Assembly: GCA_964447905.1 (NCBI GenBank)
Contig: CAYUUK010000007.1
Span: 513-64,512 of the forward strand
Direction of reading: 5' to 3'
Source of the DNA: an uncultured Pseudomonadales bacterium
GTDB lineage: Bacteria; Patescibacteriota; Microgenomatia; UBA1400; UBA1396
DNA length: 64,000 bases
Numbering within the stretch: position 1 is the first letter of the stretch; every line of letters begins with the position of its first letter. The position numbers were made by a program, and so were the translations under genes. Under the pieces are notes generated by a model that worked only from the letters and a program-made list of their open reading frames with translations, did no database searches and was not told where the DNA came from. Positions 1 through 64,000 of this stretch are shown piece by piece.

Positions 1-22
1 TGATATTTTAGATTTCTAGCTG

Positions 23-343
23 TTATCTAGGTGAGTTTTTGCCAAGTCTCTTTAGCATCAAAACAGCCGTACCACCAAGAACAAACGGATAAGCAACAAA
101 CAAAAATACAAATTCCATCAGTGAGAGTGCGGCGGTGCCGTTTGCGAGACGTGTGAGCCAATCATACCAGGTGCTGAGTCCGAATTGGGCGGCGAGGGAG
201 TTGGTGGCGATAGCCACTATAAGGATGGCCCAGCCAGTAAAAAAAGTGTGTCGGATGTGTTTCCAATTCATACCTTCTAGTGTAGCAAAACCTGCTACAC
301 TAGCACACTCACAAGTATGGCTCACCTCAAAAAGTACTACCAA
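23..343 (-). CDS. hypothetical hydrophobic (membrane) protein
   Basis: ORF with predicted TM stretches; no recognisable family; overlaps start of the next gene. Confidence 0.25.
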   Translation of the reverse strand: MVVLFEVSHTCECASVAGFATLEGMNWKHIRHTFFTGWAILIVAIATNSLAAQFGLSTWYDWLTRLANGTAALSLMEFVFLFVAYPFVLGGTAVLMLKRLGKNSPR

Positions 344-979
344 AAATACCTTGAAGATTTTGAAATCGATAGCTCCTTAGTAGGGCCACTTGTTGCGAAG
401 GGAAAGCAGCACCGTGTGCATCTGTATGGCAAGGATCAGGTTATAAAAATACCACGAGCTTCAATCTATATGCGCTCATATGGTCAGTTTACTGCAGATC
501 AGGTGGAGCGGGATATTGCTTTCATTGCGGAGCATTTTCCAGATTTAGTACTTCCAACACTGGTCTTGAGAGGAAACAAAGTTCCAGAACACTACTTATT
601 GCTGCAAGAGTACTTGCCGCACGCCGTTCCGGTAACCATGTATGCCGACAGTGTAGTGCGCGGTCAGTTACGGATACTGATGCAGCGGAATATGGAGTTA
701 TTGCGAAAGAAACACTTTTTTCTCGATATTTTCGGATACAAGGGGTTTACGGAGAGTTTGCGGGCGTTATGGCCGATGTCGAGCGCCCTCGCGCAGTTGA
801 CGAATGTACTGGTCAAAAGAACTCATGAAGAGTCTCCACGCTTAGTTCTGGTCGATACCAATTTGTCGCATCTAAATCAAAAGGGTGAGTTTCGACTTAC
901 GCATCGCGCGATCTATTTGTTTACTATTTTGCTCTCAATTGGTTTGTACTGGATTCACTTTCGCAAGATCGAGCGTTGA
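317..979 (+). CDS. hypothetical protein, possibly a small kinase-like fold
   Basis: 220 aa ORF. Motifs VIKIP and LVLVDTNL loosely resemble Kdo/RIO-type small kinases, with weak support. TGA stop. Confidence 0.35.
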   Translation: MAHLKKYYQKYLEDFEIDSSLVGPLVAKGKQHRVHLYGKDQVIKIPRASIYMRSYGQFTADQVERDIAFIAEHFPDLVLPTLVLRGNKVPEHYLLLQEYLPHAVPVTMYADSVVRGQLRILMQRNMELLRKKHFFLDIFGYKGFTESLRALWPMSSALAQLTNVLVKRTHEESPRLVLVDTNLSHLNQKGEFRLTHRAIYLFTILLSIGLYWIHFRKIER

Positions 980-983
980 CCAT

Positions 984-2826
984 GTTACACTATAGCTAGA
1001 AAGTAACAATGGTTGATGGTGCTGTTTTTTTTGATGTAGATGCAATGGGCTCTGAGCGCGGTGGGGATCGACGAGCGGAGACACTTCTCCACCATGAGAG
1101 AGTACAACAGCGAATTCAGCAGATAGACTCACTAGTGAGCGAACTCAGCGGTGCCAAAAGTACTGCAGAGCAAGCTGGCCTGTTTGCGGACTCTGCACTG
1201 GCGAGTGAGCTGCAAAGGTACCACGAGCAAAATAGTGAAATTGGTGCAGAAGATACAGAGAATGTTCAGAAACTTTCCGAGTACTTAAACGAAAACCCAC
1301 AAGTATTCATCGCAATTTTTCAGGATCTGGCGTTTACGGTGGCTGATTTTTTGCGTTCGCGAGTGAGTGAGCAAACGCTCATGCTGGAAGTAGAACATAT
1401 TCATGATGTGGTCGCTAACTGTGCCCGTGTCTTTCCAAACGAACCCGTCTTGCAGCTTATTGCGGCGGTACATGATATCTATAAATATTCGTCTCCAGAT
1501 CCTGAAGGTGCGGAAAAATTTGGCACAGCGCAACTGGGACTTCACGAGTTTATGAGCACGGTCCTCGGTGGTGAGGTTCTTGCTGCTGCCTTAGAGAAGC
1601 ATGATGTGAGCTCTGAACAAGTGGAGAGTGCCACTTTGGTAGCTCGGCGAGCAATTCTTACGCATGGAAAAGGGGAATTCCCAGAAGTAACCGCGGAGCA
1701 GCTAGCGCAAGGTGAGCGATATGCCATTGATTCAAATGACTCGTTTCAAAATGAAAACGAAGCACCGTATTTGCAGCCATTGTTTGGATCGTTGTATGTC
1801 CATACCCCATTAAAAGCGGTACCAAAACACTCCGTAACTGAGGCAAATGAAGTAGAGAGAATCATTGCCGGCATGAATGCACTTGACGCAATTACCGGCA
1901 CAACGTTACACTATAGCTAGAAAGTAACAATGGTTGATGATGCTGTTTTTTTTGATGTAGATGCAATGGGCTCTGAGCGCGGTGGGGATCGACGAGCGGA
2001 GACACTTCTCCACCATGAGAGAGTACAACAGCGAATTCAGCAGATAGACTCACTAGTGAGCGAACTCAGCGGTGCCAAAAGTACTGCAGAGCAAGCTGGC
2101 CTGTTTGCGGACTCTGCACTGGCGAGTGAGCTGCAAAGGTACCACGAGCAAAATAGTGAAATTGGTGCAGAAGATACAGAGAATGTTCAGAAACTTTCCG
2201 AGTACTTAAACGAAAACCCACAAGTATTCATCGCAATTTTTCAGGATCTGGCGTTTACGGTGGCTGATTTTTTGCGTTCGCGAGTGAGTGAGCAAACGCT
2301 CATGCTGGAAGTAGAACATATTCATGATGTGGTCGCTAACTGTGCCCGTGTCTTTCCAAACGAACCCGTCTTGCAGCTTATTGCGGCGGTACATGATATC
2401 TATAAATATTCGTCTCCAGATCCTGAAGGTGCGGAAAAATTTGGCACAGCGCAACTGGGACTTCACGAGTTTATGAGCACGGTCCTCGGTGGTGAGGTTC
2501 TTGCTGCTGCCTTAGAGAAGCATGATGTGAGCTCTGAACAAGTGGAGAGTGCCACTTTGGTAGCTCGGCGAGCAATTCTTACGCATGGAAAAGGGGAATT
2601 CCCAGAAGTAACCGCGGAGCAGCTAGCGCAAGGTGAGCGATATGCCATTGATTCAAATGACTCGTTTCAAAATGAAAACGAAGCACCGTATTTGCAGCCA
2701 TTGTTTGGATCGTTGTATGTCCATACCCCATTAAAAGCGGTACCAAAACACTCCGTAACTGAGGCAAATGAAGTAGAGAGAATCATTGCCGGCATGAATG
2801 CACTTGACGCAATTACCGGCACAACG
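984..2826 (+). repeat. perfect tandem direct duplication, 2 x 921 bp
   Basis: The string gttacactatagctagaaagtaacaatggttgatg recurs at 984 and 1905. Both copies translate identically over 297 aa except G4D (ggt vs gat). The junction reads acaacg|ttacac. Confidence 0.9.
1009..1920 (+). pseudogene. 5-prime fragment copy of the downstream gene 1930..3222, created by the tandem duplication
   Basis: First 297 aa identical to 1930..3222 apart from G4D. It then reads LHYS-stop across the duplication junction. Confidence 0.5.
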
Positions 2827-3222
2827 CATCAGGCCTTTTTAAAGTACAACAATGCCTACTCCAGTGAACAGGTTGCTAGCTACGGCAGTGTTGGTGAGTA
2901 TTTCTCTGGGGCCCTTTTACGGTCCTTTGACTCTACAATGGCGGTAGATGCGCTCCAGTGGCTCGCGAACGATGCGGTTGCACCGAGCATCTACGAGCAA
3001 AACGAACTCAAGGCGATGATTGCTGAAAATACAAACATCAAAAATGCTCTGCAGGCTCAAGCAAATGAAATATCGAGTAATCATGAGGTGGCGAAGTGTT
3101 TCGACGCGCTTCGAGTGGCTGTAAGCAGCTCTGATGTAGAGGCCATTTCGACTGAGCGGCGTGCATTTGATGACGCACTGCAAGGATTTATTGGGGCAGT
3201 TGTTCTCTCGCTCGAGTGGTAG
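1930..3222 (+). CDS. hypothetical acidic cytoplasmic protein (orphan, no recognisable domain)
   Basis: 430 aa ORF, helical and acidic in composition, no TM; full-length copy of the duplicated gene. Confidence 0.55.
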   Translation: MVDDAVFFDVDAMGSERGGDRRAETLLHHERVQQRIQQIDSLVSELSGAKSTAEQAGLFADSALASELQRYHEQNSEIGAEDTENVQKLSEYLNENPQVFIAIFQDLAFTVADFLRSRVSEQTLMLEVEHIHDVVANCARVFPNEPVLQLIAAVHDIYKYSSPDPEGAEKFGTAQLGLHEFMSTVLGGEVLAAALEKHDVSSEQVESATLVARRAILTHGKGEFPEVTAEQLAQGERYAIDSNDSFQNENEAPYLQPLFGSLYVHTPLKAVPKHSVTEANEVERIIAGMNALDAITGTTHQAFLKYNNAYSSEQVASYGSVGEYFSGALLRSFDSTMAVDALQWLANDAVAPSIYEQNELKAMIAENTNIKNALQAQANEISSNHEVAKCFDALRVAVSSSDVEAISTERRAFDDALQGFIGAVVLSLEW

Positions 3223-3253
3223 ATATTTTGTTTTTGTATGCTACTATTCAGGC

Positions 3254-3529
3254 ATGACACATAAGAATGCATCTGAACGCGGACTTGAACCAGTTTCTCC
3301 TCGAGAGTATGACGAGATTCCAGAATTTGTGCGTACCGCACCGGAAACGAGCGAAGAAATACTCGCGCGCTGGCAAGACCCACAAGAATTCCAGAATGAT
3401 GTTGCAGCTGGAAAAGTAATCGACGCTGGCATTGGTACGATTGGTGGTGAGGAAGTCGTTCTGTTTTTCTTACCGGCTCCTGGGGATGATGATCAGACTG
3501 AATATGTGAATCATTTTGGAACCATATAG
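3254..3529 (+). CDS. hypothetical small protein, possibly interrupted by an in-frame TAG
   Basis: Internal ATG of ORF 3161..3529. The same frame stays open and protein-like for about 60 codons past the TAG, to 3712. Confidence 0.3.
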   Translation: MTHKNASERGLEPVSPREYDEIPEFVRTAPETSEEILARWQDPQEFQNDVAAGKVIDAGIGTIGGEEVVLFFLPAPGDDDQTEYVNHFGTI

Positions 3530-3736
3530 GCGCGCTACGTAGATGGCCAAATTATTGCTTGTCCAATTGTCTCTCTGCCGAGGGAACAGGGGAAAGAACT
3601 TTTGCGGGCTGTTGGTTGGCTTGAAAAAGAGAAAACCATACCCCAACATATTGGTGCATTCTTGCAGCAGATACTGGCATTTGTGCGGCGAGAGATTCGT
3701 TAGTTTTTTCTCATACCACCTTGCTACAATTACGGA

Positions 3737-4951
3737 ATGTCTCTCTTTGAAGCCTACACGAAAAAAACGGTATCCTACTCCGATTCTCTGAGTGGTAAGA
3801 ATTTTCGTTTCACCGTTTCCCAAGAGCTGTTTAGTTCTCAGTCAGTTGATCTAGTAACGCAACGCCTGTTGCGAGCACTTTCCTACGCAAAAGTGAGTGG
3901 GTACCGTAAAATTCTCTATCTAGGATGTGGCTACGGACCTCTCGGTATTGTGCTTCAGCAGCGTGAGCCAGACTCAGAAGTACATTTTGTTGATCGTGAT
4001 GCACTCGCTCTCGAGTTTACGCGTATGAATGCGCAGCTGAATGCAGTTCAGCAGAAAAAAGAGTACGCCTGCCTCGGCTATGATGGTATTTCTGAGAGTG
4101 ATTTCGATCTGATAGTTTCCAATATTCCGGCCAAAGTTGGGCCAGAAGTACTTCGCCACATGCTCTTGGACGGGCGGTATTGCATGCAGGAGAACGGCAC
4201 TGTGGCGGTGGTGGTTATCGAACCAATAGCTGCGTTTTGCCGTGAAGTGTTACAAGCAGATGACAGCGTTGACCTTTTCTTCGAACGAACGTGGCCTGGG
4301 CATACGGTGTTTATCTATCGGTTTGTTGGTCAGTCAAAAGCCACGGAGTATATATCTGCCCAGGAGCGAGGTCTGTTTGCGCGGGGCAAGTACCCGCTTC
4401 GGTTTCGGGGAAAAGAGTTTCAGATGGATGTAAGCCATGACATCGCCGAGTTTTCGCAACTGAGCTTTGATACTCGATTGATTTTGCAAGCGCTTCCCAA
4501 GCTCCCGCAACAAAAAAAGCAGGCAGTATTTCTTTTTCCTGGGCTAGGACACCTAGCAGTAGCCGCAGCCTCATTTTTACGACCAGACTCCACAACCCTT
4601 ATTGACCGGGACTTACTCGCCCTACAAACTACAAAGGCTAATCTGGTCCGCTCTGGCATACCACAAGAGAAGATTGTCTCACTCCATCAGGCTGATTTTT
4701 CGGTACCTCTGGCGCAGGAAGTAGATCTTATTTTTGGTGTTTTGCCAGAGAAAACTTCAGTTGAGGTTCTGTCTCTTTGGAAAGATCAGATTGAACGCCA
4801 ATTAGTTGCAGGAGGCACAGCCGTATTTGCATCGAGCTCAACGGCTATTACACGCTGGTTAGATGAATTATCTCGCACCCACGGATTTCGGATTTTGGAT
4901 CGCGAGAAAAATAAAGGTCGAAGTCGACTTATAGTACAAAAAAAGAAGTAA
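3737..4951 (+). CDS. SAM-dependent rRNA (guanine-N2) methyltransferase, RsmC/RlmG-like tandem methyltransferase
   Basis: LGCGYGPLG SAM-binding motif; VSNIP (NPPY-like) motif; a second degenerate methyltransferase repeat in the C-terminal half. Confidence 0.6.
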   Translation: MSLFEAYTKKTVSYSDSLSGKNFRFTVSQELFSSQSVDLVTQRLLRALSYAKVSGYRKILYLGCGYGPLGIVLQQREPDSEVHFVDRDALALEFTRMNAQLNAVQQKKEYACLGYDGISESDFDLIVSNIPAKVGPEVLRHMLLDGRYCMQENGTVAVVVIEPIAAFCREVLQADDSVDLFFERTWPGHTVFIYRFVGQSKATEYISAQERGLFARGKYPLRFRGKEFQMDVSHDIAEFSQLSFDTRLILQALPKLPQQKKQAVFLFPGLGHLAVAAASFLRPDSTTLIDRDLLALQTTKANLVRSGIPQEKIVSLHQADFSVPLAQEVDLIFGVLPEKTSVEVLSLWKDQIERQLVAGGTAVFASSSTAITRWLDELSRTHGFRILDREKNKGRSRLIVQKKK

Positions 4952-4998
4952 GATATTTTTGGTTTTTACCAGGATATATTGTTTCTTTTTGATGGTGG

Positions 4999-5199
4999 GT
5001 GTACGCTAAAGCTATGTCCAAATCTTCATCTTTTCGTCCATCATGTGGTGATGCTGTCTACAGCCTGGGTTTGATTGGCGCGCTGATTTACTATTTGACC
5101 CACGCCGGAAATATTACCGAAGGTTTATGGGGGATTGGTAAAGCGCTCTTTTGGCCAGCCTATTTACTGTACAAACTCCTTGAAATGTGGCAAGTATGA
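4999..5199 (+). CDS. small hydrophobic protein
   Basis: 66 aa ORF with one or two TM segments; its stop overlaps the next start (ATGA). Confidence 0.3.
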   Translation: MYAKAMSKSSSFRPSCGDAVYSLGLIGALIYYLTHAGNITEGLWGIGKALFWPAYLLYKLLEMWQV

Positions 5200-5585
5200 C
5201 CAGAAAAAAGATTGTATTAATCCTTGGCGGTACTGCTGCTGGGGCTCTAGTGTTTGGTTTTCTCACTTTTGTGGCCGCAAGTATCTGGATTGGCTCAGCT
5301 GTACAGAAAAACTGCCGCGTAGCGGTTGAGAAATACGGTGGAGAGTGCGTAGACGCTCTCGTGAGTGAGTTCACTGATCCCTCGCAGACCTATACCGAGA
5401 GAAACGACGCCATCTGGGCGCTGGGTCAACTCGGAGATGAGAAAGCGCTGTCTGTTTTGCAAGCGTATTACACAGGAGAGATGGAGAAAACTGCGTATTC
5501 AGAAGAAATTTCTCAATACGAACTCAGTAAAGCAATTCAATTGCTAGAGTCTGGTTTTAACCCGACCCACTGGTTCCGTTTCTAG
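5196..5585 (+). CDS. membrane-anchored HEAT/PBS-lyase-repeat protein
   Basis: N-terminal TM; AIWALGQLGDEKALSVL is a HEAT-like repeat signature. Confidence 0.45.
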   Translation: MTRKKIVLILGGTAAGALVFGFLTFVAASIWIGSAVQKNCRVAVEKYGGECVDALVSEFTDPSQTYTERNDAIWALGQLGDEKALSVLQAYYTGEMEKTAYSEEISQYELSKAIQLLESGFNPTHWFRF

Positions 5586-5602
5586 ATTCTCTCTGTTCTT
5601 GG

Positions 5603-7664
5603 TTATTTTTTTAGAGGTAGTTTCTTGGCGAGGAGTGTCGCTATTCCCAGTGTGGGGAAGAATGCCATGAGGACCCAATACGTTTGCGCTTGGGGTGATT
5701 GAAACGGAACCGAAAGTGTATTCCAAGCCAGTTGGAGCAGAGCTGATGGGTTCTGTACGAGTTCTTTTTTGTTTGGGAAGTACACGGTATAGAATCGAGT
5801 TATACCTTGTTCGCCTATCCAGAGTGAGACGCTTGGAATGGGTGTATCGACTGCTAGTGACAGGGCATAAGCCTGGCCTTTGGAATCAGCTTGTATTGGT
5901 AAGCCAATGGGGAAATTTCGGCCGTCATGCAAGATAAGCAGACTGTGACGACTTGTGGTGATAGTTTCCGTATTTTTGAGGATTGAGGTGACGAGATATG
6001 GTATGCCTTGGTTTTTTTCTTCCTCTGTTTCTTCTCGGAGGCGGCGATCAAGAGAAACGAGGATCATCCCCAAGTTGTCTTGGTATGCCGTGAATGGCAC
6101 AGTAACCGATTCTTCCATGAGCGAGATACGATCTTGGGAAATGGTTTCTTCGTGAGCATGTACAAAAGCCGTAAGTGGCAGCGGCGGTCTTTGTCCCACC
6201 CAGACCACCAGTGTGGCAAACACGAGCAGAATGACAAAAAGATACCAGGGATGAAAACGAAAACGCGGTGTGCGCAGGGATTTCCACCACTGCGTAAAGG
6301 TTTGCTGGAAGTAGTTGGGTCGTAGAAATTCCGAGGTTTCTTTATTGGCCTGTTTGCCGCGTGAGAAGTACGGTTTTTCGAGATAGGTGTTGAGACCAAT
6401 ACTTAAAAACAGAGTCAGTGCTGCTGATATTCCAGCAATCCAGAGTGTGCTGAGAAGTGAAGTAGGGGCCCCATTTTTGGTAAAAATCTCAATGGCAATC
6501 GTGTGTGTGAGGTAGATCGAGTAGCTCAGTGTTCCCAACCACACGAGCAGTTTGGATTCAAAGAACTGGGCGAACCGATTCTTTCCGAGAGTCACTGCCA
6601 GCACACCAGCTAGCGGAAGAGCCAGGAGCATCTGAATGGCGCTGTGTGAGTAGCTAGGGAAAAATGTGAAGAGAACCGGGGTGCCGAGAAGTATGATGGT
6701 AGCTAGGCTCGCGCCGATGAGGGAGCGTTCTTGCATGAAGCGGTGGAAGAAATGCCAAGATGGTGGGCGAGTGATTTCCCACTGCGCTACCAAATAACCC
6801 ATGATGAAGTAAACAAAGTACCCGATATTGAGAATATGAAATCCAAGCACTGAGTGTGCCGCTAATGAGAGTCCATAGAAACTAATGAGGCTAGCGATCA
6901 CGGCGAGTGTTTGGAGCACTCTATTGCGAGTAAGCGCAAAAAAGCGGAACAGTGGCAGGAGGAGAATTGGGTACAAAAGATAAAATAAAACCTCAATGGT
7001 CAGACTCCAATACACGCCGTCAAGTTGACCAATATAGACGCCAAACGGCAATGTCATGGTGCCGTTTACGGCCACAGTGGCTACCATCTGGAGCCATTTG
7101 CTCCACTCAAGATAAAACACTGGTGCCGGAGTCATTGGTAGAAGGAAGACATACCACAGTGCCACCGCGATTTGGAGAGCAAAGAATGTGAAGAAGAGTG
7201 CTTTTTCGATTGGTGCTTCGGCTGCGCTTCTTTGTATTTTTCGCCACAATGTGCCAAAGCTCCACGCTACTCCCAGGACAATAACCGAGACAACCAGTGG
7301 ATTCATATATTCCCAGAAAAAACGTATACAACCCAGACTCACAACCATTCCAAGAAGTGGGGGAAAAACGCGAGCGTAGCGTTTTAGCCAGAATGACCAG
7401 ACATTGGGAATCGTGCCGTACAGCTTGCCAATGAGGAAGCCACTCAATAAAAAGAGAAAAATGACCCCAGTTTTGCCATTCTGTGTGAGGATTTGATGCA
7501 GAAAAAAAGAGCTCATTGGGAAGTGCCGCACCAAGTGGAGCGAGTCGTAAGTGGTTCAGAAAAACAAGGATAACCGCAAAGCCGCGTAATCCGTCGAGTG
7601 CGAGAATTCTGGGACGAGAACGAACGTTTTTGTTACTCATGTTGAATTCGTTTTTTGACAACAC
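5603..7664 (-). pseudogene. acyltransferase family 3 (OafA/YrhL-like) membrane protein, frame broken at a T7 run
   Basis: N-terminal motif RILALDGLRGFAVILVFLNH is in the frame of ORF 7107..7664. The FLFLLSGFLIG...WLKRYARVFP core is in the frame of ORF 5603..7534. Removing one T from the T7 run (plus-strand A7 at 7502-7508) joins them as ...PNELFFLHQILTQNGKTGVIFLFLLSGFLIG. Confidence 0.6.
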
Positions 7665-7734
7665 TCATGACAGCATCATAGCACTTTTTTCATCCGCATT
7701 TTATGCAAAACCCAAATGGGTATATCATAGAGTC

Positions 7735-9534
7735 ATGAAGAAACTTTTCCATGTGTTGGCAGCGTGTGCTGTATTTGTGAGTACAGTCGCGCCAGTGTTT
7801 GCTGTGGAAAGCATTGCAAGTTTTCAGTCGCAAATACAGGTTTTTCCAGATTCAGATTTACAGATTACTGAGCGAATTCTGTATACAACTACGGAAGAAA
7901 AGCACGGTATTTATCGCTATATTCCGGAGCGCTACGCTCGCTCTGGTTGGAATCAACAGGCAAGAATTCACGTTGACTCCGTCGCAGATTTTTCAAGTGA
8001 ACCAATTCCGTATGAGCTTTCACGCGAGAGTGGAAATGTGGTTTTGAAAATTGGTGATCCAGATACCACGTTTGTGGGGGAGCAAGAGTATGAGATTCAG
8101 TACACTGTGCAGAATGGCGTACAGTTTTTGCGTTCTGAGCAAGTGCCAGACAGTGATTTAGAGGGTGCTCCGTACTTACCTGAGTTGTACTGGGACATTA
8201 CTGGAGAGGGCTGGCAAGTGCCGATTGCGAGTGTGGCTGCGGAGGTGCGCGCGCCGCACGCCGGCGTGCGGCGCGCGCAGTGCTACTCCGGAGCCTATGG
8301 CGGTGATGATCAGCTCTGCCAGGTGATTATCACCGATGCGGGTGAGGCCGTGCAATTCATGTACACCGAAACAATTTCTGAGGGCGATAACATGACTGTC
8401 GCCGTGCAATTTGATCCCACCGCCGCGTGGGAATACCCTACAGAGCAAGAGCTGTGGTGGCGTCGAGTGCGCGAGAATGCTTTGATTTTGCCACTCTTTT
8501 TACCAGGGAGTATCCTTGTCTTTTCGTGGTGGAAGTGGGGACGAGATCGCGAGTTTGTGTCTTGGAATGTGTGGAACGACAGCGATGATCGACCGCAGCG
8601 CTGGGCACCACTCTTTTCTCGCCGCCAAGTGCCGTTTGCGTATGAGCCACCAACAGACCTCACTCCTGGTCAATCTGGTGCTATGCTCGATAATCGTGTC
8701 GATGCTCAAGATGTTATTGCCGAGATTCTGGATTTGGCAAGAAAAAAGTTTCTACGTATTGAAGCCGTTGAGAAGAAAAAGATGCTTTGGGGAAAGGAAA
8801 CAGACTATCGGTTCGTGCGACTGAAAAAATCAGATTCTGGTTTGCCAGAATACCAATCATACTTGCTCGAACACCTGTTTCCGAAAGATGCAGAAGAAAG
8901 CACACTTTCTGAGCTGAAAGGGAGTTTTTCCACCCACTTTGCCAAGGTGCAGCAGCAGTTAATGAGGTCCCTAGTCGCCGCAGGCTACAACCGCCACAAT
9001 CCAACACAAACGCGTGGTGGAGTATTTGGCTTAGCCATCATTTTGAGTGGTGCCGGTTTTGTATGGAGTTTCGTCTTGTTAGAGAGAGGGCTGTATTGGG
9101 GGTTAGGTCTGGCGCTGGTGTCTGGTGTGGTCAGTCTCGCTCTGGCGGCAGTTTTTTCAGTTCGCACGGCTCGAGGAAGAAATGCCTACTGGCGTGCCCG
9201 CGGCCTGAAGAAAATGATCCAAGCCGGGGCGTGGCGGCAGGAGATTCAAGAAAAACACCTCTTTATTGAAGAAGTGTTCCCATATGCGGTTGCGTACGGA
9301 GTGGTCAAGAAACTCAGTACGGACATGGAAGATTTACAGGTTGCACCGCCAGAATATTTGTCGAACTCCGCTCTGGTGCCATTTACCACTGCACATTTTG
9401 TGCAGCATTTTTCAGAAACAGCCGCTCAATCACTCTCGTATAATCCCAATTCAGGAAGCTACAGCTCAGGGTCTGGTTTTTCTGGCGGGTTTTCTGGAGG
9501 CGGCGGCGGAGGTGGCGGCGGTAGGAGTTGGTAG
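7735..9534 (+). CDS. DUF2207-family membrane protein
   Basis: Signal peptide MKKLFHVLAACAVFVSTVAPVFA; YIPERY region; two TM; C-terminal Gly-rich tail SGSGFSGGFSGGGGGGGGG typical of DUF2207. Confidence 0.6.
   Translation: MKKLFHVLAACAVFVSTVAPVFAVESIASFQSQIQVFPDSDLQITERILYTTTEEKHGIYRYIPERYARSGWNQQARIHVDSVADFSSEPIPYELSRESGNVVLKIGDPDTTFVGEQEYEIQYTVQNGVQFLRSEQVPDSDLEGAPYLPELYWDITGEGWQVPIASVAAEVRAPHAGVRRAQCYSGAYGGDDQLCQVIITDAGEAVQFMYTETISEGDNMTVAVQFDPTAAWEYPTEQELWWRRVRENALILPLFLPGSILVFSWWKWGRDREFVSWNVWNDSDDRPQRWAPLFSRRQVPFAYEPPTDLTPGQSGAMLDNRVDAQDVIAEILDLARKKFLRIEAVEKKKMLWGKETDYRFVRLKKSDSGLPEYQSYLLEHLFPKDAEESTLSELKGSFSTHFAKVQQQLMRSLVAAGYNRHNPTQTRGGVFGLAIILSGAGFVWSFVLLERGLYWGLGLALVSGVVSLALAAVFSVRTARGRNAYWRARGLKKMIQAGAWRQEIQEKHLFIEEVFPYAVAYGVVKKLSTDMEDLQVAPPEYLSNSALVPFTTAHFVQHFSETAAQSLSYNPNSGSYSSGSGFSGGFSGGGGGGGGGRSW
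8246..8279. repeat. 34 bp perfect GC-rich palindrome inside the DUF2207 coding sequence
   Basis: tgcgcgcgccgcacgcc|ggcgtgcggcgcgcgca reads identically on both strands. Confidence 0.9.
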
Positions 9535-9589
9535 ATTCGTGCAGAGAATGCTGTACAATAATTCTCCACAACGAAGACATTGAGGTATA

Positions 9590-9745
9590 TGGGATATTTA
9601 GATTCTAAAAAAAAGTCAAAGAAAAAAGAACGTGAGCACGTTTCTATGGCTCGTATGGGTAGTCATCAGTCTGTTCGCCCGAGTGGGCAGAACTCCGGTG
9701 GCCAAAAGAATATGCTGAGTCGCCGCAAAGGTGAGCGCTAACACG
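9590..9745 (+). CDS. small basic ORF (51 aa), hypothetical
   Basis: ATG ORF in an otherwise non-coding gap between DUF2207 and greA; Lys/Arg-rich; not in the ORF track (under 60 aa). Confidence 0.2.
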
Positions 9746-9780
9746 CTTCTTGTTTTTGGACACTGTACTCTTGAGAAGTG

Positions 9781-10256
9781 CTAGGCAGCTTCTAGCGATT
9801 CAACGGTATACTCCACTTCGCCCCGCGGGGTAGAAAACAGAACTGCTTCGCCCTTTTTTTGCCGAGTACAGCTTTTCCGAGTGGACTCAGGTGTGACAGT
9901 TTCTTCTGGTTTGGATCCGATTCGTGCTCGTTGACCAGGGTGTAGGTCTGGGTTCCTCGTTCGTTTTTGAGCGTGAACGTTGCGCCGAGTTCTATGGCGT
10001 CATAATGATCTTTTTGCGCAATGACTGTACCGTGTTCTACCAGGTGGTGGAGGCGGCGAAGTTCACGCTTGATATTTCCAAGTTCGAACTTGCCGTACTT
10101 ATAGGCTCCGTTTTCTGAGAGGTCACCCATCTCACGCGCGGTAGTGACTCGTTGTTGGACTTCTTTTTTGAGTTGGAGCAACTGGCGAATGCGCTGCTTC
10201 ATGCGCTCAAACTCTTGGGCAGTGAACTGGTATTGTGGTGCGGTATGGTGCGGCAT
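9781..10256 (-). CDS. greA: transcription elongation factor GreA, with an apparent frameshift at an A7 run
   Basis: GDLSENGAYKYGKFE signature. After the minus-strand A7 run (plus-strand T7 at 9854-9860) the annotated frame gives nonsense. A +1 A restores the canonical C-terminus LGKKKGEAVLFSTPRGEVEYTVESLEAA. Confidence 0.7.
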
Positions 10257-10282
10257 AACGAAGCTGTAGTGTAGCGTACTCT

Positions 10283-11188
10283 TTACTTTGTACCAAATGT
10301 TTCAGCAAGTATTGACCGGACTGTGGCGAGTTCATTTTTCCAGATCCAGTACTCAGCGCCCCAGAGAAGGATAGCTTCAACGTTGAGCGCTTTGGCATGC
10401 TCAAGATTTTTTCGTAACGTGTCGAGGTTCATGCTTTGCGCGTCCGGGCTACGAAAGTTCTCGCCGTTTTCTTCCCATGGTTCAGCTTGTAGCTCAGTTA
10501 TCCACACTGACGGTTCTGATTGCCGAATCATTTTTTTCAGCAGAGAATCTGGCTGGCTCGGACCGCGATACAAAGGGCGACCCAAAACAGTGGTGAGGTG
10601 CTGAGAGTAGTAGAGGTCGAGTCCGATGATGTCGGCGAGGGTGGTGGCGCGCGGCCAGAGGCCGCGCGCCACCACATCATTCCCCCAAACATTCACCACA
10701 ATCGGTCGGGAGTCTAGGGAGCGAACGAGCTCAATTTCTTGTTTCAAAAAGGCAAAAGGAATAACTTGATTGTTTGGTCCGCTCGGATCAAGCGGTTCGT
10801 TTTCAACTTGCCAGTGGGTTATACACGAATAGGATTTGAGTGCAGCGATGCTATTTTCGATGTATTTGAGAGCTCGCTCTTGAGTCGCGGCATTCGCTGG
10901 ATCTGCTAACACGTGGCTCGGGAAGTAAAACTCTGGCCACCGCGGCGACTTCATACCAAGTGAAAGCAGTATTTTTTGGGAGTGCTTTTGCGCATAGGTG
11001 AGATAGGGAGTTATTGAATCAAAGGAGTAGTTTCCTGGGCTAGGCTCAATGAGATCCCAGCGCAAGCCCAGTCGAATGATGTTGGGATGTGAGTCCACGA
11101 ACTCTTGAAACGAGGGAAGTGGTTCTAGTCCAAGCCACTCTGCTTGTTGTGGAGAAAAAGTCCAACCGATATGTGGTCTTTTTGGCAT
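10283..11188 (-). CDS. glycoside hydrolase, TIM-barrel GH5-like
   Basis: HWQVENEP (catalytic acid NEP motif) and ITELQ (candidate nucleophile). Confidence 0.5.
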
Positions 11189-11215
11189 ATGTGCATCATA
11201 GCGTACACTGGCAGT

Positions 11216-11503
11216 ATGAAATGGTCTGTTTACATACTGCGGTGTGCGGATAACTCGCTGTACACCGGCTGCACCAACAATCTAGAAGAACGGCTGAAGA
11301 AACATAATGCTGGTCAGGGAGCAAAGTACACCCGGAGCCGACTGCCCGTATCTCTGGTGTATGCAGAAAAAAGTACAGATCGTTCGGCGGCATCGATTCG
11401 TGAGGCGGAGATCAAAAAGTACTCTCGCCAACAAAAAGAACAATTAGTGAGTGCCTCCGCTGATGCTCCTGAAGCGATGGTTTATACTACACAAAATACA
11501 TAA
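11216..11503 (+). CDS. GIY-YIG nuclease-domain protein (UPF0213/YhbQ-like)
   Basis: [29 protein letters not shown] is a classic GIY-YIG motif. Confidence 0.65.
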
Positions 11504-11513
11504 AGGACACACG

Positions 11514-12281
11514 ATGTTACCATTTTTTCTGTTTTTATTGATTGGAGTGGCCACCATTGCCCTGGCTTCTATTAAGCAAATAAATCACTACGAGCGTGGT
11601 GTGGTGTATACCATGGGAAAGTATGCCGGTATGTTGAACCCGGGGTGGCATATCGTTTGGCCTATTTTTCAGGCAATGCAAAAAGTGGATATGCGTACCA
11701 AAGCGGTGGATGTACCTAAGCAAGAAACGATCACCAAAGATAATGTGTCTTGCAAAATGAATGCGGTTATTTACTACAAAGTGTCCGAGGCGGATAAGAC
11801 CATTAACGAAGTGGAAAATGTGTTTTATGCGGTGTCACAGTTGGCACAAACTACTATGCGGCGTATTGCTGGTGAAGCTACGTTAGATGAATTACTTTCT
11901 AATCGCGAAAAAATTGCCAATGAAATTTTACGCACCATTGATCCAATCACAGACGAGTGGGGTATCGATGTGGAAACAGTTGAGTTGAAAGACATTGAAT
12001 TGCCTGAGTCGATGATTCGTACTATGGCAAAACAAGCTGAGGCGGAGCGTGAGAAGCGGGCCACGATTATCAGCTCCGAAGGTGAGGTGCAAGCCGCCAA
12101 TAATCTCTCACAAGCAGCGCAAGTGATGATGTCTAGCCCGGGCGCTCTACACTTGCGTACGCTCAACTCGATTAATGATATTTCTTCAGATCAGTCAAAC
12201 ACGGTAGTGTTTGCCGTTCCGCTCGAGGTGCTCCGTGCAGTCGAGGGAATTTCAGAGATGTGGCAAGGAAAGCAGCGCTGA
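11514..12281 (+). CDS. SPFH/band-7 (stomatin/HflC-like) membrane protein
   Basis: N-terminal TM followed by YERGVVYTMGKY...PGWHIVWPI...VDMRTKAVDVPKQETITKDNV, the SPFH signature; AGGA ribosome-binding site. Confidence 0.75.
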   Translation: MLPFFLFLLIGVATIALASIKQINHYERGVVYTMGKYAGMLNPGWHIVWPIFQAMQKVDMRTKAVDVPKQETITKDNVSCKMNAVIYYKVSEADKTINEVENVFYAVSQLAQTTMRRIAGEATLDELLSNREKIANEILRTIDPITDEWGIDVETVELKDIELPESMIRTMAKQAEAEREKRATIISSEGEVQAANNLSQAAQVMMSSPGALHLRTLNSINDISSDQSNTVVFAVPLEVLRAVEGISEMWQGKQR

Positions 12282-12298
12282 CTTTTTACGAAGGAAGG

Positions 12299-13312
12299 TT
12301 ATTTCCCGGTGATCAACACGGCGAACCCAGCGTTGGCAGCCGTACAGGCGTAGGGAAACTCTCGGCTTTGAATGAGTGCTTTGTGGCCGAGGCTTTGGTC
12401 CCAACCCCACTCGACTGCTTGCACTGCTGTCTCATATCCTGCTGCTAAGTTTTCGTTTATGCTTGTCCAAGTTGGGTTGTCCTCAAAGAACTGGTCAGCG
12501 CGGGCATCAAACCCATCGTGATTATCCAGGCGGCCAAGGGCGAGTTGCTCGTTTACGCGAATGCTCGCCACGGTACACAGTTGATTTGACTGCTGGAACT
12601 CCGGCAGTCCGTGAGCCCGGCGATAGGTTTGCACTGCGGACCATAAGTCTTCGCCGGTATAGGTTGGTGCTCGAGTACTGGCTTGTGTTGGTGCACTGGG
12701 AGCCAACTGCTCGGAAGGGAACTCACTGGCCAAAATGATGGTCAAAATGGTGCCGGGAACACCTTCAAGCATTGCCGAGCGAGTAGCAACTCCAAGTTCT
12801 GTGAGTGCAGTGTTGGTGATACTCTCCTCCTGACTGAGCTCATCAGAGAGAGAAAATCTTCCGCGATTTGGCGCAAACAAGGAAAGGATTTCCACCTTTT
12901 GCGGCGGATTCGTAGTAAGACTGTCCAGTATTTCTTGGGAGTTTGACACACTCAGTTCGCCACGGTCTTCGATTTCGAGGGTGAGTAAGCGGGCAAATTT
13001 TTCGAGTGTATTGTTTGCTGAAGCGCTGGCAACTTCAGACTCGAGTCGAATTTGTGCAATTGTCTCGGACGCGACAGCTGCGCTGTATGTTTGTTTTTCC
13101 TCTAGTGGTTGTCCGGAACTGTTTCGATAGCTTGCCAAGTGGGGAGTACTCAACTCCTGTACCCAGGTTTGAAAAGGCTGAATCAGCTGTTGAGATGTGG
13201 AGGAAACAGCCCCAATTTTATCTTGCGTGACCAGGAGCGCAAAAACTGCGGCACTTCCGACCACCACGAGCCCGGCTGAAGTAATGAAGGATCGCCAGGA
13301 AGGGAGTTTCAT
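12299..13312 (-). CDS. membrane-anchored secreted protein with C-terminal CAP (SCP/YkwD-like) domain
   Basis: N-terminal TM; the C-terminal block GHKALIQS...YACTAANAGFAVLITGK resembles a CAP domain. Confidence 0.45.
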   Translation of the reverse strand: MKLPSWRSFITSAGLVVVGSAAVFALLVTQDKIGAVSSTSQQLIQPFQTWVQELSTPHLASYRNSSGQPLEEKQTYSAAVASETIAQIRLESEVASASANNTLEKFARLLTLEIEDRGELSVSNSQEILDSLTTNPPQKVEILSLFAPNRGRFSLSDELSQEESITNTALTELGVATRSAMLEGVPGTILTIILASEFPSEQLAPSAPTQASTRAPTYTGEDLWSAVQTYRRAHGLPEFQQSNQLCTVASIRVNEQLALGRLDNHDGFDARADQFFEDNPTWTSINENLAAGYETAVQAVEWGWDQSLGHKALIQSREFPYACTAANAGFAVLITGK

Positions 13313-13322
13313 GATTGGGGTT

Positions 13323-14180
13323 CTATGGAGTCGACGAGGTTTGCGCATTCGTTTGTTTCAGAGCTTGGTTCAGTTTATCGTTGTTGAGAATCAGGCTCGG
13401 AGCGTACGGGCGATCAGCTGTTTCGTTGTAGGTGTGAACGCTGCTTTGTTGGAGCGTTTGGGTGAGTCCGAGTGAATCACGGATTTCTTCAGCGAGCGAG
13501 AAGTCAGAGTACACGGTGTCGCTCGTGGCGTGAAAAATACCGGTTGGTTGGTGCTCAATCGCCCATCTGATAACTTCAGCAAACCACTCAATTGGAGTGA
13601 GGGTGAAAAAGTGATCGGAAAAGAACGGGCCAGTTTTTCCGGCCTGAAGCGCTTGCGCAATCTTGTGCCAGATGTCTGGTTTGGCAAATTCATCCTGTCG
13701 GTACGGAAAATTAATTCGAAAAATAGTGGCGGTGGGAATGACTTCGGCGATGACTTTTTCTGCGGCTAACTTTGTTTCCGCATACCAGTCAATAGGGTTG
13801 GTGGCATCGGTTTCGAGGTAGGCGGTTTCTTTGGTTCCGTCGAAAACGTATCCTGTGGAGAGGTGAATGAGGTGTACTCCATGACGAGCACACGCTTCCG
13901 CAATATTGCGGGTGCCTTCCACATTCACTTGGTAGACCACTCCAGATGTGTCACCGGCTTCTTTTTGGGCGGTGTTGAGATCTGTGAACGCGGCCAAGTG
14001 GAGCAGTGTCTTGGCAGGAGAGCGCGCAATAATGTCCTCAATCTGGTTGGCATCGAGGATATCGATTCCTTCGGTGCGGTCTAGATTGATGAATGCGTAC
14101 TCATCACTGAGCATCTCAACAATTTTCGTGCCAACGAGACCGGAAAGTCCGGTGCCGAGTACTGGTTTCTTTTCAGCCAT
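13323..14180 (-). CDS. rfbD: dTDP-4-dehydrorhamnose reductase
   Basis: GTGLSGLVG Rossmann motif; YAETK catalytic YxxxK; RmlD-like length. Confidence 0.8.
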   Translation of the reverse strand: MAEKKPVLGTGLSGLVGTKIVEMLSDEYAFINLDRTEGIDILDANQIEDIIARSPAKTLLHLAAFTDLNTAQKEAGDTSGVVYQVNVEGTRNIAEACARHGVHLIHLSTGYVFDGTKETAYLETDATNPIDWYAETKLAAEKVIAEVIPTATIFRINFPYRQDEFAKPDIWHKIAQALQAGKTGPFFSDHFFTLTPIEWFAEVIRWAIEHQPTGIFHATSDTVYSDFSLAEEIRDSLGLTQTLQQSSVHTYNETADRPYAPSLILNNDKLNQALKQTNAQTSSTP

Positions 14181-14201
14181 TCTTTGCCTACTTTCTCTTC
14201 T

Positions 14202-14732
14202 TTAGCCCTTGGTTACTTCCCACATTTCTGGACCAAAGAAGTCCCAGGGGAGTCGACCTTCGTCAGGATCTTCGGCATTAAATTGATTCGTGACAAAGTA
14301 GAAAAGACTCTGTGGCTCGTGCCAAGGATTACTCCCACCATGTGCTACTCCCGCGGGAATGCGCAAGAGGGTATTGCTATAGCCACCCAAGATGAGACGC
14401 ATGTGATTATTTTTTGTCGGAGAGTCTTCGCGGACGTCTACTAAGTTGACGAGAATGCGGTTGTAAGGAGGCACATACCAAAGATCTTCTTGATTTCTAT
14501 GGATATGAAAGGCCTTAATCACGCCTGGTAAAACAAGCGACAGGCTGGCCTGTCGTACCTCGAAGTTTTCCAGTCCTTCTACAAAACCATCAGTGAGTCG
14601 GACAATTTCGGTAAAATTTCCCGAGTCATCACGAAAGAGCGGTTGAGTAATAACATCTACACCCGCAATTTGGCTTTTTTCCGTGTAGCCCTGAGTGGTT
14701 ATCGCTGGTTGGTATTCTTGAGCAATTTGCAT
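14202..14732 (-). CDS. rfbC: dTDP-4-dehydrorhamnose 3,5-epimerase-like cupin
   Basis: FHIHRNQEDLWYVP...LLRIPAGVAHG is an RmlC-type cupin signature; position between rfbB and rfbD. Confidence 0.6.
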   Translation of the reverse strand: MQIAQEYQPAITTQGYTEKSQIAGVDVITQPLFRDDSGNFTEIVRLTDGFVEGLENFEVRQASLSLVLPGVIKAFHIHRNQEDLWYVPPYNRILVNLVDVREDSPTKNNHMRLILGGYSNTLLRIPAGVAHGGSNPWHEPQSLFYFVTNQFNAEDPDEGRLPWDFFGPEMWEVTKG

Positions 14733-14733
14733 G

Positions 14734-15747
14734 TTATTGGTCTCCGTACTGTTTTTTATAGTAATCCTGATAGTTACCAGACTTCACTCGTCGCCACCAG
14801 TCTTCATTTTCTCGATACCAGGTAATTGTTTTTTGCAGTCCTTCCTCGAGGGTGACCGAAGGTTCCCAGCCGAGATCAGCCTGGGTGGTGCTCCAGTCAA
14901 CTGCATAGCGGCGATCGTGACCAGGTCGGTCTTTGACATAGGTAATGAGCGATTCATCGGCACCCATGAGCTCTAGCAGCATTTTGACTACATCAATGTT
15001 TGCGATGTCTTCACTCATTCCACCAACTAGATAGGTATGGTTTTCTTCACCATGAAGCAGCACTGCTTCAATAGCGCGGCAGTGGTCTTCTACGTAGAGC
15101 CAGTCACGCACATTCAAACCATCGCCATACACGGGCACCGGTTGATTGTCCATGATATTAGTAATGACCAGCGGGATGAGTTTTTCTGGGAAATGGTACG
15201 GACCGTAGTTGTTGGAACAATTGGTCATGGTCCATGGTAGTCCATACGTTTCACCGTACGCTCGTACGAAGTGGTCGCTACTGGCTTTACTGGCTGAATA
15301 GGGGCTGCGAGGATCGTAGTGAGTATTTGGGGTGAATTTCTCTTCTGATCCCAGTTCAAGTGAGCCAAAGACCTCATCGGTAGAGATGTGATGAAAGCGC
15401 TGTACTTCTAGCTCGCGGGCGGCTTCCAATAGCACTTGTGTGCCGACAACGTTTGTTGTCACAAAGGCAGAAGGGTCAAGAATGGAACGATCTACGTGCG
15501 ACTCGGCTGCAAAGTGGACAACCATATGTGCTCCAGCCATAGCTTCACGAACCGCTTCAGGATCACGGATGTCCCCTTTGATAAAGGTATAGTTTTCTTC
15601 GTTCTCTAGGCCGGAAAGGTTTTCGAGATTGCCTGCGTAGGTAAGTAAGTCAAAGTTAACAATATGATCTTCTGGATGGTGTGTATGCCAATAACGAACA
15701 AAATTTGATCCAATAAACCCGGCTCCGCCGGTAACAAAAAGTTTCAT
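14734..15747 (-). CDS. rfbB: dTDP-glucose 4,6-dehydratase
   Basis: MKLFVTGGAGFIGSNFV, YSASKASSDHFVRAY (YxxxK) and the extended-SDR RmlB architecture. Confidence 0.9.
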   Translation of the reverse strand: MKLFVTGGAGFIGSNFVRYWHTHHPEDHIVNFDLLTYAGNLENLSGLENEENYTFIKGDIRDPEAVREAMAGAHMVVHFAAESHVDRSILDPSAFVTTNVVGTQVLLEAARELEVQRFHHISTDEVFGSLELGSEEKFTPNTHYDPRSPYSASKASSDHFVRAYGETYGLPWTMTNCSNNYGPYHFPEKLIPLVITNIMDNQPVPVYGDGLNVRDWLYVEDHCRAIEAVLLHGEENHTYLVGGMSEDIANIDVVKMLLELMGADESLITYVKDRPGHDRRYAVDWSTTQADLGWEPSVTLEEGLQKTITWYRENEDWWRRVKSGNYQDYYKKQYGDQ

Positions 15748-15782
15748 GTGTGCCCTCTCTGTGCTCTCTATTGTACTGGTTT

Positions 15783-16022
15783 TTACGTGTTTTGTGCCTG
15801 TTCTAGCAAGAGAACAGTTTTTTCATTGAAACGTTCTCCTTTGGAGAGTATGAGGTCTGACGGGCGAACATGCAAGTGCTTCGCCAGGGCTTTGAGCATA
15901 GCTTTATTGGCTTTGCCTTTTTGCGCAGGTTGGGTAACATAGACTCTAAAGCTGGTTGGAGACTGCGCTTCTACACGTTCGCGCTTTGCTTGAGGAACGA
16001 CCATGATGGATAATACTTTCAT
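15783..16022 (-). CDS. DUF167 (YggU-family) protein
   Basis: MKVLSIMVVPQAKRERVE...YVTQPAQKGKANKAMLKALAKHL matches the DUF167 pattern. Confidence 0.55.
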   Translation of the reverse strand: MKVLSIMVVPQAKRERVEAQSPTSFRVYVTQPAQKGKANKAMLKALAKHLHVRPSDLILSKGERFNEKTVLLLEQAQNT

Positions 16023-16067
16023 ACTGGTATTGTACAAAATGAAGTTTCCGGCCATAATGCACAACTT

Positions 16068-17237
16068 ATGAGTTCTATGCCTGACACCACAACAGCCTCA
16101 CTTCCAGAATTAGCGGTCATTATTGTTTCCTATAACACAGCGGCGTTAACACAGAAATGTCTCGACGCTGTACTGCAGTCCACTGGAGTTCGCTTGCAAG
16201 TGTTTGTTGTTGATAACTGTTCCACTGATCGAACTTTGACCCAACTGCGCCGTAAGTACAGTTTACGCTCCAGTAAAAAGCGGTGGGAGGAGTGGCAAGA
16301 GAAACTGCATAGCCCCAGCGTTAAGGATCTTTTTCCGAGTGTGAAAGTCGATGTTACGGCTGTGCCGCGCATCTATACTGCCGCATACCAAGCAGATGTT
16401 TCAGTCAGCAAGAAGCGGAAACAGAGCCATGAACCACAGATCGTCGAGCACGATATTGTGCTCTTGCCTTCGGAAAGAAATCTTGGGTTTGGTCGGGCAA
16501 ACAATCTGGCAGCAGCGAGCACGAATGCCGAGTACATCTTCTTTTTGAACTCAGACGCATTTGTTGAGCCTAAAACGATTTTAGCACTCGTAAAGCAGTT
16601 TCGGAAGCGACCGGGCAAGTCAACTGCCGTACTTGCCTCCATGAAAAATGCTCTTGATAATGTTGGCATTATTGCTGCAGAGCTGCACAATGAAGACGGT
16701 ACGTTGCAACGCCAAGGTGGAAGTTTGCCGACCAACTGGAATGTTTTTCTCTGGGCAACTTTTCTAGATGATGCGCCCGTGCTGAATCGTCTCAAGGCTT
16801 ACCAGCATCATGATCATGATATGCGGTGGTATCACCGTCGCCCACTTTCAAAAGTTGGCTGGGTGGGCGGTACGGCTCTAATGATTTCTCGCCAGTGTAT
16901 CGATGAAGTCGGTGGATTTGATGGTGAAATATTTATGTATGGGGAAGATATCGATCTCTGTTGGCGAGCAACGATGCGTCACTGGGATGTCGCGTTAAGC
17001 TCCAAGGCTCGAGTCACTCACCTCGGATCGGCCAGTGCTGGTCACAAAGCAGCGATTTTGGGAGAAATTTCTGGATTGCTGTATATGTGGCAAAAACACA
17101 GATCACCTCTGGATCTATGGCTTTTGAAGCGCATTTTACTTATTGGTCTCGTTTTCCGTACGATAATTTTTGGTATACTGCGACGGTATGGTCAGCAACG
17201 CATTTATCAGGAAGCTTTGGACATGGTTCGACAATAA
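16068..17237 (+). CDS. family 2 glycosyltransferase
   Basis: IIVSYNTAALTQKCLDAV...VVDNCSTD, and a DxD-like region in LNSDAFVEP. Confidence 0.75.
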   Translation: MSSMPDTTTASLPELAVIIVSYNTAALTQKCLDAVLQSTGVRLQVFVVDNCSTDRTLTQLRRKYSLRSSKKRWEEWQEKLHSPSVKDLFPSVKVDVTAVPRIYTAAYQADVSVSKKRKQSHEPQIVEHDIVLLPSERNLGFGRANNLAAASTNAEYIFFLNSDAFVEPKTILALVKQFRKRPGKSTAVLASMKNALDNVGIIAAELHNEDGTLQRQGGSLPTNWNVFLWATFLDDAPVLNRLKAYQHHDHDMRWYHRRPLSKVGWVGGTALMISRQCIDEVGGFDGEIFMYGEDIDLCWRATMRHWDVALSSKARVTHLGSASAGHKAAILGEISGLLYMWQKHRSPLDLWLLKRILLIGLVFRTIIFGILRRYGQQRIYQEALDMVRQ

Positions 17238-19089
17238 CTTTTTATTGATCGCCACCGCTTTCTTCATCGCCTTCATTACACTGTATCCAAAGATCCCTCT
17301 CGGTGAGATTATTCCTGGGTACATTGTTCGTGTTCGATTAGAAGACTTTTTTGTACTTTTTGTGTTTTTGTGGTGGGGCTTGCAGGTGCTGCGCAAAAAA
17401 GTCCACTGGCGAACGCCGTTGACACTGTTTATTGCTTTGTATCTAGGAGTAGGTCTTCTTTCGAACATCCTGGGTGTGATTCTCACGCAAACAATTCCGG
17501 CTGAGGTATTGCATTTTGGGAAGTCTTCGCTCCACTGGATGCGACATATTCAGTATTTCTCTTTGTTCTTTATTGGGTACTCAGCAGTGAAAACTCGTCG
17601 CGATGCCGCCATTTTATTTGGTGTGGCTGGCTTAACTTTGTTGGCTGTCGTTTTCTATGGATACGGTCAGAAGTATTGGTATTGGCCGGTGTACTCAACG
17701 ATGAATCGAGAGTTTAGTAAAGGCGTTCGCTTGTATCTTGGTCCGTTTGCGCGCGTACAGTCCACGTTTGCTGGACACTATGATCTTGGTGCGTATCTCG
17801 CATTCATCTTGCCGATGGTTTTGGCGTTCTTCTTCATGTTAGGACAAAAATATACCCAAGCGGAAAAGTGGTTGCGCGGTCGCTGGAGATCGATCCTCTA
17901 TGGTTTGACTGGGTTTGCTTGGATTGCCGGTTTGTGGCTGCTCGTAATGTCTGGAGCACGTTCTTCGTTTGGAGGATACGTGATTGGTATTGGCTTTGTG
18001 ATTTTGCTGTTTGCTTTACGCCGTCGTTCCGTGTGGTGGTTCCTTTCGCGCGGGTTTGTTGTGTATGTAATCAGTGCTCTCTTTGTCCTGTTTGTTGGTG
18101 ACTTAAGTAGTCGCTATATTCAACTGATTGATAAAAACAAGTATCCGCAAGTGCATGCGGCGTATGAAAGCTGGGAAAACTTTAAAGAAGATCCTGGTTC
18201 GGTTATTACTTTCCGTTGGCCGTTTGGGGATAAAGAGTTAGCCGACAGTGGCAAACGACAACCTCCACAAGGAGCAAAGTCAGTTGAAGAGCTGGAAGCC
18301 GAGCTGAATAAGCAAGGGCTGACGGTTACCGATACGCAACCAACCACCGAGCGACCTTCAGATGTGTTTGCTGATGTACCAGAAAAAGAGTTTGATCTCG
18401 ACGATCCAGCCGCTACTATGGCTGGTGATCTTGTGCAAAAGGGCGATAAGCTGGTAAAAGAGCGCACGTACTCAGAATGTTCTGTTGAGCGGAGTTTGTC
18501 TCTTTGTATTCGTCTTGAAACACTGTGGCCGCGTGCCCTGCAAGGGTTTTATAACAACCCACTCTTTGGTTCTGGATACGCAACTCTCACCAAAGAAACA
18601 GTTGGACAATTTACCGAAGCAGAAAGTACCGATAATAACTATCTGAGAACCCTCGGTGAAAATGGTGCGCTCGGCTTCTTCTTCTACTACGGCACCATGG
18701 GACTGGTACTCTGGTACGCATATCGAGCCTATCGCATGAGTGCTGATCCGCTGCACACGGCAGTAGCAGTTGGTTTGCTGAGTGGATTGATTGCTCTCAT
18801 GATTAATGGTACCTATATTGACGTTTTCGTTGCATCTAAAGTGGCATATACCCTCTGGATTATGGTCGGTGTGGCGTTGGCGCTCTTTGTGAAAGATGGA
18901 GTGGTGGCGCAACGCTTTGCCTTTGAGCGGCAAGAAAAGGCGGAAAAAACATCCGAACTTTCCGTGCTGTTGCAGAAGGTAGAAGACTCCGCAGAGGCCC
19001 GCCACGGTGGTGAGAAAGGCTACCTCTCTAAGCAGAAACGGCGCCAAAAGAGCACGAAGAAGAAAAAATCAGTGCAGAGAAAGAAGTAA
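17188..19089 (+). CDS. O-antigen ligase/polymerase-family (Wzy_C) polytopic membrane protein
   Basis: At least 10 TM; the loop with GSGYATL...NNYLRTLGENGALG matches the Wzy_C motif; Lys/Arg-rich tail. Confidence 0.55.
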   Translation: MVSNAFIRKLWTWFDNNFLLIATAFFIAFITLYPKIPLGEIIPGYIVRVRLEDFFVLFVFLWWGLQVLRKKVHWRTPLTLFIALYLGVGLLSNILGVILTQTIPAEVLHFGKSSLHWMRHIQYFSLFFIGYSAVKTRRDAAILFGVAGLTLLAVVFYGYGQKYWYWPVYSTMNREFSKGVRLYLGPFARVQSTFAGHYDLGAYLAFILPMVLAFFFMLGQKYTQAEKWLRGRWRSILYGLTGFAWIAGLWLLVMSGARSSFGGYVIGIGFVILLFALRRRSVWWFLSRGFVVYVISALFVLFVGDLSSRYIQLIDKNKYPQVHAAYESWENFKEDPGSVITFRWPFGDKELADSGKRQPPQGAKSVEELEAELNKQGLTVTDTQPTTERPSDVFADVPEKEFDLDDPAATMAGDLVQKGDKLVKERTYSECSVERSLSLCIRLETLWPRALQGFYNNPLFGSGYATLTKETVGQFTEAESTDNNYLRTLGENGALGFFFYYGTMGLVLWYAYRAYRMSADPLHTAVAVGLLSGLIALMINGTYIDVFVASKVAYTLWIMVGVALALFVKDGVVAQRFAFERQEKAEKTSELSVLLQKVEDSAEARHGGEKGYLSKQKRRQKSTKKKKSVQRKK

Positions 19090-19091
19090 TT

Positions 19092-20720
19092 GTGCGTCAG
19101 AGTCCGGTCGGAACTGGTCGAAAAAAAGTACAGGTTTCTCTTGGCTGGTGGGCCGCCTTTGCCGAATGGATCTTTGTTGGTTTTCTGCTGGTCGCAGCTT
19201 TTAGTGTACGACTGTATAAAATTGACGCCCCGCTTGGGGACTGGCACTCATTTCGTCAATCCGACACAGCCAGCGTAACGCGTGAGTATGTGCAGCACGG
19301 GGTGGATATACTCCGACCACAGTATCACGATGTATCGAACATCCAATCTGGACAGTTGAATCTGGATGGGTGGCGAATGGTGGAGTTTCCACTTTTGAAC
19401 GCGCTCACAGCCAGTATTCTTCAAACGTGGCCGCAGCTTGATCTCGTAGTAACCAGCCGCATGGTATCGATTGTGTCGAGCTTAGTGAGTTTGGCATGTG
19501 TTCTTTTCTTGGCAAGAAAGCTGTTTGGTCGAGTAACCATGGTGATTGCGGGTGTCACTTTTGCGTTTTTGCCATATAGCATTTATTACAGTCGTGTTAT
19601 TTTGCCGGAACCATTTATGGTTATGTGGTCAATGCTTGCTGCCGTAGGTATCTATCTCTGGAGTAGCGGGTTGTCGAAAAAGACAAAACAGCTTTTCAGT
19701 AAAAATGATATTTGGCTCGTGCTCGCGGCACTCAGTTTTATGATTGCTCTCTTAGTGAAACCTGTGGCGCTGTTCTTTGTGCCTTTTTACATTGGTATTT
19801 TTTGGCGTTTTCGTGTCTGGCGAATTACGCCCTGGATTCTCGCAACGGCACTCCTAACTGTTGCGCTTGTGCCACTGTGGTGGTGGCGAACCTGGATCCA
19901 GCAGTTTCCGAGTGGAATTCCGGCAAGTGACTGGTTACTCAATGGAAATGGCATTCGATTAAAGCCAGCTTGGTGGCGTTGGTTATTCGCTGATCGAATC
20001 GGTCGACTCATGTTTGGGTATTGGGGCGCTCCTTTGCTGCTGATTGGTTGGGTAGCAGGAGTTCAGCCTTGGAAGGCGAAGAAGCTCAAAAACATGCGTG
20101 AGTGGTTTATCGCTATTTGGAAGTACAAAGATTCTTGGTTCCAGGTTGAAGGTGCACTCATTTTTGGCGCAGTCGGTATGTTGGCGTATCTCGTTGTGTT
20201 CGCGAGTGGGAATGTACAGCATGACTATTACCAGATTCCACTGGTGCCGATTTTGGTACTTTTGTGGGCGCGCGGTGCGAGTTGGTTGATCGAGCAAGGA
20301 AGTGGTTGGTTGCAAAAGATTGAGCTCAGTGGTGTGGTGGCCATTATTGGTCTCTTCAGCATTGCTTTTGCATGGTATGAAGTAGCGGGTTGGTTTAACA
20401 TAAATAATCCTGCCTATGTGACTGCCGGCGCTGCTGTTCAGCAGCACACGCCTGATGATGCGCTAGTGATTGCACCTGGTTTTGGTGATACCACGTTCTT
20501 GTTTCAAACTGAGCGCCGCGGGTGGCCAATCGGTTTTGAGATTGAGGACAAAATTGCCGCTGGTGCGCAGTACTACGTATCAACTGCCTATGACGATGAA
20601 GCTCGTCGCCTTGAGAAACAATTTACGGTCATAGAAAAAACAGAAGAGTATATCTTGATTGATCTTCAGCAACCCATTTTGAATGAATTGAATGAAACCG
20701 AATCAGTGACTGGGGTGTAG
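19092..20720 (+). CDS. GT-C glycosyltransferase, ArnT/PMT (GT39/GT83)-like
   Basis: GTG start; polytopic N-terminal half resembles the ArnT/PMT_2 family; about 12 TM. Confidence 0.55.
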   Translation: MRQSPVGTGRKKVQVSLGWWAAFAEWIFVGFLLVAAFSVRLYKIDAPLGDWHSFRQSDTASVTREYVQHGVDILRPQYHDVSNIQSGQLNLDGWRMVEFPLLNALTASILQTWPQLDLVVTSRMVSIVSSLVSLACVLFLARKLFGRVTMVIAGVTFAFLPYSIYYSRVILPEPFMVMWSMLAAVGIYLWSSGLSKKTKQLFSKNDIWLVLAALSFMIALLVKPVALFFVPFYIGIFWRFRVWRITPWILATALLTVALVPLWWWRTWIQQFPSGIPASDWLLNGNGIRLKPAWWRWLFADRIGRLMFGYWGAPLLLIGWVAGVQPWKAKKLKNMREWFIAIWKYKDSWFQVEGALIFGAVGMLAYLVVFASGNVQHDYYQIPLVPILVLLWARGASWLIEQGSGWLQKIELSGVVAIIGLFSIAFAWYEVAGWFNINNPAYVTAGAAVQQHTPDDALVIAPGFGDTTFLFQTERRGWPIGFEIEDKIAAGAQYYVSTAYDDEARRLEKQFTVIEKTEEYILIDLQQPILNELNETESVTGV

Positions 20721-20725
20721 GGAAG

Positions 20726-21931
20726 TTGCCAATGCGTATTTTCATGTTAACTCCTTATCTTCCCTATCCACTGCTCAGTGGCGGTCAGGTTCGCACCTAC
20801 AACTTGCTGAAAAAGATTTCTGAAGAGCATGACGTGACTTTATTCGCCTTAATTAAGCACGAAGACGAGAAGCAGTATCTACCGGAGTTAGAAAAGTACT
20901 GTAGCAACGTACGGGTTTTTAAGCGTACTTCTCAACCCTGGCATCCGCGAAATATTCTTTTGGCAGGTTTAACGGCATATCCTTTTGTGGTGACGCGTAA
21001 CATGGTGATGTCGGTAAAGTCAGCCATTGCTGAAGAACTTGCTCGTACCGAATACGACCTTATTCATGTTGAGACGTTCTATATGATGCCGAATATTCCG
21101 GAAACGAAAATTCCCACACTGCTGGTTGAGCAAACTATTGAGTACTTAGGGTATGAACGGTTTGCACAGAAAATAACGAAAAAATTTCCATTTCTGCGTC
21201 CACTGTTAAATATCGATATCGCTAAAATTACTCATTGGGAAAAAGAGTATTGGCGCAGTTGTGACCAATTGATTACCGTTTCTGAAGATGATCGTGAGTT
21301 TATTCAAGAAACCGTACCTGATCTCAAAGATATTGCGGTGGTTTCCAACGGTGTAGATATTGAGTTCTTTGAAGAAAAGAAAAAGCAGTTGCATGACACT
21401 GATACGATTTTATTTGTGGGGACCTTTAACTGGTTACCCAATGTTGAAGCGGTTGAGTTTCTGGTAGAAGAGGTATGGCCCAAAATTCGTGAGTCTCTGC
21501 CGCACGTACAGCTAAGGATTGCTGGGGCCTCGCCCACAGCCAAAATCCGCCAGTATGCTGAGCAAGACGATCGTATTTGTGTGACTGGCCGTGTTCCGGA
21601 TATCCGCGATGAGTATGCGCAAGCCAATGTTTTGCTCGCTCCTGTTTTCAGTGGAAAAGGCACTCGCTATAAAGTGCTCGAAGCCATGGCTACACAGACA
21701 CCAGTGATAGGCACCAGTATTTCTATGGAAGGCATTGGTGCTGAACCGGAAAAAGAGTTCTTACAAGCCGACAACGCCGATGAAATGGCCGCACAAACCA
21801 TTCGTTTGCTGCGTGATGAAACGCTGCAAAAAAAGTTGGCGAAAGCTGGCAAGAAATTTGTGCAGCAACACTTTGGTTGGGAAAGTATTTCCGAAGAGTT
21901 ACTGGCCATCTATGAGGAAGCAGCGCGATAA
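20726..21931 (+). CDS. family 4 glycosyltransferase (GT-B)
   Basis: N-terminal Glyco_trans_4-like fold and a C-terminal EX7E-type Glycos_transf_1 region. Confidence 0.8.
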   Translation: MPMRIFMLTPYLPYPLLSGGQVRTYNLLKKISEEHDVTLFALIKHEDEKQYLPELEKYCSNVRVFKRTSQPWHPRNILLAGLTAYPFVVTRNMVMSVKSAIAEELARTEYDLIHVETFYMMPNIPETKIPTLLVEQTIEYLGYERFAQKITKKFPFLRPLLNIDIAKITHWEKEYWRSCDQLITVSEDDREFIQETVPDLKDIAVVSNGVDIEFFEEKKKQLHDTDTILFVGTFNWLPNVEAVEFLVEEVWPKIRESLPHVQLRIAGASPTAKIRQYAEQDDRICVTGRVPDIRDEYAQANVLLAPVFSGKGTRYKVLEAMATQTPVIGTSISMEGIGAEPEKEFLQADNADEMAAQTIRLLRDETLQKKLAKAGKKFVQQHFGWESISEELLAIYEEAAR

Positions 21932-21951
21932 GCGCGAGCAAGAAGGAAGCA

Positions 21952-22866
21952 ATGCAAAAAAAACTTTCGATCATCTTAGTGAGCTACAATTCCTGGCATT
22001 GGGTAGAGAAATGTCTACGGTCTTTTACCAATGTAGCCGAGTGGTCAGCTGACGAAAAAAAGACTCCGATCGAAGTTATTCTGGTTGATAATCATTCTCG
22101 TGATGGAGTACTGGCAAACGTTAAGCAGCAGTTCCCTTGGGTAAAAACGTTCTCACTGCCAGAAAATAGAGGATTCTCCGCCGGTAACAACGTGGGAATT
22201 CAGCAGGCAACGGCGCCCTACGTTATGCTTCTCAATACCGACACCGAGTTTCCTGAAAACACGCAGTTGTTTCCTCTGTTAGATGTGTTTGACGAACAGG
22301 AAGACGTGGCGGTGGTGACACCGAAGGTTGTGCTTTCTACTGGTGAGCTCGATCCTTCTAGTCATCGTGGTTTTCCAACCCCTTGGAATGCCATGATGTA
22401 CTACTCAGGAGTAGCAAAGCGATTTCCACAGGCTCGTTGGGCGGCTGGGTACCATCGAACATGGGAAGATCTGGATGTCGCTCACGAAATAGAGGCGTGT
22501 TCAGGTGCGGCGATGATTGTACGAAAAGCAGCTATCGATGAAGTGGGGTTGCTTGATGAGTCATATTTTATGTACGCGGAAGACCTGGATTGGTGTTACC
22601 GCTTCCACACACAAAAGTGGCGCATTTGGTTTGATCCATCAGTGGTCATCATTCATCACAAGCACAAATCCGGCCTAGGAAAAGCCGTCTCTTGGGAAAC
22701 AAAAGAAAAAACCATTCGCGCCTTTTATGACACGATGAAACAGTTTTGGCGAAAGTTTTATACCGATCGCTATCCGGCACTAGTTATGATTTTTGTGTTT
22801 GCTATGATAGAGTTACTCAAGTTGCGAAAACTAGAACAAGAAAGGAAACAGTATGAAAACCACTGA
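21952..22866 (+). CDS. family 2 glycosyltransferase
   Basis: LSIILVSYNSW...ILVDNHS...NRGFSAGNNVGI...LNTDTEF. Confidence 0.75.
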   Translation: MQKKLSIILVSYNSWHWVEKCLRSFTNVAEWSADEKKTPIEVILVDNHSRDGVLANVKQQFPWVKTFSLPENRGFSAGNNVGIQQATAPYVMLLNTDTEFPENTQLFPLLDVFDEQEDVAVVTPKVVLSTGELDPSSHRGFPTPWNAMMYYSGVAKRFPQARWAAGYHRTWEDLDVAHEIEACSGAAMIVRKAAIDEVGLLDESYFMYAEDLDWCYRFHTQKWRIWFDPSVVIIHHKHKSGLGKAVSWETKEKTIRAFYDTMKQFWRKFYTDRYPALVMIFVFAMIELLKLRKLEQERKQYENH

Positions 22867-23386
22867 TTTGCGTTTTCAAATTGCGAAAACACAGCGAGAT
22901 CAACAAACCGCTTTACAAGGAGCTTTATTAGTTGTCTTCTTTGCGGTTATTACTGCCTCGGTTGGTCCGCAATTTATCTATCAATATGCTTTGCAAAATG
23001 CACCAGTTGAGCAACAGATGCTTATTCTCGGTAACTTACCGGTAGTGAGCTATGGAATTGCTGTAGTCGTTTTCTTGTGGGCTTTGGTAAGAAATTTCTT
23101 CCGCAGTCGTACAATTCGCATGTATGAGCAAGAACTCCAACTCCTGGCATACGCCATGATGGATGACTGCATGTGTTGTGTTGGCGATTCCTGTGAATGT
23201 GTCTGCCACACACCTTCCCATGATGACTTTGCTTCAGCGCTTTCTGCTGTAGAGGACTCCGAAGGTGCTGTTGCTGACGATTATGAAAAGAAAACTGTTA
23301 AGAAAGCAATGAGCTCCAAGTCTACAAAGAAGTCCACTTCTTCCAAGAAAAGTACTAAAAAATCTACTTCTCAGAAGTTGAAATAA
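22853..23386 (+). CDS. small membrane protein with a Cys cluster and a KST-rich tail
   Basis: Two TM; DDCMCCVGDSCECVCH cysteine cluster; the C-terminus repeats KSTKKSTSSKKSTKKSTSQKLK. Confidence 0.35.
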   Translation: MKTTDLRFQIAKTQRDQQTALQGALLVVFFAVITASVGPQFIYQYALQNAPVEQQMLILGNLPVVSYGIAVVVFLWALVRNFFRSRTIRMYEQELQLLAYAMMDDCMCCVGDSCECVCHTPSHDDFASALSAVEDSEGAVADDYEKKTVKKAMSSKSTKKSTSSKKSTKKSTSQKLK

Positions 23387-23407
23387 CTGAAAAGGAGGAC
23401 ACAGCGC

Positions 23408-24568
23408 ATGTCCGCTGGTCCGATTCGAATAGGTTTTGATGCACGACTGGCCGGTTCCCGCCACGCGGGAATCGGTCGTTATGCAGAAAATCTCTTACGG
23501 TACCTTCTGGAAGAAATTCACGTTGCAGAAGGGCGGCCCATTCAGTGGGTCGTTTTTGTGGCGCAAGAACACGATCTGTCCTGGCTTGAGTCGCTTGGAG
23601 ATACGGTTGAGATTCGGCACGTTTGTATACGACACTACTCTGTTGCTGAGCAGATTCTGTGGCCGCAGATTCTGATGCGTGCGAAACTGGATCTTTTGCA
23701 TGTGCCGCACTTTAATGTTCCTGTCCTCTATACGCTGCCTTTTACTGTTACTATCCATGATTTGCTGTGGCACCAACAGCGAGATCCACGAGCCACGACC
23801 TTGTTGCCCTGGATGCATCGATTGAAGTATGGAGCCTATCGTTTGGTGAGCTGGATGGCTATTCGTCGAGCCAAGTATGTGTTTGTGCCCTCTAAGGTGG
23901 TGCAAAAAGAAGTGGCCCGGGCCACCGGACGAGTGCGCTCGGTCCGCGTCACACCAGAGGGTGTGGGAGAACCGTATCGTTCCGCTACCATTTCAGAGAA
24001 CTCAAAAGACTTCAAAGCAGCGAGCGCGCCATATTGTGTGTATACCGGGAGCTTGTATCCGCACAAAAATGTCGAGGTGATTTTACGAGCTTTACGCCGG
24101 GTTCCGCAGATGCGACTTGTTCTGGCGAGCTCACGATCGGTGTTTACCGAGAGGTTCTTAGAACAAGCTGAACGATACGGAGTTGCCTCACAGGTTGAGT
24201 GGCGTGGATATGTGCCGGATACTGAAATGATTTCGCTGTATCGCTCTGCCACTGCGCTGATTCAGCCCTCTCTGTCGGAAGGTTTTGGATTGACCGGTTT
24301 AGAGGCCTTGGCGGTCGGGGCACGAGTGATCGCTGCCGATATCCCTATCTTTCACGAAGTATACGGAGAGTGTGCTGAGTATTTTCCGCCGCGTGATGGA
24401 TATGCTTTGAGTGAGTTGTTAGAGAGATTCGGAGAGGTTGCGCCGGCGCTCTCCGAGCGCCGGCGCAACCGTCGCCACGCACTCACCTACAGCTGGCAAA
24501 TTATGGGTGAGCAAACATGGGAAAAGATGCGTGTAGTCATTCAACAGAATCAGCAGAAAGCCGTCTAA
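23408..24568 (+). CDS. family 4 glycosyltransferase
   Basis: GT-B fold with a Glycos_transf_1 C-terminal domain (GLTGLEALAVGARVIA). Confidence 0.7.
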   Translation: MSAGPIRIGFDARLAGSRHAGIGRYAENLLRYLLEEIHVAEGRPIQWVVFVAQEHDLSWLESLGDTVEIRHVCIRHYSVAEQILWPQILMRAKLDLLHVPHFNVPVLYTLPFTVTIHDLLWHQQRDPRATTLLPWMHRLKYGAYRLVSWMAIRRAKYVFVPSKVVQKEVARATGRVRSVRVTPEGVGEPYRSATISENSKDFKAASAPYCVYTGSLYPHKNVEVILRALRRVPQMRLVLASSRSVFTERFLEQAERYGVASQVEWRGYVPDTEMISLYRSATALIQPSLSEGFGLTGLEALAVGARVIAADIPIFHEVYGECAEYFPPRDGYALSELLERFGEVAPALSERRRNRRHALTYSWQIMGEQTWEKMRVVIQQNQQKAV

Positions 24569-24571
24569 TAT

Positions 24572-25795
24572 ATGGACTATATGGACACTGCAGAGACACC
24601 CACTCATCATCAAACGAAGCCGTATCAGGATGCTCGTGTCGCCATTGTGTACGATCGACTGAACTCTGCCGGTGGAGCAGAAAAAGTTCTGGTACAGTTA
24701 CAAGCTTTGTATCCGGAAGCGGTTTTTTTTACATCTGTTTATGCACCAGAGAAAACACCATGGCTAAAAGCAGGAACCGAGGTCCGCACTTCCTATCTGC
24801 AAAGAATTCCAGGAGCCAAAAATCACCATCGCTTATTCGGTTGGCTGATGCCTTTTCTGTTTGAGTCCTTTGACTTCACTGGGTTTGATATCGTTATTTC
24901 TGTGACGTCGGAGGCGGCAAAAGGAGTCCTTACGCAACCCCATCAACTCCACGTTTGCTATCTTCTTACACCCACTCGGTATTTGTGGTCGCATCAGGAG
25001 TTGTATGAGCAGCAGGTGCCAGGGTTTTTGCGAAGCGTCATGCGTCGCCTGGTGCGGTATTTGCAAAATTGGGATCGAGTGGCGGCGTATCGACCAGATA
25101 GGATGATTCCGATTTCGAAGCAAGTGTGGGAAAGAGCAAAACAGTACTATCGTCGTCCTCTTGAAGAGCCTCTGTATCCACCAGCAGATGTGGTGCAAAC
25201 CAGTGTCCAGCCAGAGAAAACAAGAGAATCAGATTTTCCGAAGTCCTTTTTTTTCACCTGGGGACGTCACGTGGCTTATAAGCAGTTTGACACCGTCATC
25301 GCCGCTGCTGTGAGTGCGCAAGAGCCGCTGGTGATAGCCGGAGAAGGTCCGCAAACTGCCTTTCTCAAAAAACTAGCCAAACAGCTTGATCCCCACCAGC
25401 AGTATATTTATTTTTTGGGCGCGCTCAGTGATTCGGAAATTACTTGGTGTCTCGAATCCGCTCATGCAGCCGTCTTCCCACAAGAAGAAGATTATGGCAT
25501 TGTAATAGCAGAATCGCTTCTGGTTGGTTGTCCAGTGATTGCGCACAAAAAAAGTGGTGCAACAGAAAAAATGACCAGTGGTGATGGTGTGCTGATACCC
25601 GAAGGCAGTGTTTCTATGGTTCTAGCGGCCATGCAAAAAATACGAGCAAAAACATGGGACAGACTTGACATTCGTCACCGTGCGCGACAATATGCAGGGG
25701 TACGGTTTTCTGAGGAATGGAACCGCGCGCTTCGTAAGCAGTGGCAAGAACACCCGCGCTTGTGGCGCAAAGAATTGAAAGGAATCTATGAGTGA
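24572..25795 (+). CDS. family 4 glycosyltransferase
   Basis: GT-B architecture; region FPQEEDYGIVIAESLLVGCPVIA. Confidence 0.7.
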   Translation: MDYMDTAETPTHHQTKPYQDARVAIVYDRLNSAGGAEKVLVQLQALYPEAVFFTSVYAPEKTPWLKAGTEVRTSYLQRIPGAKNHHRLFGWLMPFLFESFDFTGFDIVISVTSEAAKGVLTQPHQLHVCYLLTPTRYLWSHQELYEQQVPGFLRSVMRRLVRYLQNWDRVAAYRPDRMIPISKQVWERAKQYYRRPLEEPLYPPADVVQTSVQPEKTRESDFPKSFFFTWGRHVAYKQFDTVIAAAVSAQEPLVIAGEGPQTAFLKKLAKQLDPHQQYIYFLGALSDSEITWCLESAHAAVFPQEEDYGIVIAESLLVGCPVIAHKKSGATEKMTSGDGVLIPEGSVSMVLAAMQKIRAKTWDRLDIRHRARQYAGVRFSEEWNRALRKQWQEHPRLWRKELKGIYE

Positions 25796-26900
25796 ACAGG
25801 CACTTGAGCACACATACGCCGTCATTTTGGCTGGTGGGAGTGGTACAAGGTTGTGGCCAAAATCCCGCGATAACACTCCAAAACAGTTCTTAAAACTCGG
25901 CGGAGACCGCACTATGATGCAAGGTGCCGTTGATCGCATTCTTCCCTTAATTCCATGGGAGAGACTTATTGTGGTGACCAACGAAAAGTATGTACAAGAT
26001 GTGCGTGCGCAATTACCAGAGATACCTCAAGAAAACATTGTGGCTGAGCCGGATAAGCGAGACACAGCCTTAGCTATGGCTCTCGGAGCACTGATTGCCA
26101 AGAATCGCGATCCAGAGGCTGTTGTGGTAAACATCGCCTCAGACCATGTTCTCTTAAATGAAGATGAGTATCGCCGAGTTGTTTCGGCTGCGGTTGCGTT
26201 GGCAAGTCAAAAGTCTCATTTAGTGACTGTGGGTATTACTCCAACTGGTCCGAACGTGAACTTTGGATACATTCAGGCCAATGGTGATCTCACCGAAGTC
26301 AACGGGTACACAGCCCGACTGGTGCAGAGTTTTAAAGAAAAGCCAGATAAAACCACAGCCGAACAGTTCCTCGCTGCTGGCAACTACTACTGGAACGCCA
26401 ACATGTACACGTGGCATGTTGACGCTATCTGGGAGGCTTTTGAACGTCATATGCCCAGCATGATGCCTGCTCTGGAGAAAATCGATGCCGCCGTTGGCAC
26501 GGATCACTTTGAGTCGGTACTGGCTGAAGTGTACGCCGATGCAGAAAAGGTGCCTATCGATATCGCTATTTCCGAAAAAGCCGACAACTTGGTCCTTTTT
26601 GCCGGCGACTTCGGCTGGGATGATATTGGACTGTGGAGCACAGTGTACCAGCTTGGCAAGAAAGATGAACACGGTACCGTAGTGGTCAGTGACTCTGACG
26701 ACACCAGCCCAGTTATTCAACTGGATTCTCAGAATAATTTAGTAACCACGAATGATCGGCTCGTGGCGCTTATTGGTATAGAAGACATGGTGGTCATAGA
26801 TAGTAAAGACGTGTTGCTTGTGCTGCCACGAGAGCGTGCCGCTGACGTGAAAAAAGTCGTTCAAGCACTCAAAGAGAAAGAGTTACAGGACTATCTATGA
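25788..26900 (+). CDS. manC: mannose-1-phosphate guanylyltransferase (sugar-1-P nucleotidyltransferase)
   Basis: AVILAGGSGTRLWP signature; C-terminal left-handed beta-helix region; overlaps flanking genes (operon). Confidence 0.8.
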   Translation: MSEQALEHTYAVILAGGSGTRLWPKSRDNTPKQFLKLGGDRTMMQGAVDRILPLIPWERLIVVTNEKYVQDVRAQLPEIPQENIVAEPDKRDTALAMALGALIAKNRDPEAVVVNIASDHVLLNEDEYRRVVSAAVALASQKSHLVTVGITPTGPNVNFGYIQANGDLTEVNGYTARLVQSFKEKPDKTTAEQFLAAGNYYWNANMYTWHVDAIWEAFERHMPSMMPALEKIDAAVGTDHFESVLAEVYADAEKVPIDIAISEKADNLVLFAGDFGWDDIGLWSTVYQLGKKDEHGTVVVSDSDDTSPVIQLDSQNNLVTTNDRLVALIGIEDMVVIDSKDVLLVLPRERAADVKKVVQALKEKELQDYL

Positions 26901-27517
26901 GCTACGAAGCCCAAAAGCGTGTTCTTGATATAGTGGTTGCCTCGATTTTATTGGTTGGATTTCTTCCTTTTTGGATAGTCATTCCCATTTTGATTTATCT
27001 TGATTCAGGTTGGCCGGTGTTTTTTGTTCATGAGCGAGTGGGCAAAGATGGCAGACCGATAAAACTCTTTAAATTTCGCTCGATGATTCAGGGTGCCGAC
27101 GACTTGCTGCACAAGAAAGATCGCCAGTTACTGGAGAAGTTTAAGGCGGGAGACTGGAAGTTGGAGAACGATCCGCGAATTACCAAACTCGGTCGGGTTC
27201 TGCGTTCGCTCACAATTGACGAATTTCCCCAGCTGCTGAACGTCCTACGGGGCGAAATGAGCATGATTGGACCGCGAGCGTACGTGAAGCGGGAGCTAGA
27301 CGATCAGACCGAGCGATATCCAGAGACGCAAGAACTCATACCGGTTATCTTGAGTGTGAAGCCTGGAATTACCGGTCCTTGGCAAGTTTCCGGTCGTAAC
27401 GACATTCCTTTTGTGCAGCGTGCGCAGCTTGATGCAGACTACGCTCGACAAAGGTCCATATGGAATGATATTCTGATACTGCTCAAGACTCCCCGAGCAA
27501 TGATCTCCCGCTGGTAA
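26897..27517 (+). CDS. bacterial sugar transferase (WbaP/WcaJ-type polyprenyl-phosphate hexose-1-P transferase, small form)
   Basis: KRVLDIVVASILL...GKDGRPIKLFKFRSM...FPQLLNVLRGEMSMIGPRA is highly characteristic. Confidence 0.85.
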   Translation: MSYEAQKRVLDIVVASILLVGFLPFWIVIPILIYLDSGWPVFFVHERVGKDGRPIKLFKFRSMIQGADDLLHKKDRQLLEKFKAGDWKLENDPRITKLGRVLRSLTIDEFPQLLNVLRGEMSMIGPRAYVKRELDDQTERYPETQELIPVILSVKPGITGPWQVSGRNDIPFVQRAQLDADYARQRSIWNDILILLKTPRAMISRW

Positions 27518-27598
27518 ATCCGTTTGCGGGTCCATTGTTGTCTGTGTGTATTTTTGTGATGAATGGAGTCATAACTGAGTGAAAATATTGGAGAATAT

Positions 27599-29734
27599 AT
27601 GGCAAATAATTCAAATCCTCCTCGAATTGATAGCGAATTTTTTGCGGCTTGGAAAAAGAACAGTGACTCACGTCAACAGACGCAGCAGTCAGCAGCTCAG
27701 CCTCCAAGCCAAGAAGCAGCTGCTCCAGAGGCCGCATCAGATTCAAAAACTTCTCGAACAACACGTAGTGGGAGCTTTTTTGCTCGTCGTCGTAGCGGTG
27801 CTCAAAAGAAAACGAGTGCTGATTCAGCGAAAAAAACTCGACCTTCACAGGCTCGAAAGTGGTGGAAGACTCGTGCATTTCGGGTGAGTATTGCCGTTTT
27901 TGGTGTTTTGCTTGTTTTGGTGGCTGGTGTAGGAGCTTTTGGCTTCTGGGGGTACCAAAAAGCCTTAGCAATCCAAGCAGTGGCTTTTGAGGCTCGGGCA
28001 GAAGCACAACTTACCTATGCCGCCTTTAAGACACAGAACTTGCCTGCTGCCAAAGAGCACCTTACTAAAGTTCAGGAACACGTGCTGGAAATCCAGTCGC
28101 TGTATGATGATGTTGCCTGGGCAAAAAATATCCCTGTCGCGAAAGCGTACTACGCCGATGGTGAACGAGCTCTCGTCGCCGCTGTAGCCGGAACGAACGC
28201 TGGTTTGAAAGGTATTACCGCTATCGAGCCACATGCCGACCTTCTTGGTTTTGAAGGTGAAGGCACGTTTGCCGGTACCACCGAGGATCGTCTCGGAGTT
28301 GTACTCGAGACTCTTAACCAAATTTCTCCTGAACTTGATGCTATCGCTGCAGACATTGAGATTGTGCAAGAAAATATCGGCGCTATCGATCCAGATCGTT
28401 ATCCCGAAACACTGCGTGGGTATGAAGTCAGATCTTTGATTCGCCAGGCGCAAGATTACGCCCTTGCGGCAGAGGTTGCCCTCAACGAAGCTCGCCCAGC
28501 GGTGGAGCGCTTGCCGATAGTGGCTGGTGCCGAAGAGCGCCGCAAGTACTTGGTCATCTTCCAGAATGACAACGAACTGCGCCCAACCGGTGGGTTCATG
28601 ACCGCTTATGCCGTGGTCTATGTGGAAGACGCCAAAGTCACCCCAGAGAAGTCTGACGACATCTATGAGCTCGACCAGAAGTTCCGTAACAAACCACCCA
28701 TTCCGGAGGAGCTCGGTCGCTTCTTGATTACCGAAAACACCTGGAACTTGCGAGACATGAACATCGATCCCAACTTTAAGAACTCGATGGAAACTTTCTA
28801 TGAGTACTACCAAGAAGTTCCTGGTGAACCATCCGATATTGACGGTATCATTGCGGTCGACACCGTAGTGCTCGAGAAAATTGTCGAGATCATTGGTCCG
28901 GTGGAAGTGCCGGGATATGGCACCTTCTCCGCACAGAATCTCGAAATTTGTGACTGTCCGCAAATCATCTATGCCTTGTCAGAAATTATTGATCGCCCCA
29001 CGCCATACATCCGTGAGGACCGCAAAGGTATCCTGGCGCCAATGATGCAGGCTATTATCCAGAAGGTGTACGCCACCGAGCGTACGAAGTGGCCACAGTT
29101 GGCTGAGCTTCTCTGGCAAAGTGTGGAAGGTCGCCACGTGCAGATGTACTTCATGAATGAAGAAGATCAGGCTGCTGCCGAGTTGATCGGTGCCGCTGGC
29201 ATCATTCCTGAGTTGTCAGAAACCGGCGATTACCTCACGGTAATTGATGCCAACTTGGCTGGTGCGAAGTCCAACCTGTTTGTAGAAAACTCTGGTGAGA
29301 TTGACGTTCGCGACATCACCGATGGTCGTGTTCGTAAGCAAGTCGAACTGACCTACCGCAACACGCATCCACCGTCTAACTGTAACCTGGAAGCTGGTCA
29401 GCTGTGTCTCAACGGCATGCTCAATGACTGGACCCGCTGGTACGTGCCAAAGGGTGTTGAGGTGGAAGAAGTCCTCGGCTTAGAAGAAGACTACGTTGTG
29501 GATACCAGTCACGATGCTTATGACATTATTGAGGGTGTTTTCAAGGTTGCGCCACTGGGTCAAACCAAAGTACGTATTACCTATACCGTGCCATACAGCG
29601 GTGAGCCAGATGCGAACTACATGCTCCGCATGCAAAAGCAGGGTGGTACCGATGACTTCCCATATGTGGTCAGTACTCCTTGGGGGCAAACAGAGTTCAT
29701 TCTCGACAAAGACCGCGACATTGTAGTGGAGTAA
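27599..29734 (+). CDS. membrane-anchored DUF4012-like protein
   Basis: Single N-terminal TM after a basic cytoplasmic head, then a large extracytoplasmic domain. The KYLVIFQNDNELRPTGGFMTAYAVV motif is as I recall for DUF4012. Confidence 0.4.
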   Translation: MANNSNPPRIDSEFFAAWKKNSDSRQQTQQSAAQPPSQEAAAPEAASDSKTSRTTRSGSFFARRRSGAQKKTSADSAKKTRPSQARKWWKTRAFRVSIAVFGVLLVLVAGVGAFGFWGYQKALAIQAVAFEARAEAQLTYAAFKTQNLPAAKEHLTKVQEHVLEIQSLYDDVAWAKNIPVAKAYYADGERALVAAVAGTNAGLKGITAIEPHADLLGFEGEGTFAGTTEDRLGVVLETLNQISPELDAIAADIEIVQENIGAIDPDRYPETLRGYEVRSLIRQAQDYALAAEVALNEARPAVERLPIVAGAEERRKYLVIFQNDNELRPTGGFMTAYAVVYVEDAKVTPEKSDDIYELDQKFRNKPPIPEELGRFLITENTWNLRDMNIDPNFKNSMETFYEYYQEVPGEPSDIDGIIAVDTVVLEKIVEIIGPVEVPGYGTFSAQNLEICDCPQIIYALSEIIDRPTPYIREDRKGILAPMMQAIIQKVYATERTKWPQLAELLWQSVEGRHVQMYFMNEEDQAAAELIGAAGIIPELSETGDYLTVIDANLAGAKSNLFVENSGEIDVRDITDGRVRKQVELTYRNTHPPSNCNLEAGQLCLNGMLNDWTRWYVPKGVEVEEVLGLEEDYVVDTSHDAYDIIEGVFKVAPLGQTKVRITYTVPYSGEPDANYMLRMQKQGGTDDFPYVVSTPWGQTEFILDKDRDIVVE

Positions 29735-29743
29735 ACCAAACCT

Positions 29744-30292
29744 ATGCCGATGCGATCAACCACGCCCGCTTTAGTGCTTCGCACTCGTGATTATGGTGAA
29801 AAGGATCGCTGGGTGACCCTCTTGACCCCGGAAGACGGACGCGTCGATGTCCTTGCCAAAGGTGTACGCTCGCTCACGTCGAAGCGCCGATCAGCCCTGC
29901 AGGCGGGAAACTTGATTCGTTGCTCATGGACCAGCAAAGGGCAGTCCGATTTTCACATCCTCACTGAGACGACCTACGAAGAAAGCTTGTTTCAAATTAC
30001 CGGTTCCTTGGACCGCGTGCGCGACTTTACTGCTGTGTTGGAAATCGTCCACTACCTCGCTCTCGAAGCGTTTGAGCAGGAAGAGTATGCTGCCTCGGCC
30101 ATACAGGTGTTGCGGTACGTGGGACAGGCCAGCGAGTACAACCGAGCTGTAGTGCGCAAATTGTTGATGCAGTTGGCCGAGATGCAGGGCGTCGTAGCCG
30201 AGCACCAACAGCGCGACCAGATGTCGGCGAGTGATGTGCTGGAGTCGGTTTTGGGGCGAAAAATCCGCAGTTTTGCGTATTTTCGGGTGTAA
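29744..30292 (+). CDS. recO: DNA repair protein RecO (short form)
   Basis: ALVLRTRDYGEKDRWVTLLTPEDGRV..LAKGVRS..SKRRSALQ matches the RecO N-terminal OB fold. Confidence 0.55.
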   Translation: MPMRSTTPALVLRTRDYGEKDRWVTLLTPEDGRVDVLAKGVRSLTSKRRSALQAGNLIRCSWTSKGQSDFHILTETTYEESLFQITGSLDRVRDFTAVLEIVHYLALEAFEQEEYAASAIQVLRYVGQASEYNRAVVRKLLMQLAEMQGVVAEHQQRDQMSASDVLESVLGRKIRSFAYFRV

Positions 30293-30337
30293 TAATAGGC
30301 ATTTCGTTTACTAGAGTATTGAGTATAATAGGCGTCT

Positions 30338-30499
30338 ATGGGATGGTACGTAAAAGTAGAAACAACAAAATACGAAGTGGATGAGCAGTATAGTTCCTAT
30401 ACTGAGCCCCAACGAGCGATTGAGGATGTTTTGCACAATAAAATGCGTTGGCTCGTGGGAAAAGAAATTAAAGAAATCACTGCCCGCAAGAGCTAATTT
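30338..30499 (+). CDS. small ORF (53 aa), hypothetical
   Basis: ATG ORF MGWYVKVETTKYEVDEQ... in the recO-glyQS gap; not in the ORF track. Confidence 0.2.
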
Positions 30500-30514
30500 C
30501 GCGTGTTATAATTT

Positions 30515-30664
30515 GAAAGCTATCGTGCGACGATGATCGGAGTGGCGCCCAGGAGTCAAGATCGATAGTCCAAGAGGTGGTGAGCACAGCTCACAAGCCG
30601 GGTGGAACCGCGACTCATGTTTTTATAAATGAGCCATCCCAGCAAGAGAAGGGACGGTTTTTTT
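30515..30664 (+). promoter_or_regulatory. T-box riboswitch leader (glycine-specific) upstream of glyQS
   Basis: Conserved T-box core GGGTGGAACCGCG at 30599-30611. Candidate specifier GGC sits in agtggcgcc. A terminator-like hairpin ccatccc...gggacgg is followed by T7 at 30658-30664. TATAAT at 30507. Confidence 0.5.
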
Positions 30665-30768
30665 GTATCCACAATCAGCCGTTTCAGAACTATAAGGAAA
30701 AAGGATCCACCTTTTCGAAGGCAGCAGCCTTCAGAAAGGAAGATCCTTTTAGATCAAGAAAGGACACC

Positions 30769-32166
30769 ATGGCAGCAGCTGATATGGACACCATCGTTTC
30801 CCTCGCCAAGCGGCGCGGGTTTATTTTCCCATCCTCCGAGATCTACGGCGGTTTGGCGAACACGTACGAGTATGGTCCCGTTGGTGTTGAACTCAAGAAA
30901 AATATTATTGATGCTTGGTGGAAAACCTTTATTCGTCAGCGCGAAGACATGGTCGGAATCGATACCTCGATTATTTTGCACCCCAAAGTGTGGGAAGCCT
31001 CTGGTCACGTCGGTGGATTTTCTGATGCGTTAGTAGACTGCCGCAACTGTCAGTATCGCAAGCGTGCTGACCACCTGATTGAAGAGCACTTTGCTGCCAA
31101 GGGTCAGGAAGACGTGCCAGTAGAAGGAAAGTCAGACGAAGAACTCGATGCCATGATTCAGGAAGAGCATATTGTGTGTCCGAACTGTGGCAAATTTGAG
31201 TGGACTCCGGTTCGTAAATTCAACTTATTATTCGAAACCTCGATTGGAATTGTGCCGGAATCAGAATCGAAAGCCTATCTGCGTGGTGAAACGGCCCAAG
31301 GTATTTTTGTGTCGTTCAAAAACGTCATGGACTCTTCCCGCGTCAAATTGCCGTTTGGTATTGGACAAGTGGGGAAAAGTTTCCGTAACGAAATTACGCT
31401 GGGAAACTTTATTTTCCGTACCATGGAGTTTGAGCAGGGAGAGATTGAGTACTTCTTCGATTCGGAACAAGAGAACTGGAAAGAGCTGTTCGAGAACTGG
31501 CAAAACGACATGTGGGCTTTCGTCACCGAAACGCTCGGCATCGATCCCGAAAAACTCCGCTGGCGTGAGCATACCGATGAAGAACGGAGTTTCTACAGCG
31601 AGCGTACCGTGGACTTAGACTACCAATTCCCATTTGGGTTCAAGGAACTCTGGGGCCTCGCTTATCGCACTGACTATGACCTCACTCAGCACATGGAGCA
31701 CTCCGGTAAAGATATCCGCGTGGTGGATAGCAGTACTGGTCGAAAGTTTACTCCGCACGTTATTGAGCCTGCGGTAGGATTGAACCGCTTGCTGCTTATG
31801 ACGCTGGTTGACGCCTACTGGGAAGACACCGAGAAAAATCGCACGGTTTTGAAGCTGAAACCGGCTTTGGCCCCAAATAAGGTGGCGGTATTTCCATTGC
31901 TCAAAAACAAGCCAGAATTGGTCGAAAAAGCCCGCGAAATTTTCCGCGAATTGAGCGCTGACTACGCTGTAGCCTGGGATGACCGTGGAAATATCGGAAA
32001 GCGCTATCTGGCTCAAGATGAAATCGGAACTCCCGTGTGTTTGACAATTGATTTCCAAACGCTGGAAGACGACACCGTCACTTGGCGCGATCGCGATACA
32101 GCGGAGCAGGTACGTGTGCCGGTGTCTGAAGTGGCCGGGAAACTGCGCGCGCTGTTACTCGAGTAA
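30769..32166 (+). CDS. glyQS: glycine--tRNA ligase, alpha2 homodimeric type
   Basis: Class II aaRS motifs; typical GlyQS N-terminus IVSLAKRRGFIFPSSEIYGG; AGGA ribosome-binding site before the ATG at 30769. Confidence 0.9.
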   Translation: MAAADMDTIVSLAKRRGFIFPSSEIYGGLANTYEYGPVGVELKKNIIDAWWKTFIRQREDMVGIDTSIILHPKVWEASGHVGGFSDALVDCRNCQYRKRADHLIEEHFAAKGQEDVPVEGKSDEELDAMIQEEHIVCPNCGKFEWTPVRKFNLLFETSIGIVPESESKAYLRGETAQGIFVSFKNVMDSSRVKLPFGIGQVGKSFRNEITLGNFIFRTMEFEQGEIEYFFDSEQENWKELFENWQNDMWAFVTETLGIDPEKLRWREHTDEERSFYSERTVDLDYQFPFGFKELWGLAYRTDYDLTQHMEHSGKDIRVVDSSTGRKFTPHVIEPAVGLNRLLLMTLVDAYWEDTEKNRTVLKLKPALAPNKVAVFPLLKNKPELVEKAREIFRELSADYAVAWDDRGNIGKRYLAQDEIGTPVCLTIDFQTLEDDTVTWRDRDTAEQVRVPVSEVAGKLRALLLE

Positions 32167-32219
32167 GCCTGGTGACTTCGGTTGGCGGATCTGGCAAAAT
32201 CTGCTACGATGATTCGGCT

Positions 32220-33077
32220 ATGAAGAAGACTTGGATTATCCTCGGAATAATTGTGCTCCTATTATTGGGAGGTGGTGCTTTTGCAGCCATGCGTTTTATG
32301 CAGGCTCCTGCAGAAGAGACCAGCACGGCTCGACCCACTCCACCACCAGAACAGGTCAATATTATTCCGGTGAGTGAACGTCCGTATGCACAGTTGATTC
32401 CATCGGCCAATGGTCGCAATCTCACTTTGGTGATCGGCGAGCTTAAGAAGCTTGCCGCCGAAGGCGAGTATGAGCTTGAGTATCAGTCTGGCAATTTGCT
32501 TCAAGGAGCCTTTGGAATTGTTGATGTTGACCAACTTCCTGGTAAAGAACTCGATATTTTGCTTGGTAGTTGTAGCGCCGGTGGAAAATGTTCCTACCAC
32601 GAGGATGTGACCGGTGGTAGTCTCCTCTTGCGTTTTGAAGATCCAGAAAAATATGTGCTCAAAAATGACTGGGCCTTTATCGAAAACACTGACGGTGCAT
32701 CTACTTTTTCTTCTCGTGATGCCGAGTTTGTTTTGACCGGCGACTCTCTCGAGAATGTTGAGTACGCTGTTATTTTGCAAACCCCTGGCTTACCAGAAGA
32801 AGTAGAAGCCGACTTGTTGTCAGAACCGTATGCGGTCAGTTTAGCCACAAGTGCTCGTGGTCCATTTGCCGTGAGTATCCGCATGACCGAGGCGTCCCCA
32901 GATGCTGAAATTTGGGCCTGGGATGGCACAGCCTGGGAGCCACTCGAAACAACTGTCGAAGAAAAAATGGCTACTGCTGAGCTGGAAACTTTGGCCGATG
33001 CCTATGTTGTGGTACGAACTCAGACAGAGTCGGACACAGGCGAAGTACCTTCAGAAGAAGTGACGGAGCTAGAGTAA
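32220..33077 (+). CDS. membrane-anchored hypothetical protein
   Basis: MKKTWIILGIIVLLLLGG anchor followed by an acidic extracytoplasmic domain. Confidence 0.35.
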   Translation: MKKTWIILGIIVLLLLGGGAFAAMRFMQAPAEETSTARPTPPPEQVNIIPVSERPYAQLIPSANGRNLTLVIGELKKLAAEGEYELEYQSGNLLQGAFGIVDVDQLPGKELDILLGSCSAGGKCSYHEDVTGGSLLLRFEDPEKYVLKNDWAFIENTDGASTFSSRDAEFVLTGDSLENVEYAVILQTPGLPEEVEADLLSEPYAVSLATSARGPFAVSIRMTEASPDAEIWAWDGTAWEPLETTVEEKMATAELETLADAYVVVRTQTESDTGEVPSEEVTELE

Positions 33078-33093
33078 ACAGTCAAAGATAGGC

Positions 33094-34305
33094 ATGTGGA
33101 AATTTCTGCGCAATAAACTGAACCTTCGCAACGAAAAAGAACTTGTTGAGAAGGATACCGGTTCGCAGAGTTACTACATTTTGCTCTCCATTGCTGCATT
33201 TATCGCCACACTTGGCGTGCTTATAGATAACGCAACAGTCATTATTGGTGCAATGTTAATTGCGCCACTCATGGTGCCGATTATGGCGCTTGCTGTCTCC
33301 ATTGCCCGGGGTGAGACTGAAAATATCATTAACTCACTCGGTAATCTTTCTATGAGTATTTTGGTGGTTGTCTTGTTAGCGGTAATTACCAGTAAAGTGT
33401 TGCCGGTAGCAGAAATTCCTGAGCAAGCACTCCTGCGGGCACAACCCAATATCGTCGATTTACTCATTGCAATTGCTTCTGGTGCAGTTGGTATGTATGC
33501 CTATTTGCACCGTGATGTGCCGGAATCTTTGGCTGGTGTCGCTATTTCGGTGTCACTCGTGCCACCTTTGACCGTAGTGGGAATCGGATTTGCTATTGGT
33601 GCCTATCTTTTGTCTCTGGGTGCAACAGTTTTGTTTTTCACTAACGTGGTGGCTATTTTGTGTGCAGCAGTTGTGGTGCTGTTTTTGCATGGCAAATCAG
33701 CTCGCCAGACTGGCTCGGAAGAGGAACGCGATGTAGCTTTGGCAAGCAGTGGTATAACGCTCGCTATCGCTGTTATCCTAGGAATTTTATTAAGTGGAGC
33801 ATTCCTCCAAGTGTATAGGGAAGAACAACGAAAAGTGATTGTAAGAGAAACACTCACTCCGCTGGTTGAAGAAATTGGTGGCACTATCACTGAGTTGGAT
33901 ACGACCATGGGATCAGGACAAGTGTTGGTTGATGCGATTGTACGAGTGCCAGAGAAAGTCGAGTCTCTTGATGTAGAGCGGATGAATAATGCCTTGGTGT
34001 ATGCTCTGGAGAATTCGGTAGATTTACAAATCTCTCTCGTGCGTATTCAACAAGCCACACGCGAACTGGCGGAAGATGTGCAAGAGAAGATTCAGGAAAT
34101 AAAAGACAAGACGCAAACGGAGTCTTTGCAAGAGCTTGAGGAAAGCTCAGATGGAGAAGGTGAGCTGATTGAGTTGTTGAGCTCTACGCCGTCCGCTCGC
34201 ATGCAGATGGAGGATGCCTCAGATTCTGGAGAAGTATCAGAAAGTTCTGCGAGTGCTACCGCTTCTGAGTCGGCGGAAACGACTGATCCGAGTCCCGTCG
34301 AGTAA
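33094..34305 (+). CDS. DUF389-family polytopic membrane protein with an acidic tail
   Basis: GAMLIAPLM and repeated TM pattern typical of DUF389/TIGR00341; acidic Ser/Glu-rich tail. Confidence 0.45.
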   Translation: MWKFLRNKLNLRNEKELVEKDTGSQSYYILLSIAAFIATLGVLIDNATVIIGAMLIAPLMVPIMALAVSIARGETENIINSLGNLSMSILVVVLLAVITSKVLPVAEIPEQALLRAQPNIVDLLIAIASGAVGMYAYLHRDVPESLAGVAISVSLVPPLTVVGIGFAIGAYLLSLGATVLFFTNVVAILCAAVVVLFLHGKSARQTGSEEERDVALASSGITLAIAVILGILLSGAFLQVYREEQRKVIVRETLTPLVEEIGGTITELDTTMGSGQVLVDAIVRVPEKVESLDVERMNNALVYALENSVDLQISLVRIQQATRELAEDVQEKIQEIKDKTQTESLQELEESSDGEGELIELLSSTPSARMQMEDASDSGEVSESSASATASESAETTDPSPVE

Positions 34306-34368
34306 TCCAGTATTTCTGATATAATAACTTTCTGGTTTTGAGTACCTCGTATGTACTCGAAAATCGGT

Positions 34369-34441
34369 GCCACCTTAGCTCAGTTGGTAGAGCGGCGCTT
34401 TTGTAAAGCGTAGGTCGTGGGTTCGAGTCCCACAGGTGGCT
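34369..34441 (+). tRNA. tRNA-Thr (anticodon UGU)
   Basis: A cloverleaf was folded by hand. Acceptor GCCACCT/AGGTGGC, D stem GCTC/GAGC, anticodon stem GCGCT/AGCGT with loop TTTGTAA, T arm GTGGG-TTCGAGT-CCCAC, discriminator T. No encoded CCA. Confidence 0.85.
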
Positions 34442-34564
34442 CTCTGAGAAAGAAATTCCAAGGCGCGGTTGGGGACCCCGCCGCCGCATGTGGTTTTTAC
34501 CACATGCTCTGGCACCCCAAAGCACCTCGTAATTCCTTGCTCAGAGAACTAAAAATATTCCTAC

Positions 34565-34592
34565 TTTAGAGTCAAGTGAGATATGATACAAT
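34565..34592 (+). promoter_or_regulatory. candidate sigma70-type promoter for rpmG
   Basis: TTTAGA, then 16 nt, then the extended -10 TGATACAAT; a GGAAAG ribosome-binding site follows. Confidence 0.3.
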
Positions 34593-34617
34593 ATCTCCTC
34601 TGTAAGGAAAGATAATT

Positions 34618-34806
34618 ATGGCAAAAAAGAAAAAAGGACCACGCGGCATTGTTGCTATGCGCTCCACTGCTAGCGGTCACAGTTACTACACCACTCGTAA
34701 TAAGCGAAACCGTCAGGAAAAAGGTCAAGGCAAACTTGAACTTCGTAAATACGATCCTCTGACGAAGCAACACGAGACCTACAAAGAAGACGCCAAGCTA
34801 AAGTAA
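34618..34806 (+). CDS. rpmG: 50S ribosomal protein L33 (non-zinc form)
   Basis: [22 protein letters not shown]...KLELRKYDP matches L33. Confidence 0.85.
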
Positions 34807-34892
34807 GCTCGGTCTTTTCTTTTTTCTTACCTCTGTACTCTTTTCCTCTGGCTTGTACTGTTTTCGGGAAACATATACACTAATACCAGTGT

Positions 34893-35987
34893 ATGCGTGC
34901 CCGGCTCATTAGTGTATTTTTTATTATTTTCCTTTTTTTTGGTGTGAACGCATCGTTTGTTTCTGCACAAGTTTTAACTGGGCGCTGTCTTGATAACTCA
35001 ATTGCGGCTACAGAAAATCACTTTGGCTGTAGTTTGCAGGGTGGTGGACTCGGTTCCACGCAAACACCGCGGTGGTCGTATGACGCCACAGATGATTTTG
35101 CTTGTAATGAAGGATTTGACGTAGATTTTGCTGCCTGTTCCGGAACCGCTCCTGTGTGTGGGGTAGGAGAGGAAAACTGCTGTTTGCCGTGTGCTCCAGA
35201 AGTGACCGAGGAGAGTGTTGGTCACGGAGGTTCCTGTGCGAATGGAGAAACCTGTGACTCGAATGCCTTACTCGTATGTCGAGCAGACCAGTGTTTGCGG
35301 AGGGTGGACTCTGTTTCCTTAGGTGGTGTTTGTTTTGATCAAAGTGAGTGTGGGATAGATTCTGGTCGGCCTTTAGTATGTGAAGAAGGACAGTGCCGCT
35401 TGCCAGCGGATGAGTTTGATCCCTGTACTGATGACGCCTTTTGCCAAGCTGAAACCGGCAATGCGCTCGCTGTTTGTAACCCGGTGAGCGGAACGTGTGT
35501 GGTATCGGTGTGTGAGTCGAATGCACAGTGTCGACAGGCATTGGGTGATGAAAACGCGATATGTAATGAGGCCACAGGGGCTTGTGTTATCAATGACAGT
35601 GAAGTTGCTGTAGAGGAAGAAGTGATTGATTTTAGTTACTGTTTGCAAGTGCCTGATGGGAATCAGCGCCGCAGCTGTGAGCAGTGTATTGAGCAAGGCG
35701 AAGAAGGTGAGTATGCTTACACGGCGGTGGGTTGTGTCCGCACCAATGGTCAAGGACTGACGGAAGACTTAGTTCGTTTACTCATGGGTGTTTCTGGCGG
35801 TGTAGCTATCATGAGTGACCTGGCAGGTGCATTTCTCCTCTCGGTTTCACGCGGTGACTCCTCGAAGGTAAAGGAAGCAAAAGACCTTATTACTGCTTCT
35901 ACTAGTGGACTCTTTTTCATTATTTTCTCGATATTCATTCTGCAGTTTGTGGGCGTATCCATTTTGCAAATACCTGGACTGGGATAA
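34893..35987 (+). CDS. secreted Cys-rich protein with a C-terminal two-TM pilin-like anchor (possible TrbC/VirB2-type CPR pilin family)
   Basis: Signal peptide, about 40 Cys in the ectodomain. The C-terminal hydrophobic-charged-hydrophobic module is about 84% identical to that of the next gene. Confidence 0.5.
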   Translation: MRARLISVFFIIFLFFGVNASFVSAQVLTGRCLDNSIAATENHFGCSLQGGGLGSTQTPRWSYDATDDFACNEGFDVDFAACSGTAPVCGVGEENCCLPCAPEVTEESVGHGGSCANGETCDSNALLVCRADQCLRRVDSVSLGGVCFDQSECGIDSGRPLVCEEGQCRLPADEFDPCTDDAFCQAETGNALAVCNPVSGTCVVSVCESNAQCRQALGDENAICNEATGACVINDSEVAVEEEVIDFSYCLQVPDGNQRRSCEQCIEQGEEGEYAYTAVGCVRTNGQGLTEDLVRLLMGVSGGVAIMSDLAGAFLLSVSRGDSSKVKEAKDLITASTSGLFFIIFSIFILQFVGVSILQIPGLG

Positions 35988-36036
35988 GAAAACGTCACAT
36001 TTTTTCTCTGCTCGAAGCCTGCTATAGTGATAAGAG

Positions 36037-37659
36037 ATGCGTTTTCTGGGAACCCTCCTTGTTGGTATTGTACTGAGCAGTCTGTTTGCTCCACTCGTTT
36101 GGGCCCAGAATGGCTGTGCTGTGCCTGGTATTACTGGTTTTGAGCAGAGCCAAGCGCCCAATGGCGATTACGACCTTTTTACTTTCACCGGGTGTGTTCC
36201 CAACAGTTCGTATGACGATTTTGTTATCTCATTTTTCGATGCTTCCAATATTATGCTGCAAGAGAATATTGAGTTTACTCCCAGTATTGGTCCCGACGGA
36301 TCGTTTCGAGTAGAGCTCGATGCTTCTTTCCCAGAAGGAACGACCATGAACTACCAGCTCATTGTTGACGGCCAGCAGATTGGGAGTCTGGGATCTGTGT
36401 ACGTTGACTATACATTTGTAGAAGCTGAGGTAGTGAATCCGGCCTGTTCCGAAACACAAGAGTGTACTACAGCAGATGGTCAGCCCGGCTCAATGGAGTG
36501 TAGCGGAGAGCAAATAAATGGAGCGTGTGAACTGCAGAGTTGCGGAACCTGTATATCCGTAGCCGATCCAGTGCAGGAAGAGGATGTGCGCGAAGCGATG
36601 CCAGTAACGGTGCCAGAAAACGATGGCGAACCGGATATTTCCCAACAAGATCCCGATGCGGATATTATTGATTTTAGTTACTGTTTACAGGTGCCAGACG
36701 GGACTCAGCGCAGCAACTGTGAGCAGTGCATTAGCCAGGGTGAAGATGGCGAGTATGTGTATACAGCGGTGGGGTGTGTGCGTACCGCTGGCGCTGGTCT
36801 CACGAGAGATTTAGTTCGGCTGATGATGGGCGCGGTTGGTGGTGTTGCCATAATGAGCATCTTGGCCGGTGCATTCTTTTTAAGCATTTCGAGGGGAGAC
36901 TCCTCCAAAGTGAAAGAAGCCAAAGAGCTTATAACGGCGGCGGTTTCTGGTTTGTTCTTCATAATTTTCTCGATATTTATTCTTCAATTTGTAGGAGTGT
37001 CCATTTTGCAGATACCTGGTTTGGGTGGTAGTGGCGGACAGGGTGCGGTTCGACCAGTTTTTGATGATCCGAATATTCAAGGTGGGGGGCAAATTGGCGG
37101 AGGCAATCCGGCCGAGCCTGTGGCCGAAAATCCACCCGCAGTTCCAGCGGAGCCACAAGACACTGAGTGGCAACCAGAAGATGTGCAGTGGAGCACCAGT
37201 GTGGCGGATGACGGTTTTGTCGAGGTGTGTATTACCTATCCTCAGGCAGGTGTAGCTGACAACACGATTGGTGTGCGAGCAACTCCGTCTGTCTCGGGGT
37301 CTTCGTATCCGGTGTTTGAGTGGAGTTTGGGTGCGGCGCAAAAAGTGGCTGGCGAGCGGTATCGCCAGTGTGGTTCAGTTAATATCGAGTCGTACGCTGC
37401 AGAAGTTGTGGAGAATATCTATGAAAATCAGTTTGGATCGAGTCAGTCATTCCAAGGTGGTGTGATCGATGGTGGGCAGTTTAGTTACTCTGTTGGCGTG
37501 AGTCAAGTAGGAGCGGCTGATCCGAATGTCTCCGCTGCTGAGCGTGAGGCGTTTTTGAATGCTCTCCAGTCGCAAAACGCGCTCTTGCGAGTGGAGTATG
37601 CAGTAAATGGACAAACGTATACTGATTTTTCCATTCCGTTTGTAGGGATTGGTGGATAA
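36037..37659 (+). CDS. secreted Cys-rich protein, paralog of 34893..35987, with the same pilin-like module plus a 210 aa Gly-rich-linked C-terminal domain
   Basis: Signal peptide; IDFSYCLQVPDG...FIIFSIFILQFVGVSILQIPGLG shared with the upstream gene; GGSGGQ linker. Confidence 0.5.
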   Translation: MRFLGTLLVGIVLSSLFAPLVWAQNGCAVPGITGFEQSQAPNGDYDLFTFTGCVPNSSYDDFVISFFDASNIMLQENIEFTPSIGPDGSFRVELDASFPEGTTMNYQLIVDGQQIGSLGSVYVDYTFVEAEVVNPACSETQECTTADGQPGSMECSGEQINGACELQSCGTCISVADPVQEEDVREAMPVTVPENDGEPDISQQDPDADIIDFSYCLQVPDGTQRSNCEQCISQGEDGEYVYTAVGCVRTAGAGLTRDLVRLMMGAVGGVAIMSILAGAFFLSISRGDSSKVKEAKELITAAVSGLFFIIFSIFILQFVGVSILQIPGLGGSGGQGAVRPVFDDPNIQGGGQIGGGNPAEPVAENPPAVPAEPQDTEWQPEDVQWSTSVADDGFVEVCITYPQAGVADNTIGVRATPSVSGSSYPVFEWSLGAAQKVAGERYRQCGSVNIESYAAEVVENIYENQFGSSQSFQGGVIDGGQFSYSVGVSQVGAADPNVSAAEREAFLNALQSQNALLRVEYAVNGQTYTDFSIPFVGIGG

Positions 37660-37686
37660 GCGCTGGTTGCAGAAAGAGTCAGAGAG

Positions 37687-39855
37687 TTAGTCTTCGAGTC
37701 GAGAGATGGTGTCGCGAATCTGTGCCGCTAGCTCAAAATTCCAGTCTTTGGCCGCATTGTTCATGACACGTTGCAGTTTGCGCGTGAGTGATTTTTTGTC
37801 GCTCGGCGTGAGTGTGGCAGGTTCGATGGACTCCAAAACGAGGGACTCTGTTTTATTGAGTTCGACTACTGTGCCCTGTGGCGTGGCGGTCTTTTCAAAT
37901 GGTTGCTGGTGCGTTTTTTCTTTGAGTGTAAACACTCCTGGTGTTGTGGACGGGGTGGTGCGTTTAATGAGTTGTTCCCGGATTGGTTTGGCGATGGTTG
38001 TGGGGGTAATACCGTGCTCTTCGTTATACGCGATTTGGATTTCGCGGCGGCGCTCGACTTCATCGATGGCGGCCTGCATGGACTTGGTCATGCGGTTAGC
38101 GTAGAGAATGACGCGGCCTTCCACGTGACGCGCGGCGCGACCCATGGTTTGGATGAGCGAGCTCGTGGAGCGCAGGAAGCCTTCTTGGTCGGCGTCCAAA
38201 ATGGCTACCAGAGTGACTTCTGGCAGGTCGAGGCCTTCCCGGAGGAGGTTTACCCCAATGAGCACGTCGTAGGCGCCACGACGGAGTTGCTCGAGGATCT
38301 CGCTGCGGTCGATGGTATCGATATCGGAGTGCAGATACTGCACTTTGGGGAGTTCCACATTGTGCCAGTCAATCTCGTAGCCGTGGTCTTTGAGGAGTTT
38401 TTCCACTTTCGATTTGTTGTTGAGGTACTGGGTCAGCACTTCAGCCATTTTTTTGGTGAGGGTGGTGACTAAAACGCGTTGGCCGCGTTCTTTGCGCACA
38501 AAAATTTCGTGAATGAGGTTGGGAATTTGGCCATCGACGGAGCGAATTTCTACCGGCGGGTCAACTAAACCCGTTGGCCGGACAATTTGCTCGACGACAT
38601 GGTGCTGGCTTTGTTCGATTTCCCACTCGTTGGGTGTGGCCGACACGTACATGGTTTGGTCGAGCCGGTCTTGAAACTCATGGAACTGCAGCGGACGGTT
38701 ATCAATTGCTGCCGGCAAGCGGAATCCGTACTCGATGAGGGTTTCCTTTCGTGAACGGTCGCCAGCGTACATGCCACGGACTTGTGGGGCGGTAATATGG
38801 CTCTCATCAAGAATAGTTAAGAACTGGCCGTCCCCAAACTTTTTGGCGTTGTAGTGGAAGTAGTCTAAGAGCGTGAACGGTGGTTCGCCTGGCTGGCGGC
38901 CGTCAAAGTAGCGGGAGTAGTTTTCGATGCCGTTCACAAATCCAACTTCGCGAATCATGTCTACGTCGTGGAGAGTGCGTTGTTCCAGGCGATAGGCCTC
39001 GACGACCTTGTTTTGCGCTTTGAGTTCTTCAACGCGTTGACGCATGTCGGTCTCGATTTGGGTGAGTGTGTCATGTACGTCGGTACCGGCAATGTAGTGT
39101 TTGGCCGGGTAGAGGCGAGTGCGTTTCGGGGCGTAGTCGCCGGTCATGGGGACCGGTTCGTTCCAGCGCTCGCCATTCGTGGGGTCAATGCGGTCGAGGC
39201 GTTCGATGGTGTCGGCGGGCATGGCGAGTGAGAGGGCCCAATTTTCGTTGGCGGGCCAGATTTGGATACGGTCACCACGAATGCGGAAGGTACCACGCAA
39301 GAGGTCGGCGGTAGTCCGCATGTACTGCATGTCAATCAAACGCTGAATGAGTGTTTGGCGGGAAATAATTTCGCCTTCAATAAGGTCGAGCGCGTGTGTC
39401 GCAAAGTCTTCCGGTTTTCCCAAGGCGTAGATACACGATACAGAGGAGACGACAATAGTGTCTGGGCGGGAGAGTAAGTTGGCTGTGGCCCCGAGGCGAA
39501 GTTTGTCGATTTCGTCGTTGATGGTGGCCTCTTTTTCGATGTAGGTGTCGCTGCTCACAATATAGGCTTCAGGTTGGTAGTAGTCGTAGTACGACACAAA
39601 GTAGCTGACGGCGTTGTCTGGGAAAAAGTCGCGGAACTCTTGGTAGAGCTGCGCGGCGAGGGTTTTGTTGTGGGCAATGACGAGTGTGGGTTGTTGCAGG
39701 TTCTGGATAACTTGCGCCATAGTATACGTTTTCCCAGAGCCAGTAACTCCCAACAGAACCTGATCCTTTTGACCGCTGCGGTACTGCTCGGTGAGCTGCT
39801 CGATGGCCTTGGGTTGGTCACCGGCTGGCTGGTAAGAAGATTTGAGGGAAAACAT
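37687..39855 (-). CDS. uvrB: excinuclease ABC subunit B
   Basis: LLGVTGSGKT Walker A; YFVSYYDYYQPEAY beta-hairpin; C-terminal UVR domain. Confidence 0.95.
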   Translation of the reverse strand: MFSLKSSYQPAGDQPKAIEQLTEQYRSGQKDQVLLGVTGSGKTYTMAQVIQNLQQPTLVIAHNKTLAAQLYQEFRDFFPDNAVSYFVSYYDYYQPEAYIVSSDTYIEKEATINDEIDKLRLGATANLLSRPDTIVVSSVSCIYALGKPEDFATHALDLIEGEIISRQTLIQRLIDMQYMRTTADLLRGTFRIRGDRIQIWPANENWALSLAMPADTIERLDRIDPTNGERWNEPVPMTGDYAPKRTRLYPAKHYIAGTDVHDTLTQIETDMRQRVEELKAQNKVVEAYRLEQRTLHDVDMIREVGFVNGIENYSRYFDGRQPGEPPFTLLDYFHYNAKKFGDGQFLTILDESHITAPQVRGMYAGDRSRKETLIEYGFRLPAAIDNRPLQFHEFQDRLDQTMYVSATPNEWEIEQSQHHVVEQIVRPTGLVDPPVEIRSVDGQIPNLIHEIFVRKERGQRVLVTTLTKKMAEVLTQYLNNKSKVEKLLKDHGYEIDWHNVELPKVQYLHSDIDTIDRSEILEQLRRGAYDVLIGVNLLREGLDLPEVTLVAILDADQEGFLRSTSSLIQTMGRAARHVEGRVILYANRMTKSMQAAIDEVERRREIQIAYNEEHGITPTTIAKPIREQLIKRTTPSTTPGVFTLKEKTHQQPFEKTATPQGTVVELNKTESLVLESIEPATLTPSDKKSLTRKLQRVMNNAAKDWNFELAAQIRDTISRLED

Positions 39856-39949
39856 GAAGGTCTATTATAGCAGGCAGAAAAAAACGAAACTGGTCGCCTT
39901 TTTATGACACTTGCTTGTGTGTCTTTCGGTGTGTTATGCGTTGGTGAGG

Positions 39950-41707
39950 TTACTCAATGTACTGGAATGAACCCTCGACCACTCGAAGCCCTGGAATAGG
40001 GGTGGAAGAAGAAGTAGCTGATGGTGTTTCACTGGTTTGTGCTGGTTGGAGGGTGTTGATGAGCCGGCGCAGCGTAGCAATTCCAAATGCGAGTCCAGTT
40101 CGAGCGACGGTTAAGGAGTGGTCGATGGAAAACTCTCCATCTTCTTCTTTGAGTTCGATAGCAAATTGGGTGAGTGTCTTTTGTGGCTGATCCTGACGAT
40201 TGGCTTCAACAGTACCTGTCGTTTGGGGTCCCTGAATAATTTCAATGTTGAGCTGTCTATTCTTAAAGAAATTCTTTCCTTGGTGAATGCGCGCTTCATA
40301 GGCGTATCCGTTTTCTGTCCATTGGAGTGCATACCCCTTGGAGGGGAGATTGCTCGGATTTTCTGGAGTTGTTGTTTCTGCGTTTTCTTCACAGAGGTTC
40401 CAGAGCTCTTGCGTTTGCTCCATGAGTTCTTCGGCATCCAGTCGAGCGTTTAGTTCCTGGAGGGTAAGGAGGTCGACATCGAGTTGGGTGAGAGGCCGCT
40501 CTTTTTGGCGTGGTTTTGCTTCGCGGTACTGGTAGGTTTGTTCGTTGGTTTTTTCTACGAGGGGATACAATTGCTCGGGCAAGAGGTACTCATGACGTGA
40601 AAGTGTCTCGGTTTTATTTGTATCTGAATTACGTTGAGTAACAGTGACTGTGATCTTTTTTTTGTCAGAAGAAGGTTGAATGATCAGATTTGTTCGTTCG
40701 CCAAGTGGAATGAGAGTGTGCTGGCTTTTAGTAATTTCATGAAGGAATCGCGTGCCTGGTTCATTTTTTACCCTGTACATATTAGGATTATTTTTTCTCT
40801 CTATAAGAACATTACTCGTGCCGCGCATGCCCGGACCTATTCCTAAAGATTCTTCTAAAGGTTGTGAAAAATATAACTCGATGTCCCAGAAGAGAGGGGA
40901 CTCAGCGTTCTTGTCATCGGTTTTTTCTCTTGTAAAAGTTACTTTCTCTCTTATTCGTGGATCACTAAATATTTTTGGTTGCTCTTCTTTTGGGATTGGG
41001 CGTGAAGTTTCTTCTAGGAATTCCTTCTTAGACATCGGCCAAAGTAAGTATGGTGAGTCTAGTTTGGCTATAGGTTTAGGATTTTCTAGATGCTGCCGTA
41101 TTACTGATTGTCTTGTTAGATGAGTGTCTACTTTGCCTAATACAAATTGTAAGGATTCTTGCAGTGATGGATCTTGTAAAAGAACTGGCTCTTTTGCTTT
41201 ATTGGCACTGTAGCCAGTATTAACGAAATACACTGATCCACTCGGTGCGACCGACGGATCAACCGCGGCGTGAACGAACTGAGTCTTAGTAAGGAGTTGG
41301 GTTGGCACTCCATTTTCAAATTGAATTACTGAGATATCGGCATGCCAGTGTGGTGAGTCAGAAGATGATTGCGCTGCCTTTTTTGCTATTTTGAACTGGA
41401 AGCCGCGGGTGCCTTCCTTGGTTCTCCATTTGTAAAATATCAAAATACCTTCGTTTTTTTCAATTTCTGCACCATTCGAAATAATTTCATTAACGATGTC
41501 ATTCTTTACAATTTGGTCTATCAATTGAGCTATTTTTTGAATGCTTGGCTCTGCCTCAGCCTCAACAAGTTTAAAGTTTCTCCCTTCAGTAAGGGGAACG
41601 AAATCAGGAAATGCTTTTTTGGCAGGGCTCTCCTTGGGCCAGTACGCAAGGTTTGGTCCTGGGTATTCACGGACGGTTGGTGTGCGCTTTCGAATTGCTT
41701 TTACCAT
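39950..41707 (-). CDS. hypothetical protein (orphan), low GC, divergent from lexA
   Basis: 585 aa ORF, no recognisable domain, no TM; GC is visibly lower than the surroundings. Confidence 0.45.
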   Translation of the reverse strand: MVKAIRKRTPTVREYPGPNLAYWPKESPAKKAFPDFVPLTEGRNFKLVEAEAEPSIQKIAQLIDQIVKNDIVNEIISNGAEIEKNEGILIFYKWRTKEGTRGFQFKIAKKAAQSSSDSPHWHADISVIQFENGVPTQLLTKTQFVHAAVDPSVAPSGSVYFVNTGYSANKAKEPVLLQDPSLQESLQFVLGKVDTHLTRQSVIRQHLENPKPIAKLDSPYLLWPMSKKEFLEETSRPIPKEEQPKIFSDPRIREKVTFTREKTDDKNAESPLFWDIELYFSQPLEESLGIGPGMRGTSNVLIERKNNPNMYRVKNEPGTRFLHEITKSQHTLIPLGERTNLIIQPSSDKKKITVTVTQRNSDTNKTETLSRHEYLLPEQLYPLVEKTNEQTYQYREAKPRQKERPLTQLDVDLLTLQELNARLDAEELMEQTQELWNLCEENAETTTPENPSNLPSKGYALQWTENGYAYEARIHQGKNFFKNRQLNIEIIQGPQTTGTVEANRQDQPQKTLTQFAIELKEEDGEFSIDHSLTVARTGLAFGIATLRRLINTLQPAQTSETPSATSSSTPIPGLRVVEGSFQYIE

Positions 41708-41829
41708 GTTTGCTCACTATAGTATTTTTCCATTTTAAAAACAAGAATTCAGTTTGTATGTTTTGAGATAGTTTTGATACTGAAAGATGATATTTACAAC
41801 GCTCCTTCATTTTGGGTATTGTATGTGTA

Positions 41830-41857
41830 GTTCGGTGATTGTTCGCCGGAAATGAAC
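41830..41857. promoter_or_regulatory. candidate LexA operator: GTTC-N7-GTTC-N9-GAAC
   Basis: aGTTCggtgattGTTCgccggaaatGAAC lies in the control region shared by lexA and the divergent orphan gene. Confidence 0.25.
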
Positions 41858-42541
41858 CCGAAAGAAAACGCACGAGTAGTGAGTGGCACAGGAGCCACTG
41901 CTTCTCCAGAAAGGCCGCCCATGGCAGTAACGCTGTACCGCCGTCAACGACAGATTGTAGACTTTATCGCGCAGTATATTCAAATGAATAACTATTCGCC
42001 AACGTTGCAAGAAATTGCCGACGCAATTGGGGTGTCATCTTTAGCCACAGTGCACGAGCACTTGTGTGCGCTCGAGAAAAAACGAGTGATTCGTCGTGCC
42101 GACGGTGCTGTGCGCGGTATCGAACTCATGGACCGAACTTTTCTGAAAATTTCTGAAGGTATTGATTTGCCAATTCTTGGTTTCGTGGCGGCTGGTCGTC
42201 CAATCGAACCCTACACCGATCCCAATGCCACCTTTAAAGTTTCCCCTCACTTGGTATCTGGCAAAAGACGGGCCTATGTTCTTCAGGTAAAAGGTGAGTC
42301 AATGATTGAAGACGGAATCCTCGACGGTGATTACGTAGTTATCGAAGAGCAGGAAGATGTGCGCGATGGCGACATCGTCGTAGCACTGCTAGACAATGGT
42401 TTGGCGACACTCAAGCGTTTCTATCGTGAAGCCACCCGGATTCGCCTCGAGCCAGCAAATGCTACCATGTCTCCTATCTACGCTACGAATGTAAAAATTC
42501 AAGGACGCTGCGTTGGCCTTATTCGCAAGTTTATTGCGTGA
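41852..42541 (+). CDS. lexA: LexA repressor (S24 peptidase); the true start may be the ATG at 41921
   Basis: N-terminal winged helix; AAG cleavage site; GESM Ser and LKR Lys catalytic dyad region. Confidence 0.85.
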   Translation: MNPKENARVVSGTGATASPERPPMAVTLYRRQRQIVDFIAQYIQMNNYSPTLQEIADAIGVSSLATVHEHLCALEKKRVIRRADGAVRGIELMDRTFLKISEGIDLPILGFVAAGRPIEPYTDPNATFKVSPHLVSGKRRAYVLQVKGESMIEDGILDGDYVVIEEQEDVRDGDIVVALLDNGLATLKRFYREATRIRLEPANATMSPIYATNVKIQGRCVGLIRKFIA

Positions 42542-43451
42542 GAACTTCTGCCTGGCTAGAGGTCTGCTGAATTTTCTGTAGCCATGTGTACTGTTTCTTA
42601 GCGTAGTGGTGTTCTTGTCGAGTCCACAAGGTAGTTGCCGCATCTCTCGATATGCGGCCCTCTAGAAAACTGCGAAGGAATTTATATCCTGTGGCTGAAA
42701 ATGCTGGGGAGTTCCAATCGTCATATTTTTGCATTAATGTTTCGGTTTCGTGGAGTGCTCCATTTTGCATCCTGGATATTACTCGTTCGGCAATGGCTGT
42801 TTTGACACGTTCTTTGGGTGGACTGAGGAGGATGAGTTGATACTCATTTTCTTTGAGGTGTGGTTTGGGCACACTGTACTCACTTTCAGCCGTTTCAATA
42901 GCCCGCACCAGCCGGCGGGGGTTACTTCGGTCCGATGCGTTCATGCTCTTCCATTTATCTGAATGCATCTGTTCCAGTCTTTTTTGGAGTGCAGGCACGG
43001 TTTCGTCTTTGAGTTCAGCGCGCAGCTCGTGATTAACGGGCGCGAACAAGGTCTCTGGTGGGTCAATCAGTACATTGGCATAAGGCCACGATCCACCAAG
43101 AAGTATCAGTGGTTTGTTATCCTGTCGGTGTGTTTCAAGAATACTTTGTGCGTAGCGGTAGAAATGAGCGATGCTCCAGGCTTCTGTAGGGAGTTTGAGG
43201 TCAAAGCCGAACAGTGTCGTCTGTCCGTTCGAATAGACTGGGTTTTTCTGCAAATGAGGAGAGCTGGCATCCTGCAGCAAAAAATCTTCAGGAATGTCTT
43301 TGCCGGTAACAATATCCATGTCTTGATACACATGGCGAGAGTCAAAGGACACTATATTTGCCCCTGATTTACGTGCCTCCTGGAGTGCCCAGCTGCTTTT
43401 TCCACTTGCGGTTGGTCCATACAGAATGGTGAAGAGTCTTGAAGTGTGCAT
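42531..43451 (-). CDS. miaA: tRNA dimethylallyltransferase
   Basis: ILYGPTASGKSS P-loop; VSFDSRHVYQDMDIVTGK matches the MiaA signature. Confidence 0.8.
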   Translation of the reverse strand: MHTSRLFTILYGPTASGKSSWALQEARKSGANIVSFDSRHVYQDMDIVTGKDIPEDFLLQDASSPHLQKNPVYSNGQTTLFGFDLKLPTEAWSIAHFYRYAQSILETHRQDNKPLILLGGSWPYANVLIDPPETLFAPVNHELRAELKDETVPALQKRLEQMHSDKWKSMNASDRSNPRRLVRAIETAESEYSVPKPHLKENEYQLILLSPPKERVKTAIAERVISRMQNGALHETETLMQKYDDWNSPAFSATGYKFLRSFLEGRISRDAATTLWTRQEHHYAKKQYTWLQKIQQTSSQAEVLTQ

Positions 43452-43460
43452 ACGATACTT

Positions 43461-44150
43461 TTAGGTGAGTTGTAATCGGTACCCAAGTCCATAGATTGAC
43501 TCGATGGTGACTTGGAGTGGTTGCAGTTTCTTACGAAGTCTTTGGATAGTAACGTGGACTGCGCTACGAGTAATGGTACTGTGACCTTTTTCCCAGTAGA
43601 TTTGTTGCAGATCATCTTTGGTAACGTGTCCATCGTGAGTCTGCAGGAAAATTCGTAAAAACTCACTTTCTCTTTGACTGAGACGCACAGTGCTCTCGAG
43701 CCGACAAGCCATGCGGCTTTGGGTGTCAAAATTGAGGTCGGCATACATGACCTGTGCTGTTCTTTGGACCGGTCCTCTCTTGAGTAGTGTCTTCAAGTGC
43801 AGCTGGATAGAGCGAGGAGTGAGCGGTTTGGTGAGAAAAGCATCGGCGCCAAGTTTCAAGGCTTCCATACGCAGTGTTTCGTCGCTATTGCTTGTCAGTA
43901 CACATATTTTGGTATGGTTGTTGTCATGAATGATTTGCGAAATGAGTTCTAGGCCGGTGCCGTCTGGCAAGCTATAGTCGACGATTACAATATCGTAGGG
44001 AGTTTGTCTGAGAGCAATATGCTGAACACCCCCGTGGAAGGTGGTGACGGCGTCAACGCGAAAGTCTGGGCGTAAAAAATGAACGAGATTTTGAGTAAGA
44101 GCAGCGTTATCTTCCACAATAAGGATTGATGGGCGGTGACTGCGAGACAT
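43461..44150 (-). CDS. OmpR-family response regulator
   Basis: Receiver domain (ILIVEDN...D...LTKP) and a winged-helix trans_reg_C domain (RLRKKL...GLGYRL). Confidence 0.8.
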   Translation of the reverse strand: MSRSHRPSILIVEDNAALTQNLVHFLRPDFRVDAVTTFHGGVQHIALRQTPYDIVIVDYSLPDGTGLELISQIIHDNNHTKICVLTSNSDETLRMEALKLGADAFLTKPLTPRSIQLHLKTLLKRGPVQRTAQVMYADLNFDTQSRMACRLESTVRLSQRESEFLRIFLQTHDGHVTKDDLQQIYWEKGHSTITRSAVHVTIQRLRKKLQPLQVTIESIYGLGYRLQLT

Positions 44151-44220
44151 GAAAGCAATTATATCGTACGTGATAACAAAAAAATAACAATTTTTTTTAA
44201 AACAGCTTTTTGTAGTCTGG

Positions 44221-44490
44221 TTACTCTATACGAATAATCTGTTCATTTGGGCGCTGACGCTGCAGTTGTTCTCGAGCTCGTCGCTCGAGCTCAAAACTAC
44301 TCGTGGCGTTTTCTACTTCCTGTCGCATGTGCTCTGTCTGCTGTTCTAAAAGCTCAACCGCTTTTTCTTCCTCTTTAATATTTTGTAAAGCTTGGTAGGA
44401 TGTCAAAATGGTTCGTAAAAATGAGATCACTAAAAGCGCGATAAAAATCACGGCTATGAGGCGAATGAGGAGCGTTGTAAGTGATTTCAT
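44221..44490 (-). CDS. FtsB/DivIC-like septum formation initiator
   Basis: N-terminal TM; coiled coil; ELERRAREQL C-terminal motif. Confidence 0.5.
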   Translation of the reverse strand: MKSLTTLLIRLIAVIFIALLVISFLRTILTSYQALQNIKEEEKAVELLEQQTEHMRQEVENATSSFELERRAREQLQRQRPNEQIIRIE

Positions 44491-44620
44491 AGTGGTGTGA
44501 GTGTGTCTTTATAAGACACTTGACTTAATATTATCGGACATTACAATAAACAGTACTGCTGCATTGTAGTATAAGCGAATTGAAACGCATACTCTGCGGT
44601 AGTATCTTGAGAAGAAGATT

Positions 44621-45478
44621 ATGTGGAAACAACAAATTGACGAGTATGTCGAATGGCTCAAACGTTCAGGAAAAGCTGATGCTACGATTGTTGCCTATCA
44701 AAAAGATATTGAGCAGCTCGCTGAGTTTCTGTTAAAAGGTGGCAAAACTGATTTTCAGCAGGTAATCACTGAAGATGTTGAGGCCTACAAGGCACAACTT
44801 ACTAAGAATCGTTACACCGATAAATCTATTTCTCGCAAACTCAACTCAGTAAAATCTTTTTTTAAGTATTTAGTCGAAAAAGATATTGTTGCTGAGAATC
44901 CTGTGCGTAAGGTTTCTCACCCCAAGTACAAAGTATCCCCTCCGCGTATTTTGGCCCGTATGGAGTATCGTGCTTTGCGTGATGCTTGTAAGACCGACGC
45001 TCGCATGAGTGCTGTTGTAGAACTTTTGTTACAAACAGGAGTGAGGATTAGCGAGTTAGCTGCTTTGCAGGTAGAAGACATATCAGTTGAGAAAAAAGAA
45101 CTGTTTATCCGTGCTCATGGCTCACATCCTTCTCGAATAGTGCCTTTAAATGAAACCGCCCTAGAGGCTATTCAGCTCTACCAAAAGATTCGTCCTCGCA
45201 CAAAAGAGCGCACCTTTTTCTTAACGAAAAGCTGTCGGCCCTTTCTAGTGCGTAATATTCGAAGTGCCATTGATCGCTACTTTAAAGTTGCCGGAATTAC
45301 TGACGCAAAAGTAAACGACTTGCGGCACACCTTTATTGTTGAGCAGTTGTCTGCCGGTGTTCCCTTGGTCAATGTGAGCAAGATTGTGGGACACAAGCGA
45401 ATTTCTACTACTGAACGATATCTTCAATTCCTAGATTTAGAAGATATGCACACCAACGTAGAGATTCGTGAACTCTAA
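44621..45478 (+). CDS. tyrosine site-specific recombinase (XerC/XerD family)
   Basis: N-terminal SAM-like core-binding domain; catalytic region with R...HxxR...Y (LRHTFIV...GHKRISTTERYLQ). Confidence 0.85.
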   Translation: MWKQQIDEYVEWLKRSGKADATIVAYQKDIEQLAEFLLKGGKTDFQQVITEDVEAYKAQLTKNRYTDKSISRKLNSVKSFFKYLVEKDIVAENPVRKVSHPKYKVSPPRILARMEYRALRDACKTDARMSAVVELLLQTGVRISELAALQVEDISVEKKELFIRAHGSHPSRIVPLNETALEAIQLYQKIRPRTKERTFFLTKSCRPFLVRNIRSAIDRYFKVAGITDAKVNDLRHTFIVEQLSAGVPLVNVSKIVGHKRISTTERYLQFLDLEDMHTNVEIREL

Positions 45479-45523
45479 GAAACCGTAGCAGTTTGTGTAT
45501 TTTCGCCTGTTATAATAGCGGTC

Positions 45524-45874
45524 ATGAAGCCTAGCATTTCTTTCCCCGATTGGTTACAAGTAGACGTTCGACTCGGAACTATAGTCGAAGCATCAAACCC
45601 AGAATGGTCAAATAAGCTCATTGAACTTCATGTAGATTTCGGTGAGGAACTGGGCGAGCGAACTATTTTCACCGCAATGCGTGACTTTAAAAGCCCTGAT
45701 GATTTTGCTGGTAAGCAGGCACTATTTTTAGTGAACTTACCTCCCAAAAAAATGGGTGAACATGTCAGTGAAGGCATGATCTTAGCACTTGAGGCACCAA
45801 ACACAGATAGTAATTCAGAACCAGTTATGCTACTGTTTGACAACATTGCGCCAAATGGCTCACAGATTGCATAG
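45524..45874 (+). CDS. tRNA-binding domain protein (CsaA/Trbp111-like)
   Basis: DVRLGTIVEA...KLIELHVDFGEE...LFLVNLPPKKMGEHVSEGMILA is the OB-fold tRNA-binding signature. Confidence 0.65.
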   Translation: MKPSISFPDWLQVDVRLGTIVEASNPEWSNKLIELHVDFGEELGERTIFTAMRDFKSPDDFAGKQALFLVNLPPKKMGEHVSEGMILALEAPNTDSNSEPVMLLFDNIAPNGSQIA

Positions 45875-45891
45875 ATATATATAAGGATAAT

Positions 45892-47790
45892 ATGGCACAA
45901 AAGAAGACTTCCAATACTTCACAAGAGACTGGCTCAAAGAAGCCTGCACCAAAAAAAGAAGGCCGACGATTAGAGATGCAGTTTAATTTTAATCCGCGTC
46001 GCATGTTTGTGTGGCTTTTGCTTGGATTATTGTTTTTACCGCTTTTGGTAAATATTTTCTTTGGTGCGAATCGAGAAGATGTGGCGTTGTCGCAACTTTT
46101 GCAAGATGTGCGTTCAGAGCAAGTGGAGTCTGTAGAAGTCACAGGTGCTGAGGTTGCCTTGCAGTACAGCGATGGTACTGAGAAGAAGTCTCGCATGGAA
46201 AATGGCCAAGATTTTGTGAGCTTGCTCGACCAAATTGGCGTTGATCCAACCTCGGTTGAAATTTCCGTTCGCGGCATGACCGCGGCCTCACTGTTCTGGG
46301 ACTTTGTGGTGAACTTCTTGCCACTTCTCCTCATGGTAGTGTTCTTCTTATTCCTCTTCCGCCAAGCACGTGGCGCCCAAGGCGACATGCTCGGATTCGG
46401 AAAGAGCAAAGCGAAGTTCTTTGTAAAAGGCAAACAGGATATCAGCTTCAAAGATGTTGGTGGTATGAAGGAAGCCAAACAAGAACTCGAAGAAATTGTT
46501 GACTTCATGAAGCATCCAAAAAAGTATCGTGATCTTGGTGCTCGTACACCAAAGGGTGTGCTCTTGGTCGGTCCGGCGGGAACCGGTAAGACCTTACTGG
46601 CACGCGCCGTGGCAGGAGAAGCGGGTGTGTCCTATCTCTCGATTGCTGGTTCTGAGTTTATGGAGATGTTAGTTGGTGTCGGTGCTGCTCGGGTACGTGA
46701 CTTGTTTGAAACCGCTAAAAAAATGGCCCCGGCCATTATCTTTATTGACGAAATCGACGCTATTGGTCGTAAGCGCGGAAACTCTAGCGGTGTTGGGAGC
46801 CATGACGAGCGCGAACAAACGCTCAACCAAATCTTGGTCGAGATGGATGGTTTCACCCCCAAAGACAATGTGGTTGTCTTGGCCGCTACGAACCGTGGTG
46901 ATGTTCTCGACCCAGCTTTGACCCGTCCAGGTCGTTTTGACCGCCGTGTGTCGGTGACATTGCCAGATATTGAGGAGCGTAAGAAGGTGCTCGCGATTCA
47001 TAGTGAAAACAAACCATTTACCGATGATGTGAACTGGGAGGTCGTAGCTAAGCGGACCGTTGGTTTCTCTGGCGCGGACCTGGAAAACATGCTCAACGAA
47101 GCTGCTATTTTAGCTGCTCGTGAGAATAAGAAGAAGATCGATATGAAGGATATTGAAGAGGCTGCTCTGAAGGTCAAGTTAGGACCTTCTAAAAAGCGTC
47201 TGCAGTCTGAGTACGAGCGTCGTATGACGGCGTACCATGAAGTCGGTCACGCTATTGTGGCGCATATGTTGCCGCATGCTGATCGTGTGCACCGAGTTTC
47301 GATTGTTTCTCGTGGTTCTGCGCTTGGATTCACCTTGACTCCGCCAGATAAAGATAAGTATCAAGAAACGCGATCGGAAATGATGGCGGAGATGGCCGTC
47401 CTGTTAGGTGGTCGTGTGGCGGAAGATGTCTTCTTTAATGAACTTACTGGTGGAGCATCGAGCGATATCAGGAAAGTAACCGCGGTGGCCCGTCATATGG
47501 TTCTCGATTACGGTATGAGTGAACTTGGTCCGATCAACTTTAGTCCAGCTATGGATGAGCGTGGATACTCTGGTACAGAGTATCGGCCTTCCCCAGATAT
47601 TCAGGCTAAGGTTGACGCGGAAATGACTCGTTTGGTAGCCGAAGCTGAGAAGGTAACTCGTAAGCTTATTGATACCCATCGTAAGACAATGGATCGAGTA
47701 GTCGAGAAACTTCTGGAAGTTGAGACGCTCGAAGCTGAAGACTTTGAAGAGTTGGTGGGAGCTCCCAAAGCTACCGTTGACGAGAAGTAA
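45892..47790 (+). CDS. ftsH: ATP-dependent zinc metalloprotease FtsH
   Basis: [25 protein letters not shown]; second region of homology; HEVGHA zinc motif; two N-terminal TM. Confidence 0.95.
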
Positions 47791-47808
47791 GCAAACGCGC
47801 AACAATGA

Positions 47809-48270
47809 GTGTATATGGCCCGAAGAATTCGTGAAGAGCTGCTTGCGCAGCGCAGATTCCGACAAATGTTTGTTACGCTCATTGTGCTTGCACTGGTAGC
47901 CGGATTTCTTATTGTCCCAATTGAGCGAGGTGCCGGTCCCATACAAGATATTGAAGATGGCCTGTGGTGGGTGATTACAACCATCTCTAGTGTGGGGTAT
48001 GGAGACATGGTTCCGGTCACAACCCTGGGAAGAATCTTGGGAGCGATGCTTCAAGTGCTCGGTTTTGTAATGCTCAGTTTGCTGCTCGGTATGATGACGT
48101 TTGCTCTCAATAAAAAGCAAGAAACCATTTATTGGTCCCGAGAGTTTGAACGTTTTAATGCCCTCGAAAAAAAATTGACCGAAATGGAAAAACAGTTGCA
48201 GTATCTTGTTCGCTCGGATGCTGAAAAGCATGGCGACATTCCCCCTGATCATGAAAATGAGAGGGCGTAA
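47809..48270 (+). CDS. minimal two-TM potassium channel
   Basis: Selectivity filter TISSVGYGD between two TM helices. Confidence 0.7.
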   Translation: MYMARRIREELLAQRRFRQMFVTLIVLALVAGFLIVPIERGAGPIQDIEDGLWWVITTISSVGYGDMVPVTTLGRILGAMLQVLGFVMLSLLLGMMTFALNKKQETIYWSREFERFNALEKKLTEMEKQLQYLVRSDAEKHGDIPPDHENERA

Positions 48271-48272
48271 GC

Positions 48273-49289
48273 GTGGAGGCTCGCAGCATCTTTGATATTG
48301 ATTTTATTTTGCTGGATAGTTACTCTCTTTTGTTTCGCGCGTTCTATGCGTTTCCGTTATCGCTCACAGCTCCAGACGGTCAATTGACCAATGCCACTTT
48401 TGGGTTTACAAAACTCTTGTTAGACATGATGGATAAAATTCATCCAGAGTATCTGGTGGCAGCAGTGGACATGGGGCAACCAACCTTTCGACATGAACAA
48501 TTTGTGGAGTACAAAGCAAATCGTGAAGAGGCTCCAGACGAGCTCAAACAGCAGATTCGTTTCATGCACGATATTTTAGAAGTACTCAATGTGCCAACAC
48601 TGGGCTTTGTGGGGTACGAGGCGGACGATGTAATCGGTACGCTGGCAACGCAACTGCGCGAAGCACACCCAGATAAAAATGTTGGTATCTTTACTGGTGA
48701 TCGCGACTCATTTCAGTTGGTTGGAGACTCTGTGTATGTGGTGATGTCAGCCAGAGGAAGAGGTCGGAATGGTTTAGAGTTGATCGATACAGAGAAAGTG
48801 ATTGACTCCCTTGCAGTCAGGCCAGATCAAGTCGTTGACTACAAGGCGCTCTGTGGTGATGCTTCTGATAACATCCCCGGAGTACGAGGAGTAGGCCCGA
48901 AGACAGCAGCGCAATTGCTGCATACGTTCGGTACGCTGCAAAAAATCTACTTCGCTGTGGCGATGATAGCTGGTGAGGAGCAGCTTATTTCTGAACTGGG
49001 AGTTACCCTCACTGAGGTCGAGCGTGAAGAGTTGCAGGCAAAAGGTAAAAGTATCAGCGCAAGTGTTGTGAAGAAGCTTATTGAAGGTCATGATAACGCC
49101 TTTCTTTCACAGCAACTTGCTCAAATTGATACACAGGTTCCGCTGGATTTTGATATTCATCAAGCCAAGATCTCTGAATATGACAAAGAAAAAGCCAGCA
49201 CTCTTTTTACTCAACTCGGTTTCCGTTCATTGATACGTCATTTGCCGAATGATCGGTTTGAGACAGCCATTCAAGAGTCGCTGTTTTAA
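48273..49289 (+). CDS. 5-prime-3-prime exonuclease (Pol I N-terminal/FEN-like)
   Basis: GTG start; LLDSYSLLFRAFYA, GYEADDVIGTLA and TGDRDSFQLV motifs. Confidence 0.8.
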   Translation: MEARSIFDIDFILLDSYSLLFRAFYAFPLSLTAPDGQLTNATFGFTKLLLDMMDKIHPEYLVAAVDMGQPTFRHEQFVEYKANREEAPDELKQQIRFMHDILEVLNVPTLGFVGYEADDVIGTLATQLREAHPDKNVGIFTGDRDSFQLVGDSVYVVMSARGRGRNGLELIDTEKVIDSLAVRPDQVVDYKALCGDASDNIPGVRGVGPKTAAQLLHTFGTLQKIYFAVAMIAGEEQLISELGVTLTEVEREELQAKGKSISASVVKKLIEGHDNAFLSQQLAQIDTQVPLDFDIHQAKISEYDKEKASTLFTQLGFRSLIRHLPNDRFETAIQESLF

Positions 49290-49348
49290 AATTGCGCAAA
49301 ACATCCTTCTTGTGACAGAGAGTATCTGCGGTGTAAGCTGTAGAGAGT

Positions 49349-50122
49349 GTGAAATCCAAACAGAATACACAGCAAATTTCTTTAGTGCGTAAGCACTCTG
49401 ATCGTTATAATTCAGGAGTGACTGGGCGTTCTGTAAAGAAATCCGAAAGCGCAAAATCACTATTGGAGAAGTTACAGAATAGGTATACCGCATTTTCTGA
49501 GTGGATTTCTTCCCCACGTTCGCGCCGGTGGCGAGAAAAAGCTTTGTATTCTCTTGGAGTGAGTGTGGTGCTTGTTGGGGCAATAGCGGTATATATTACA
49601 TCGTTTACGAGCTTTGATTGGCGACAGTGGGCCTGGGGAGGTTCGCAGTTTTCAGGTGAGCAACTTTCCAGAGCGAGTGTTGTGAACCCGCAACTGATTG
49701 CTGTTGGGGAGCCAGAAGTGGCGGAGTTATTTACTGATCTTACATATCTTTATCCCCAAGCAGATATTTTGAATGTTCAAGATGATGAATTCGGCGTGAG
49801 CGTGGTAGCCGCGAAAGCCTTTGATGCAGAGTTACAACAAACACTGCTCTTTATTCGAGTAGAAAACGCACCGTTTTTGGAAGGAAGTATTCCCAAAATA
49901 TGGGTGAAAACACGAGATGGTCAAAACATTGAGGCTGGGGTGGGTGAGTATTTACTTGAGAATGGACAAGTGGTTGCGTACTTTATTACAACGGTTGAAG
50001 GGAGTGACGATATTTATAAAAGTGCTTCCTTAACACTTGATACGTTTCTTGATCAAGTTCAACCGTCTCCTGCTTTTTTTGTAGCGAATTTTGCTGATGA
50101 AGACACGGAGGTTTCATTATGA
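49349..50122 (+). CDS. membrane-anchored hypothetical protein
   Basis: Basic cytoplasmic head, one TM, extracytoplasmic domain; its stop overlaps the next start (ATGA). Confidence 0.35.
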   Translation: MKSKQNTQQISLVRKHSDRYNSGVTGRSVKKSESAKSLLEKLQNRYTAFSEWISSPRSRRWREKALYSLGVSVVLVGAIAVYITSFTSFDWRQWAWGGSQFSGEQLSRASVVNPQLIAVGEPEVAELFTDLTYLYPQADILNVQDDEFGVSVVAAKAFDAELQQTLLFIRVENAPFLEGSIPKIWVKTRDGQNIEAGVGEYLLENGQVVAYFITTVEGSDDIYKSASLTLDTFLDQVQPSPAFFVANFADEDTEVSL

Positions 50123-53100
50123 ACCGATTTGCTCGTCAGCTTGTTCTTGGCATATTTTTCGCAATTGGAGCATTTTTCTTATTTGCAACGACACCGGTTT
50201 ATGCGCTCTGTGATGGTTGGGCCAGTCCTGGGACAACACATCGAAATAACGGAAATGGGTGTTACTACACGTGCAGCGGTGACAGCTGGAGTGGACCGAC
50301 CAAATGTGATGGCGGTGGAGATGGTGAGTGTCAAGGATGCCAGAATGCGAGTAAAGAGGATGCCGCCCGAGCAGTGAAGCAACGGCAAAAAGAAGCTGAG
50401 AAAAAGATCGAAGAGCAAGGTGGCCTCAATAGTGAAGAAACAAAAAAAGTGCGAAGAGAGACTCAGCAGAAGTATGGTCAATCTGCACTCAACTCATCTG
50501 CTGCGCCGCGTGACGAAGATACTGCGGCGACAGAGTTAGCTGTTGTGGGACAAGAGTGTGATCCGAATTCAGGAAGTGCGGGCACTGTTGGCCCTGGTGG
50601 CCGATGTTGTATAGGTGGCGTAGTGGAGTGTAGTGCTGACACGAACGGAGTGTGTGGCGGCGGTATCGACCGTTTTGGTACGTATGGCGTGTGTGGCACG
50701 AAACCACGTTGTGGGGACGGCTTTGCTTCAGTACATGAATGCAGTGCTCCAAATGTCTGTCCGCGTGATTACAAATACTGTGCTGAGCAAGGTTTCGAGC
50801 AACCAGCAGAGGAAACAGTTGAACAAAAAACAGAGGAGTATCATCGAGAACGCTTTGATGAGCTCACCCAAGAGTGTCTCTTCGGCGAAGATGAGCTGCT
50901 CGAGGGAAATCTCAATGCAGATTGTGTTGGGCAACTCAGTCGAACAACACAAATTCTCACTGATGAAGGTGCTGATGAATCAGAATTAGAAAATCTAGTG
51001 GAACGGCGGCGAACCCTTGGAAATTACTACACCGCTGTCTATAGAGCTGCGCAAGCTGAAACACTTTGTGGCGGTGATTCTCAAGCCTGTGCCGAGGCTC
51101 GATCCGCTGCAAATGCTGAAGTAGCCCGCACCGAAATTGCCGTAACACAAGCGTTTTCCAAGAGTGTAGTAAATAAAGCCAAACGCTCGGCCGAGAAATA
51201 CAAAGAACAGGTCCAGACATTTACCCAAGAGCGTGTGGCAAAAAGTAGTGACTTACCGACAACGATGCGGTCCATTACCCAAAAGTGCGCCGCTGAGAGC
51301 AGTGCGGATGCGCAAGAACGGTGCTTGCGTGTGCAACTGCGCGTGCAGTTAGGTCTCGATCTCGACGATTCTGGCCAATTTGTTCAAGCTGAGGACAGCA
51401 CGTACTATCAGCAGTTTTGTGATGCGGCCGTGGTGCGCGAGGGTGCAGGGCACTGTCGACAAGAGCGAGCAACCGTTGCCGCCAACATACTGGCCCAGCA
51501 AGATGCCATTCCACAAATTACCGTAGCGCGAGGTGTGTGTAATTTCCCGGGAGGTTGCGAGTGTGAACACTATGGCATTCAAGTTAATGAGGGAGATCAG
51601 TGTTACAGCGAAGGATTTGACTGGGTGCGTGACTCTGCAGTAGCCCAGCAAGTACCAGACTGTGGTGGCGAGGGACAGGTGGCTTGTGGTGATGCAAGTC
51701 AAGTCTGTGATCCGGGAAATGATTTCCATGCGGGTACGAATCGTTGTTGGCAATCTGAGCGTGTGCGTGAGCTCGAAGCACAGGAGTCTCAACGAGATAC
51801 CTCTGCTCCATCTCGAAGTGAAGAGGACTACATTGAGTATCTCGATGCGGGAGAAGAGTGGGAGTTTTCCTATACTGGCAACGCTGTTGTGTGTGCTGGT
51901 GGTTCTGAACTGTTAGTGAACTACGATAGTCGCGGAAATATTACCACGCAGGCTTGTGTATCCTCTGACGATTTGAGAGAGATCGATGAAAATGAACTTT
52001 GTGCGGCAACTGGCAGAAATGGAGCCTGTCGTTGTAGCAGTAATGGGGCGGTGATAGATGCTGGATTGCGTTGTCCCAGTTCGTCTCAATTCACAGCGGA
52101 CTCACTCGAGAGTTGTCCTGTTGGCAATAGAGAGAGACTCACAGTGTTTTCTGAAACACTGGAAAATGGTATCCAGTGTCGTTTGGGAGCTGGTCTAGCA
52201 AATACGTGTCGGCCAGGCTTTGAGTATGTGTCGGGTAATGGTGGGGCACGATGTGTAAGAATTGATGATTTTTCGGAGTTTGGTCAGGATGCATTAGTAA
52301 GTCCTTCCGAGCAAGATCCATTAGTTTCTGTAGCCTCAGATTCAGCTGTGCTGCCGCCTAGGGAAGAAGTATCGAGTTCCGCAGATTATGGAGATGTATG
52401 GGCAAGTCCGGCTCGCCGCTCAGTGGAACCCATAGTTGTTGAAGAGATAACTTTGGCAGAGACGTATCAGGATGCACAATCTCGAGCAGATTCACTTGAT
52501 GGCTGTGGTGGGAATGAGCAGTACATGTGTTCCTTCGAAATTAATGGAACCGAAGTTCGCTTGTGCAAATCGTGGACCAGATTGGACTCCGTTTCCAAGC
52601 TTTGTTATACACCGGAGCGCTATGAAGCCTTACGCCAACGTCTCACAGAGGATGCCACTGCAGAGCGGTCTGAGCGCCAGGCAGCTGGATACGAACAATG
52701 CTCATCTGGCGAAGTCTCAGCAAATGGCTGTTTGCGAGAAAATGGTCGACTTACAGGACAAAGCTGTGTGTACTCTGATTCTCAAGAGTCAGCAAATACA
52801 TTTATTGCTCTCATTGACAGCGAGCTGTGTAGAGACCAGCAAGAGGAGGAACAAGCAGCGAGAGAAGCGCGGGCTTCGGCTTTTGTAGAAACTATTAATA
52901 CACTCAGTAGTACTGTTTCTGAGACCGTGACAGTGCTTTGGACAGGTGTACTCGGCCGTGCAGAGGCACAGAACAGAGAACAGATTGATACTCTCGCTCA
53001 GAGTGCTCAAGCCGAGCAAAACAAAATTGCGACGGGTAACTCAGTACAAGCTGTGGCTCGATTACGCGAGCGATACGAAGATTTATCTCGGCGGTGTGGT

Positions 53101-53430
53101 TGGGTGCGAACCGATGTTCCAACCGCCTGTACAGAAGTGCTCCCTTCCTTAGCTGAACTGCCTTGGAGTGAGTCGAATGAAACCGTTCGAAGGACTCTTG
53201 TGGAAGAGCGGGGAAATGCCTTTCATAATCGCGAAGTTTTTGCCGAAAACACCGAGTACATTGTGTGTGGCGAAAACGAAAATGGCACACCATACTACTG
53301 TTGTCCAGGGAATACGCTTTCAGAAATGAATGATGACGGTGGAGTTGAGTGTGTATCCCTTCCAGAGCAAGGACCGGCGCTGCCACCTGAAGAACCGCTC
53401 TCTACAGCAGCACCAGATGGCGCGGAATGA
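50119..53430 (+). CDS. very large secreted Cys-rich protein (orphan)
   Basis: 1103 aa with a signal peptide (MNRFARQLVLGIFFAIGAFFLFATTPVYA). More than 70 Cys, acidic, no TM anchor, no recognisable domain. Confidence 0.5.
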   Translation: MNRFARQLVLGIFFAIGAFFLFATTPVYALCDGWASPGTTHRNNGNGCYYTCSGDSWSGPTKCDGGGDGECQGCQNASKEDAARAVKQRQKEAEKKIEEQGGLNSEETKKVRRETQQKYGQSALNSSAAPRDEDTAATELAVVGQECDPNSGSAGTVGPGGRCCIGGVVECSADTNGVCGGGIDRFGTYGVCGTKPRCGDGFASVHECSAPNVCPRDYKYCAEQGFEQPAEETVEQKTEEYHRERFDELTQECLFGEDELLEGNLNADCVGQLSRTTQILTDEGADESELENLVERRRTLGNYYTAVYRAAQAETLCGGDSQACAEARSAANAEVARTEIAVTQAFSKSVVNKAKRSAEKYKEQVQTFTQERVAKSSDLPTTMRSITQKCAAESSADAQERCLRVQLRVQLGLDLDDSGQFVQAEDSTYYQQFCDAAVVREGAGHCRQERATVAANILAQQDAIPQITVARGVCNFPGGCECEHYGIQVNEGDQCYSEGFDWVRDSAVAQQVPDCGGEGQVACGDASQVCDPGNDFHAGTNRCWQSERVRELEAQESQRDTSAPSRSEEDYIEYLDAGEEWEFSYTGNAVVCAGGSELLVNYDSRGNITTQACVSSDDLREIDENELCAATGRNGACRCSSNGAVIDAGLRCPSSSQFTADSLESCPVGNRERLTVFSETLENGIQCRLGAGLANTCRPGFEYVSGNGGARCVRIDDFSEFGQDALVSPSEQDPLVSVASDSAVLPPREEVSSSADYGDVWASPARRSVEPIVVEEITLAETYQDAQSRADSLDGCGGNEQYMCSFEINGTEVRLCKSWTRLDSVSKLCYTPERYEALRQRLTEDATAERSERQAAGYEQCSSGEVSANGCLRENGRLTGQSCVYSDSQESANTFIALIDSELCRDQQEEEQAAREARASAFVETINTLSSTVSETVTVLWTGVLGRAEAQNREQIDTLAQSAQAEQNKIATGNSVQAVARLRERYEDLSRRCGWVRTDVPTACTEVLPSLAELPWSESNETVRRTLVEERGNAFHNREVFAENTEYIVCGENENGTPYYCCPGNTLSEMNDDGGVECVSLPEQGPALPPEEPLSTAAPDGAE

Positions 53431-53474
53431 AATTTTCAACCCACGACCTCTAGAAATCTGGTATTATGACTGGT

Positions 53475-54765
53475 ATGACAGTTACCGTTATTGGAACTGG
53501 GTTTGTGGGAGTTGTCACAGCCGCAGTCTTATCCTCCTTTGAAAATACCGTGTATGGCCTGGATATTGATCCGGCCAAAGTGAAGTCGCTTTCAACCGGG
53601 AAAGTTCCCTTTTTTGAGCCTGGTCTCGAAGATTTGCTGAAGCAGGAGTTGGATGCTGGTCGCCTTCATTTTACTGTCGACTATGCTGAAGCAATTTCTC
53701 AAGCTGATGTTATTTTGATTGCCGTTGGTACCCCTTCAGCACCAGATGGAAATGCCGATCTCACCTACGTAAAGAAAGCCGCTGAGTCGCTCGCTCCCCA
53801 CTTAAAAGAGGGTGCAGTTGTAGCCATTAAGAGTACCGTTCCTCCGGGAACTCTCGATATTGTTCGGCCAATTATAGAAGAGAAAGCGTCGGTTGATTTC
53901 GTCATGGCATCTTTGCCAGAATTTTTGCGCGAAGGCTCCGCTGTTGAGGACACACTGCACCCAGACCGTGTGGTTATTGGGTGTACTGATCCAAATGGCT
54001 TACGTGTTTTGCGTGAGCTGCATAAGCCATTCGGTGCGCCAATTATTGAGGTCAGTCCCGAAAGTGCGCAAATGGGCAAGTACTCCGCAAATGCGTATCT
54101 AGCCACTCGGATTACGTTTATTAATCAGATTGCTGATTTATGTGAGAAAAACGGCGCAGATGTGCGAGAAGTCATTAAGATTATCGGTCACGACAACCGT
54201 ATTGGCACGCACTACTGGTACCCTGGTTTCGGGTACGGTGGTTCCTGTTTCCCGAAAGACGTGAAAGAGTTAGCGGCCTACTCGCGCACGGTTGGGTATG
54301 GCAGTAATCTCTTTAATAAGATAACTGACCTGAATGAAGATCGTATTTTTGAGAAACTTGATCAGTACGAAAAAGTACTCGGTGGCTGGGAAGACAAAAC
54401 CGTAGCAGTACTCGGGCTTTCATTTAAGCCCCATACAGACGATATGCGCGAAGCGCCCAGTACGAAGATTGTGCCTCATTTGTTGAATAAAGGTGCCACT
54501 GTTCGAGGATATGATCCAATGGCCACTGAGGTGGCGGAGCAGGTACTTGGTCAATATGATCAACTGGCGTATTTTTCCGATATTGCTGAGGCCGTAGATG
54601 GTGCCGATATTGTTATGGCCGTGATCGAGTGGCCACAAATAACGAGTTTTGATTTCACCACTTTGAAACCACGGGTATTTATCGATGTACGCAATCAATT
54701 TTCAGCTGAAACTCTCGAGTCAGCTGGGTGGCAGTATGTAGGAGTGGGAACGGGAAAGCTGTCGC

Positions 54766-54773
<8 letters not shown>
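53475..54773 (+). CDS. ugd: UDP-glucose 6-dehydrogenase (UDP-glucose/GDP-mannose dehydrogenase family)
   Basis: VIGTGFVG NAD-binding motif; catalytic GFGYGGSCFPKD motif. Confidence 0.85.
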
Positions 54774-56711
<1,938 letters not shown>

Positions 56712-56725
56712 GAAAGCGGGGAGCC

Positions 56726-58000
56726 ATGGCAACAAAAAAAACATCAGTAAAAGCGGCTCAGAGAGCTTCCTCTCGTGAGAAAGCTATTATCATCATTCCC
56801 ACCTATAATGAGAAGCCGAACATCACAAAATTGTTGCCCCGGATTGATACCGTGAGAAAAAAGATCAGTGATTGGGATCTTGAGGTTTTGGTTGTGGATG
56901 ATTCTTCTCCAGACGGCACTGCCGAAGCAGTTGAGTCGCTGCAGAAAAAATATCCCTATCTTCACTTGCTTATTAACAAAAACAAAAGTGGACTTGGTGG
57001 GGCCTATCTGAAGGGCATGGCACATGCCTTCGGTAAGCTGAAAGCTGACGTTGTTTTTGAGATGGATGCAGATTTGTCACATGATCCAAAAAAGGTGCCA
57101 GAGTTTTTAGCGGCCCTCGATGCGGGTGCGGATATGGTACTTGGTTCACGATATATCCCTGGAGGATCTATTCCTTCTAATTGGGGATGGCATCGCAAGT
57201 TCTTGAGCGTTGCTGGCAATAACATCATATCTCTGGTTTTGTGGTCCCGCGCTGTTAAGGACTGGACTGGTGGCTATCGGGCCATTCGAAAAAGCGTGTA
57301 TAACAAGGTTCACACCGAGCTAGAGGCATCAGCTCGCTTTACTGGGTACACATTCCAAATTGGCTTTTTATTGAAAGCGATTCGGGGTGGCTTCAAGATA
57401 GCCGAAGTGCCTTTTCATTTTATTGATCGAGAAGTGGGAGAATCAAAATTGGGAACGGAGTACATAGTGAATACTTTGCGATACATTCTGAGCACACGAG
57501 TGCGAGAAATTATGCAGATGCGATTGTTTAAATTCGTGATTGTTGGAGGAGTGGGTTTTCTCGTAAATACCATCTTCTTTAATATTTTTAAGTACTTTGG
57601 CCTCTGGACTTCTCTTTCTACTACCTTTGGTATACCAGCCCAGCATGGTCTTTTAGAACTCATTTTGTCCGACCAAGCGTTGGCGGTTATTTTGTCCGCT
57701 GAGTTGGCAATACTTTCCAACTACTTGTGGAATAACCTGTGGACGTTCCAAGACCGCCAGATTCACGGCATCGTTTCTCACTTGAGCAAGTTTGCGCAGT
57801 TTAATCTTGGTTCCGTCGGTTCCATTTTTATTCAGTATGTAGTGATGCAAACTTCTTTACGGCTCTTCGGTGTGTTCACATTGCTCACACTGTTCGGATT
57901 GCCAATCGCGAGTGATAATCTGTACCTGGCAGCAGGAGTCATTATTGGTATGGTATGGAACTTCTCGATTTATAGTTTAGTCATTTGGAGAAAGAAGTAA
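56726..58000 (+). CDS. polyprenyl-phosphate glycosyltransferase (GT2, DPM1-like) fused to a C-terminal GtrA-like 4-TM domain
   Basis: IIIPTYNE...VVDDSSPDGT...EMDADLSHDP GT2 core; C-terminal FVIVGGVGFLVN GtrA motif. Confidence 0.75.
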   Translation: MATKKTSVKAAQRASSREKAIIIIPTYNEKPNITKLLPRIDTVRKKISDWDLEVLVVDDSSPDGTAEAVESLQKKYPYLHLLINKNKSGLGGAYLKGMAHAFGKLKADVVFEMDADLSHDPKKVPEFLAALDAGADMVLGSRYIPGGSIPSNWGWHRKFLSVAGNNIISLVLWSRAVKDWTGGYRAIRKSVYNKVHTELEASARFTGYTFQIGFLLKAIRGGFKIAEVPFHFIDREVGESKLGTEYIVNTLRYILSTRVREIMQMRLFKFVIVGGVGFLVNTIFFNIFKYFGLWTSLSTTFGIPAQHGLLELILSDQALAVILSAELAILSNYLWNNLWTFQDRQIHGIVSHLSKFAQFNLGSVGSIFIQYVVMQTSLRLFGVFTLLTLFGLPIASDNLYLAAGVIIGMVWNFSIYSLVIWRKK

Positions 58001-58004
58001 CCAG

Positions 58005-59627
58005 ATGTTTACAGCGCTGCGCCAGCAATATGTGCGATGGTGGACTCAACTTTCACGCGTAGAGCGCTGGGGGTGGATAAGCGTGGGAGTTGCTACCGCG
58101 CTTGGGGCGACGTATCGGCTTCTTTGGCTCAGAGAAACTATGCAGTTCTTGGCCGACCAGGGTCGGGACGTTATTACTGCCTACGGCATCTTGCATGGAG
58201 ATATTGCCTTAGTTGGACCTTCCACGAGTGTGGGGAGCATGTTTCTTGGTCCTTTTTACTACTATTTCATGGCGCCATGGTTGGCGTTGGCCGGAAATGA
58301 TCCAATTGGACCTTCTCTGGCAGTTGCGTTCATTGGAGTACTGACGCTTCCAGCACTCTTCTGGGTTGGCAAACGGCTCGTGGGCACGGTGCCGGCAGCC
58401 CTGGCAACTCTCATGTTTGCGGTTTCACCTGTAGCGGTTGAGTATACTCGTTTTTCGTGGAACCCAAATCCAGCTCCTATTGTGATGATCGTTCTTCTCT
58501 ATGCCACCTGGAAAGCCTGGAAAGGCTCCGCTCGTTGGTGGTTAGGGGTGGCGATTGCGTGGGCGATTATTATCCAACTGCACTATGTGGCGCTTTTGAG
58601 CTTAGCACCTGCGGGTCTCTTTTGGTTGGCCGATGTCTGGCGCTCTGTACGCTCCCAGCAGAGCTCGCGTTTGAAGGAGATCGCGGTGTGGACAGCAGCG
58701 AGTGTAGCGGCAGTGCTCATTTCTTGGGTCCCTTTGGTGCTATTTGATTTTCGTTTTGATCATCAGATTTCAAAAGGATTCGTTGATTTCCTCAATGGTG
58801 ATCCCAATGCGAGTAGTAAGACGCTGGTAGAAACACTCAGACGTGTATTTTCAGAGCAGCACGGTCGTGCTATGCACATTCTTTTTGAAGTATGGGGCGG
58901 AAGAGACTGGACTCAGTGGTTCCGGCAACTCAATACGGCGCTTCTGGCACTTTTTACTGGTGCTGGTGTCCTCGCGTGGTGGCGCTCGCGTACTACCAGT
59001 AAGGAAGCAGGCGTAGTTCTTACGCTCTTGGCGGTGCTTACCAGCGTTATTGGGCTTTCTTGGTATGATGGCGTTGTTTTCCACCACTATATTACCTACA
59101 TTTTACCGGCCACCTATCTTTTCACTGGTGTTGTTCTGGTTGAGCTGGTGCGACGATTCTCCGTCGTGGGTATGATTGTCAGTGGTAGTATTTTTGCCTA
59201 TGCCTTGTGGCTCGGTGTGCAACCAATCAGTATGCGATACCTTGAGCGCTTGGGCTGGACAGTGGACGACTATAAAACGACTGCCCAGATTATTTCACAA
59301 ACGCTTCCAGAAGGGGTTTCCTATGCGCTTACGCACCTTTCCGATGTGCGCGACTATCGGGGTTTAAGCTATCGATACTTTTTGTTAACTTCAGACAATC
59401 CACCTGTACCATTAGAGAATGCTGGTGATGCTGACTACTTAGTGATTGTTGCCGACAATCCTCGGCAAGCAAATGAAGTTCTTGGCTCCCCAGTCTATGA
59501 AGTGGTTATCTTCCCGAAAGGGGAGTACTCCACTATTGATATTGAAGATGGTCCACGGCTGTATTTTATTCAGCGTGAAAGAACACTTGTAGAAGGGCAA
59601 GACGCGGTTGCTCCTGAGGGCCAGTAG
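58005..59627 (+). CDS. GT-C-type glycosyltransferase (ArnT/PMT-like membrane protein)
   Basis: Polytopic N-terminal half with a loop of ArnT-family appearance; soluble C-terminal domain. Confidence 0.45.
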   Translation: MFTALRQQYVRWWTQLSRVERWGWISVGVATALGATYRLLWLRETMQFLADQGRDVITAYGILHGDIALVGPSTSVGSMFLGPFYYYFMAPWLALAGNDPIGPSLAVAFIGVLTLPALFWVGKRLVGTVPAALATLMFAVSPVAVEYTRFSWNPNPAPIVMIVLLYATWKAWKGSARWWLGVAIAWAIIIQLHYVALLSLAPAGLFWLADVWRSVRSQQSSRLKEIAVWTAASVAAVLISWVPLVLFDFRFDHQISKGFVDFLNGDPNASSKTLVETLRRVFSEQHGRAMHILFEVWGGRDWTQWFRQLNTALLALFTGAGVLAWWRSRTTSKEAGVVLTLLAVLTSVIGLSWYDGVVFHHYITYILPATYLFTGVVLVELVRRFSVVGMIVSGSIFAYALWLGVQPISMRYLERLGWTVDDYKTTAQIISQTLPEGVSYALTHLSDVRDYRGLSYRYFLLTSDNPPVPLENAGDADYLVIVADNPRQANEVLGSPVYEVVIFPKGEYSTIDIEDGPRLYFIQRERTLVEGQDAVAPEGQ

Positions 59628-59672
59628 GGTTCCATCTTCCCTGGCGCAGTGAGATCGTGATAGAGTATCGGT

Positions 59673-60425
59673 ATGCCAATTGAAAAGTTATCTGTTATCG
59701 TTCCCTCATATAACGAGGCGAAAAATTTTGGTCGAGGAGTGCTCGATGAAGTGATTACGTATCTCGAGCAACAACCCTATAGCTGGGAGCTGGTATTAAC
59801 CGATGATGGCTCGACTGACTCAACGGTAGCACTGCTCAAAGAGTTTGCTCGCGGAAAAGAGCAGGTGAAAATTGTGGAAAACCCACATCGCGGGAAAGGT
59901 CCTACAGTGTCCGCTGGTATGCTGGCCGCAACGGGCGACTTCCGGATTTTTACTGACTTTGACCAATCGACGCCGATTTCTGAAGTAGAGAAATTTATTC
60001 CCTTTATTGATGATGGCTATGAAGTGGTGATTGGTTCCCGAGCGGTACAAGGAGCTCGCCGTCAAGATGAACCACTGCATCGTCACCTTATGGGAAAAGC
60101 CTTCAATATTCTCGTGCAGCTGATAGCTGTACCCGGTATCTATGACACCCAGTGTGGTTTTAAACTGTTCTCTGCGAAATCAGCTGAAGAGCTTTTTCCA
60201 AAGTTACAAGTGTATGGAGATAAAGCTCGCCAAGATGCCTTTACCGGTGCTTTTGACGTTGAGCTGTTGCTCTTAGCCCGGCGATTTGGCTACCGAATTG
60301 CGGAAGTGCCGGTCATTTGGCACCATCACGAGACCGACCGAGTGAGTCCGTTGAAAGATTCTGTATTGATGCTTCGAGACATTGTTATTATCCGTTTGAA
60401 CGACCTTCAGCGACGATACAAATAG
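59673..60425 (+). CDS. family 2 glycosyltransferase (polyprenyl-phosphate sugar synthase, DPM1/ArnC-like)
   Basis: LSVIVPSYNE...LTDDGSTD...DFDQS. Confidence 0.8.
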   Translation: MPIEKLSVIVPSYNEAKNFGRGVLDEVITYLEQQPYSWELVLTDDGSTDSTVALLKEFARGKEQVKIVENPHRGKGPTVSAGMLAATGDFRIFTDFDQSTPISEVEKFIPFIDDGYEVVIGSRAVQGARRQDEPLHRHLMGKAFNILVQLIAVPGIYDTQCGFKLFSAKSAEELFPKLQVYGDKARQDAFTGAFDVELLLLARRFGYRIAEVPVIWHHHETDRVSPLKDSVLMLRDIVIIRLNDLQRRYK

Positions 60426-60437
60426 ATTTTTGAGAGC

Positions 60438-61718
60438 ATGAAACGCACAATCAACAGCAAAACCACACTTTGGTTTTCACTGTTGGTTGGTCTGAGCTGG
60501 CTGATTACGGCACTGGCCACCAGTTGGTGGTCATATTACCTGGTTGATCCGAATCTCACCTTGTTTTCTTTTCCGTTTTTTGTCGAGTGGCAGACTCAGA
60601 TGTGGGCGCGAGCAAAAGACGTGGCGCACATTACTTGGTTTTACATCTTCTTGCTTGGTGTTTGGTGGAGCCTCTATGCAGTCATAGTGCAGTGGATGCG
60701 CCGAACTGGCGTCCAGCGAGTTCCTCGCTGGGTGATGCTTACGTTGTTCGGCGTTGTGTTGGTACTTTTTTTAGGTCATAACGCGCTGTCGCACGATATT
60801 TTTAATTACCTGTTTAATGCCAAGATGGTTGCCGTGTATGGAGCGAATCCTCATGTACAAGTAGCTTTGTATTTTGCGCAAGATCCCTGGACGCGCTTTA
60901 TGCACAATACGCACACTGCCGCTCCGTATGGTTGGGGGTGGACAGTAGTTTCTCTTGTTCCGTTTCTTATCAGTGGGGGGATTTTTGCCGTTGCGTACTT
61001 TGGTATGAAACTCGTTATGGTACTCGGCTTTGGTTTGTATCTGTGGGCTATTTGGCGAGTTCTACAGCAGCGATTTCCGCAGTCGGCCATCTGGCGGTGG
61101 AGTTTGGTGGCTTTTCATCCACTCCTTTTGATTGAGACGCTGCTGGTTGGACACAACGACGTCTGGATGATGTGGCCGGCAGTTTTGGCAATGAGCTGGT
61201 TGTGTTGTCGGAAATCATCTCTGGCATGGTGGAAGTATCTGGGTGCGGGAGCACTTTTTGCGTTTTCGATTTCGATTAAATTAGCCACCGTTGTGTTACT
61301 TCCTTTCTTGATCTGGTGGATGTTACCGAAAGGTTGCGATGAACGAATAGTGAGCTCAGTGACTGGCAAGAAATTCGCTGCGAAGTTTTTGCGATTTGTG
61401 CGTCGGTATCAAGCTGACTTAGCCGCCCTGTTGATGCTTATCCCGCTCATGACTCCCCGGGCACAGCAGTTTCATCCGTGGTACTTCATTTGGGTGCTCA
61501 CCTTTGTGCCGATGGTACGGGCTCAGTGGTGGCGCGCCGCTGTGCTTGGACTGTCGATTACCTCGACATTCCGATATGTGCCACTGATGTTTGCTGGGTG
61601 GGAGTACTCGCCGCTGATTCAACTGCAGATGCGCGGCATAACTTGGTCCGGTTTTATTCTTGGACTAGTTACCTGGGCCACTTGGAAAGTAGTAATTTCT
61701 CTTAGAGCACGTAAATAA
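60438..61718 (+). CDS. polytopic membrane protein, possible GT-C-like mannosyltransferase
   Basis: About 11 TM; architecture and genomic context only. Confidence 0.3.
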   Translation: MKRTINSKTTLWFSLLVGLSWLITALATSWWSYYLVDPNLTLFSFPFFVEWQTQMWARAKDVAHITWFYIFLLGVWWSLYAVIVQWMRRTGVQRVPRWVMLTLFGVVLVLFLGHNALSHDIFNYLFNAKMVAVYGANPHVQVALYFAQDPWTRFMHNTHTAAPYGWGWTVVSLVPFLISGGIFAVAYFGMKLVMVLGFGLYLWAIWRVLQQRFPQSAIWRWSLVAFHPLLLIETLLVGHNDVWMMWPAVLAMSWLCCRKSSLAWWKYLGAGALFAFSISIKLATVVLLPFLIWWMLPKGCDERIVSSVTGKKFAAKFLRFVRRYQADLAALLMLIPLMTPRAQQFHPWYFIWVLTFVPMVRAQWWRAAVLGLSITSTFRYVPLMFAGWEYSPLIQLQMRGITWSGFILGLVTWATWKVVISLRARK

Positions 61719-62649
61719 TCAGCATAACGAGCAAACCGTAAAATACGGTAGCGGTGAGCAGCGGTTTATCACGCAAAATAACTCTTTCAGGTGACTCGCC
61801 TTGGTTATCTTCATACACTAACTGTAAGTAGCGCATGACAATATAAATGACGAGTGGAACAGTTAACATGAGCCACTTTTCAGCCGTAAACGCACGAGGT
61901 AGAACCGCTTGTAGCGTAGGCACTGGTCCGCGTTCTATGGACACTTGGTGTTGGAAGGCAAAAAGAGCGTACGTAAGCCAAGTGGCATTGGCAAACATGC
62001 CGGTGTAGATATCCAGAAGGCGGGTTGAGTATTTTTCGAGTGACTTACGAGTGGAGAATGTCTTACCTTCTCCTTGGTGTCCTGTCATGAGAGTGCGCTC
62101 GCTTTGTCGTTTCGCGACAGCAATAAAGAGAGATGCAGAGATAACGGTTAGCAAGAACCAGACACTCATGTGAAGATTTACTACTACCGCACCCGCATAA
62201 ATTCGGATCATAAATCCGGCGGCAATGGTTAAAACGTCGAGAATGGCAATATGTTTAAAGTAGAAGCTGTAGGAAAACTGCAGCATGAAGTATGCCAGGG
62301 CCAGCAAGGCCAGGAATGGCGACAGTAAGAAAGAAAAAACGAGCGTGGCGATAATCCCCAGAGCCGCTGCTGTACGGGCTACCGGAAGTAGCAGTTTGCC
62401 CGAAGCAATCGGCCGTTTTTTCTTAAACGGATGTTGACGGTCGGATTCGCGGTCGACAATGTCATTAATAATGTAGACAGAAGAAGACAGTAAACAAAAT
62501 ACTCCAAACGTGAGCGTTACTTGCCAAATATAACTTGGGAATTGGTAAAAGAAGAATCCTGAGAAGACCAGCGCTGCGTAAACCGCTACGTTTTTGATCC
62601 ACTGTCGTGGGCGGCCAGCTTTGAGGAGGTAATAGAGCGTTTGAACCAT
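61702..62649 (-). CDS. UbiA-family prenyltransferase resembling decaprenyl-phosphate 5-phosphoribosyltransferase
   Basis: N-terminal KAGRPRQWIKNVAVYAALVFSG, like the RPRQWVKN motif of the mycobacterial enzyme; ND..D motif NDIVDRESD. Confidence 0.55.
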   Translation of the reverse strand: MVQTLYYLLKAGRPRQWIKNVAVYAALVFSGFFFYQFPSYIWQVTLTFGVFCLLSSSVYIINDIVDRESDRQHPFKKKRPIASGKLLLPVARTAAALGIIATLVFSFLLSPFLALLALAYFMLQFSYSFYFKHIAILDVLTIAAGFMIRIYAGAVVVNLHMSVWFLLTVISASLFIAVAKRQSERTLMTGHQGEGKTFSTRKSLEKYSTRLLDIYTGMFANATWLTYALFAFQHQVSIERGPVPTLQAVLPRAFTAEKWLMLTVPLVIYIVMRYLQLVYEDNQGESPERVILRDKPLLTATVFYGLLVMLIIYVL

Positions 62650-63686
62650 AATATAAGTGCTAACGATAGTATACCTGCGGCGACGAGTGCATACAACTTC
62701 GAAGTGCTGGTGAGCTGCAAGGCCAAAAGTCCAAAAATAGCGGTTGTCGCCATGTAAAAAATTGATATGGTCCGTTTACCGATACCAGCGTCGAGCATGC
62801 GGTGGTGCAAGTGACCACGATCGCCCCAAAATGGTGATCGGCCAGCCGCTAAGCGGCGACCGACAGTATAGATGGCGTCAGTTGTTGGTAAGGCTAATAA
62901 TAGGAGCACTGTGGCGATCTTAGCGCCCGAGAGGATGGCTAGAATAGCTAAAAAGTACCCAGCCAGTGATCCACCGGCGTATCCAGGCATCATTTTTTGG
63001 GGGTAAAAATTCCAAACGAGTAATCCAGCATAGGCGCCGCTGACTCCGAGGGCAATGAGCGTGACGATACCTTGTGTGGTGTCGGCCTCAAAGCGCAGGC
63101 TCAAGAACGCAATAAACAGGGCCGCAATACTCACAAAACCAGGAAGTTGTCCATCCAAGCCTTTTGCCCAGTTCACGGCGTTCATGTTCCAAACAATCCA
63201 CACGAGGGCGAAGGCGTCGGCAATCCAGGAAATAGTGTAGGTGTTTCCGAACAGCAAGAAAGAGGTTTGCCAAGTATCTAAGTTGATGACGCCCGGAGCG
63301 AAAGGATTCGTTACAAAAGAAATACCCACTCCACTCAAGATAACAATTCCGGCGGCAATAAGGTTGAGAACGTAGCGAACGTATGGATTGATATCAAAGC
63401 GGTCATCGAGCGTGCCGCTGATAAGCAGAATGGCTGCTCCGAGTAAAACGCCGGCAATGCGAGGTGTGATGGGAATAAACGCTACAAAAACCGCGGCGAT
63501 ACCTGCGGCCACCACTAACCCACCGCCACGAGGAACAGGACGATCATGGGTGGTTTTATCGAGGTTTTGCTTGGCTGGATCTTCGATCCAGCCAAGCTTG
63601 CGGTACAGTCCAATAACAACCGGTCCAGCGGCAGTAGCCACGACAAACGCCAAAAACCAAGAAATCACGAGCAACAAAGTGGTCAC
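62586..63686 (-). CDS. polyprenyl-phosphate N-acetylhexosamine-1-phosphate transferase (WecA/MraY family, glycosyltransferase family 4)
   Basis: About 10 TM; MraY/WecA-type loops (DDRFDINPYVRY, HLHHRMLDAG); its 3-prime end overlaps the UbiA-like gene by 64 nt. Confidence 0.7.
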   Translation of the reverse strand: MTTLLLVISWFLAFVVATAAGPVVIGLYRKLGWIEDPAKQNLDKTTHDRPVPRGGGLVVAAGIAAVFVAFIPITPRIAGVLLGAAILLISGTLDDRFDINPYVRYVLNLIAAGIVILSGVGISFVTNPFAPGVINLDTWQTSFLLFGNTYTISWIADAFALVWIVWNMNAVNWAKGLDGQLPGFVSIAALFIAFLSLRFEADTTQGIVTLIALGVSGAYAGLLVWNFYPQKMMPGYAGGSLAGYFLAILAILSGAKIATVLLLLALPTTDAIYTVGRRLAAGRSPFWGDRGHLHHRMLDAGIGKRTISIFYMATTAIFGLLALQLTSTSKLYALVAAGILSLALILWFKRSITSSKLAAHDSGSKT

Positions 63687-63988
63687 AATACAACCTTCAT
63701 AATTCGTAAGAGTGCCAGTAAAAGAAATGCCAGCAGAATGTTTCCGCTCCAGAGTGAGATAGAAGCTAAATACTCTTCATGTTCAAGTTTTGTTCGTCGG
63801 CCGTACCAGAGAGCCAGTATGACGATTCCGAGAGCTAATCCCGGCATAACCCCAATAGCGATACGCGGAGCAAGTTGCTCACTTGACTCCACGAGAGAGT
63901 ACCACAGCGGAATATACTCCGGGCCAAAGAGATACAGAAGACCAGAAAAGAGTGCCACCACTCCCAGTTGTACCAAAAGCACAATCAC
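63683..63988 (-). CDS. hypothetical small membrane protein
   Basis: 101 aa ORF with 3 TM; no family assignment. Confidence 0.25.
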   Translation of the reverse strand: MIVLLVQLGVVALFSGLLYLFGPEYIPLWYSLVESSEQLAPRIAIGVMPGLALGIVILALWYGRRTKLEHEEYLASISLWSGNILLAFLLLALLRIMKVVL

Positions 63989-64000
63989 CAGTTTCTGGTG

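Follow-up and report, generated by a model that had tools for sequence, protein, structure and literature searches.

Structure of the duplicated locus

The window, which is the whole stretch of 64,000 nucleotides that was analysed, contains near one end two adjacent copies of a 921-bp unit, and these quite probably result from a genuine, recent and illegitimate head-to-tail duplication carried by the sequenced DNA, the junction being deduced from the ends of contigs in a second assembly. Base-by-base comparison of the window with itself at an offset of 921 nt aligned positions 985-1905 with 1906-2826 at an identity of 920/921, head-to-tail and with no spacer between the two copies. The same pair was recovered by a repeat search of the window. 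The main elements of the locus are the following.

985..1905, forward strand: copy 1 of the 921-bp unit, comprising a 24-nt leader and codons 1-299 (offset-921 comparison)
1906..2826, forward strand: copy 2 of the 921-bp unit, continuous with the unique 3' portion of the gene
1009..1920, forward strand: truncated ORF of 303 aa, residues 1-299 followed by LHYS and TAG (ORF list)
1930..3222, forward strand: intact gene of 430 aa, acidic product (ORF list)
1900..1911, forward strand: novel junction acaacg/ttacac (1905/1906), flanking repeats absent, microhomology of 1 nt (G)
1019 (G) versus 1940 (A), forward strand: only mismatch between the copies, GGT to GAT, Gly4 to Asp4 (offset-921 comparison)

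The limits of the unit are defined to within 1 nt, an extra G being shared by positions 984, 1905 and 2826. Outside of these limits identity drops sharply on both sides, the 60-nt flanks agreeing with the respective ends of the unit at 14/60 and 17/60 positions, which is the random level. In the 64 kb, 873 25-mers are repeated and every one of them recurs at offset 921, indicating that the 921-bp repeat is unique in the window and not the result of chance; it is the sole repeat of at least 25 nt found there. Tandem Repeats Finder reported no array at this place because the longest period it was allowed, 500, is below 921. The 64 kb contain no Ns. Several elements of the preliminary description are consistent with these results, namely the extent given as 984-2826, which is correct since the shared G at 984/1905/2826 allows a shift of 1 nt, the 921-bp head-to-tail unit itself, recovered here at 920/921 in the offset-921 comparison, and the attribution of a separate leader and start codon to each copy, the same 24-nt leader plus ATG being found in both.

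The unit starts 5-6 nt past the TGA (979) of the upstream gene and ends inside the next gene, so that it contains no complete gene. Since it begins after the upstream stop codon and ends within the gene that it duplicates, no gene was disrupted. The 303-aa ORF and the 430-aa protein are identical over residues 1-299 except for G4D. The LHYS-stop end of the 303-aa ORF is read across acaacg/ttacac, and its TAG is separated by 9 nt from the ATG of the 430-aa gene. The 430-aa protein has a pI of 4.55, with 66 D+E residues vs 29 K+R. Thus the read-through of copy 1 into LHYS-stop (ORF 1009-1920), the 430-aa protein of copy 2 (ORF 1930-3222) and the acidic character of the latter (pI 4.55), all of which had been proposed beforehand, were found again.

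The single difference between the copies

The one visible difference that had been reported, G4D, is also the only one detected here (G1019 vs A1940 only). It is located 35 nt away from the left limit of the unit or, in the second copy, from the junction, and a T8 run begins 6 nt downstream of position 1019. The chance for a random position to be this near a unit boundary is about 4-8%. At the protein level, G4D is probably neutral since residue 4 belongs to an N-terminus that is unconserved in the family alignment and of low confidence in the structure model.

In a short-read graph assembly, the interiors of both copies would be spelled from one graph edge and would be identical by construction, and differences would be assignable to one copy only if they lie no further from a boundary than roughly one k-mer or one read. 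The visible SNP sits exactly where such phasing is possible, 35 nt from the junction. The copies may diverge more than the contig shows. As both copy interiors would derive from one graph edge, the 920/921 identity should not be used for dating the event. The G/A difference could have arisen between the paralogues, could be polymorphic among strains or could be a scar of error-prone synthesis left by the event. The earlier argument that this SNP implies two distinct templates is consequently kept in part only: two templates are possible, but they could belong to two strains of the metagenome.

Contig ends in the read graph of a public run

Two near-identical copies lying side by side could also be produced after assembly from a locus that is truly single-copy, either by an unmerged 921-bp overlap, by the concatenation of strain variants or by a duplication introduced at gap closing. 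An unmerged overlap would yield just the layout observed, with left flank and unit followed by unit and right flank; the sole mismatch lies 35 nt from the would-be contig end, and the repeat is situated at about 1.5-3.7 kb from an end of the deposited contig of 66,730 nt. On the other hand, the 64 kb are free of Ns and of any further repeat, and the contigs of the Logan k=31 assembly stop at 1013 and 2797, the exact bases expected from a graph that includes the junction, as described below.

In Logan, each SRA run is assembled alone in a k=31 de Bruijn graph (PMC12424806). According to the same source, k-mers seen once are dropped, the graph undergoes a SPAdes-like clean-up, and contigs of more than 150 bp with all 31-mers distinct are reported. 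Logan contigs of run SRR7048223 were located via the flanking genes, a methyltransferase (3737-4951) and an upstream ORF of 220 aa (317-979). The downstream contig L006 (SRR7048223_38833; 5,479 nt) corresponds to window 2797-8275 at 100% identity, and the upstream contig L007 (SRR7048223_65037; 1,525 nt) covers window 1-1013, also at 100% identity, with 512 nt more upstream. Their inner ends are as follows.

983..1013, forward strand: last 31-mer of L007, the contig ending at 1013, at a node of in-degree 2
2797..2827, forward strand: first 31-mer of L006, the contig starting where k-mer 2796-2826 has out-degree 2

In order to predict the contig ends, a k=31 graph was built from the window itself. 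In this graph, k-mer 984-1014 has two predecessors, so the upstream contig must end at 1013, and k-mer 2796-2826 has two successors, so the downstream contig must start at 2797. Both predicted ends were matched to the base by L007 and L006. A single-copy locus was rejected, as a k=31 assembly would run through it, whereas Logan breaks at both unit boundaries. Other candidate causes of the Logan breaks were also discarded: a SNP bubble would break the contig at 1018, and a deletion polymorphism would have the left contig end at 984, while the end observed is at 1013 in both cases.

Since the Logan ends are base-exact for a graph that includes the junction, the reads of SRR7048223 hold a second entry to the unit start and a second exit from the unit end. 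The junction path itself, 59 nt long (window 1876-1934) and below the reporting length of Logan, survived the clean-up of the graph, as deduced from the contig ends, which lend the junction strong though indirect support. The connection so indicated in the read graph of SRR7048223 removes the post-assembly readings, which are considered very unlikely. The preliminary description had placed genuine duplication and assembly artefact side by side; given the breaks at 1013/2797 in SRR7048223, the first is favoured and the second unlikely.

The Logan breaks reveal two predecessors and two successors and not the identity of these neighbours, a pattern that would also arise if the unit occurred in a second context, such as another strain or locus with different flanks, and had been mis-threaded as a tandem copy. 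This seems extremely improbable. A graph assembler could not have made up the direct end-to-start junction that the deposited contig carries. Members of the family are very scarce, a word search giving one cluster in 5.8 billion and the exhaustive search 30 representatives in 1.84 billion, and none of the collections searched showed the unit in a second context. Exact-protein look-ups returned no other contigs with the 430-aa, 303-aa or UvrB proteins, and in a large protein collection the 430-aa and 303-aa proteins came from one NCBI contig only. A literature search found no papers naming run SRR7048223.

The deposited contig was probably made from the reads of SRR7048223 themselves. If Logan and the deposited contig do use one read set, a junction made in vitro, for example by template switching during MDA or PCR and then amplified to an appreciable level, and so present in the reads but not in the genome, would be shared by both assemblies. 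Such a chimera at the library level is nevertheless quite unlikely, considering that the junction path survived singleton removal and a SPAdes-like low-coverage clean-up, that a second assembler followed this path, and that a head-to-tail geometry with the gene left intact is typical of in-vivo duplications. MDA chimeras, moreover, are mostly inverted, not direct. A genuine duplication in the sequenced DNA remains the preferred reading, two copies being the minimum allowed by the graph. The junction-spanning sequence is AATTACCGGCACAACGTTACACTATAGCTAG, and the sequence after the unit end is, per the tandem reading, ttacactatagc; the corresponding 40-mers are AATTACCGGCACAACGTTACACTATAGCTAGAAAGTAACA for the junction, CGAGCGTTGACCATGTTACACTATAGCTAGAAAGTAACA for the left flank and AATTACCGGCACAACGCATCAGGCCTTTTTAAAGTACAAC for the right flank.

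Formation of the junction

No direct repeat was found flanking the unit in an R-D-R-D-R arrangement (flank vs unit-end, 14/60 and 17/60), no 7-mers are common to both breakpoint neighbourhoods, and no inverted repeats of at least 8 nt link the breakpoints. An origin by homologous recombination was rejected, as there are no flanking repeats. The classification scheme of the 'Tandem' preprint (bioRxiv 10.64898/2026.05.22.727201) has a 'no HR signature' duplication class, and the 921-bp duplication falls in this class. Given the lack of a flanking repeat and a microhomology of 1 nt only, the joining would have been illegitimate rather than homologous, and RecA-independent.

In the mechanism proposed, position 1905 would have been joined to position 985 without homology, giving rise to the head-to-tail 921-bp duplication, and this joining would probably have taken place by template switching or by mis-joining between sister chromosomes. 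This would leave an extra copy truncated at its 3' end (303 aa), behind which the intact 430-aa gene keeps a 24-nt leader of its own. The original upstream promoter presumably serves both copies, and re-initiation would be possible across the 9 nt that separate TAG from ATG. In all likelihood the duplication is recent and either neutral or mildly costly, and recombination between the copies should remove it. Tandem duplications are unstable, vary in copy number and are rapidly lost without selection (PMC11721125); because of this instability, a fixed neutral tandem duplication is somewhat unexpected.

The junction also creates a promoter-like element, TTGACG-18-TACACT, at 1883-1912. It was rejected as a meaningful feature, such matches being at chance level, with 2 sites seen vs 6.9 expected in shuffles.

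The 430-aa protein belongs to a small family

When 1.84 billion representatives were searched exhaustively with phmmer, 30 homologues were obtained at E <=1e-3, of which 20 were at E <=1e-10. Their identity to the query ranges from 23 to 38%, and almost all have a length of 390-640 aa. On readable contigs the homologues are single genes located in unrelated neighbourhoods of small-genome-like bacteria, and no conserved operon context for the family was seen on these contigs. A word-indexed homology search retrieved only the protein's own cluster and, with a profile, one more match, P0028; the orphan status that this search hinted at was overturned by the exhaustive phmmer search. No relatives of the protein came up when the GTDB representative genomes and JGI metagenomes were scanned. 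No match for the 430-aa protein was obtained in Pfam, NCBIfam or PHROGs, nor in a PDB sequence search with the single 430-aa sequence; searching PDB with the family profile gave only non-significant matches (E >=0.058) to unrelated coiled-coil-like proteins.

In the 30-sequence alignment, H155, D156, K159, H179, E180, H219, G220 and D293 are invariant, and H130 (29/30), S183, E223, P225, G297, K305 (29/30) and Y306 (28/30) are nearly so. The corresponding codons in the intact copy are listed below.

2317..2808, forward strand: putative metal-binding core codons of the intact copy (columns invariant or 29/30)
2317-2319, forward strand: H130
2392-2397, forward strand: H155-D156
2464-2469, forward strand: H179-E180
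2584-2589, forward strand: H219-G220
2806-2808, forward strand: D293
2842..2847, forward strand: K305-Y306, motif SFxKYN, nearly invariant and just outside the duplicated unit

The core codons recur 921 nt upstream in copy 1. In HD-domain enzymes the ligands follow the arrangement H..HD..H..H..D, six of them denoting the two-metal kind. The ligand residues H...HD...D of the HD superfamily are thus present in the family, H155, D156, H179, H219 and D293 being invariant and H130 being found in 29/30 sequences. Sub-threshold matches to Pfam HD (PF01966) were obtained for 4/30 members in the homologous region. In P0012 and P0019, the Pfam HD match begins at the first conserved His and corresponds to query residues 129/130 to 208/219; the best member, P0019, reaches 18.7 bits vs the gathering cut-off of 22. 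The PADLOC Cas3 HD model matches residues 128-207 of the query itself, with E=0.0024.

An AlphaFold model computed from the family alignment, of high confidence (pLDDT 90, pTM 0.90), is nearly all-helical and displays an N-terminal helical region, a core with the conserved His and Asp residues and a C-terminal helical region. The highest-probability neighbours of this model in Foldseek are HD proteins, all with E >=0.04 and TM-scores <=0.5. In PDB these include 2dqb, a dNTP triphosphohydrolase (probability up to 0.57), and 7p1y, a small alarmone hydrolase (probability 0.54, TMt 0.48), as well as phosphodiesterases and 2ogi, again at E >=0.04. In BFVD, also at E >=0.04, B2ZXQ9 (probability 0.92) and A0A1V0SDY3 (probability 0.96, TMt 0.50) were retrieved, both being HD or metal-dependent phosphohydrolase proteins.

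Taken together, the conserved residues and the model suggest that the 430-aa protein represents a divergent HD-superfamily-like family, scoring below curated membership, and that it likely acts in the manner of HD enzymes. It is predicted to be an enzyme of the two-metal phosphohydrolase type, the class being suggested by the ligand pattern. The protein had previously been called an orphan with no recognisable domain, a claim that is not supported in view of the 30 homologues, the invariant H..HD..H..H..D pattern and the sub-threshold HD-type matches over the same region.

The truncated copy and its possible retention

Copy 2 (430 aa) is the native form of the gene, as its homologues each occur as one full-length gene, of 390-640 aa. 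The 303-aa form keeps all six predicted metal ligands, H130, H155, D156, H179, H219 and D293, its truncation point being six residues beyond D293, the last of them. It is deprived of K305, Y306 and the C-terminal helices (about 130 residues), and the loss of K305-Y306 is explained by the position of these codons just beyond the duplicated unit. The C-terminal region is present in every homologue found. As judged from sequence conservation, the 303-aa product would most likely be inactive, since the near-invariant K-Y motif and the ~130 C-terminal residues kept by all homologues are missing from it.

It can be considered, in line with a suggestion of the preliminary description, that the duplication, perhaps with three or more or a variable number of copies, is a selected amplification kept for dosage, for the truncated HD-core protein or for altered expression. 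Tandem repeats are lost fast without selection (PMC11721125), yet this one was abundant enough to assemble. The whole putative catalytic core is retained, with truncation 6 residues after D293, the graph also fits more than two copies, and the junction creates TTGACG-18-TACACT at 1883-1912. This explanation is unlikely, however, as every homologue retains its C-terminal part, K305/Y306 hardly vary, promoter-like matches are no commoner than expected by chance (2 vs 6.9 expected), there is no sign of a copy number above 2, and a partial duplication adds no dosage of an intact gene. That the partial duplication was selected for a new product, a truncated HD-core protein that might be a deregulated enzyme or might modulate the intact enzyme in a dominant manner, is decidedly improbable; if true, a gene would be seen here in the course of its birth from a partial tandem duplication, in an uncultivated bacterium with a small genome.

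Genomic context and significance

The 64-kb window is chromosomal and encodes UvrB, a class II aminoacyl-tRNA synthetase, FtsH and UDP-glucose dehydrogenase, together with many glycosyltransferases and one tRNA-Thr. Weak matches to T4SS-pilin, DUF4012 and DUF2207 were also observed in the window, along with many unassignable ORFs, and these would point to a Patescibacteria-like organism (candidate phyla radiation, CPR). The GTDB scan returned no relatives of the neighbouring methyltransferase.

The duplication described here is a known and ordinary kind of event, one more small illegitimate duplication, and would be of wider biological interest only if fixed, amplified or selected. From a methodological point of view, it illustrates that suspect duplications are checkable without the reads, the Logan k-mer assembly of a public run standing in for mapping, since contig ends lying exactly k-1 bases inside the repeat boundaries expose a junction. 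It also illustrates that in short-read graph assemblies a near-perfect identity of the copies cannot date a duplication. With regard to annotation, the 'orphan' can be provisionally assigned to a small HD-like family not described before, while the 303-aa ORF is better labelled a duplication-derived fragment than a separate gene.

Comparison with known systems

Among HD phosphohydrolases, the two-metal H..HD..H..H..D type is found in HD-GYP, YqeK and PhnZ/MIOX-like proteins. Like the HD phosphohydrolases (PF01966 and relatives), the 430-aa family presents H, HD, H, H and D in this order within an all-helical core. Unlike them, it has invariant residues of its own (K159, E180, G220, E223/P225 and SFxKYN) and long N- and C-terminal helical regions; against curated HD models all its matches are below threshold, TM-scores are <=0.5, and its gene neighbourhoods are not conserved.

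False assembly duplications resemble the present case by their adjacent near-identical copies, with one SNP, near a contig end. In contrast to duplications introduced after assembly, an independent de Bruijn assembly branches here at both unit boundaries. Compared with the usual amplifications, the 921-bp unit covers part of one gene and raises the dosage of no intact gene, and, unlike the cases described from amplification or experimental-evolution work, it comes from an uncultivated organism.

RecA-independent tandem duplications of bacteria usually range from several kb to hundreds of kb, whereas the present one measures 0.9 kb. Both are head-to-tail, with no spacer, no flanking repeat and a homology of zero to a few nt at the joint (here 1 nt), and in both the distal gene is left intact and instability of the arrangement is expected (PMC11721125).

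Frameshift in the Acyl_transf_3 gene

Downstream of the duplication, a 7-nt homopolymer (window 7502-7508) is the site of a frameshift that splits the reading frame of a gene with a Pfam match to Acyl_transf_3.

about 5603-7640, minus strand: frameshifted Acyl_transf_3 gene (Pfam match)

Removal of one base from this homopolymer restores an ORF of 678 aa and raises the Pfam match from 62 bits (profile positions 28-324) for the split gene to 93 bits (profile positions 2-324). Over the frameshift region, the sequence of L006, a contig of the independent Logan assembly of SRA run SRR7048223, is identical to the window, and the extra base is therefore present in the reads. Consequently, the frameshift is better read as a genuine pseudogene, or as an on/off variant of the slip-strand type, than as an error of assembly.

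L006 ends at position 8275, inside a palindrome, as expected of a de Bruijn graph when such a sequence is reached.

8246-8279: perfect GC-rich palindrome of 34 nt, core GCGCGCGCCGCACGCCGGCGTGCGGCGCGCGC, within the DUF2207 membrane-protein gene

ORFs without domain matches and strand organization

No domain match was obtained for the ORFs listed here, the first two in a Pfam search at E <= 1e-3 and the last two in Pfam and NCBIfam searches.

39950-41707, minus strand: large ORF, 585 aa
50119-53430, plus strand: large ORF, 1,103 aa
317-979: ORF upstream of the duplicated gene, 220 aa
3254-3529: ORF downstream of the duplicated gene, 91 aa

Both ORFs flanking the duplicated gene are unaltered on the Logan contigs. 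Regarding the window as a whole (1-64000), GC skew is above zero in all 2-kb bins, its cumulative value climbs monotonically and most of the long ORFs are carried by the plus strand. A single replichore appears to contain the entire window, the plus strand of which would be the leading one.

Promoter-like match at the duplication junction

Through the duplication junction, TTGACG from the unit end comes to precede TACACT from the unit start by 18 nt (window 1883-1912), which results in a 9/12 match to a sigma-70-like promoter ahead of the intact copy. Sites of this kind show no enrichment in this region, with 2 observed vs 6.9 expected from shuffles.

Genomic neighbourhoods of the family

Among the members of the protein family viewed in genomic context, no conserved neighbourhood hinting at a substrate was found. 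The most divergent of them, P0028 (643 aa), has an N-terminus longer by roughly 200 aa.

8001-9932 of contig L003 (GCA_964612735.1, CAZTEB010000020.1): P0028 region

The P0028 gene is flanked by genes for an M24 peptidase and an M29 peptidase, and other members are adjoined by TruB, MscL or glycosyltransferase genes.

Follow-up and report, generated by a model that had tools for sequence, protein, structure and literature searches.

Tandem pilin-like proteins with unrelated ectodomains in a Patescibacterial genome

Two adjacent genes, A and B, in a 64,000-nucleotide stretch of the genome of an ultrasmall bacterium of the Microgenomatia/Woesebacteria lineage (the whole stretch is referred to here as the window) appear, from their sequences, to encode members of a large subfamily of VirB2-like pilin proteins of the PF18895 type in Patescibacteria. 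On balance, A and B are probably Sec-exported, type IV secretion system (T4SS)-associated pilin-like adhesin subunits with variable tips. Four observations form the basis of this reading: homology of their two-helix hairpin to pilins encoded in T4SS operons, the place of the corresponding gene at the head of a pilin array beside PrgI-TrsD-VirB4 in many relatives, the purifying selection that acts on the shared module, and shuffling and replacement of the ectodomains attached to it.

Two exported proteins built around one module

Gene A (34893..35987, + strand) encodes a 364-aa protein and gene B (36037..37659, + strand) a 540-aa protein; both open reading frames of the pair, originally predicted to be adjacent paralogs, were confirmed. 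They lie in tandem on the same strand with 49 bp between them, as do the two or more genes of a published Patescibacterial pilin array (PMC12102498), and a promoter/terminator scan found nothing above chance to clarify the operon structure. The module HMM recovers A at E 9e-57 and B at E 8e-57.

A begins with a signal peptide of the Sec/SPase I type (aa 1-25, MRARLISVFFIIFLFFGVNASFVSA, followed by Q; 34893..34967, +), which falls within a hydrophobic segment spanning residues 1-29; cleavage is placed between A25 and Q26 by eye, from the A-x-A rule rather than with a prediction tool, and AF2 models a helix at residues 2-18, then low pLDDT at 19-24. The ectodomain (aa 26-244; 34968..35624, +) contains 24 Cys in repeated units of a helix and a β-hairpin, delineated from Cys positions, recurrence and AF2, and ends in an acidic linker. 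The conserved module (aa 245-364; 35625..35984, +), defined by alignment and AF2, consists of a 4-Cys knob, helix 1 (aa 286-318), the charged loop SRGDSSKVKEAK, helix 2 (aa 323-352) and an IPGLG end.

In B, ectodomains flank the module on both sides. A signal peptide (aa 1-23, MRFLGTLLVGIVLSSLFAPLVWA, followed by Q; 36037..36105, +), with a hydrophobic segment at 1-25 and a cleavage site between A23 and Q24 again assigned by eye, precedes an N-terminal ectodomain (aa 24-210; 36106..36666, +) which has 8 Cys and an acidic linker, is unrelated to that of A, and gave only a weak match, to the family member P0038 (E 4e-4). The module (aa 211-330; 36667..37026, +), delimited by AF2, alignment and hhalign, repeats the order of 4-Cys knob, helix 1 (aa 254-284), loop, helix 2 (aa 289-324) and IPGLG; in its AF2 model (pLDDT 72.5) the helices occupy module residues 44-74 and 79-114 and the loop 75-78. 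As had been predicted, B then runs on for 210 aa past IPGLG via GSGGQG; this C-terminal extension (aa 331-540; 37027..37656, +) comprises a Gly/Pro-rich linker and a domain of ~170 aa, predicted to be extracellular. The term Cys-rich, originally applied to the pair, suits A (24 Cys in the ectodomain and 4 in the module) and fits B less well (8 in the N-terminal part, 4 in the module and 2 in the extension).

Residues 245-364 of A (nt 35625-35984) and 211-330 of B (nt 36667-37026) are identical at 102 of 120 positions (85%, where about 84% over about 120 aa had been noted from the letters) and at 265 of 360 bases (73.6%). BLASTP of A against B detects this block (E 2e-56) and no similarity outside it, so the N-terminal parts are unrelated, as first proposed. 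The signal peptides are unrelated too, in contrast to the 85% identical modules, and over their full length the proteins have only about 19-28% of residues in common. The codon differences between the modules comprise 56 synonymous and 18 non-synonymous changes, with 62 at third positions, and NG86 estimates give a dN of 0.137, a saturated dS of 2.27 and a ratio of 0.06. Since flanking orthologs of the window genome and a syntenic Woesebacteria genome have dS values of 0.7-1.5, the synonymous divergence of the modules, which is at least as large, argues for an old split. The data support the original view of the module as an old duplicate held under purifying selection; recent gene conversion is ruled out by differences at 26% of bases, mostly third positions, and a simple history of duplication after speciation is rejected on the comparison of dS with the flanking orthologs. 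A third copy of the module was not found in six-frame translations of the window searched with cluster HMMs. Across 22 proteins of the subfamily the module has a mean column identity of 57%, with invariant loop and IPG residues. A constraint of this kind (85% identity and a dN/dS of 0.06 next to unrelated signal peptides and ectodomains) far exceeds what a plain membrane anchor needs.

Relationship of the module to type IV secretion pilins

PF18895 (T4SS_pilin) is the only consistent Pfam match of the two proteins, covering profile positions 8-71 of 71 at 15.5 bits in A (E 0.019) and 21.4 bits in B (E 2.8e-4). As single sequences both are borderline and fall under the curated threshold; taken by itself, the B module scores 25.1 bits, where the gathering threshold is 26.6 bits. 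By the rule used in a published survey (i-Evalue < 0.001 and > 50% profile coverage; PMC12102498), whose Pfam version differs from ours, B gives E 2.8e-4 over 64/71 positions, and A gives E 0.019. The family as a whole is matched more broadly: 22/22 subfamily modules hit PF18895 at E <= 0.1, the best at 1.6e-6. When the module profile is aligned by hhalign with 36 short pilins from VirB4/PrgI loci, a 71-residue hairpin is matched at 98.3% probability (E 1.9e-14), with the motif S-x-G-D ... A-K/R ... I-x-x-A-x-x-G-L common to both. These short pilins all match PF18895 (36/36, best E 3.9e-14), 5/36 also match TrbC/VirB2 (PF04956) weakly, and the HMM built from them finds B at E 3.5e-12 and A at E 1.1e-9. 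A signal peptide and a two-helix hydrophobic hairpin are present, as hydropathy segments, in 22/22 subfamily members; the closest named relative bears the NCBI name 'pilin', and a fold search with the AF2 hairpin model lists an archaeal conjugative pilin (8dfu) among its top matches. Other comparisons gave little: B is only weakly similar to the NCBIfam Mbov_0395 pilin-like family (E 0.15), the module profile has chance matches only among PDB sequences (E >= 0.86), and neither A nor B matches PF04956 even at E <= 1.

Judged from these alignments, the module is best classed as a divergent member of PF18895, the VirB2-like pilin family of Patescibacteria. The original prediction, that the two helices form a pilin-like module as in the CPR family, is borne out for PF18895 but not for TrbC/VirB2 proper; the HMM comparison with T4SS pilin, TrbC and VirB2 models that it suggested did return pilin similarity, with A and B themselves scoring under the Pfam threshold. 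For PF18895 proteins 'pilin' is a provisional name, because a T4SS pilus has never been observed in any Patescibacterium (PMC12857230, PMC10633639).

Proteins of this kind are already known, tandem VirB2-like arrays in Patescibacteria having been published in 2023-2025. Arrays of 2-11 genes are common, especially in Microgenomatia (Quinonero-Coronel et al., 2025, PMC12102498), and the 6-gene pilin array of Southlakia epibionticum is essential (Wang et al., 2023, PMC10633639; PMC12857230). A and B resemble the PF18895 arrays in their homologous hairpin with a short Ser/Gly/Asp/Lys loop, Sec signal peptide, tandem arrangement and lineage, and in that more distant members of their subfamily are found in PrgI-TrsD-VirB4 operons. 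Unlike the short PF18895 pilins (~100-170 aa), they are 364 and 540 aa long, carry large variable ectodomains, and possess two features absent from the short pilins, a 4-Cys knob and an IPGLG end that never varies. Identity between their modules is 85%, compared with a mean of 25% and a maximum of 54% in the reported arrays (PMC12102498), although full-length A and B fall to the low value given above. They also differ from array pilins beside virB4 in the absence of a nearby virB4 and in their sub-threshold single-sequence Pfam scores; pilins are encoded away from virB4 in ~40% of assemblies (PMC12102498). The domain-fused form of the pilin was not described in the literature searched.

The TrbC/VirB2 pilins of diderms (PF04956; e.g., F TraA, Ti VirB2 and RP4 TrbC) likewise combine a leader, two hydrophobic helices, a short positive loop and termini on the outer side, a topology that is predicted for A and B. 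Pilins of this family polymerise into an extracellular conjugative pilus with bound phospholipid, and their ends are processed or cyclised. In F and T pili the termini are exposed at the surface of the filament and the loop points into the lumen, and canonical VirB2 pilins are small. A and B differ from TrbC/VirB2 pilins in lacking a PF04956 match, in having a monoderm host and in their large fused domains. According to work cited in PMC12102498, Bartonella and Anaplasma encode variable tandem VirB2 paralogs, which are believed to alter what is exposed at the surface and so to serve host range or immune evasion. A and B, too, are tandem pilin paralogs; by contrast with those families, where variation lies inside a small pilin, their hairpin is constant and whole ectodomains are exchanged.

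Gene neighbourhoods and the alternatives they raise

Neighbourhoods were analysed at 80 genome loci of related members. In about 35 of them, a Trans_reg_C gene is followed by a large ectodomain-bearing member, ~3 short pilins, and the genes for PrgI (VirB3, PF12666), a TrsD-like protein and VirB4 (PF19044/PF12846); loci of more distant subfamily members with virB4 or other T4SS genes next door number about 24-35. The large gene heads the pilin array, with 1-2 large genes per ~3 short pilins. The surroundings of the pair itself are different: A/B and their closest relatives sit amid housekeeping genes, Pfam scans and cluster HMMs on six-frame translations of the window detected no VirB4, PrgI, TrsD or short-pilin genes, in agreement with the expectation that it would hold no other T4SS components, and the closest relatives (loci L001, L003 and L006) have no T4SS genes or short pilins up to 10 kb away.

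The detachment from T4SS genes, the sub-threshold PF18895 scores and the missing PF04956 match all count against a T4SS-associated role. The hairpin could instead be a membrane anchor only, conceivably with a part in oligomerisation or docking as well, which would leave A and B in the cytoplasmic membrane as ordinary surface adhesins or receptors that form no filament. This explanation, which we consider unlikely though deserving of real weight, accounts for the separation of A/B and their closest relatives from T4SS and short-pilin genes and for the lack of any observed Patescibacterial T4SS pilus (PMC12857230). It would also accommodate ectodomains of 190-220 aa and a further 210 aa at the C-terminus of B, which are awkward in a VirB2-type filament; a filament may not tolerate pilins with a 200-aa domain on every subunit. 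However, the hairpin is conserved beyond hydrophobicity, between A and B and across the 22 proteins down to the invariant loop and IPG, next to signal peptides that are unrelated, and more distant subfamily members head pilin arrays within VirB4 operons.

Many close relatives adjoin cell-wall genes, and a different role could follow from this. In 28 loci a SpoIID/PcsB-like hydrolase gene lies directly upstream, in 20 loci UppS lies downstream, and in a further class the large gene comes after VanW-MraY-MurD-FtsW. These neighbours would suit cell-envelope or cell-wall proteins that work with peptidoglycan enzymes and are unrelated to type IV secretion, their likeness to PF18895 being one of hairpin shape. 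We regard this as quite improbable: the hhalign match and the common motif are specific at the sequence level, beyond shape; in the SpoIID/UppS class a short pilin still comes after the large gene, and at a distance of a few kb there are arrays of 5-9 short pilins; and a VirB1-like helper would equally look like a peptidoglycan hydrolase beside a pilin.

Exchanged ectodomains and a proposed role

The ectodomains are modular and shuffled among members of the subfamily. That of A, modelled by AF2 at a pLDDT of ~75 and matching no fold among solved structures, is found again in at least 13 members of the family, with Cys positions invariant in 12 homologs; in the member P0080 it is placed after the module. 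A homolog search with it added a new relative, P0155 (41% identity), and found no clear occurrence outside the subfamily. Another Cys-rich secreted protein is encoded in the window at 50119-53430; it does not share the Cys repeats of A. The C-terminal domain of B has a homolog at the same junction in P0027 (41% identity over 196 aa, E 3e-37), a protein from an independent sample whose N-terminal domain differs from that of B; this sole relative came from a search of the representative library, and the homolog search with the domain returned nothing. Sequence before the module is the rule, with at least 100 aa in 145/155 subfamily proteins. Sequence after it is found in ~11 of the 150 best-matching family members, and at least 10 members other than B and P0027 bear other domains there. 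The interchangeable ectodomains originally envisaged are therefore seen in practice, as A's Cys-rich domain and B's C-terminal domain recur with different partners. Replacement is also evident at a fixed position: in a collinear Woesebacteria genome (flanks 75-84% identical in nucleotide sequence), the slot between L33 and UvrB, where A and B sit in the window, is taken by a single gene whose ectodomain is of another kind and whose module alone aligns (68%).

Almost every family member stops exactly at IPGLG, as might be expected if the B tail were a read-through, frameshift or assembly fusion, yet such an artefact, or a recent conversion behind the A/B similarity, is very improbable, since the homologous extension in P0027 and a coding-like GC pattern by codon position (GC1>GC2) mark the tail as a real domain and effectively refute read-through, other members carry domains at the same place, and the modules differ too widely in bases, mostly at third positions.

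In the T4SS-associated reading that we prefer, the Sec signal peptide would send the N-terminus of A and B out, with cleavage at the presumed sites, and the module would insert as a helical hairpin with its N-terminus outside, helix 1, a short Lys-rich cytoplasmic loop, helix 2 and the C-terminus outside. Given this predicted topology, domains fused before (A, B) or after (B) the module would be displayed on the cell exterior. The hairpin might then be recognised by a VirB4/VirB3/TrsD-type T4SS, presumably encoded elsewhere in the genome, and A and B might join short pilins of their family in a filament, where the bulky, fast-changing ectodomains could serve as tips or decorations that bind the target, a host cell. 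Given the size of these domains, a place at the tip or in low copy number is likelier than a main-subunit role. A low-copy, target-binding filament end of this kind would parallel VirB5-type tip adhesins and the bulky minor pilins of type IV pili and type II secretion, by functional analogy only: VirB5 is not a pilin paralog, whereas the putative A/B tip protein has the pilin hairpin, and there is no relationship in sequence or fold to VirB5-type proteins or minor pilins.

A broader proposal is offered tentatively. The large members, in which a signal peptide and a variable ectodomain precede the 4-Cys knob and the pilin hairpin, and some of which have another ectodomain past the invariant IPGLG, might constitute a class of T4SS 'adhesin-pilins' that has gone unrecognised. 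As paralogs of the pilins they would sit on the Patescibacterial T4SS filament as caps or decorations and set which host cell is engaged, in the role of the missing VirB5/PrgB adhesins, and host range would be switched by swapping whole ectodomain cassettes at fixed positions in the chromosome.

Patescibacteria (CPR), which account for much of the diversity of bacteria, spend their lives attached to other cells, and in the sole species tested the T4SS is essential (PMC10633639, PMC11665869, PMC12857230). Should contact be made through pilin paralogs whose outer domains can be exchanged, these proteins would provide concrete candidates for host specificity that can be identified from sequence, and an unusual case of a VirB2-type pilin bearing large fusions at either end. 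The constant hairpin set against variable domains would offer an easy point of entry for experiments and a way to follow host switching at strain level in metagenomes.

The gene pair and its shared module

Two genuine open reading frames, ORF A (34893-35987, + strand, 364 aa) and ORF B (36037-37659, + strand, 540 aa), are spaced by 49 bp; they follow tRNA-Thr (34369-34442) and the ribosomal protein L33 gene (34618-34806) and converge on uvrB (37687-39855, - strand). BLASTP aligns a single block between the two proteins (E 2e-56) and detects no relatedness anywhere N-terminal of it. On exact comparison, A residues 245-364 and B residues 211-330 are identical at 102/120 positions (85%), and B runs on for 210 aa past the block. 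The original prediction of adjacent paralogs sharing a C-terminal module of ~120 aa (at ~84% identity) is confirmed almost to the letter, as are the unrelated N-terminal ectodomains and the 210-aa extension. There is no third module copy within the 64-kb window. The DNA of the block is 73.6% identical (265/360 bases) and carries the many synonymous differences anticipated, 56 synonymous vs 18 non-synonymous codon differences (dN 0.137; dS 2.27, saturated; ratio 0.06).

A and B each start with a typical Sec-type signal sequence, probably cleaved, as read by eye, at ...SFVSA/Q and ...LVWA/Q, respectively. Next comes an ectodomain, which is variable, and then an acidic linker. In a 22-sequence module alignment, four Cys residues are invariant (C6, C18, C21 and C37, module numbering) and precede two long helices, joined by the loop S-R/Q-G-D-S-S-K-V-K-E-A-K, and an invariant I-P-G-L-G end. 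The AlphaFold2 model built from this alignment (pLDDT 72.5) predicts a small helix and β-hairpin knob, then a hairpin of helices 44-74 and 79-114; by hydropathy, 22/22 homologs share the same three hydrophobic segments. Because the N-terminus is exported and the loop is Lys-rich, an N-out, loop-in, C-out topology is expected, and the C-terminal 210 aa of B are therefore also predicted to lie outside the cell.

Kinship with type IV secretion pilins

The sole Pfam match of A and B is PF18895 (T4SS_pilin), covering profile positions 8-71 of 71 and scoring under the 26.6-bit cut-off (A, 15.5 bits; B, 21.4 bits; B module alone, 25.1 bits); scanned singly, 22/22 homologous modules match it (best E 1.6e-6). 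The proposed similarity to pilin models thus held for PF18895, although A and B fall under its cut-off, and failed for TrbC/VirB2 (PF04956), which a Pfam search matched to neither protein. The nearest named relative in NCBI is ‘pilin [Candidatus Woesebacteria bacterium]’. A module profile search of 1.84 billion representatives returned 17,907 proteins at E <= 1e-3, of which 561 reach E <= 1e-30. Of 155 of the closest proteins, 145 have at least 100 aa N-terminal of the module, and in about 11 a real extension follows it; short members (146-168 aa) also occur.

The module profile has no match among PDB sequences. The full-length A model (pLDDT 73) consists of repeated helix and β-hairpin Cys units and has no significant Foldseek match; the archaeal conjugative pilin 8dfu, one of the top fold matches, comes up again here (probability 0.72, E 3.9). 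The structure searches are compatible with a pilin fold, short of proof.

Genomic context was analysed at 80 reference-genome loci whose gene content is Patescibacterial throughout (Woesebacteria, Levyi-, Gottesman-, Davies- and Pacebacteria): ORFs were called and searched with the module HMM, neighbouring genes clustered and recurrent clusters annotated. Large, ectodomain-bearing members occur in three contexts. The first (about 35 loci) is a T4SS operon encoding, in this order, a 566-aa protein without assigned family, a Trans_reg_C protein, the large member, ~3 hairpin-only short pilins (100-200 aa), PrgI/VirB3 (PF12666), a TrsD-like protein and VirB4 (PF19044/PF12846). In the second (about 20 loci), a SpoIID/PcsB-like hydrolase, the large member, one short pilin and UppS are encoded in that order, often with 5-9 further short pilins in an array of their own a few kb off. 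In the third, the large member is detached and stands, alone or paired, in a housekeeping neighbourhood. It follows VanW-MraY-MurD-FtsW in L001, L006, L009 and other loci, and lies between L33 and UvrB in L003/L007 and the window.

The operon is conserved in loci L044-L085 (e.g., L066 about 5000-16000; L077 1-7000), in the order 566-aa protein, 441-aa Trans_reg_C protein, large pilin-like gene, three short pilins, PrgI, TrsD-like and VirB4; an optional 1238-aa protein on the opposite strand is listed between the first two, and neither the 566-aa nor the 1238-aa family matches Pfam or NCBIfam. The records of many reference MAGs (L010-L086) bear the title ‘uncultured Pseudomonadales’ or ‘uncultured Gammaproteobacteria’ although the gene content of their loci is Patescibacterial, and these titles are probably wrong. 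One assembly, CAZRAG01 (L011-L014), has large pilin-like genes at no fewer than four separate loci, one pair including a 385-aa member in which the module lies close to the N-terminus and is followed by a 236-aa Cys-rich domain.

All 36 context I short pilins match PF18895 (best E 3.9e-14), 5/36 also weakly matching TrbC, and their profile matches the window module with 98.3% probability (E 1.9e-14, profile-profile). On these grounds the A/B hairpin is, by sequence, homologous to pilins encoded within Patescibacterial T4SS operons; the likeness to a pilin-like CPR family suggested in the original prediction is thereby supported. Pfam scans and cluster HMMs on six-frame translations find no VirB4, PrgI, TrsD, SpoIID-type or short-pilin gene in the 64-kb window, as predicted. 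The main rival, that A and B are ordinary surface proteins on a pilin-derived membrane anchor, is possible if rather unlikely; members of their subfamily head T4SS pilin arrays in other lineages.

Cell-wall genes repeatedly adjoin the large pilin-like genes, as SpoIID/PcsB-coiled-coil hydrolase plus UppS (L013, L016, L018-L024, L026, L030, L033-L039, L045-L048) or VanW-MraY-MurD-FtsW (L001, L006, L009, L014, L017, L040). This hydrolase may act as a VirB1-like helper, or the arrangement may be mere synteny. A cell-wall-linked role for A and B themselves is improbable.

Ectodomain exchange and locus history

The 24 Cys of the A ectodomain are conserved in position across 12 aligned sequences, and such ectodomains occur in 13 or more further members of the family, standing C-terminal of the module in P0080. 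In P0155, identity across this domain is 41%. P0027 carries a relative of the B C-terminal domain (41% identity over 196 aa, E 3e-37), and its N-terminal domain is Cys-rich and unrelated. Cys-rich repeats follow IPGLG in P0041, P0062, P0063, P0079 and P0080. This module end (35970-35984 and 37012-37026) is invariant throughout the subfamily; in B and no fewer than 10 further proteins, the C-terminal Gly/Ser linkers and additional domains are grafted on exactly here.

A Woesebacteria genome (GCA_021209405.1, locus L003) is collinear with the window over at least 20 kb (75-84% nt identity). A single gene occupies its L33-UvrB slot; the ectodomain of that gene is a different one, and the module alone aligns (68%). 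Because the A/B modules differ at dS ~2.3 (dN 0.137) vs 0.7-1.5 (dN 0.02-0.05) for flanking orthologs, the A/B split is, judged from these divergences, at least as old as the genome split, which favors the old duplication originally proposed over recent gene conversion. Since A and B are nonetheless closer to one another (85%) than to the syntenic gene (72-75%), cassette replacement at the L33-UvrB locus appears to fit better than a simple duplication history.

A second indel lies directly beside the pair: a 585-aa ORF (39950-41707, - strand) between uvrB and lexA, with no Pfam or NCBIfam match and no hydrophobic segment, is absent from L003 (window 39871-41783 = L003 13752-13846). GC3 of uvrB is 0.65 vs about 0.39-0.50 in neighbouring genes (local GC up to 0.54), yet it is still 84% nt identical to the syntenic Woesebacteria uvrB. 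Further along, a 257-aa single-TM protein (49349-50122, + strand) precedes a 1103-aa protein that contains 56 Cys and has a signal-like N-terminus (50119-53430, + strand), both without family match; on comparison, the latter is unrelated to the A ectodomain.

A pilin variant with fused ectodomains

A recent survey reports 1,948 Patescibacterial assemblies with VirB2-like pilins, which lie near virB4 in 1,135 of them, and 441 arrays of 2-11 pilin genes, commonest in Microgenomatia and Saccharimonadia; it proposes adaptation to different hosts (Quinonero-Coronel et al., 2025, PMC12102498). The T4SS and its pilin genes have been shown to be essential in Southlakia (Wang et al., 2023, PMC10633639), and a 2025 review stresses that a pilus is no more than a possibility (PMC12857230). 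Large ectodomain fusions, a large paralog heading an array and C-terminal grafts were not found in the available text of the literature searched on Patescibacterial T4SS pilins; as far as found, the ectodomain-fused variant is new to the literature. A and B are new members of this widespread variant of Patescibacterial VirB2-like pilins, and their most likely mechanism, favored somewhat above even chances, is that of a T4SS-associated pilin-like subunit presenting variable binding domains.

Follow-up and report, generated by a model that had tools for sequence, protein, structure and literature searches.

The 64,000-nucleotide stretch of DNA that was analysed (the window) carries two co-oriented genes, A and B, of a tiny-genome CPR bacterium that is Microgenomates/Woesebacteria-like, with closest relatives annotated as Ca. 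Woesebacteria (FtsH 96% identical). The features of the locus are collected in table 1. An earlier sequence-only reading had described two open reading frames of 257 and 1103 amino acids with an ATGA overlap, and this is what we find: the stop of A and the start of B share these four nucleotides, and a GGAGG Shine-Dalgarno-like element lies 7 nt ahead of the ATG of B. The ATGA overlap with a GGAG-like element is also present in orthologous loci L001/L006, L002 and L004, and a 4-nt overlap recurs in L007 and L008. Given the overlap, the upstream GGAGG and the same junction in orthologues, the genes are, as judged from their sequences, translationally coupled and kept as a unit across genomes. 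The start of A is ambiguous: GTG 49349 would give 257 aa and GTG 49385 would give 245 aa, the latter matching the annotated start of A in an orthologue.

Table 1. Features of the A/B locus in window coordinates
Feature	Position	Strand	Character	Basis
Gene A	49349..50122	+	257-aa Cys-free bitopic membrane protein (predicted)	ORF call, AlphaFold2 model
A K/R-rich cytoplasmic head, aa 1-62	49349..49534	+	variable, nearly absent in ~half of family	alignment A1
A single transmembrane helix, aa ~63-89	49535..49615	+	N-in (predicted)	Kyte-Doolittle, AlphaFold2, preceding positive charges (read from sequence)
A juxtamembrane motif	49616..49645	+	D90-x-R92-x-x-A95-W96-G-G98	invariant columns, alignments A1 and A2
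A extracytoplasmic helix and 9-strand β-sandwich, aa ~120-250	49706..50098	+	predicted fold	AlphaFold2 pLDDT ~87-93
A/B coupling junction	50107..50122	+	GGAGG 50107-50111, B ATG 50119-50121, A TGA 50120-50122	
Gene B	50119..53430	+	1103-aa secreted acidic protein, 56 Cys	
B Sec-type signal peptide, aa 1-29	50119..50205	+	R3/R6 n-region, hydrophobic core, ..VYA/L cleavage site	hydropathy, judged by eye
B N-module, aa 31-101	50209..50421	+	four-Cys knot and charged helix	sole region common to 25/25 relatives
B second conserved 10-Cys module, aa 147-221	50557..50781	+	CDxNxGSxxxVGxGxxCCxGGVVECxxxTNGxC...	
B fast-diverging body, aa ~300-1103	51016..53427	+	long predicted helices alternating with Cys clusters	

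The pair is embedded in housekeeping synteny, the order FtsH-exonuclease-A-B-UGDH being conserved across genomes with UDP-glucose dehydrogenase (UGDH) directly 3' of B. A glycan/PMT-type cluster, with UDP-sugar and glycosyltransferase genes, lies downstream of B in the window, L001, L004, L007 and L008, and no disulfide-forming machinery was found within the window. B had also been counted as the third large Cys-rich secreted protein of the window. Two other Cys-rich ORFs with signal peptides are indeed present, at 34893-35987 (364 aa, 28 Cys) and 36037-37659 (540 aa, 14 Cys); both are much smaller than B, unrelated to it and carry a hydrophobic T4SS-pilin-like domain.

Protein A contains no Cys, one His and no internal Met (pI 4.85). 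Its only hydrophobic segment, approximately residues 63-89 (Kyte-Doolittle window >1.6), follows a K/R-rich sequence, and the AlphaFold2 model (mean pLDDT 76) places a helix at residues 56-86 and leaves residues 1-33 below pLDDT 50. Hydropathy and model agree on the single transmembrane segment and extracytoplasmic domain proposed earlier. The basic cytoplasmic head, which had been proposed as well, exists in this protein and is not a family feature, since it is nearly missing from about half of the relatives (the short-headed orthologues are those of L002 and L009-L012). The conserved parts are instead the transmembrane helix, the juxtamembrane motif, which takes the variant form D-I-F-x-K-A-W-[ST]-G in L009-L012, and the β-sandwich. 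Together, the alignments and the model show A as a predicted bitopic membrane protein of N-in orientation, whose ectodomain is a β-sandwich free of Cys and whose juxtamembrane motif is invariant. Foldseek returned only weak, generic Ig-like/β-sandwich matches for this ectodomain; there is no specific structural relative by this search, and therefore the fold gives no functional clue. The A family comprises nine clusters in 5.8 billion sequences.

The composition of protein B is unusual, with 56 Cys (5.1%), about tenfold over the window background of approximately 0.5%, and 180 D+E against 98 K+R. The cysteine count is lower than the >70 given in the sequence-only reading; the signal peptide, the acidic character (pI 4.47) and the lack of a membrane anchor described there agree with our hydropathy and composition data. 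Nor does B have a second transmembrane segment, a lipobox or a known wall-binding domain. A bacterial lipoprotein was rejected, as the lipobox [LVI][ASTVI][GAS]C is missing; B reads ..VYA-L-C and most relatives have an analogous A-x-A site, then one residue, then the first Cys, which by eye is a signal peptidase I pattern. Sortase anchoring was rejected as well: neither B nor any of its relatives has a C-terminal LPxTG, and their C-termini are hydrophilic. A multihaem cytochrome is contradicted by the absence of CxxCH motifs from each of the 25 family members, and a phage structural or receptor-binding protein by the lack of a PHROG match and by the conserved housekeeping synteny. S-layer proteins are typically Cys-poor, and the earlier suggestion of a surface layer is disfavoured by the 56 Cys of B and the lack of an SLH, S-layer or similar domain in Pfam.

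Neither A nor B matched anything in Pfam, NCBIfam, PHROGs, PADLOC or PDB. For B nothing appeared in Pfam at E≤0.1 or in NCBIfam at E≤1, so the statement that it contains no known domains stands, and homology to a characterised family, which had been named as a finding that would speak against the reading, did not emerge.

The N-module follows the pattern CDGWAxxGxxHRNxGNGCxYxCxxxxWxGPxxCDG, to which this B adds C71 and C74. Its model (pLDDT ~70) has three β-strands, and no significant match was obtained against PDB and Pfam. The second, 10-Cys module is common to P0002-P0004 and others, with a strict regex match in 11/25 relatives. In the body, cysteines lie at residues 317-324, 390-402 and 434-446 (two each), 474-543 (eight), 592-712 (ten), 796-829 and 861-904 (four each), 993-1004 (two) and 1050-1078 (four). 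The secondary structure of B is of low confidence, the structure model being unreliable (mean pLDDT 38.7). Neither DNA tandem repeats nor self-BLAST repeats were detected, which upholds, at the level of sequence, the claim that B has no internal repeats; its architecture is cryptically modular all the same, with about 12 local even-numbered Cys clusters and three copies of CGGxxQxxC.

Between B and its closest orthologue, Cys is kept at 53/56 positions (95%), whereas the two proteins are 42% identical overall (Fisher p 1.6e-17). Of the full-length relatives, 16/16 have an even number of Cys in the mature protein (p 1.5e-5). Local clusters are even in 152/160 cases, compared with 45±4% in the permutation null, and 0/2000 permutations reached the observed level. 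By these measures the cysteines behave as approximately 28 obligatory, locally paired putative disulfides in about 12 modules between helical stretches. The conservation, the even totals and the even clusters together suggest that B is built as a string of helices and disulfide modules, each module closed in itself. Judged at the level of sequence, B thus has the properties of an extracytoplasmic disulfide-bonded protein: its cysteines are conserved, even in number and locally paired, and it carries an export signal.

The term orphan, applied to B earlier, was too strong, because 25 relatives came out of an exhaustive HMMER search through 1.84 billion representatives. All that they share is the N-terminal four-Cys module (CDGWA..HRN.GNGC.Y.C....W.GP..CDG) and the following helix. 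Comparison across related genomes, which had been proposed as a check, showed that the A-B pair is kept: in 14/14 loci recovered, from 10 distinct lineages and at least two neighbourhoods, B is preceded by an A-family gene of the same orientation. This conservation strengthens the earlier structural reading of a coupled membrane-anchored protein and a large secreted partner. Five of the 14 loci were fetched with the B N-module as sole bait, and there the A profile gave hmmsearch E values of 1e-40 to 1e-44. The L002 pair sits in a different neighbourhood (NrdR/RNR). A directly precedes B in every lineage except L013, which has an extra ORF between them, and one sub-family carries the N-module 85-200 aa away from the mature N-terminus; a strict N-terminal geometry thus does not hold throughout the family.

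Identity to the closest genome is 96% for FtsH, 84% for UGDH, 76% for the exonuclease, 56% for A and 41% for B. In blocks of 50 aa, B and its closest orthologue are 58-86% identical in the first 300 aa and 12-52% identical in the body, and in more distant genomes only the N-module can be aligned. These identities demonstrate that the B body, as far as sequence comparison can tell, diverges far faster than the neighbouring genes. The frameshift that splits the L001 orthologue could raise the suspicion that the B ORF is mis-assembled, chimeric or non-coding. This is extremely improbable and was rejected: the independent assembly L006 has an intact, colinear ORF of 1231 aa and L001 equals L006 but for seven indels, so the split is an indel error. 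Moreover, the window B is colinear with the orthologue over residues 1-1099, it resembles the surrounding window in GC content, and a non-coding sequence is not compatible with the statistics on Cys conservation and parity. The intact orthologue also excludes the mis-assembled fusion that the sequence-only reading had named as a possible refutation.

What could such a pair do? Most likely it forms a surface-tethered, fast-evolving interaction protein. More specifically, we propose, with a probability of roughly 40%, that A and B are a dedicated two-component cell-surface module of this Microgenomates/Woesebacteria-like CPR bacterium, in which A docks B at the membrane. After Sec export and cleavage of the signal peptide, the N-module of B would emerge at the membrane surface, where A could capture it non-covalently through the juxtamembrane motif, the β-sandwich or both and would thereby act as a membrane dock. 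The disulfide-rigidified, acidic and fast-evolving body would then project outward and could mediate contact with cells or surfaces, such as those of an episymbiont host or particles, or shield the cell. On the one hand, the conserved parts of A (transmembrane helix, motif and β-sandwich) and of B (N-module) are those expected to be membrane-proximal, and B is without an alternative anchor; the coupling and co-occurrence of the genes, the disulfide architecture and fast evolution of B and the confidently modelled fold of A speak for the proposal as well. On the other hand, adjacency and coupling fit A as a helper or chaperone equally well, and the exceptions to the N-terminal geometry, the lack of a specific structural relative for A, the unreliable model of B and the lack of disulfide-forming machinery in the window count against it. 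Attachment to a host by B is plausible from its sequence, as it fits the very fast divergence of the body and published speculation on CPR bacteria (PMC4736985).

If A were a dedicated membrane-tethered helper in export, folding or assembly, it would hold the N-terminus of B while approximately 28 disulfides form, and B would then be released or otherwise attached. This is possible, if on the unlikely side. The coupling and co-occurrence data apply to it equally, the oxidative folding problem of B is extreme, and A has a generic binding fold and no catalytic signature. However, the lack of Cys rules A out as a thiol-disulfide oxidoreductase, no family of chaperones or foldases matched it, and nothing else in B is recognisable as a retention device. 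We consider it unlikely that A is a separate accessory and that the N-module is a small disulfide-stabilised, CBM-like glycan binder (an aromatic wedge) tethering B to wall or surface polysaccharide or to host glycan. Conserved W/Y/W/F, N/H/R and G residues in a predicted three-strand, two-disulfide knot would suit this role, and the gene cluster that follows B in the window and four other loci might supply the polysaccharide. The N-module also resembles CBM1 (PF00734), an essentially fungal family, in being small (~35 aa in CBM1), in its four Cys and predicted three β-strands and in a W-x-G-P-T-x-C motif; C-x4-W-x-G-P-T-x-C of one member matches Pfam CBM_1 at E 0.0054. But CBM1 was rejected: that match covers 15 residues (profile positions 3-17 of 29 only), scores 17.1 bits against the curated cutoff of 20.6 and occurs in 1/11 N-module sequences, and the Cys pattern is not colinear with that of CBM1. 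Furthermore, no glycosylation cluster lies beside the pair in L002, and the obligatory partner A is left unexplained.

Two further roles seem very unlikely to us. A could be an RskA-style anti-sigma-like or sensor transmembrane protein with B as its extracellular ligand or sensor arm; like proteins with the RskA C-terminal domain (PF10099), A is bitopic with a β-rich extracytoplasmic domain, and by eye we take its sequence pattern to resemble such domains. Yet 0/6 members match PF10099 or any anti-sigma family even at E≤10, no sigma factor gene is adjacent, the Cys-free A has no zinc-binding anti-sigma motif, and, with the head variable or missing in about half of the family, there is no conserved cytoplasmic output domain. 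Polymorphic toxins likewise combine a conserved N-terminus with a highly variable remainder, and one distant relative has a sub-threshold metallopeptidase-like match (E 0.005); the N-module would then be a trafficking or secretion handle, the variable rest a payload and A an export or immunity partner. Against such an effector, searches of B and its relatives gave no toxin or defence domain, the variability extends over the whole ~1000-aa body, in which orthologues keep a common Cys scaffold, no immunity gene lies downstream, where UGDH follows directly and syntenically, and A is upstream and extracytoplasmic.

A life attached to host cells is assumed for CPR bacteria, and large Cys-rich exoproteins without annotation abound in their genomes; outside Saccharibacteria we know of essentially no contact molecules for them. 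If A docks B as proposed, the locus offers a testable unit: a docking-type module of ~45 aa with four Cys, a small, well-folding, obligatory partner and a rule by which all Cys are paired within local clusters of even number. Recombinant fragments could test the interaction and the disulfide map directly, and the CDGWA module or the A profile provides a sequence handle for finding this variable surface protein in new genomes. The family was not described before. Its rarity, with 25 representatives among 1.84 billion proteins, limits its general importance unless it is an instance of a wider anchoring principle. It is tempting, if rather speculative, to see here an undescribed "dock-and-fibre" surface system of a few Microgenomates/CPR lineages, in which A would capture the CDGWA two-disulfide knot of a giant, all-Cys-bonded exoprotein of variable length (1100-3500 aa) and the hypervariable body would serve as an episymbiont host-recognition adhesin.

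Among known proteins, the best Foldseek matches to the A ectodomain were periplasmic P19/FetP/Tp34-type and other E-set/Ig-like β-sandwiches (E 7e-3, probability up to 0.96). Considering that TM-scores are ≤0.4 and identity ≤10%, and that A lacks the His/Met/Cys for such metal sites, this likeness, so far as the model goes, is a generic fold resemblance only. In size (>1000 aa), signal peptide, several-fold Cys excess and CPR host, B falls into the descriptive class of large Cys-rich CPR exoproteins, for example those of Ca. Peribacter riflensis with 7.2±2.4% Cys (Anantharaman et al. 2016, PMC4736985), for which an attachment role has been proposed. Like them, B is large, has a signal peptide, several per cent Cys and no functional annotation, and both hosts are small-genome CPR bacteria with heavy investment in envelope glycans. 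The phylum differs (Peregrinibacteria there, Microgenomates/Woesebacteria-like here). Moreover, the Peribacteria proteins weakly resemble pappalysin and the Cys-rich repeat of Myxococcus (PMC4736985), which B does not share; the Myxococcus cysteine-rich repeat/DUF4215-type class was rejected, with no NCBIfam (TIGR02232) match at E≤1 and no Pfam match at E≤0.1. That work (PMC4736985) describes neither an obligatory upstream membrane partner nor the N-terminal CDGWA module nor a rule of even disulfide clusters, all of which are features of A/B. A functional analogy, and only that, can be drawn with the cohesin-dockerin pairs that anchor cellulosome scaffoldins; neither in sequence nor in structure did a similarity to them emerge. 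A dockerin is a Ca-binding EF-hand-like module and not a disulfide knot; in both cases, if A binds B as we infer, a cell-bound β-sandwich would hold the small end module of a large exoprotein.

The genes for the membrane protein A and the Cys-rich secreted protein B form a real, conserved and very rare two-gene surface module. Both ORFs are present as the sequence-only reading described them, the stop of A being joined to the start of B by an ATGA overlap, and its structural description (a membrane-anchored protein plus a secreted, Cys-rich, acidic one) was largely right. The GTG at 49385, an alternative start of A, matches the orthologue's annotated start. The GC content of the region is unremarkable relative to the window, and promoter and terminator scans gave counts not above those of shuffled sequence.

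Coordinates of the A-B pair, of other window features and of features in related loci (L001, L006, L013)
Feature	Position	Strand	Remark
A	49349-50122	+	257 aa, GTG start
GGAGG element	50107-50111	+	7 nt 5' of B ATG
B	50119-53430	+	1103 aa, ATG start
Glycan/protein-glycosylation cluster	53466-61718	+	directly 3' of B
300-nt direct repeat	979-1278 and 1900-2199		99% identity
Repeat-sharing ORF	1009-1920		303 aa
Repeat-sharing ORF	1930-3222		430 aa
CAP-domain protein	12299-13348	-	349 aa
Six-Cys ORF	22853		177 aa
DUF4012 protein	27599-29734	+	711 aa
Signal-peptide protein	34893-35987	+	364 aa, 28 Cys (7.7%)
Adjacent signal-peptide protein	36037-37659	+	540 aa, 14 Cys
Large ORF	39950-41707	-	585 aa
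L001, split B orthologue	7697-8098 / 8001-11393		frameshift in A-run
L006, intact B gene	8777-12472		1231 aa
L013, extra ORF	1854-2642		262 aa, 7 Cys

An A-family gene lies 5' of a B-family gene on the same strand in 14 of 14 loci, which represent 10 distinct lineages: the window, L001/L006 (Woesebacteria MAGs), L002/L003 (JGI/Logan), L004/L005 (Logan), L007 and L008 (GTDB MAGs) and the metagenome loci L009-L013. The last five were found with only the N-module of B as bait, the four-Cys CDGWA module that defines the family, and their A genes match the A profile with hmmsearch E values of 1e-40 to 1e-44. A is immediately 5' of B in every locus except L013; the ATGA overlap occurs in six lineages, and the gap is 2-6 nt in L009-L012. 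In L013 the module takes a three-gene form: an extra ORF with one TM segment overlaps the A stop by 4 nt, and its end lies 1 nt ahead of the B start.

The usual neighbourhood is FtsH-(K+ channel)-5'-3' exonuclease-A-B-UDP-glucose dehydrogenase (UGDH)-epimerases-glycosyltransferases. The neighbourhood of L002 differs, with NrdR and ribonucleotide reductase 3' of the pair, which indicates that A-B travels as a unit. The glycosylation cluster of the window, syntenic in L001, L004, L007 and L008 but not in L002, encodes UGDH, two NAD-dependent epimerases/dehydratases, GT2+GtrA, PMT_2 (protein mannosyltransferase-like), GT2 and a 426-aa ORF without a Pfam match; the L001 gene at the position of this ORF is MptA/B-like.

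In L001 (public Woesebacteria assembly JAJOJZ01) the B orthologue is split, and in L006 (sister assembly JAJOJK01) it is intact. The two differ only in 7 indels and have 0 mismatches; the split is therefore an assembly error, and the 133-aa and 1130-aa proteins annotated in L001 are artefacts. The closest relatives are annotated as Ca. Woesebacteria, 0.1-µm fractions of groundwater, such as that of Hainich H43, are the source of related loci, and the window organism is CPR-like. The MAGs of L007 (CAYWTN010000001.1) and L008 (CAZEEI010000002.1) are titled "uncultured Pseudomonadales", a label that is probably wrong; they have the FtsH-exonuclease-A-B-UGDH-epimerase synteny of the Woesebacteria loci, and their FtsH is 71% identical to that of the window.

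Scans of A and B against Pfam, NCBIfam, PHROGs and PADLOC returned no matches, in agreement with the earlier statement that B has no known domains, and sequence searches of PDB with B and with the profiles of the A family and of the N-module had no significant match (best E 0.96). The label "orphan" was nonetheless wrong, since exhaustive phmmer against 1.84 billion representatives recovered 25 relatives of B at E≤1e-3. They span 123-3515 aa, the shortest being fragments, and for almost every one the best match is confined to B residues ~1-150. A k-mer/HMMER search gave one full-length relative, a Ca. Woesebacteria hypothetical protein (37% identity over 90% of the query), and two further large proteins that have only the N-terminal part in common with B. 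Relatives of A form 9 clusters in 5.8 billion proteins.

From the alignment of relatives, the consensus of the N-module is C-D-G-W-A-x2-G-x2-H-R-N-x-G-N-G-C-x-Y-x-C-x4-W-x-G-P-x2-C-D-G-x-G-N-G-x-F-Q, directly followed by a charged helical stretch. In most members it starts one residue past an A-x-A signal-peptidase-type site; in one sub-family an extension of 85-200 aa precedes it, with the signal peptide still at the protein start. Of the 25 members, 11 also have a second module, with 10 Cys (CDxNxGS...CCxGGVVEC...). A CBM_1 identity of the N-module was rejected, the resemblance being at motif level only. In distant relatives, the only domains found were an FHA domain, in a single protein of 2410 aa, and a phage metallopeptidase match below threshold, both of which are uninformative. 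The relatives P0025 (3515 aa) and P0027, together with L009-L012, form a low-Cys sub-family (1.3-2.7% Cys) in which a distinct Cys-containing leader of ~60 aa (HKCGEVCNQWTEQGACTHGC...) and a long helical spacer rich in Ala, Glu and Lys precede the CDGWA module; their partners are short-headed A proteins with the motif D-I-F-x-K-A-W-[ST]-G.

B contains 56 Cys (5.1% of residues), where more than 70 had been claimed; the mean for the other long ORFs in the window is ~0.5%. In L006, the closest distinct orthologue and the reference for Cys conservation and identity, 53 of the 56 are kept, versus 42% overall identity (Fisher p 1.6e-17). The number of Cys beyond the signal peptide is even in all 16 full-length (≥1000 aa) family members (binomial p 1.5e-5). 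Those of the window protein fall into 12 clusters, holding 6, 10, 2, 2, 2, 2, 8, 10, 4, 4, 2 and 4, and all 12 are even at every gap threshold between 25 and 35. Across the family, 152 of 160 clusters have an even count, versus 45±4% with permuted gaps, and the observed value was reached in 0 of 2000 permutations. Conservation, even counts and even clusters together argue that every Cys of B is paired locally, and indicate ~28 putative disulfides in ~12 self-contained modules. Such predicted pairing of all Cys is the hallmark of oxidised extracytoplasmic proteins. No disulfide-forming machinery was found among the window ORFs; the six-Cys ORF has no Pfam match.

The only hydrophobic segment of B is N-terminal and ends in ..TPVYA|LCDGW; the protein is acidic (pI 4.47; D+E 180 versus K+R 98), its Ser+Thr content is 14%, and it could be a glycosylation substrate. 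It has no CxxCH, C-terminal LPxTG or lipobox, and a CGGxxQxxC motif occurs at 317, 515 and 796. Searches for tandem DNA repeats and self-BLAST found no internal repeats, as had been stated before. The full-length AlphaFold2 model (4-sequence alignment) is unreliable, with a mean pLDDT of 38.7, and was not used for a fold search because matches would be meaningless. It is moderately confident only in the N-module, predicted as three short β-strands (pLDDT ~70), and in helices at ~950-1030; the secondary-structure trace suggests long helices (79-119, 234-460, 832-855, 896-1043) between irregular Cys-rich regions.

A (pI 4.85, 0 Cys) has a single hydrophobic segment at ~63-89, preceded by K/R-rich sequence. 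In family alignments the cytoplasmic head is variable, being almost absent in L002 and L009-L012, and the conserved parts are the TM helix, a juxtamembrane motif (invariant D90, R92, A95, W96 and G98) and the C-terminal domain (for example F168-x-R-x-E-N-x-P and W185). The AlphaFold2 model (9-sequence alignment, mean pLDDT 76) predicts a TM helix at 56-86 and a helix plus nine-strand β-sandwich at ~120-250 (pLDDT ~87-93). Foldseek found no specific relative of this model in PDB or BFVD: matches in PDB (P19/FetP/Tp34, CBM21, DUF4426, Ig domains) are weak and generic to β-sandwiches (best E 7e-3, TM-score ≤0.4), and those in BFVD, to CMV US-family Ig-like membrane glycoproteins, are weak as well (E ≥1e-3). 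A has a single His and neither internal Met nor Cys, so it lacks a P19-like metal site. An RskA-type anti-sigma identity, suspected from a motif resemblance noticed by eye, was rejected: no member matches PF10099 (RskA C-terminal domain of anti-sigma-K factor) even at E≤10, there is no adjacent sigma gene, and the head is not conserved.

Judged by identity to L006, A (56%), B (41%) and above all the fast-diverging body of B evolve much faster than their syntenic neighbours FtsH (96%), UGDH (84%), exonuclease (76%) and K+ channel (70%). Within B, identity is 58-86% over the first 300 residues and 12-52% beyond. Against L004, L007 and L008 it is 71-76% for FtsH, 66-67% for UGDH and ~33% for A, and B can be aligned only in short N-terminal stretches (the N-module; the second module in L008). 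This divergence is the pattern expected for surface-exposed proteins. At 41% identity to the closest distinct orthologue, synonymous sites are saturated, and there are no substitutions between L001 and L006.

Several other window features were noted. The 364-aa and 540-aa proteins are unrelated to B and paralogous to each other over a ~110-aa segment (IDFSYCLQVPDG...GVSILQIPGLG) with two hydrophobic helices; the longer has a sub-threshold PF18895 T4SS_pilin match (E 2.8e-4) and the shorter no Pfam match. Each may consist of a Cys-rich head domain joined to a VirB2/TrbC-like pilin. The 349-aa protein combines a TM segment at its N-terminus with a CAP (cysteine-rich secretory protein/SCP) domain at 236-318 (E 6e-5) and is predicted to be another extracytoplasmic protein. 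The direct repeat gives the 303-aa and 430-aa ORFs, neither with a Pfam match, the same ~90-aa N-terminus. The DUF4012 protein and the 585-aa ORF, the latter without any Pfam match, are large and unannotated.

Coupling, co-occurrence, topology signals, disulfide statistics and the divergence pattern come from the data, and from them we infer the rest of the simplest model, to which we give a probability of roughly 0.4. B would be exported by Sec and its signal peptide cleaved, so that its N-terminal knot would emerge at the outer face of the membrane, where the only conserved parts of A, the juxtamembrane motif and the β-sandwich, would also sit. A may thus be a membrane dock for B, which would otherwise have no retention device, and the disulfide-stapled, acidic, hypervariable body of B would project outward and contact other cells or surfaces. 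Host attachment, suggested earlier, is plausible as a candidate function, and a surface-layer role is disfavoured.

It is unlikely that A instead helps B to fold or assemble and that B is then released. Rather doubtful, too, is tethering of B to polysaccharide by the N-module as a glycan-binding wedge, a reading supported by the aromatic/polar composition of the module, a sub-threshold 15-residue CBM_1 motif match in 1 of 11 members and the glycosylation cluster that frequently adjoins A-B. Anti-sigma-like signalling by the pair is highly improbable given the missing PF10099 match, sigma gene and conserved head, and just as remote is a polymorphic toxin-like role of B as an effector. That the B ORF is an artefact, such as a fusion of mis-assembled fragments, has a negligible probability, because it is colinear with the intact L006 gene over residues 1-1099.

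The closest described proteins come from CPR bacteria. Large Cys-rich extracellular proteins with signal peptides and ~7% Cys are known from CPR Peregrinibacteria, and a role in attachment and variation between strains were speculated for them (PMC4736985), and large extracellular proteins have been noted in Gracilibacteria (PMC6851277). B fits this descriptive class without being a member of any named family, and the literature searched contains no description of an obligatory membrane partner, of the CDGWA module or of the even-cluster rule. A finding of this kind will not surprise CPR specialists, but the A-B pair offers an unusually well-defined and experimentally tractable handle on how giant Cys-rich surface proteins are displayed.
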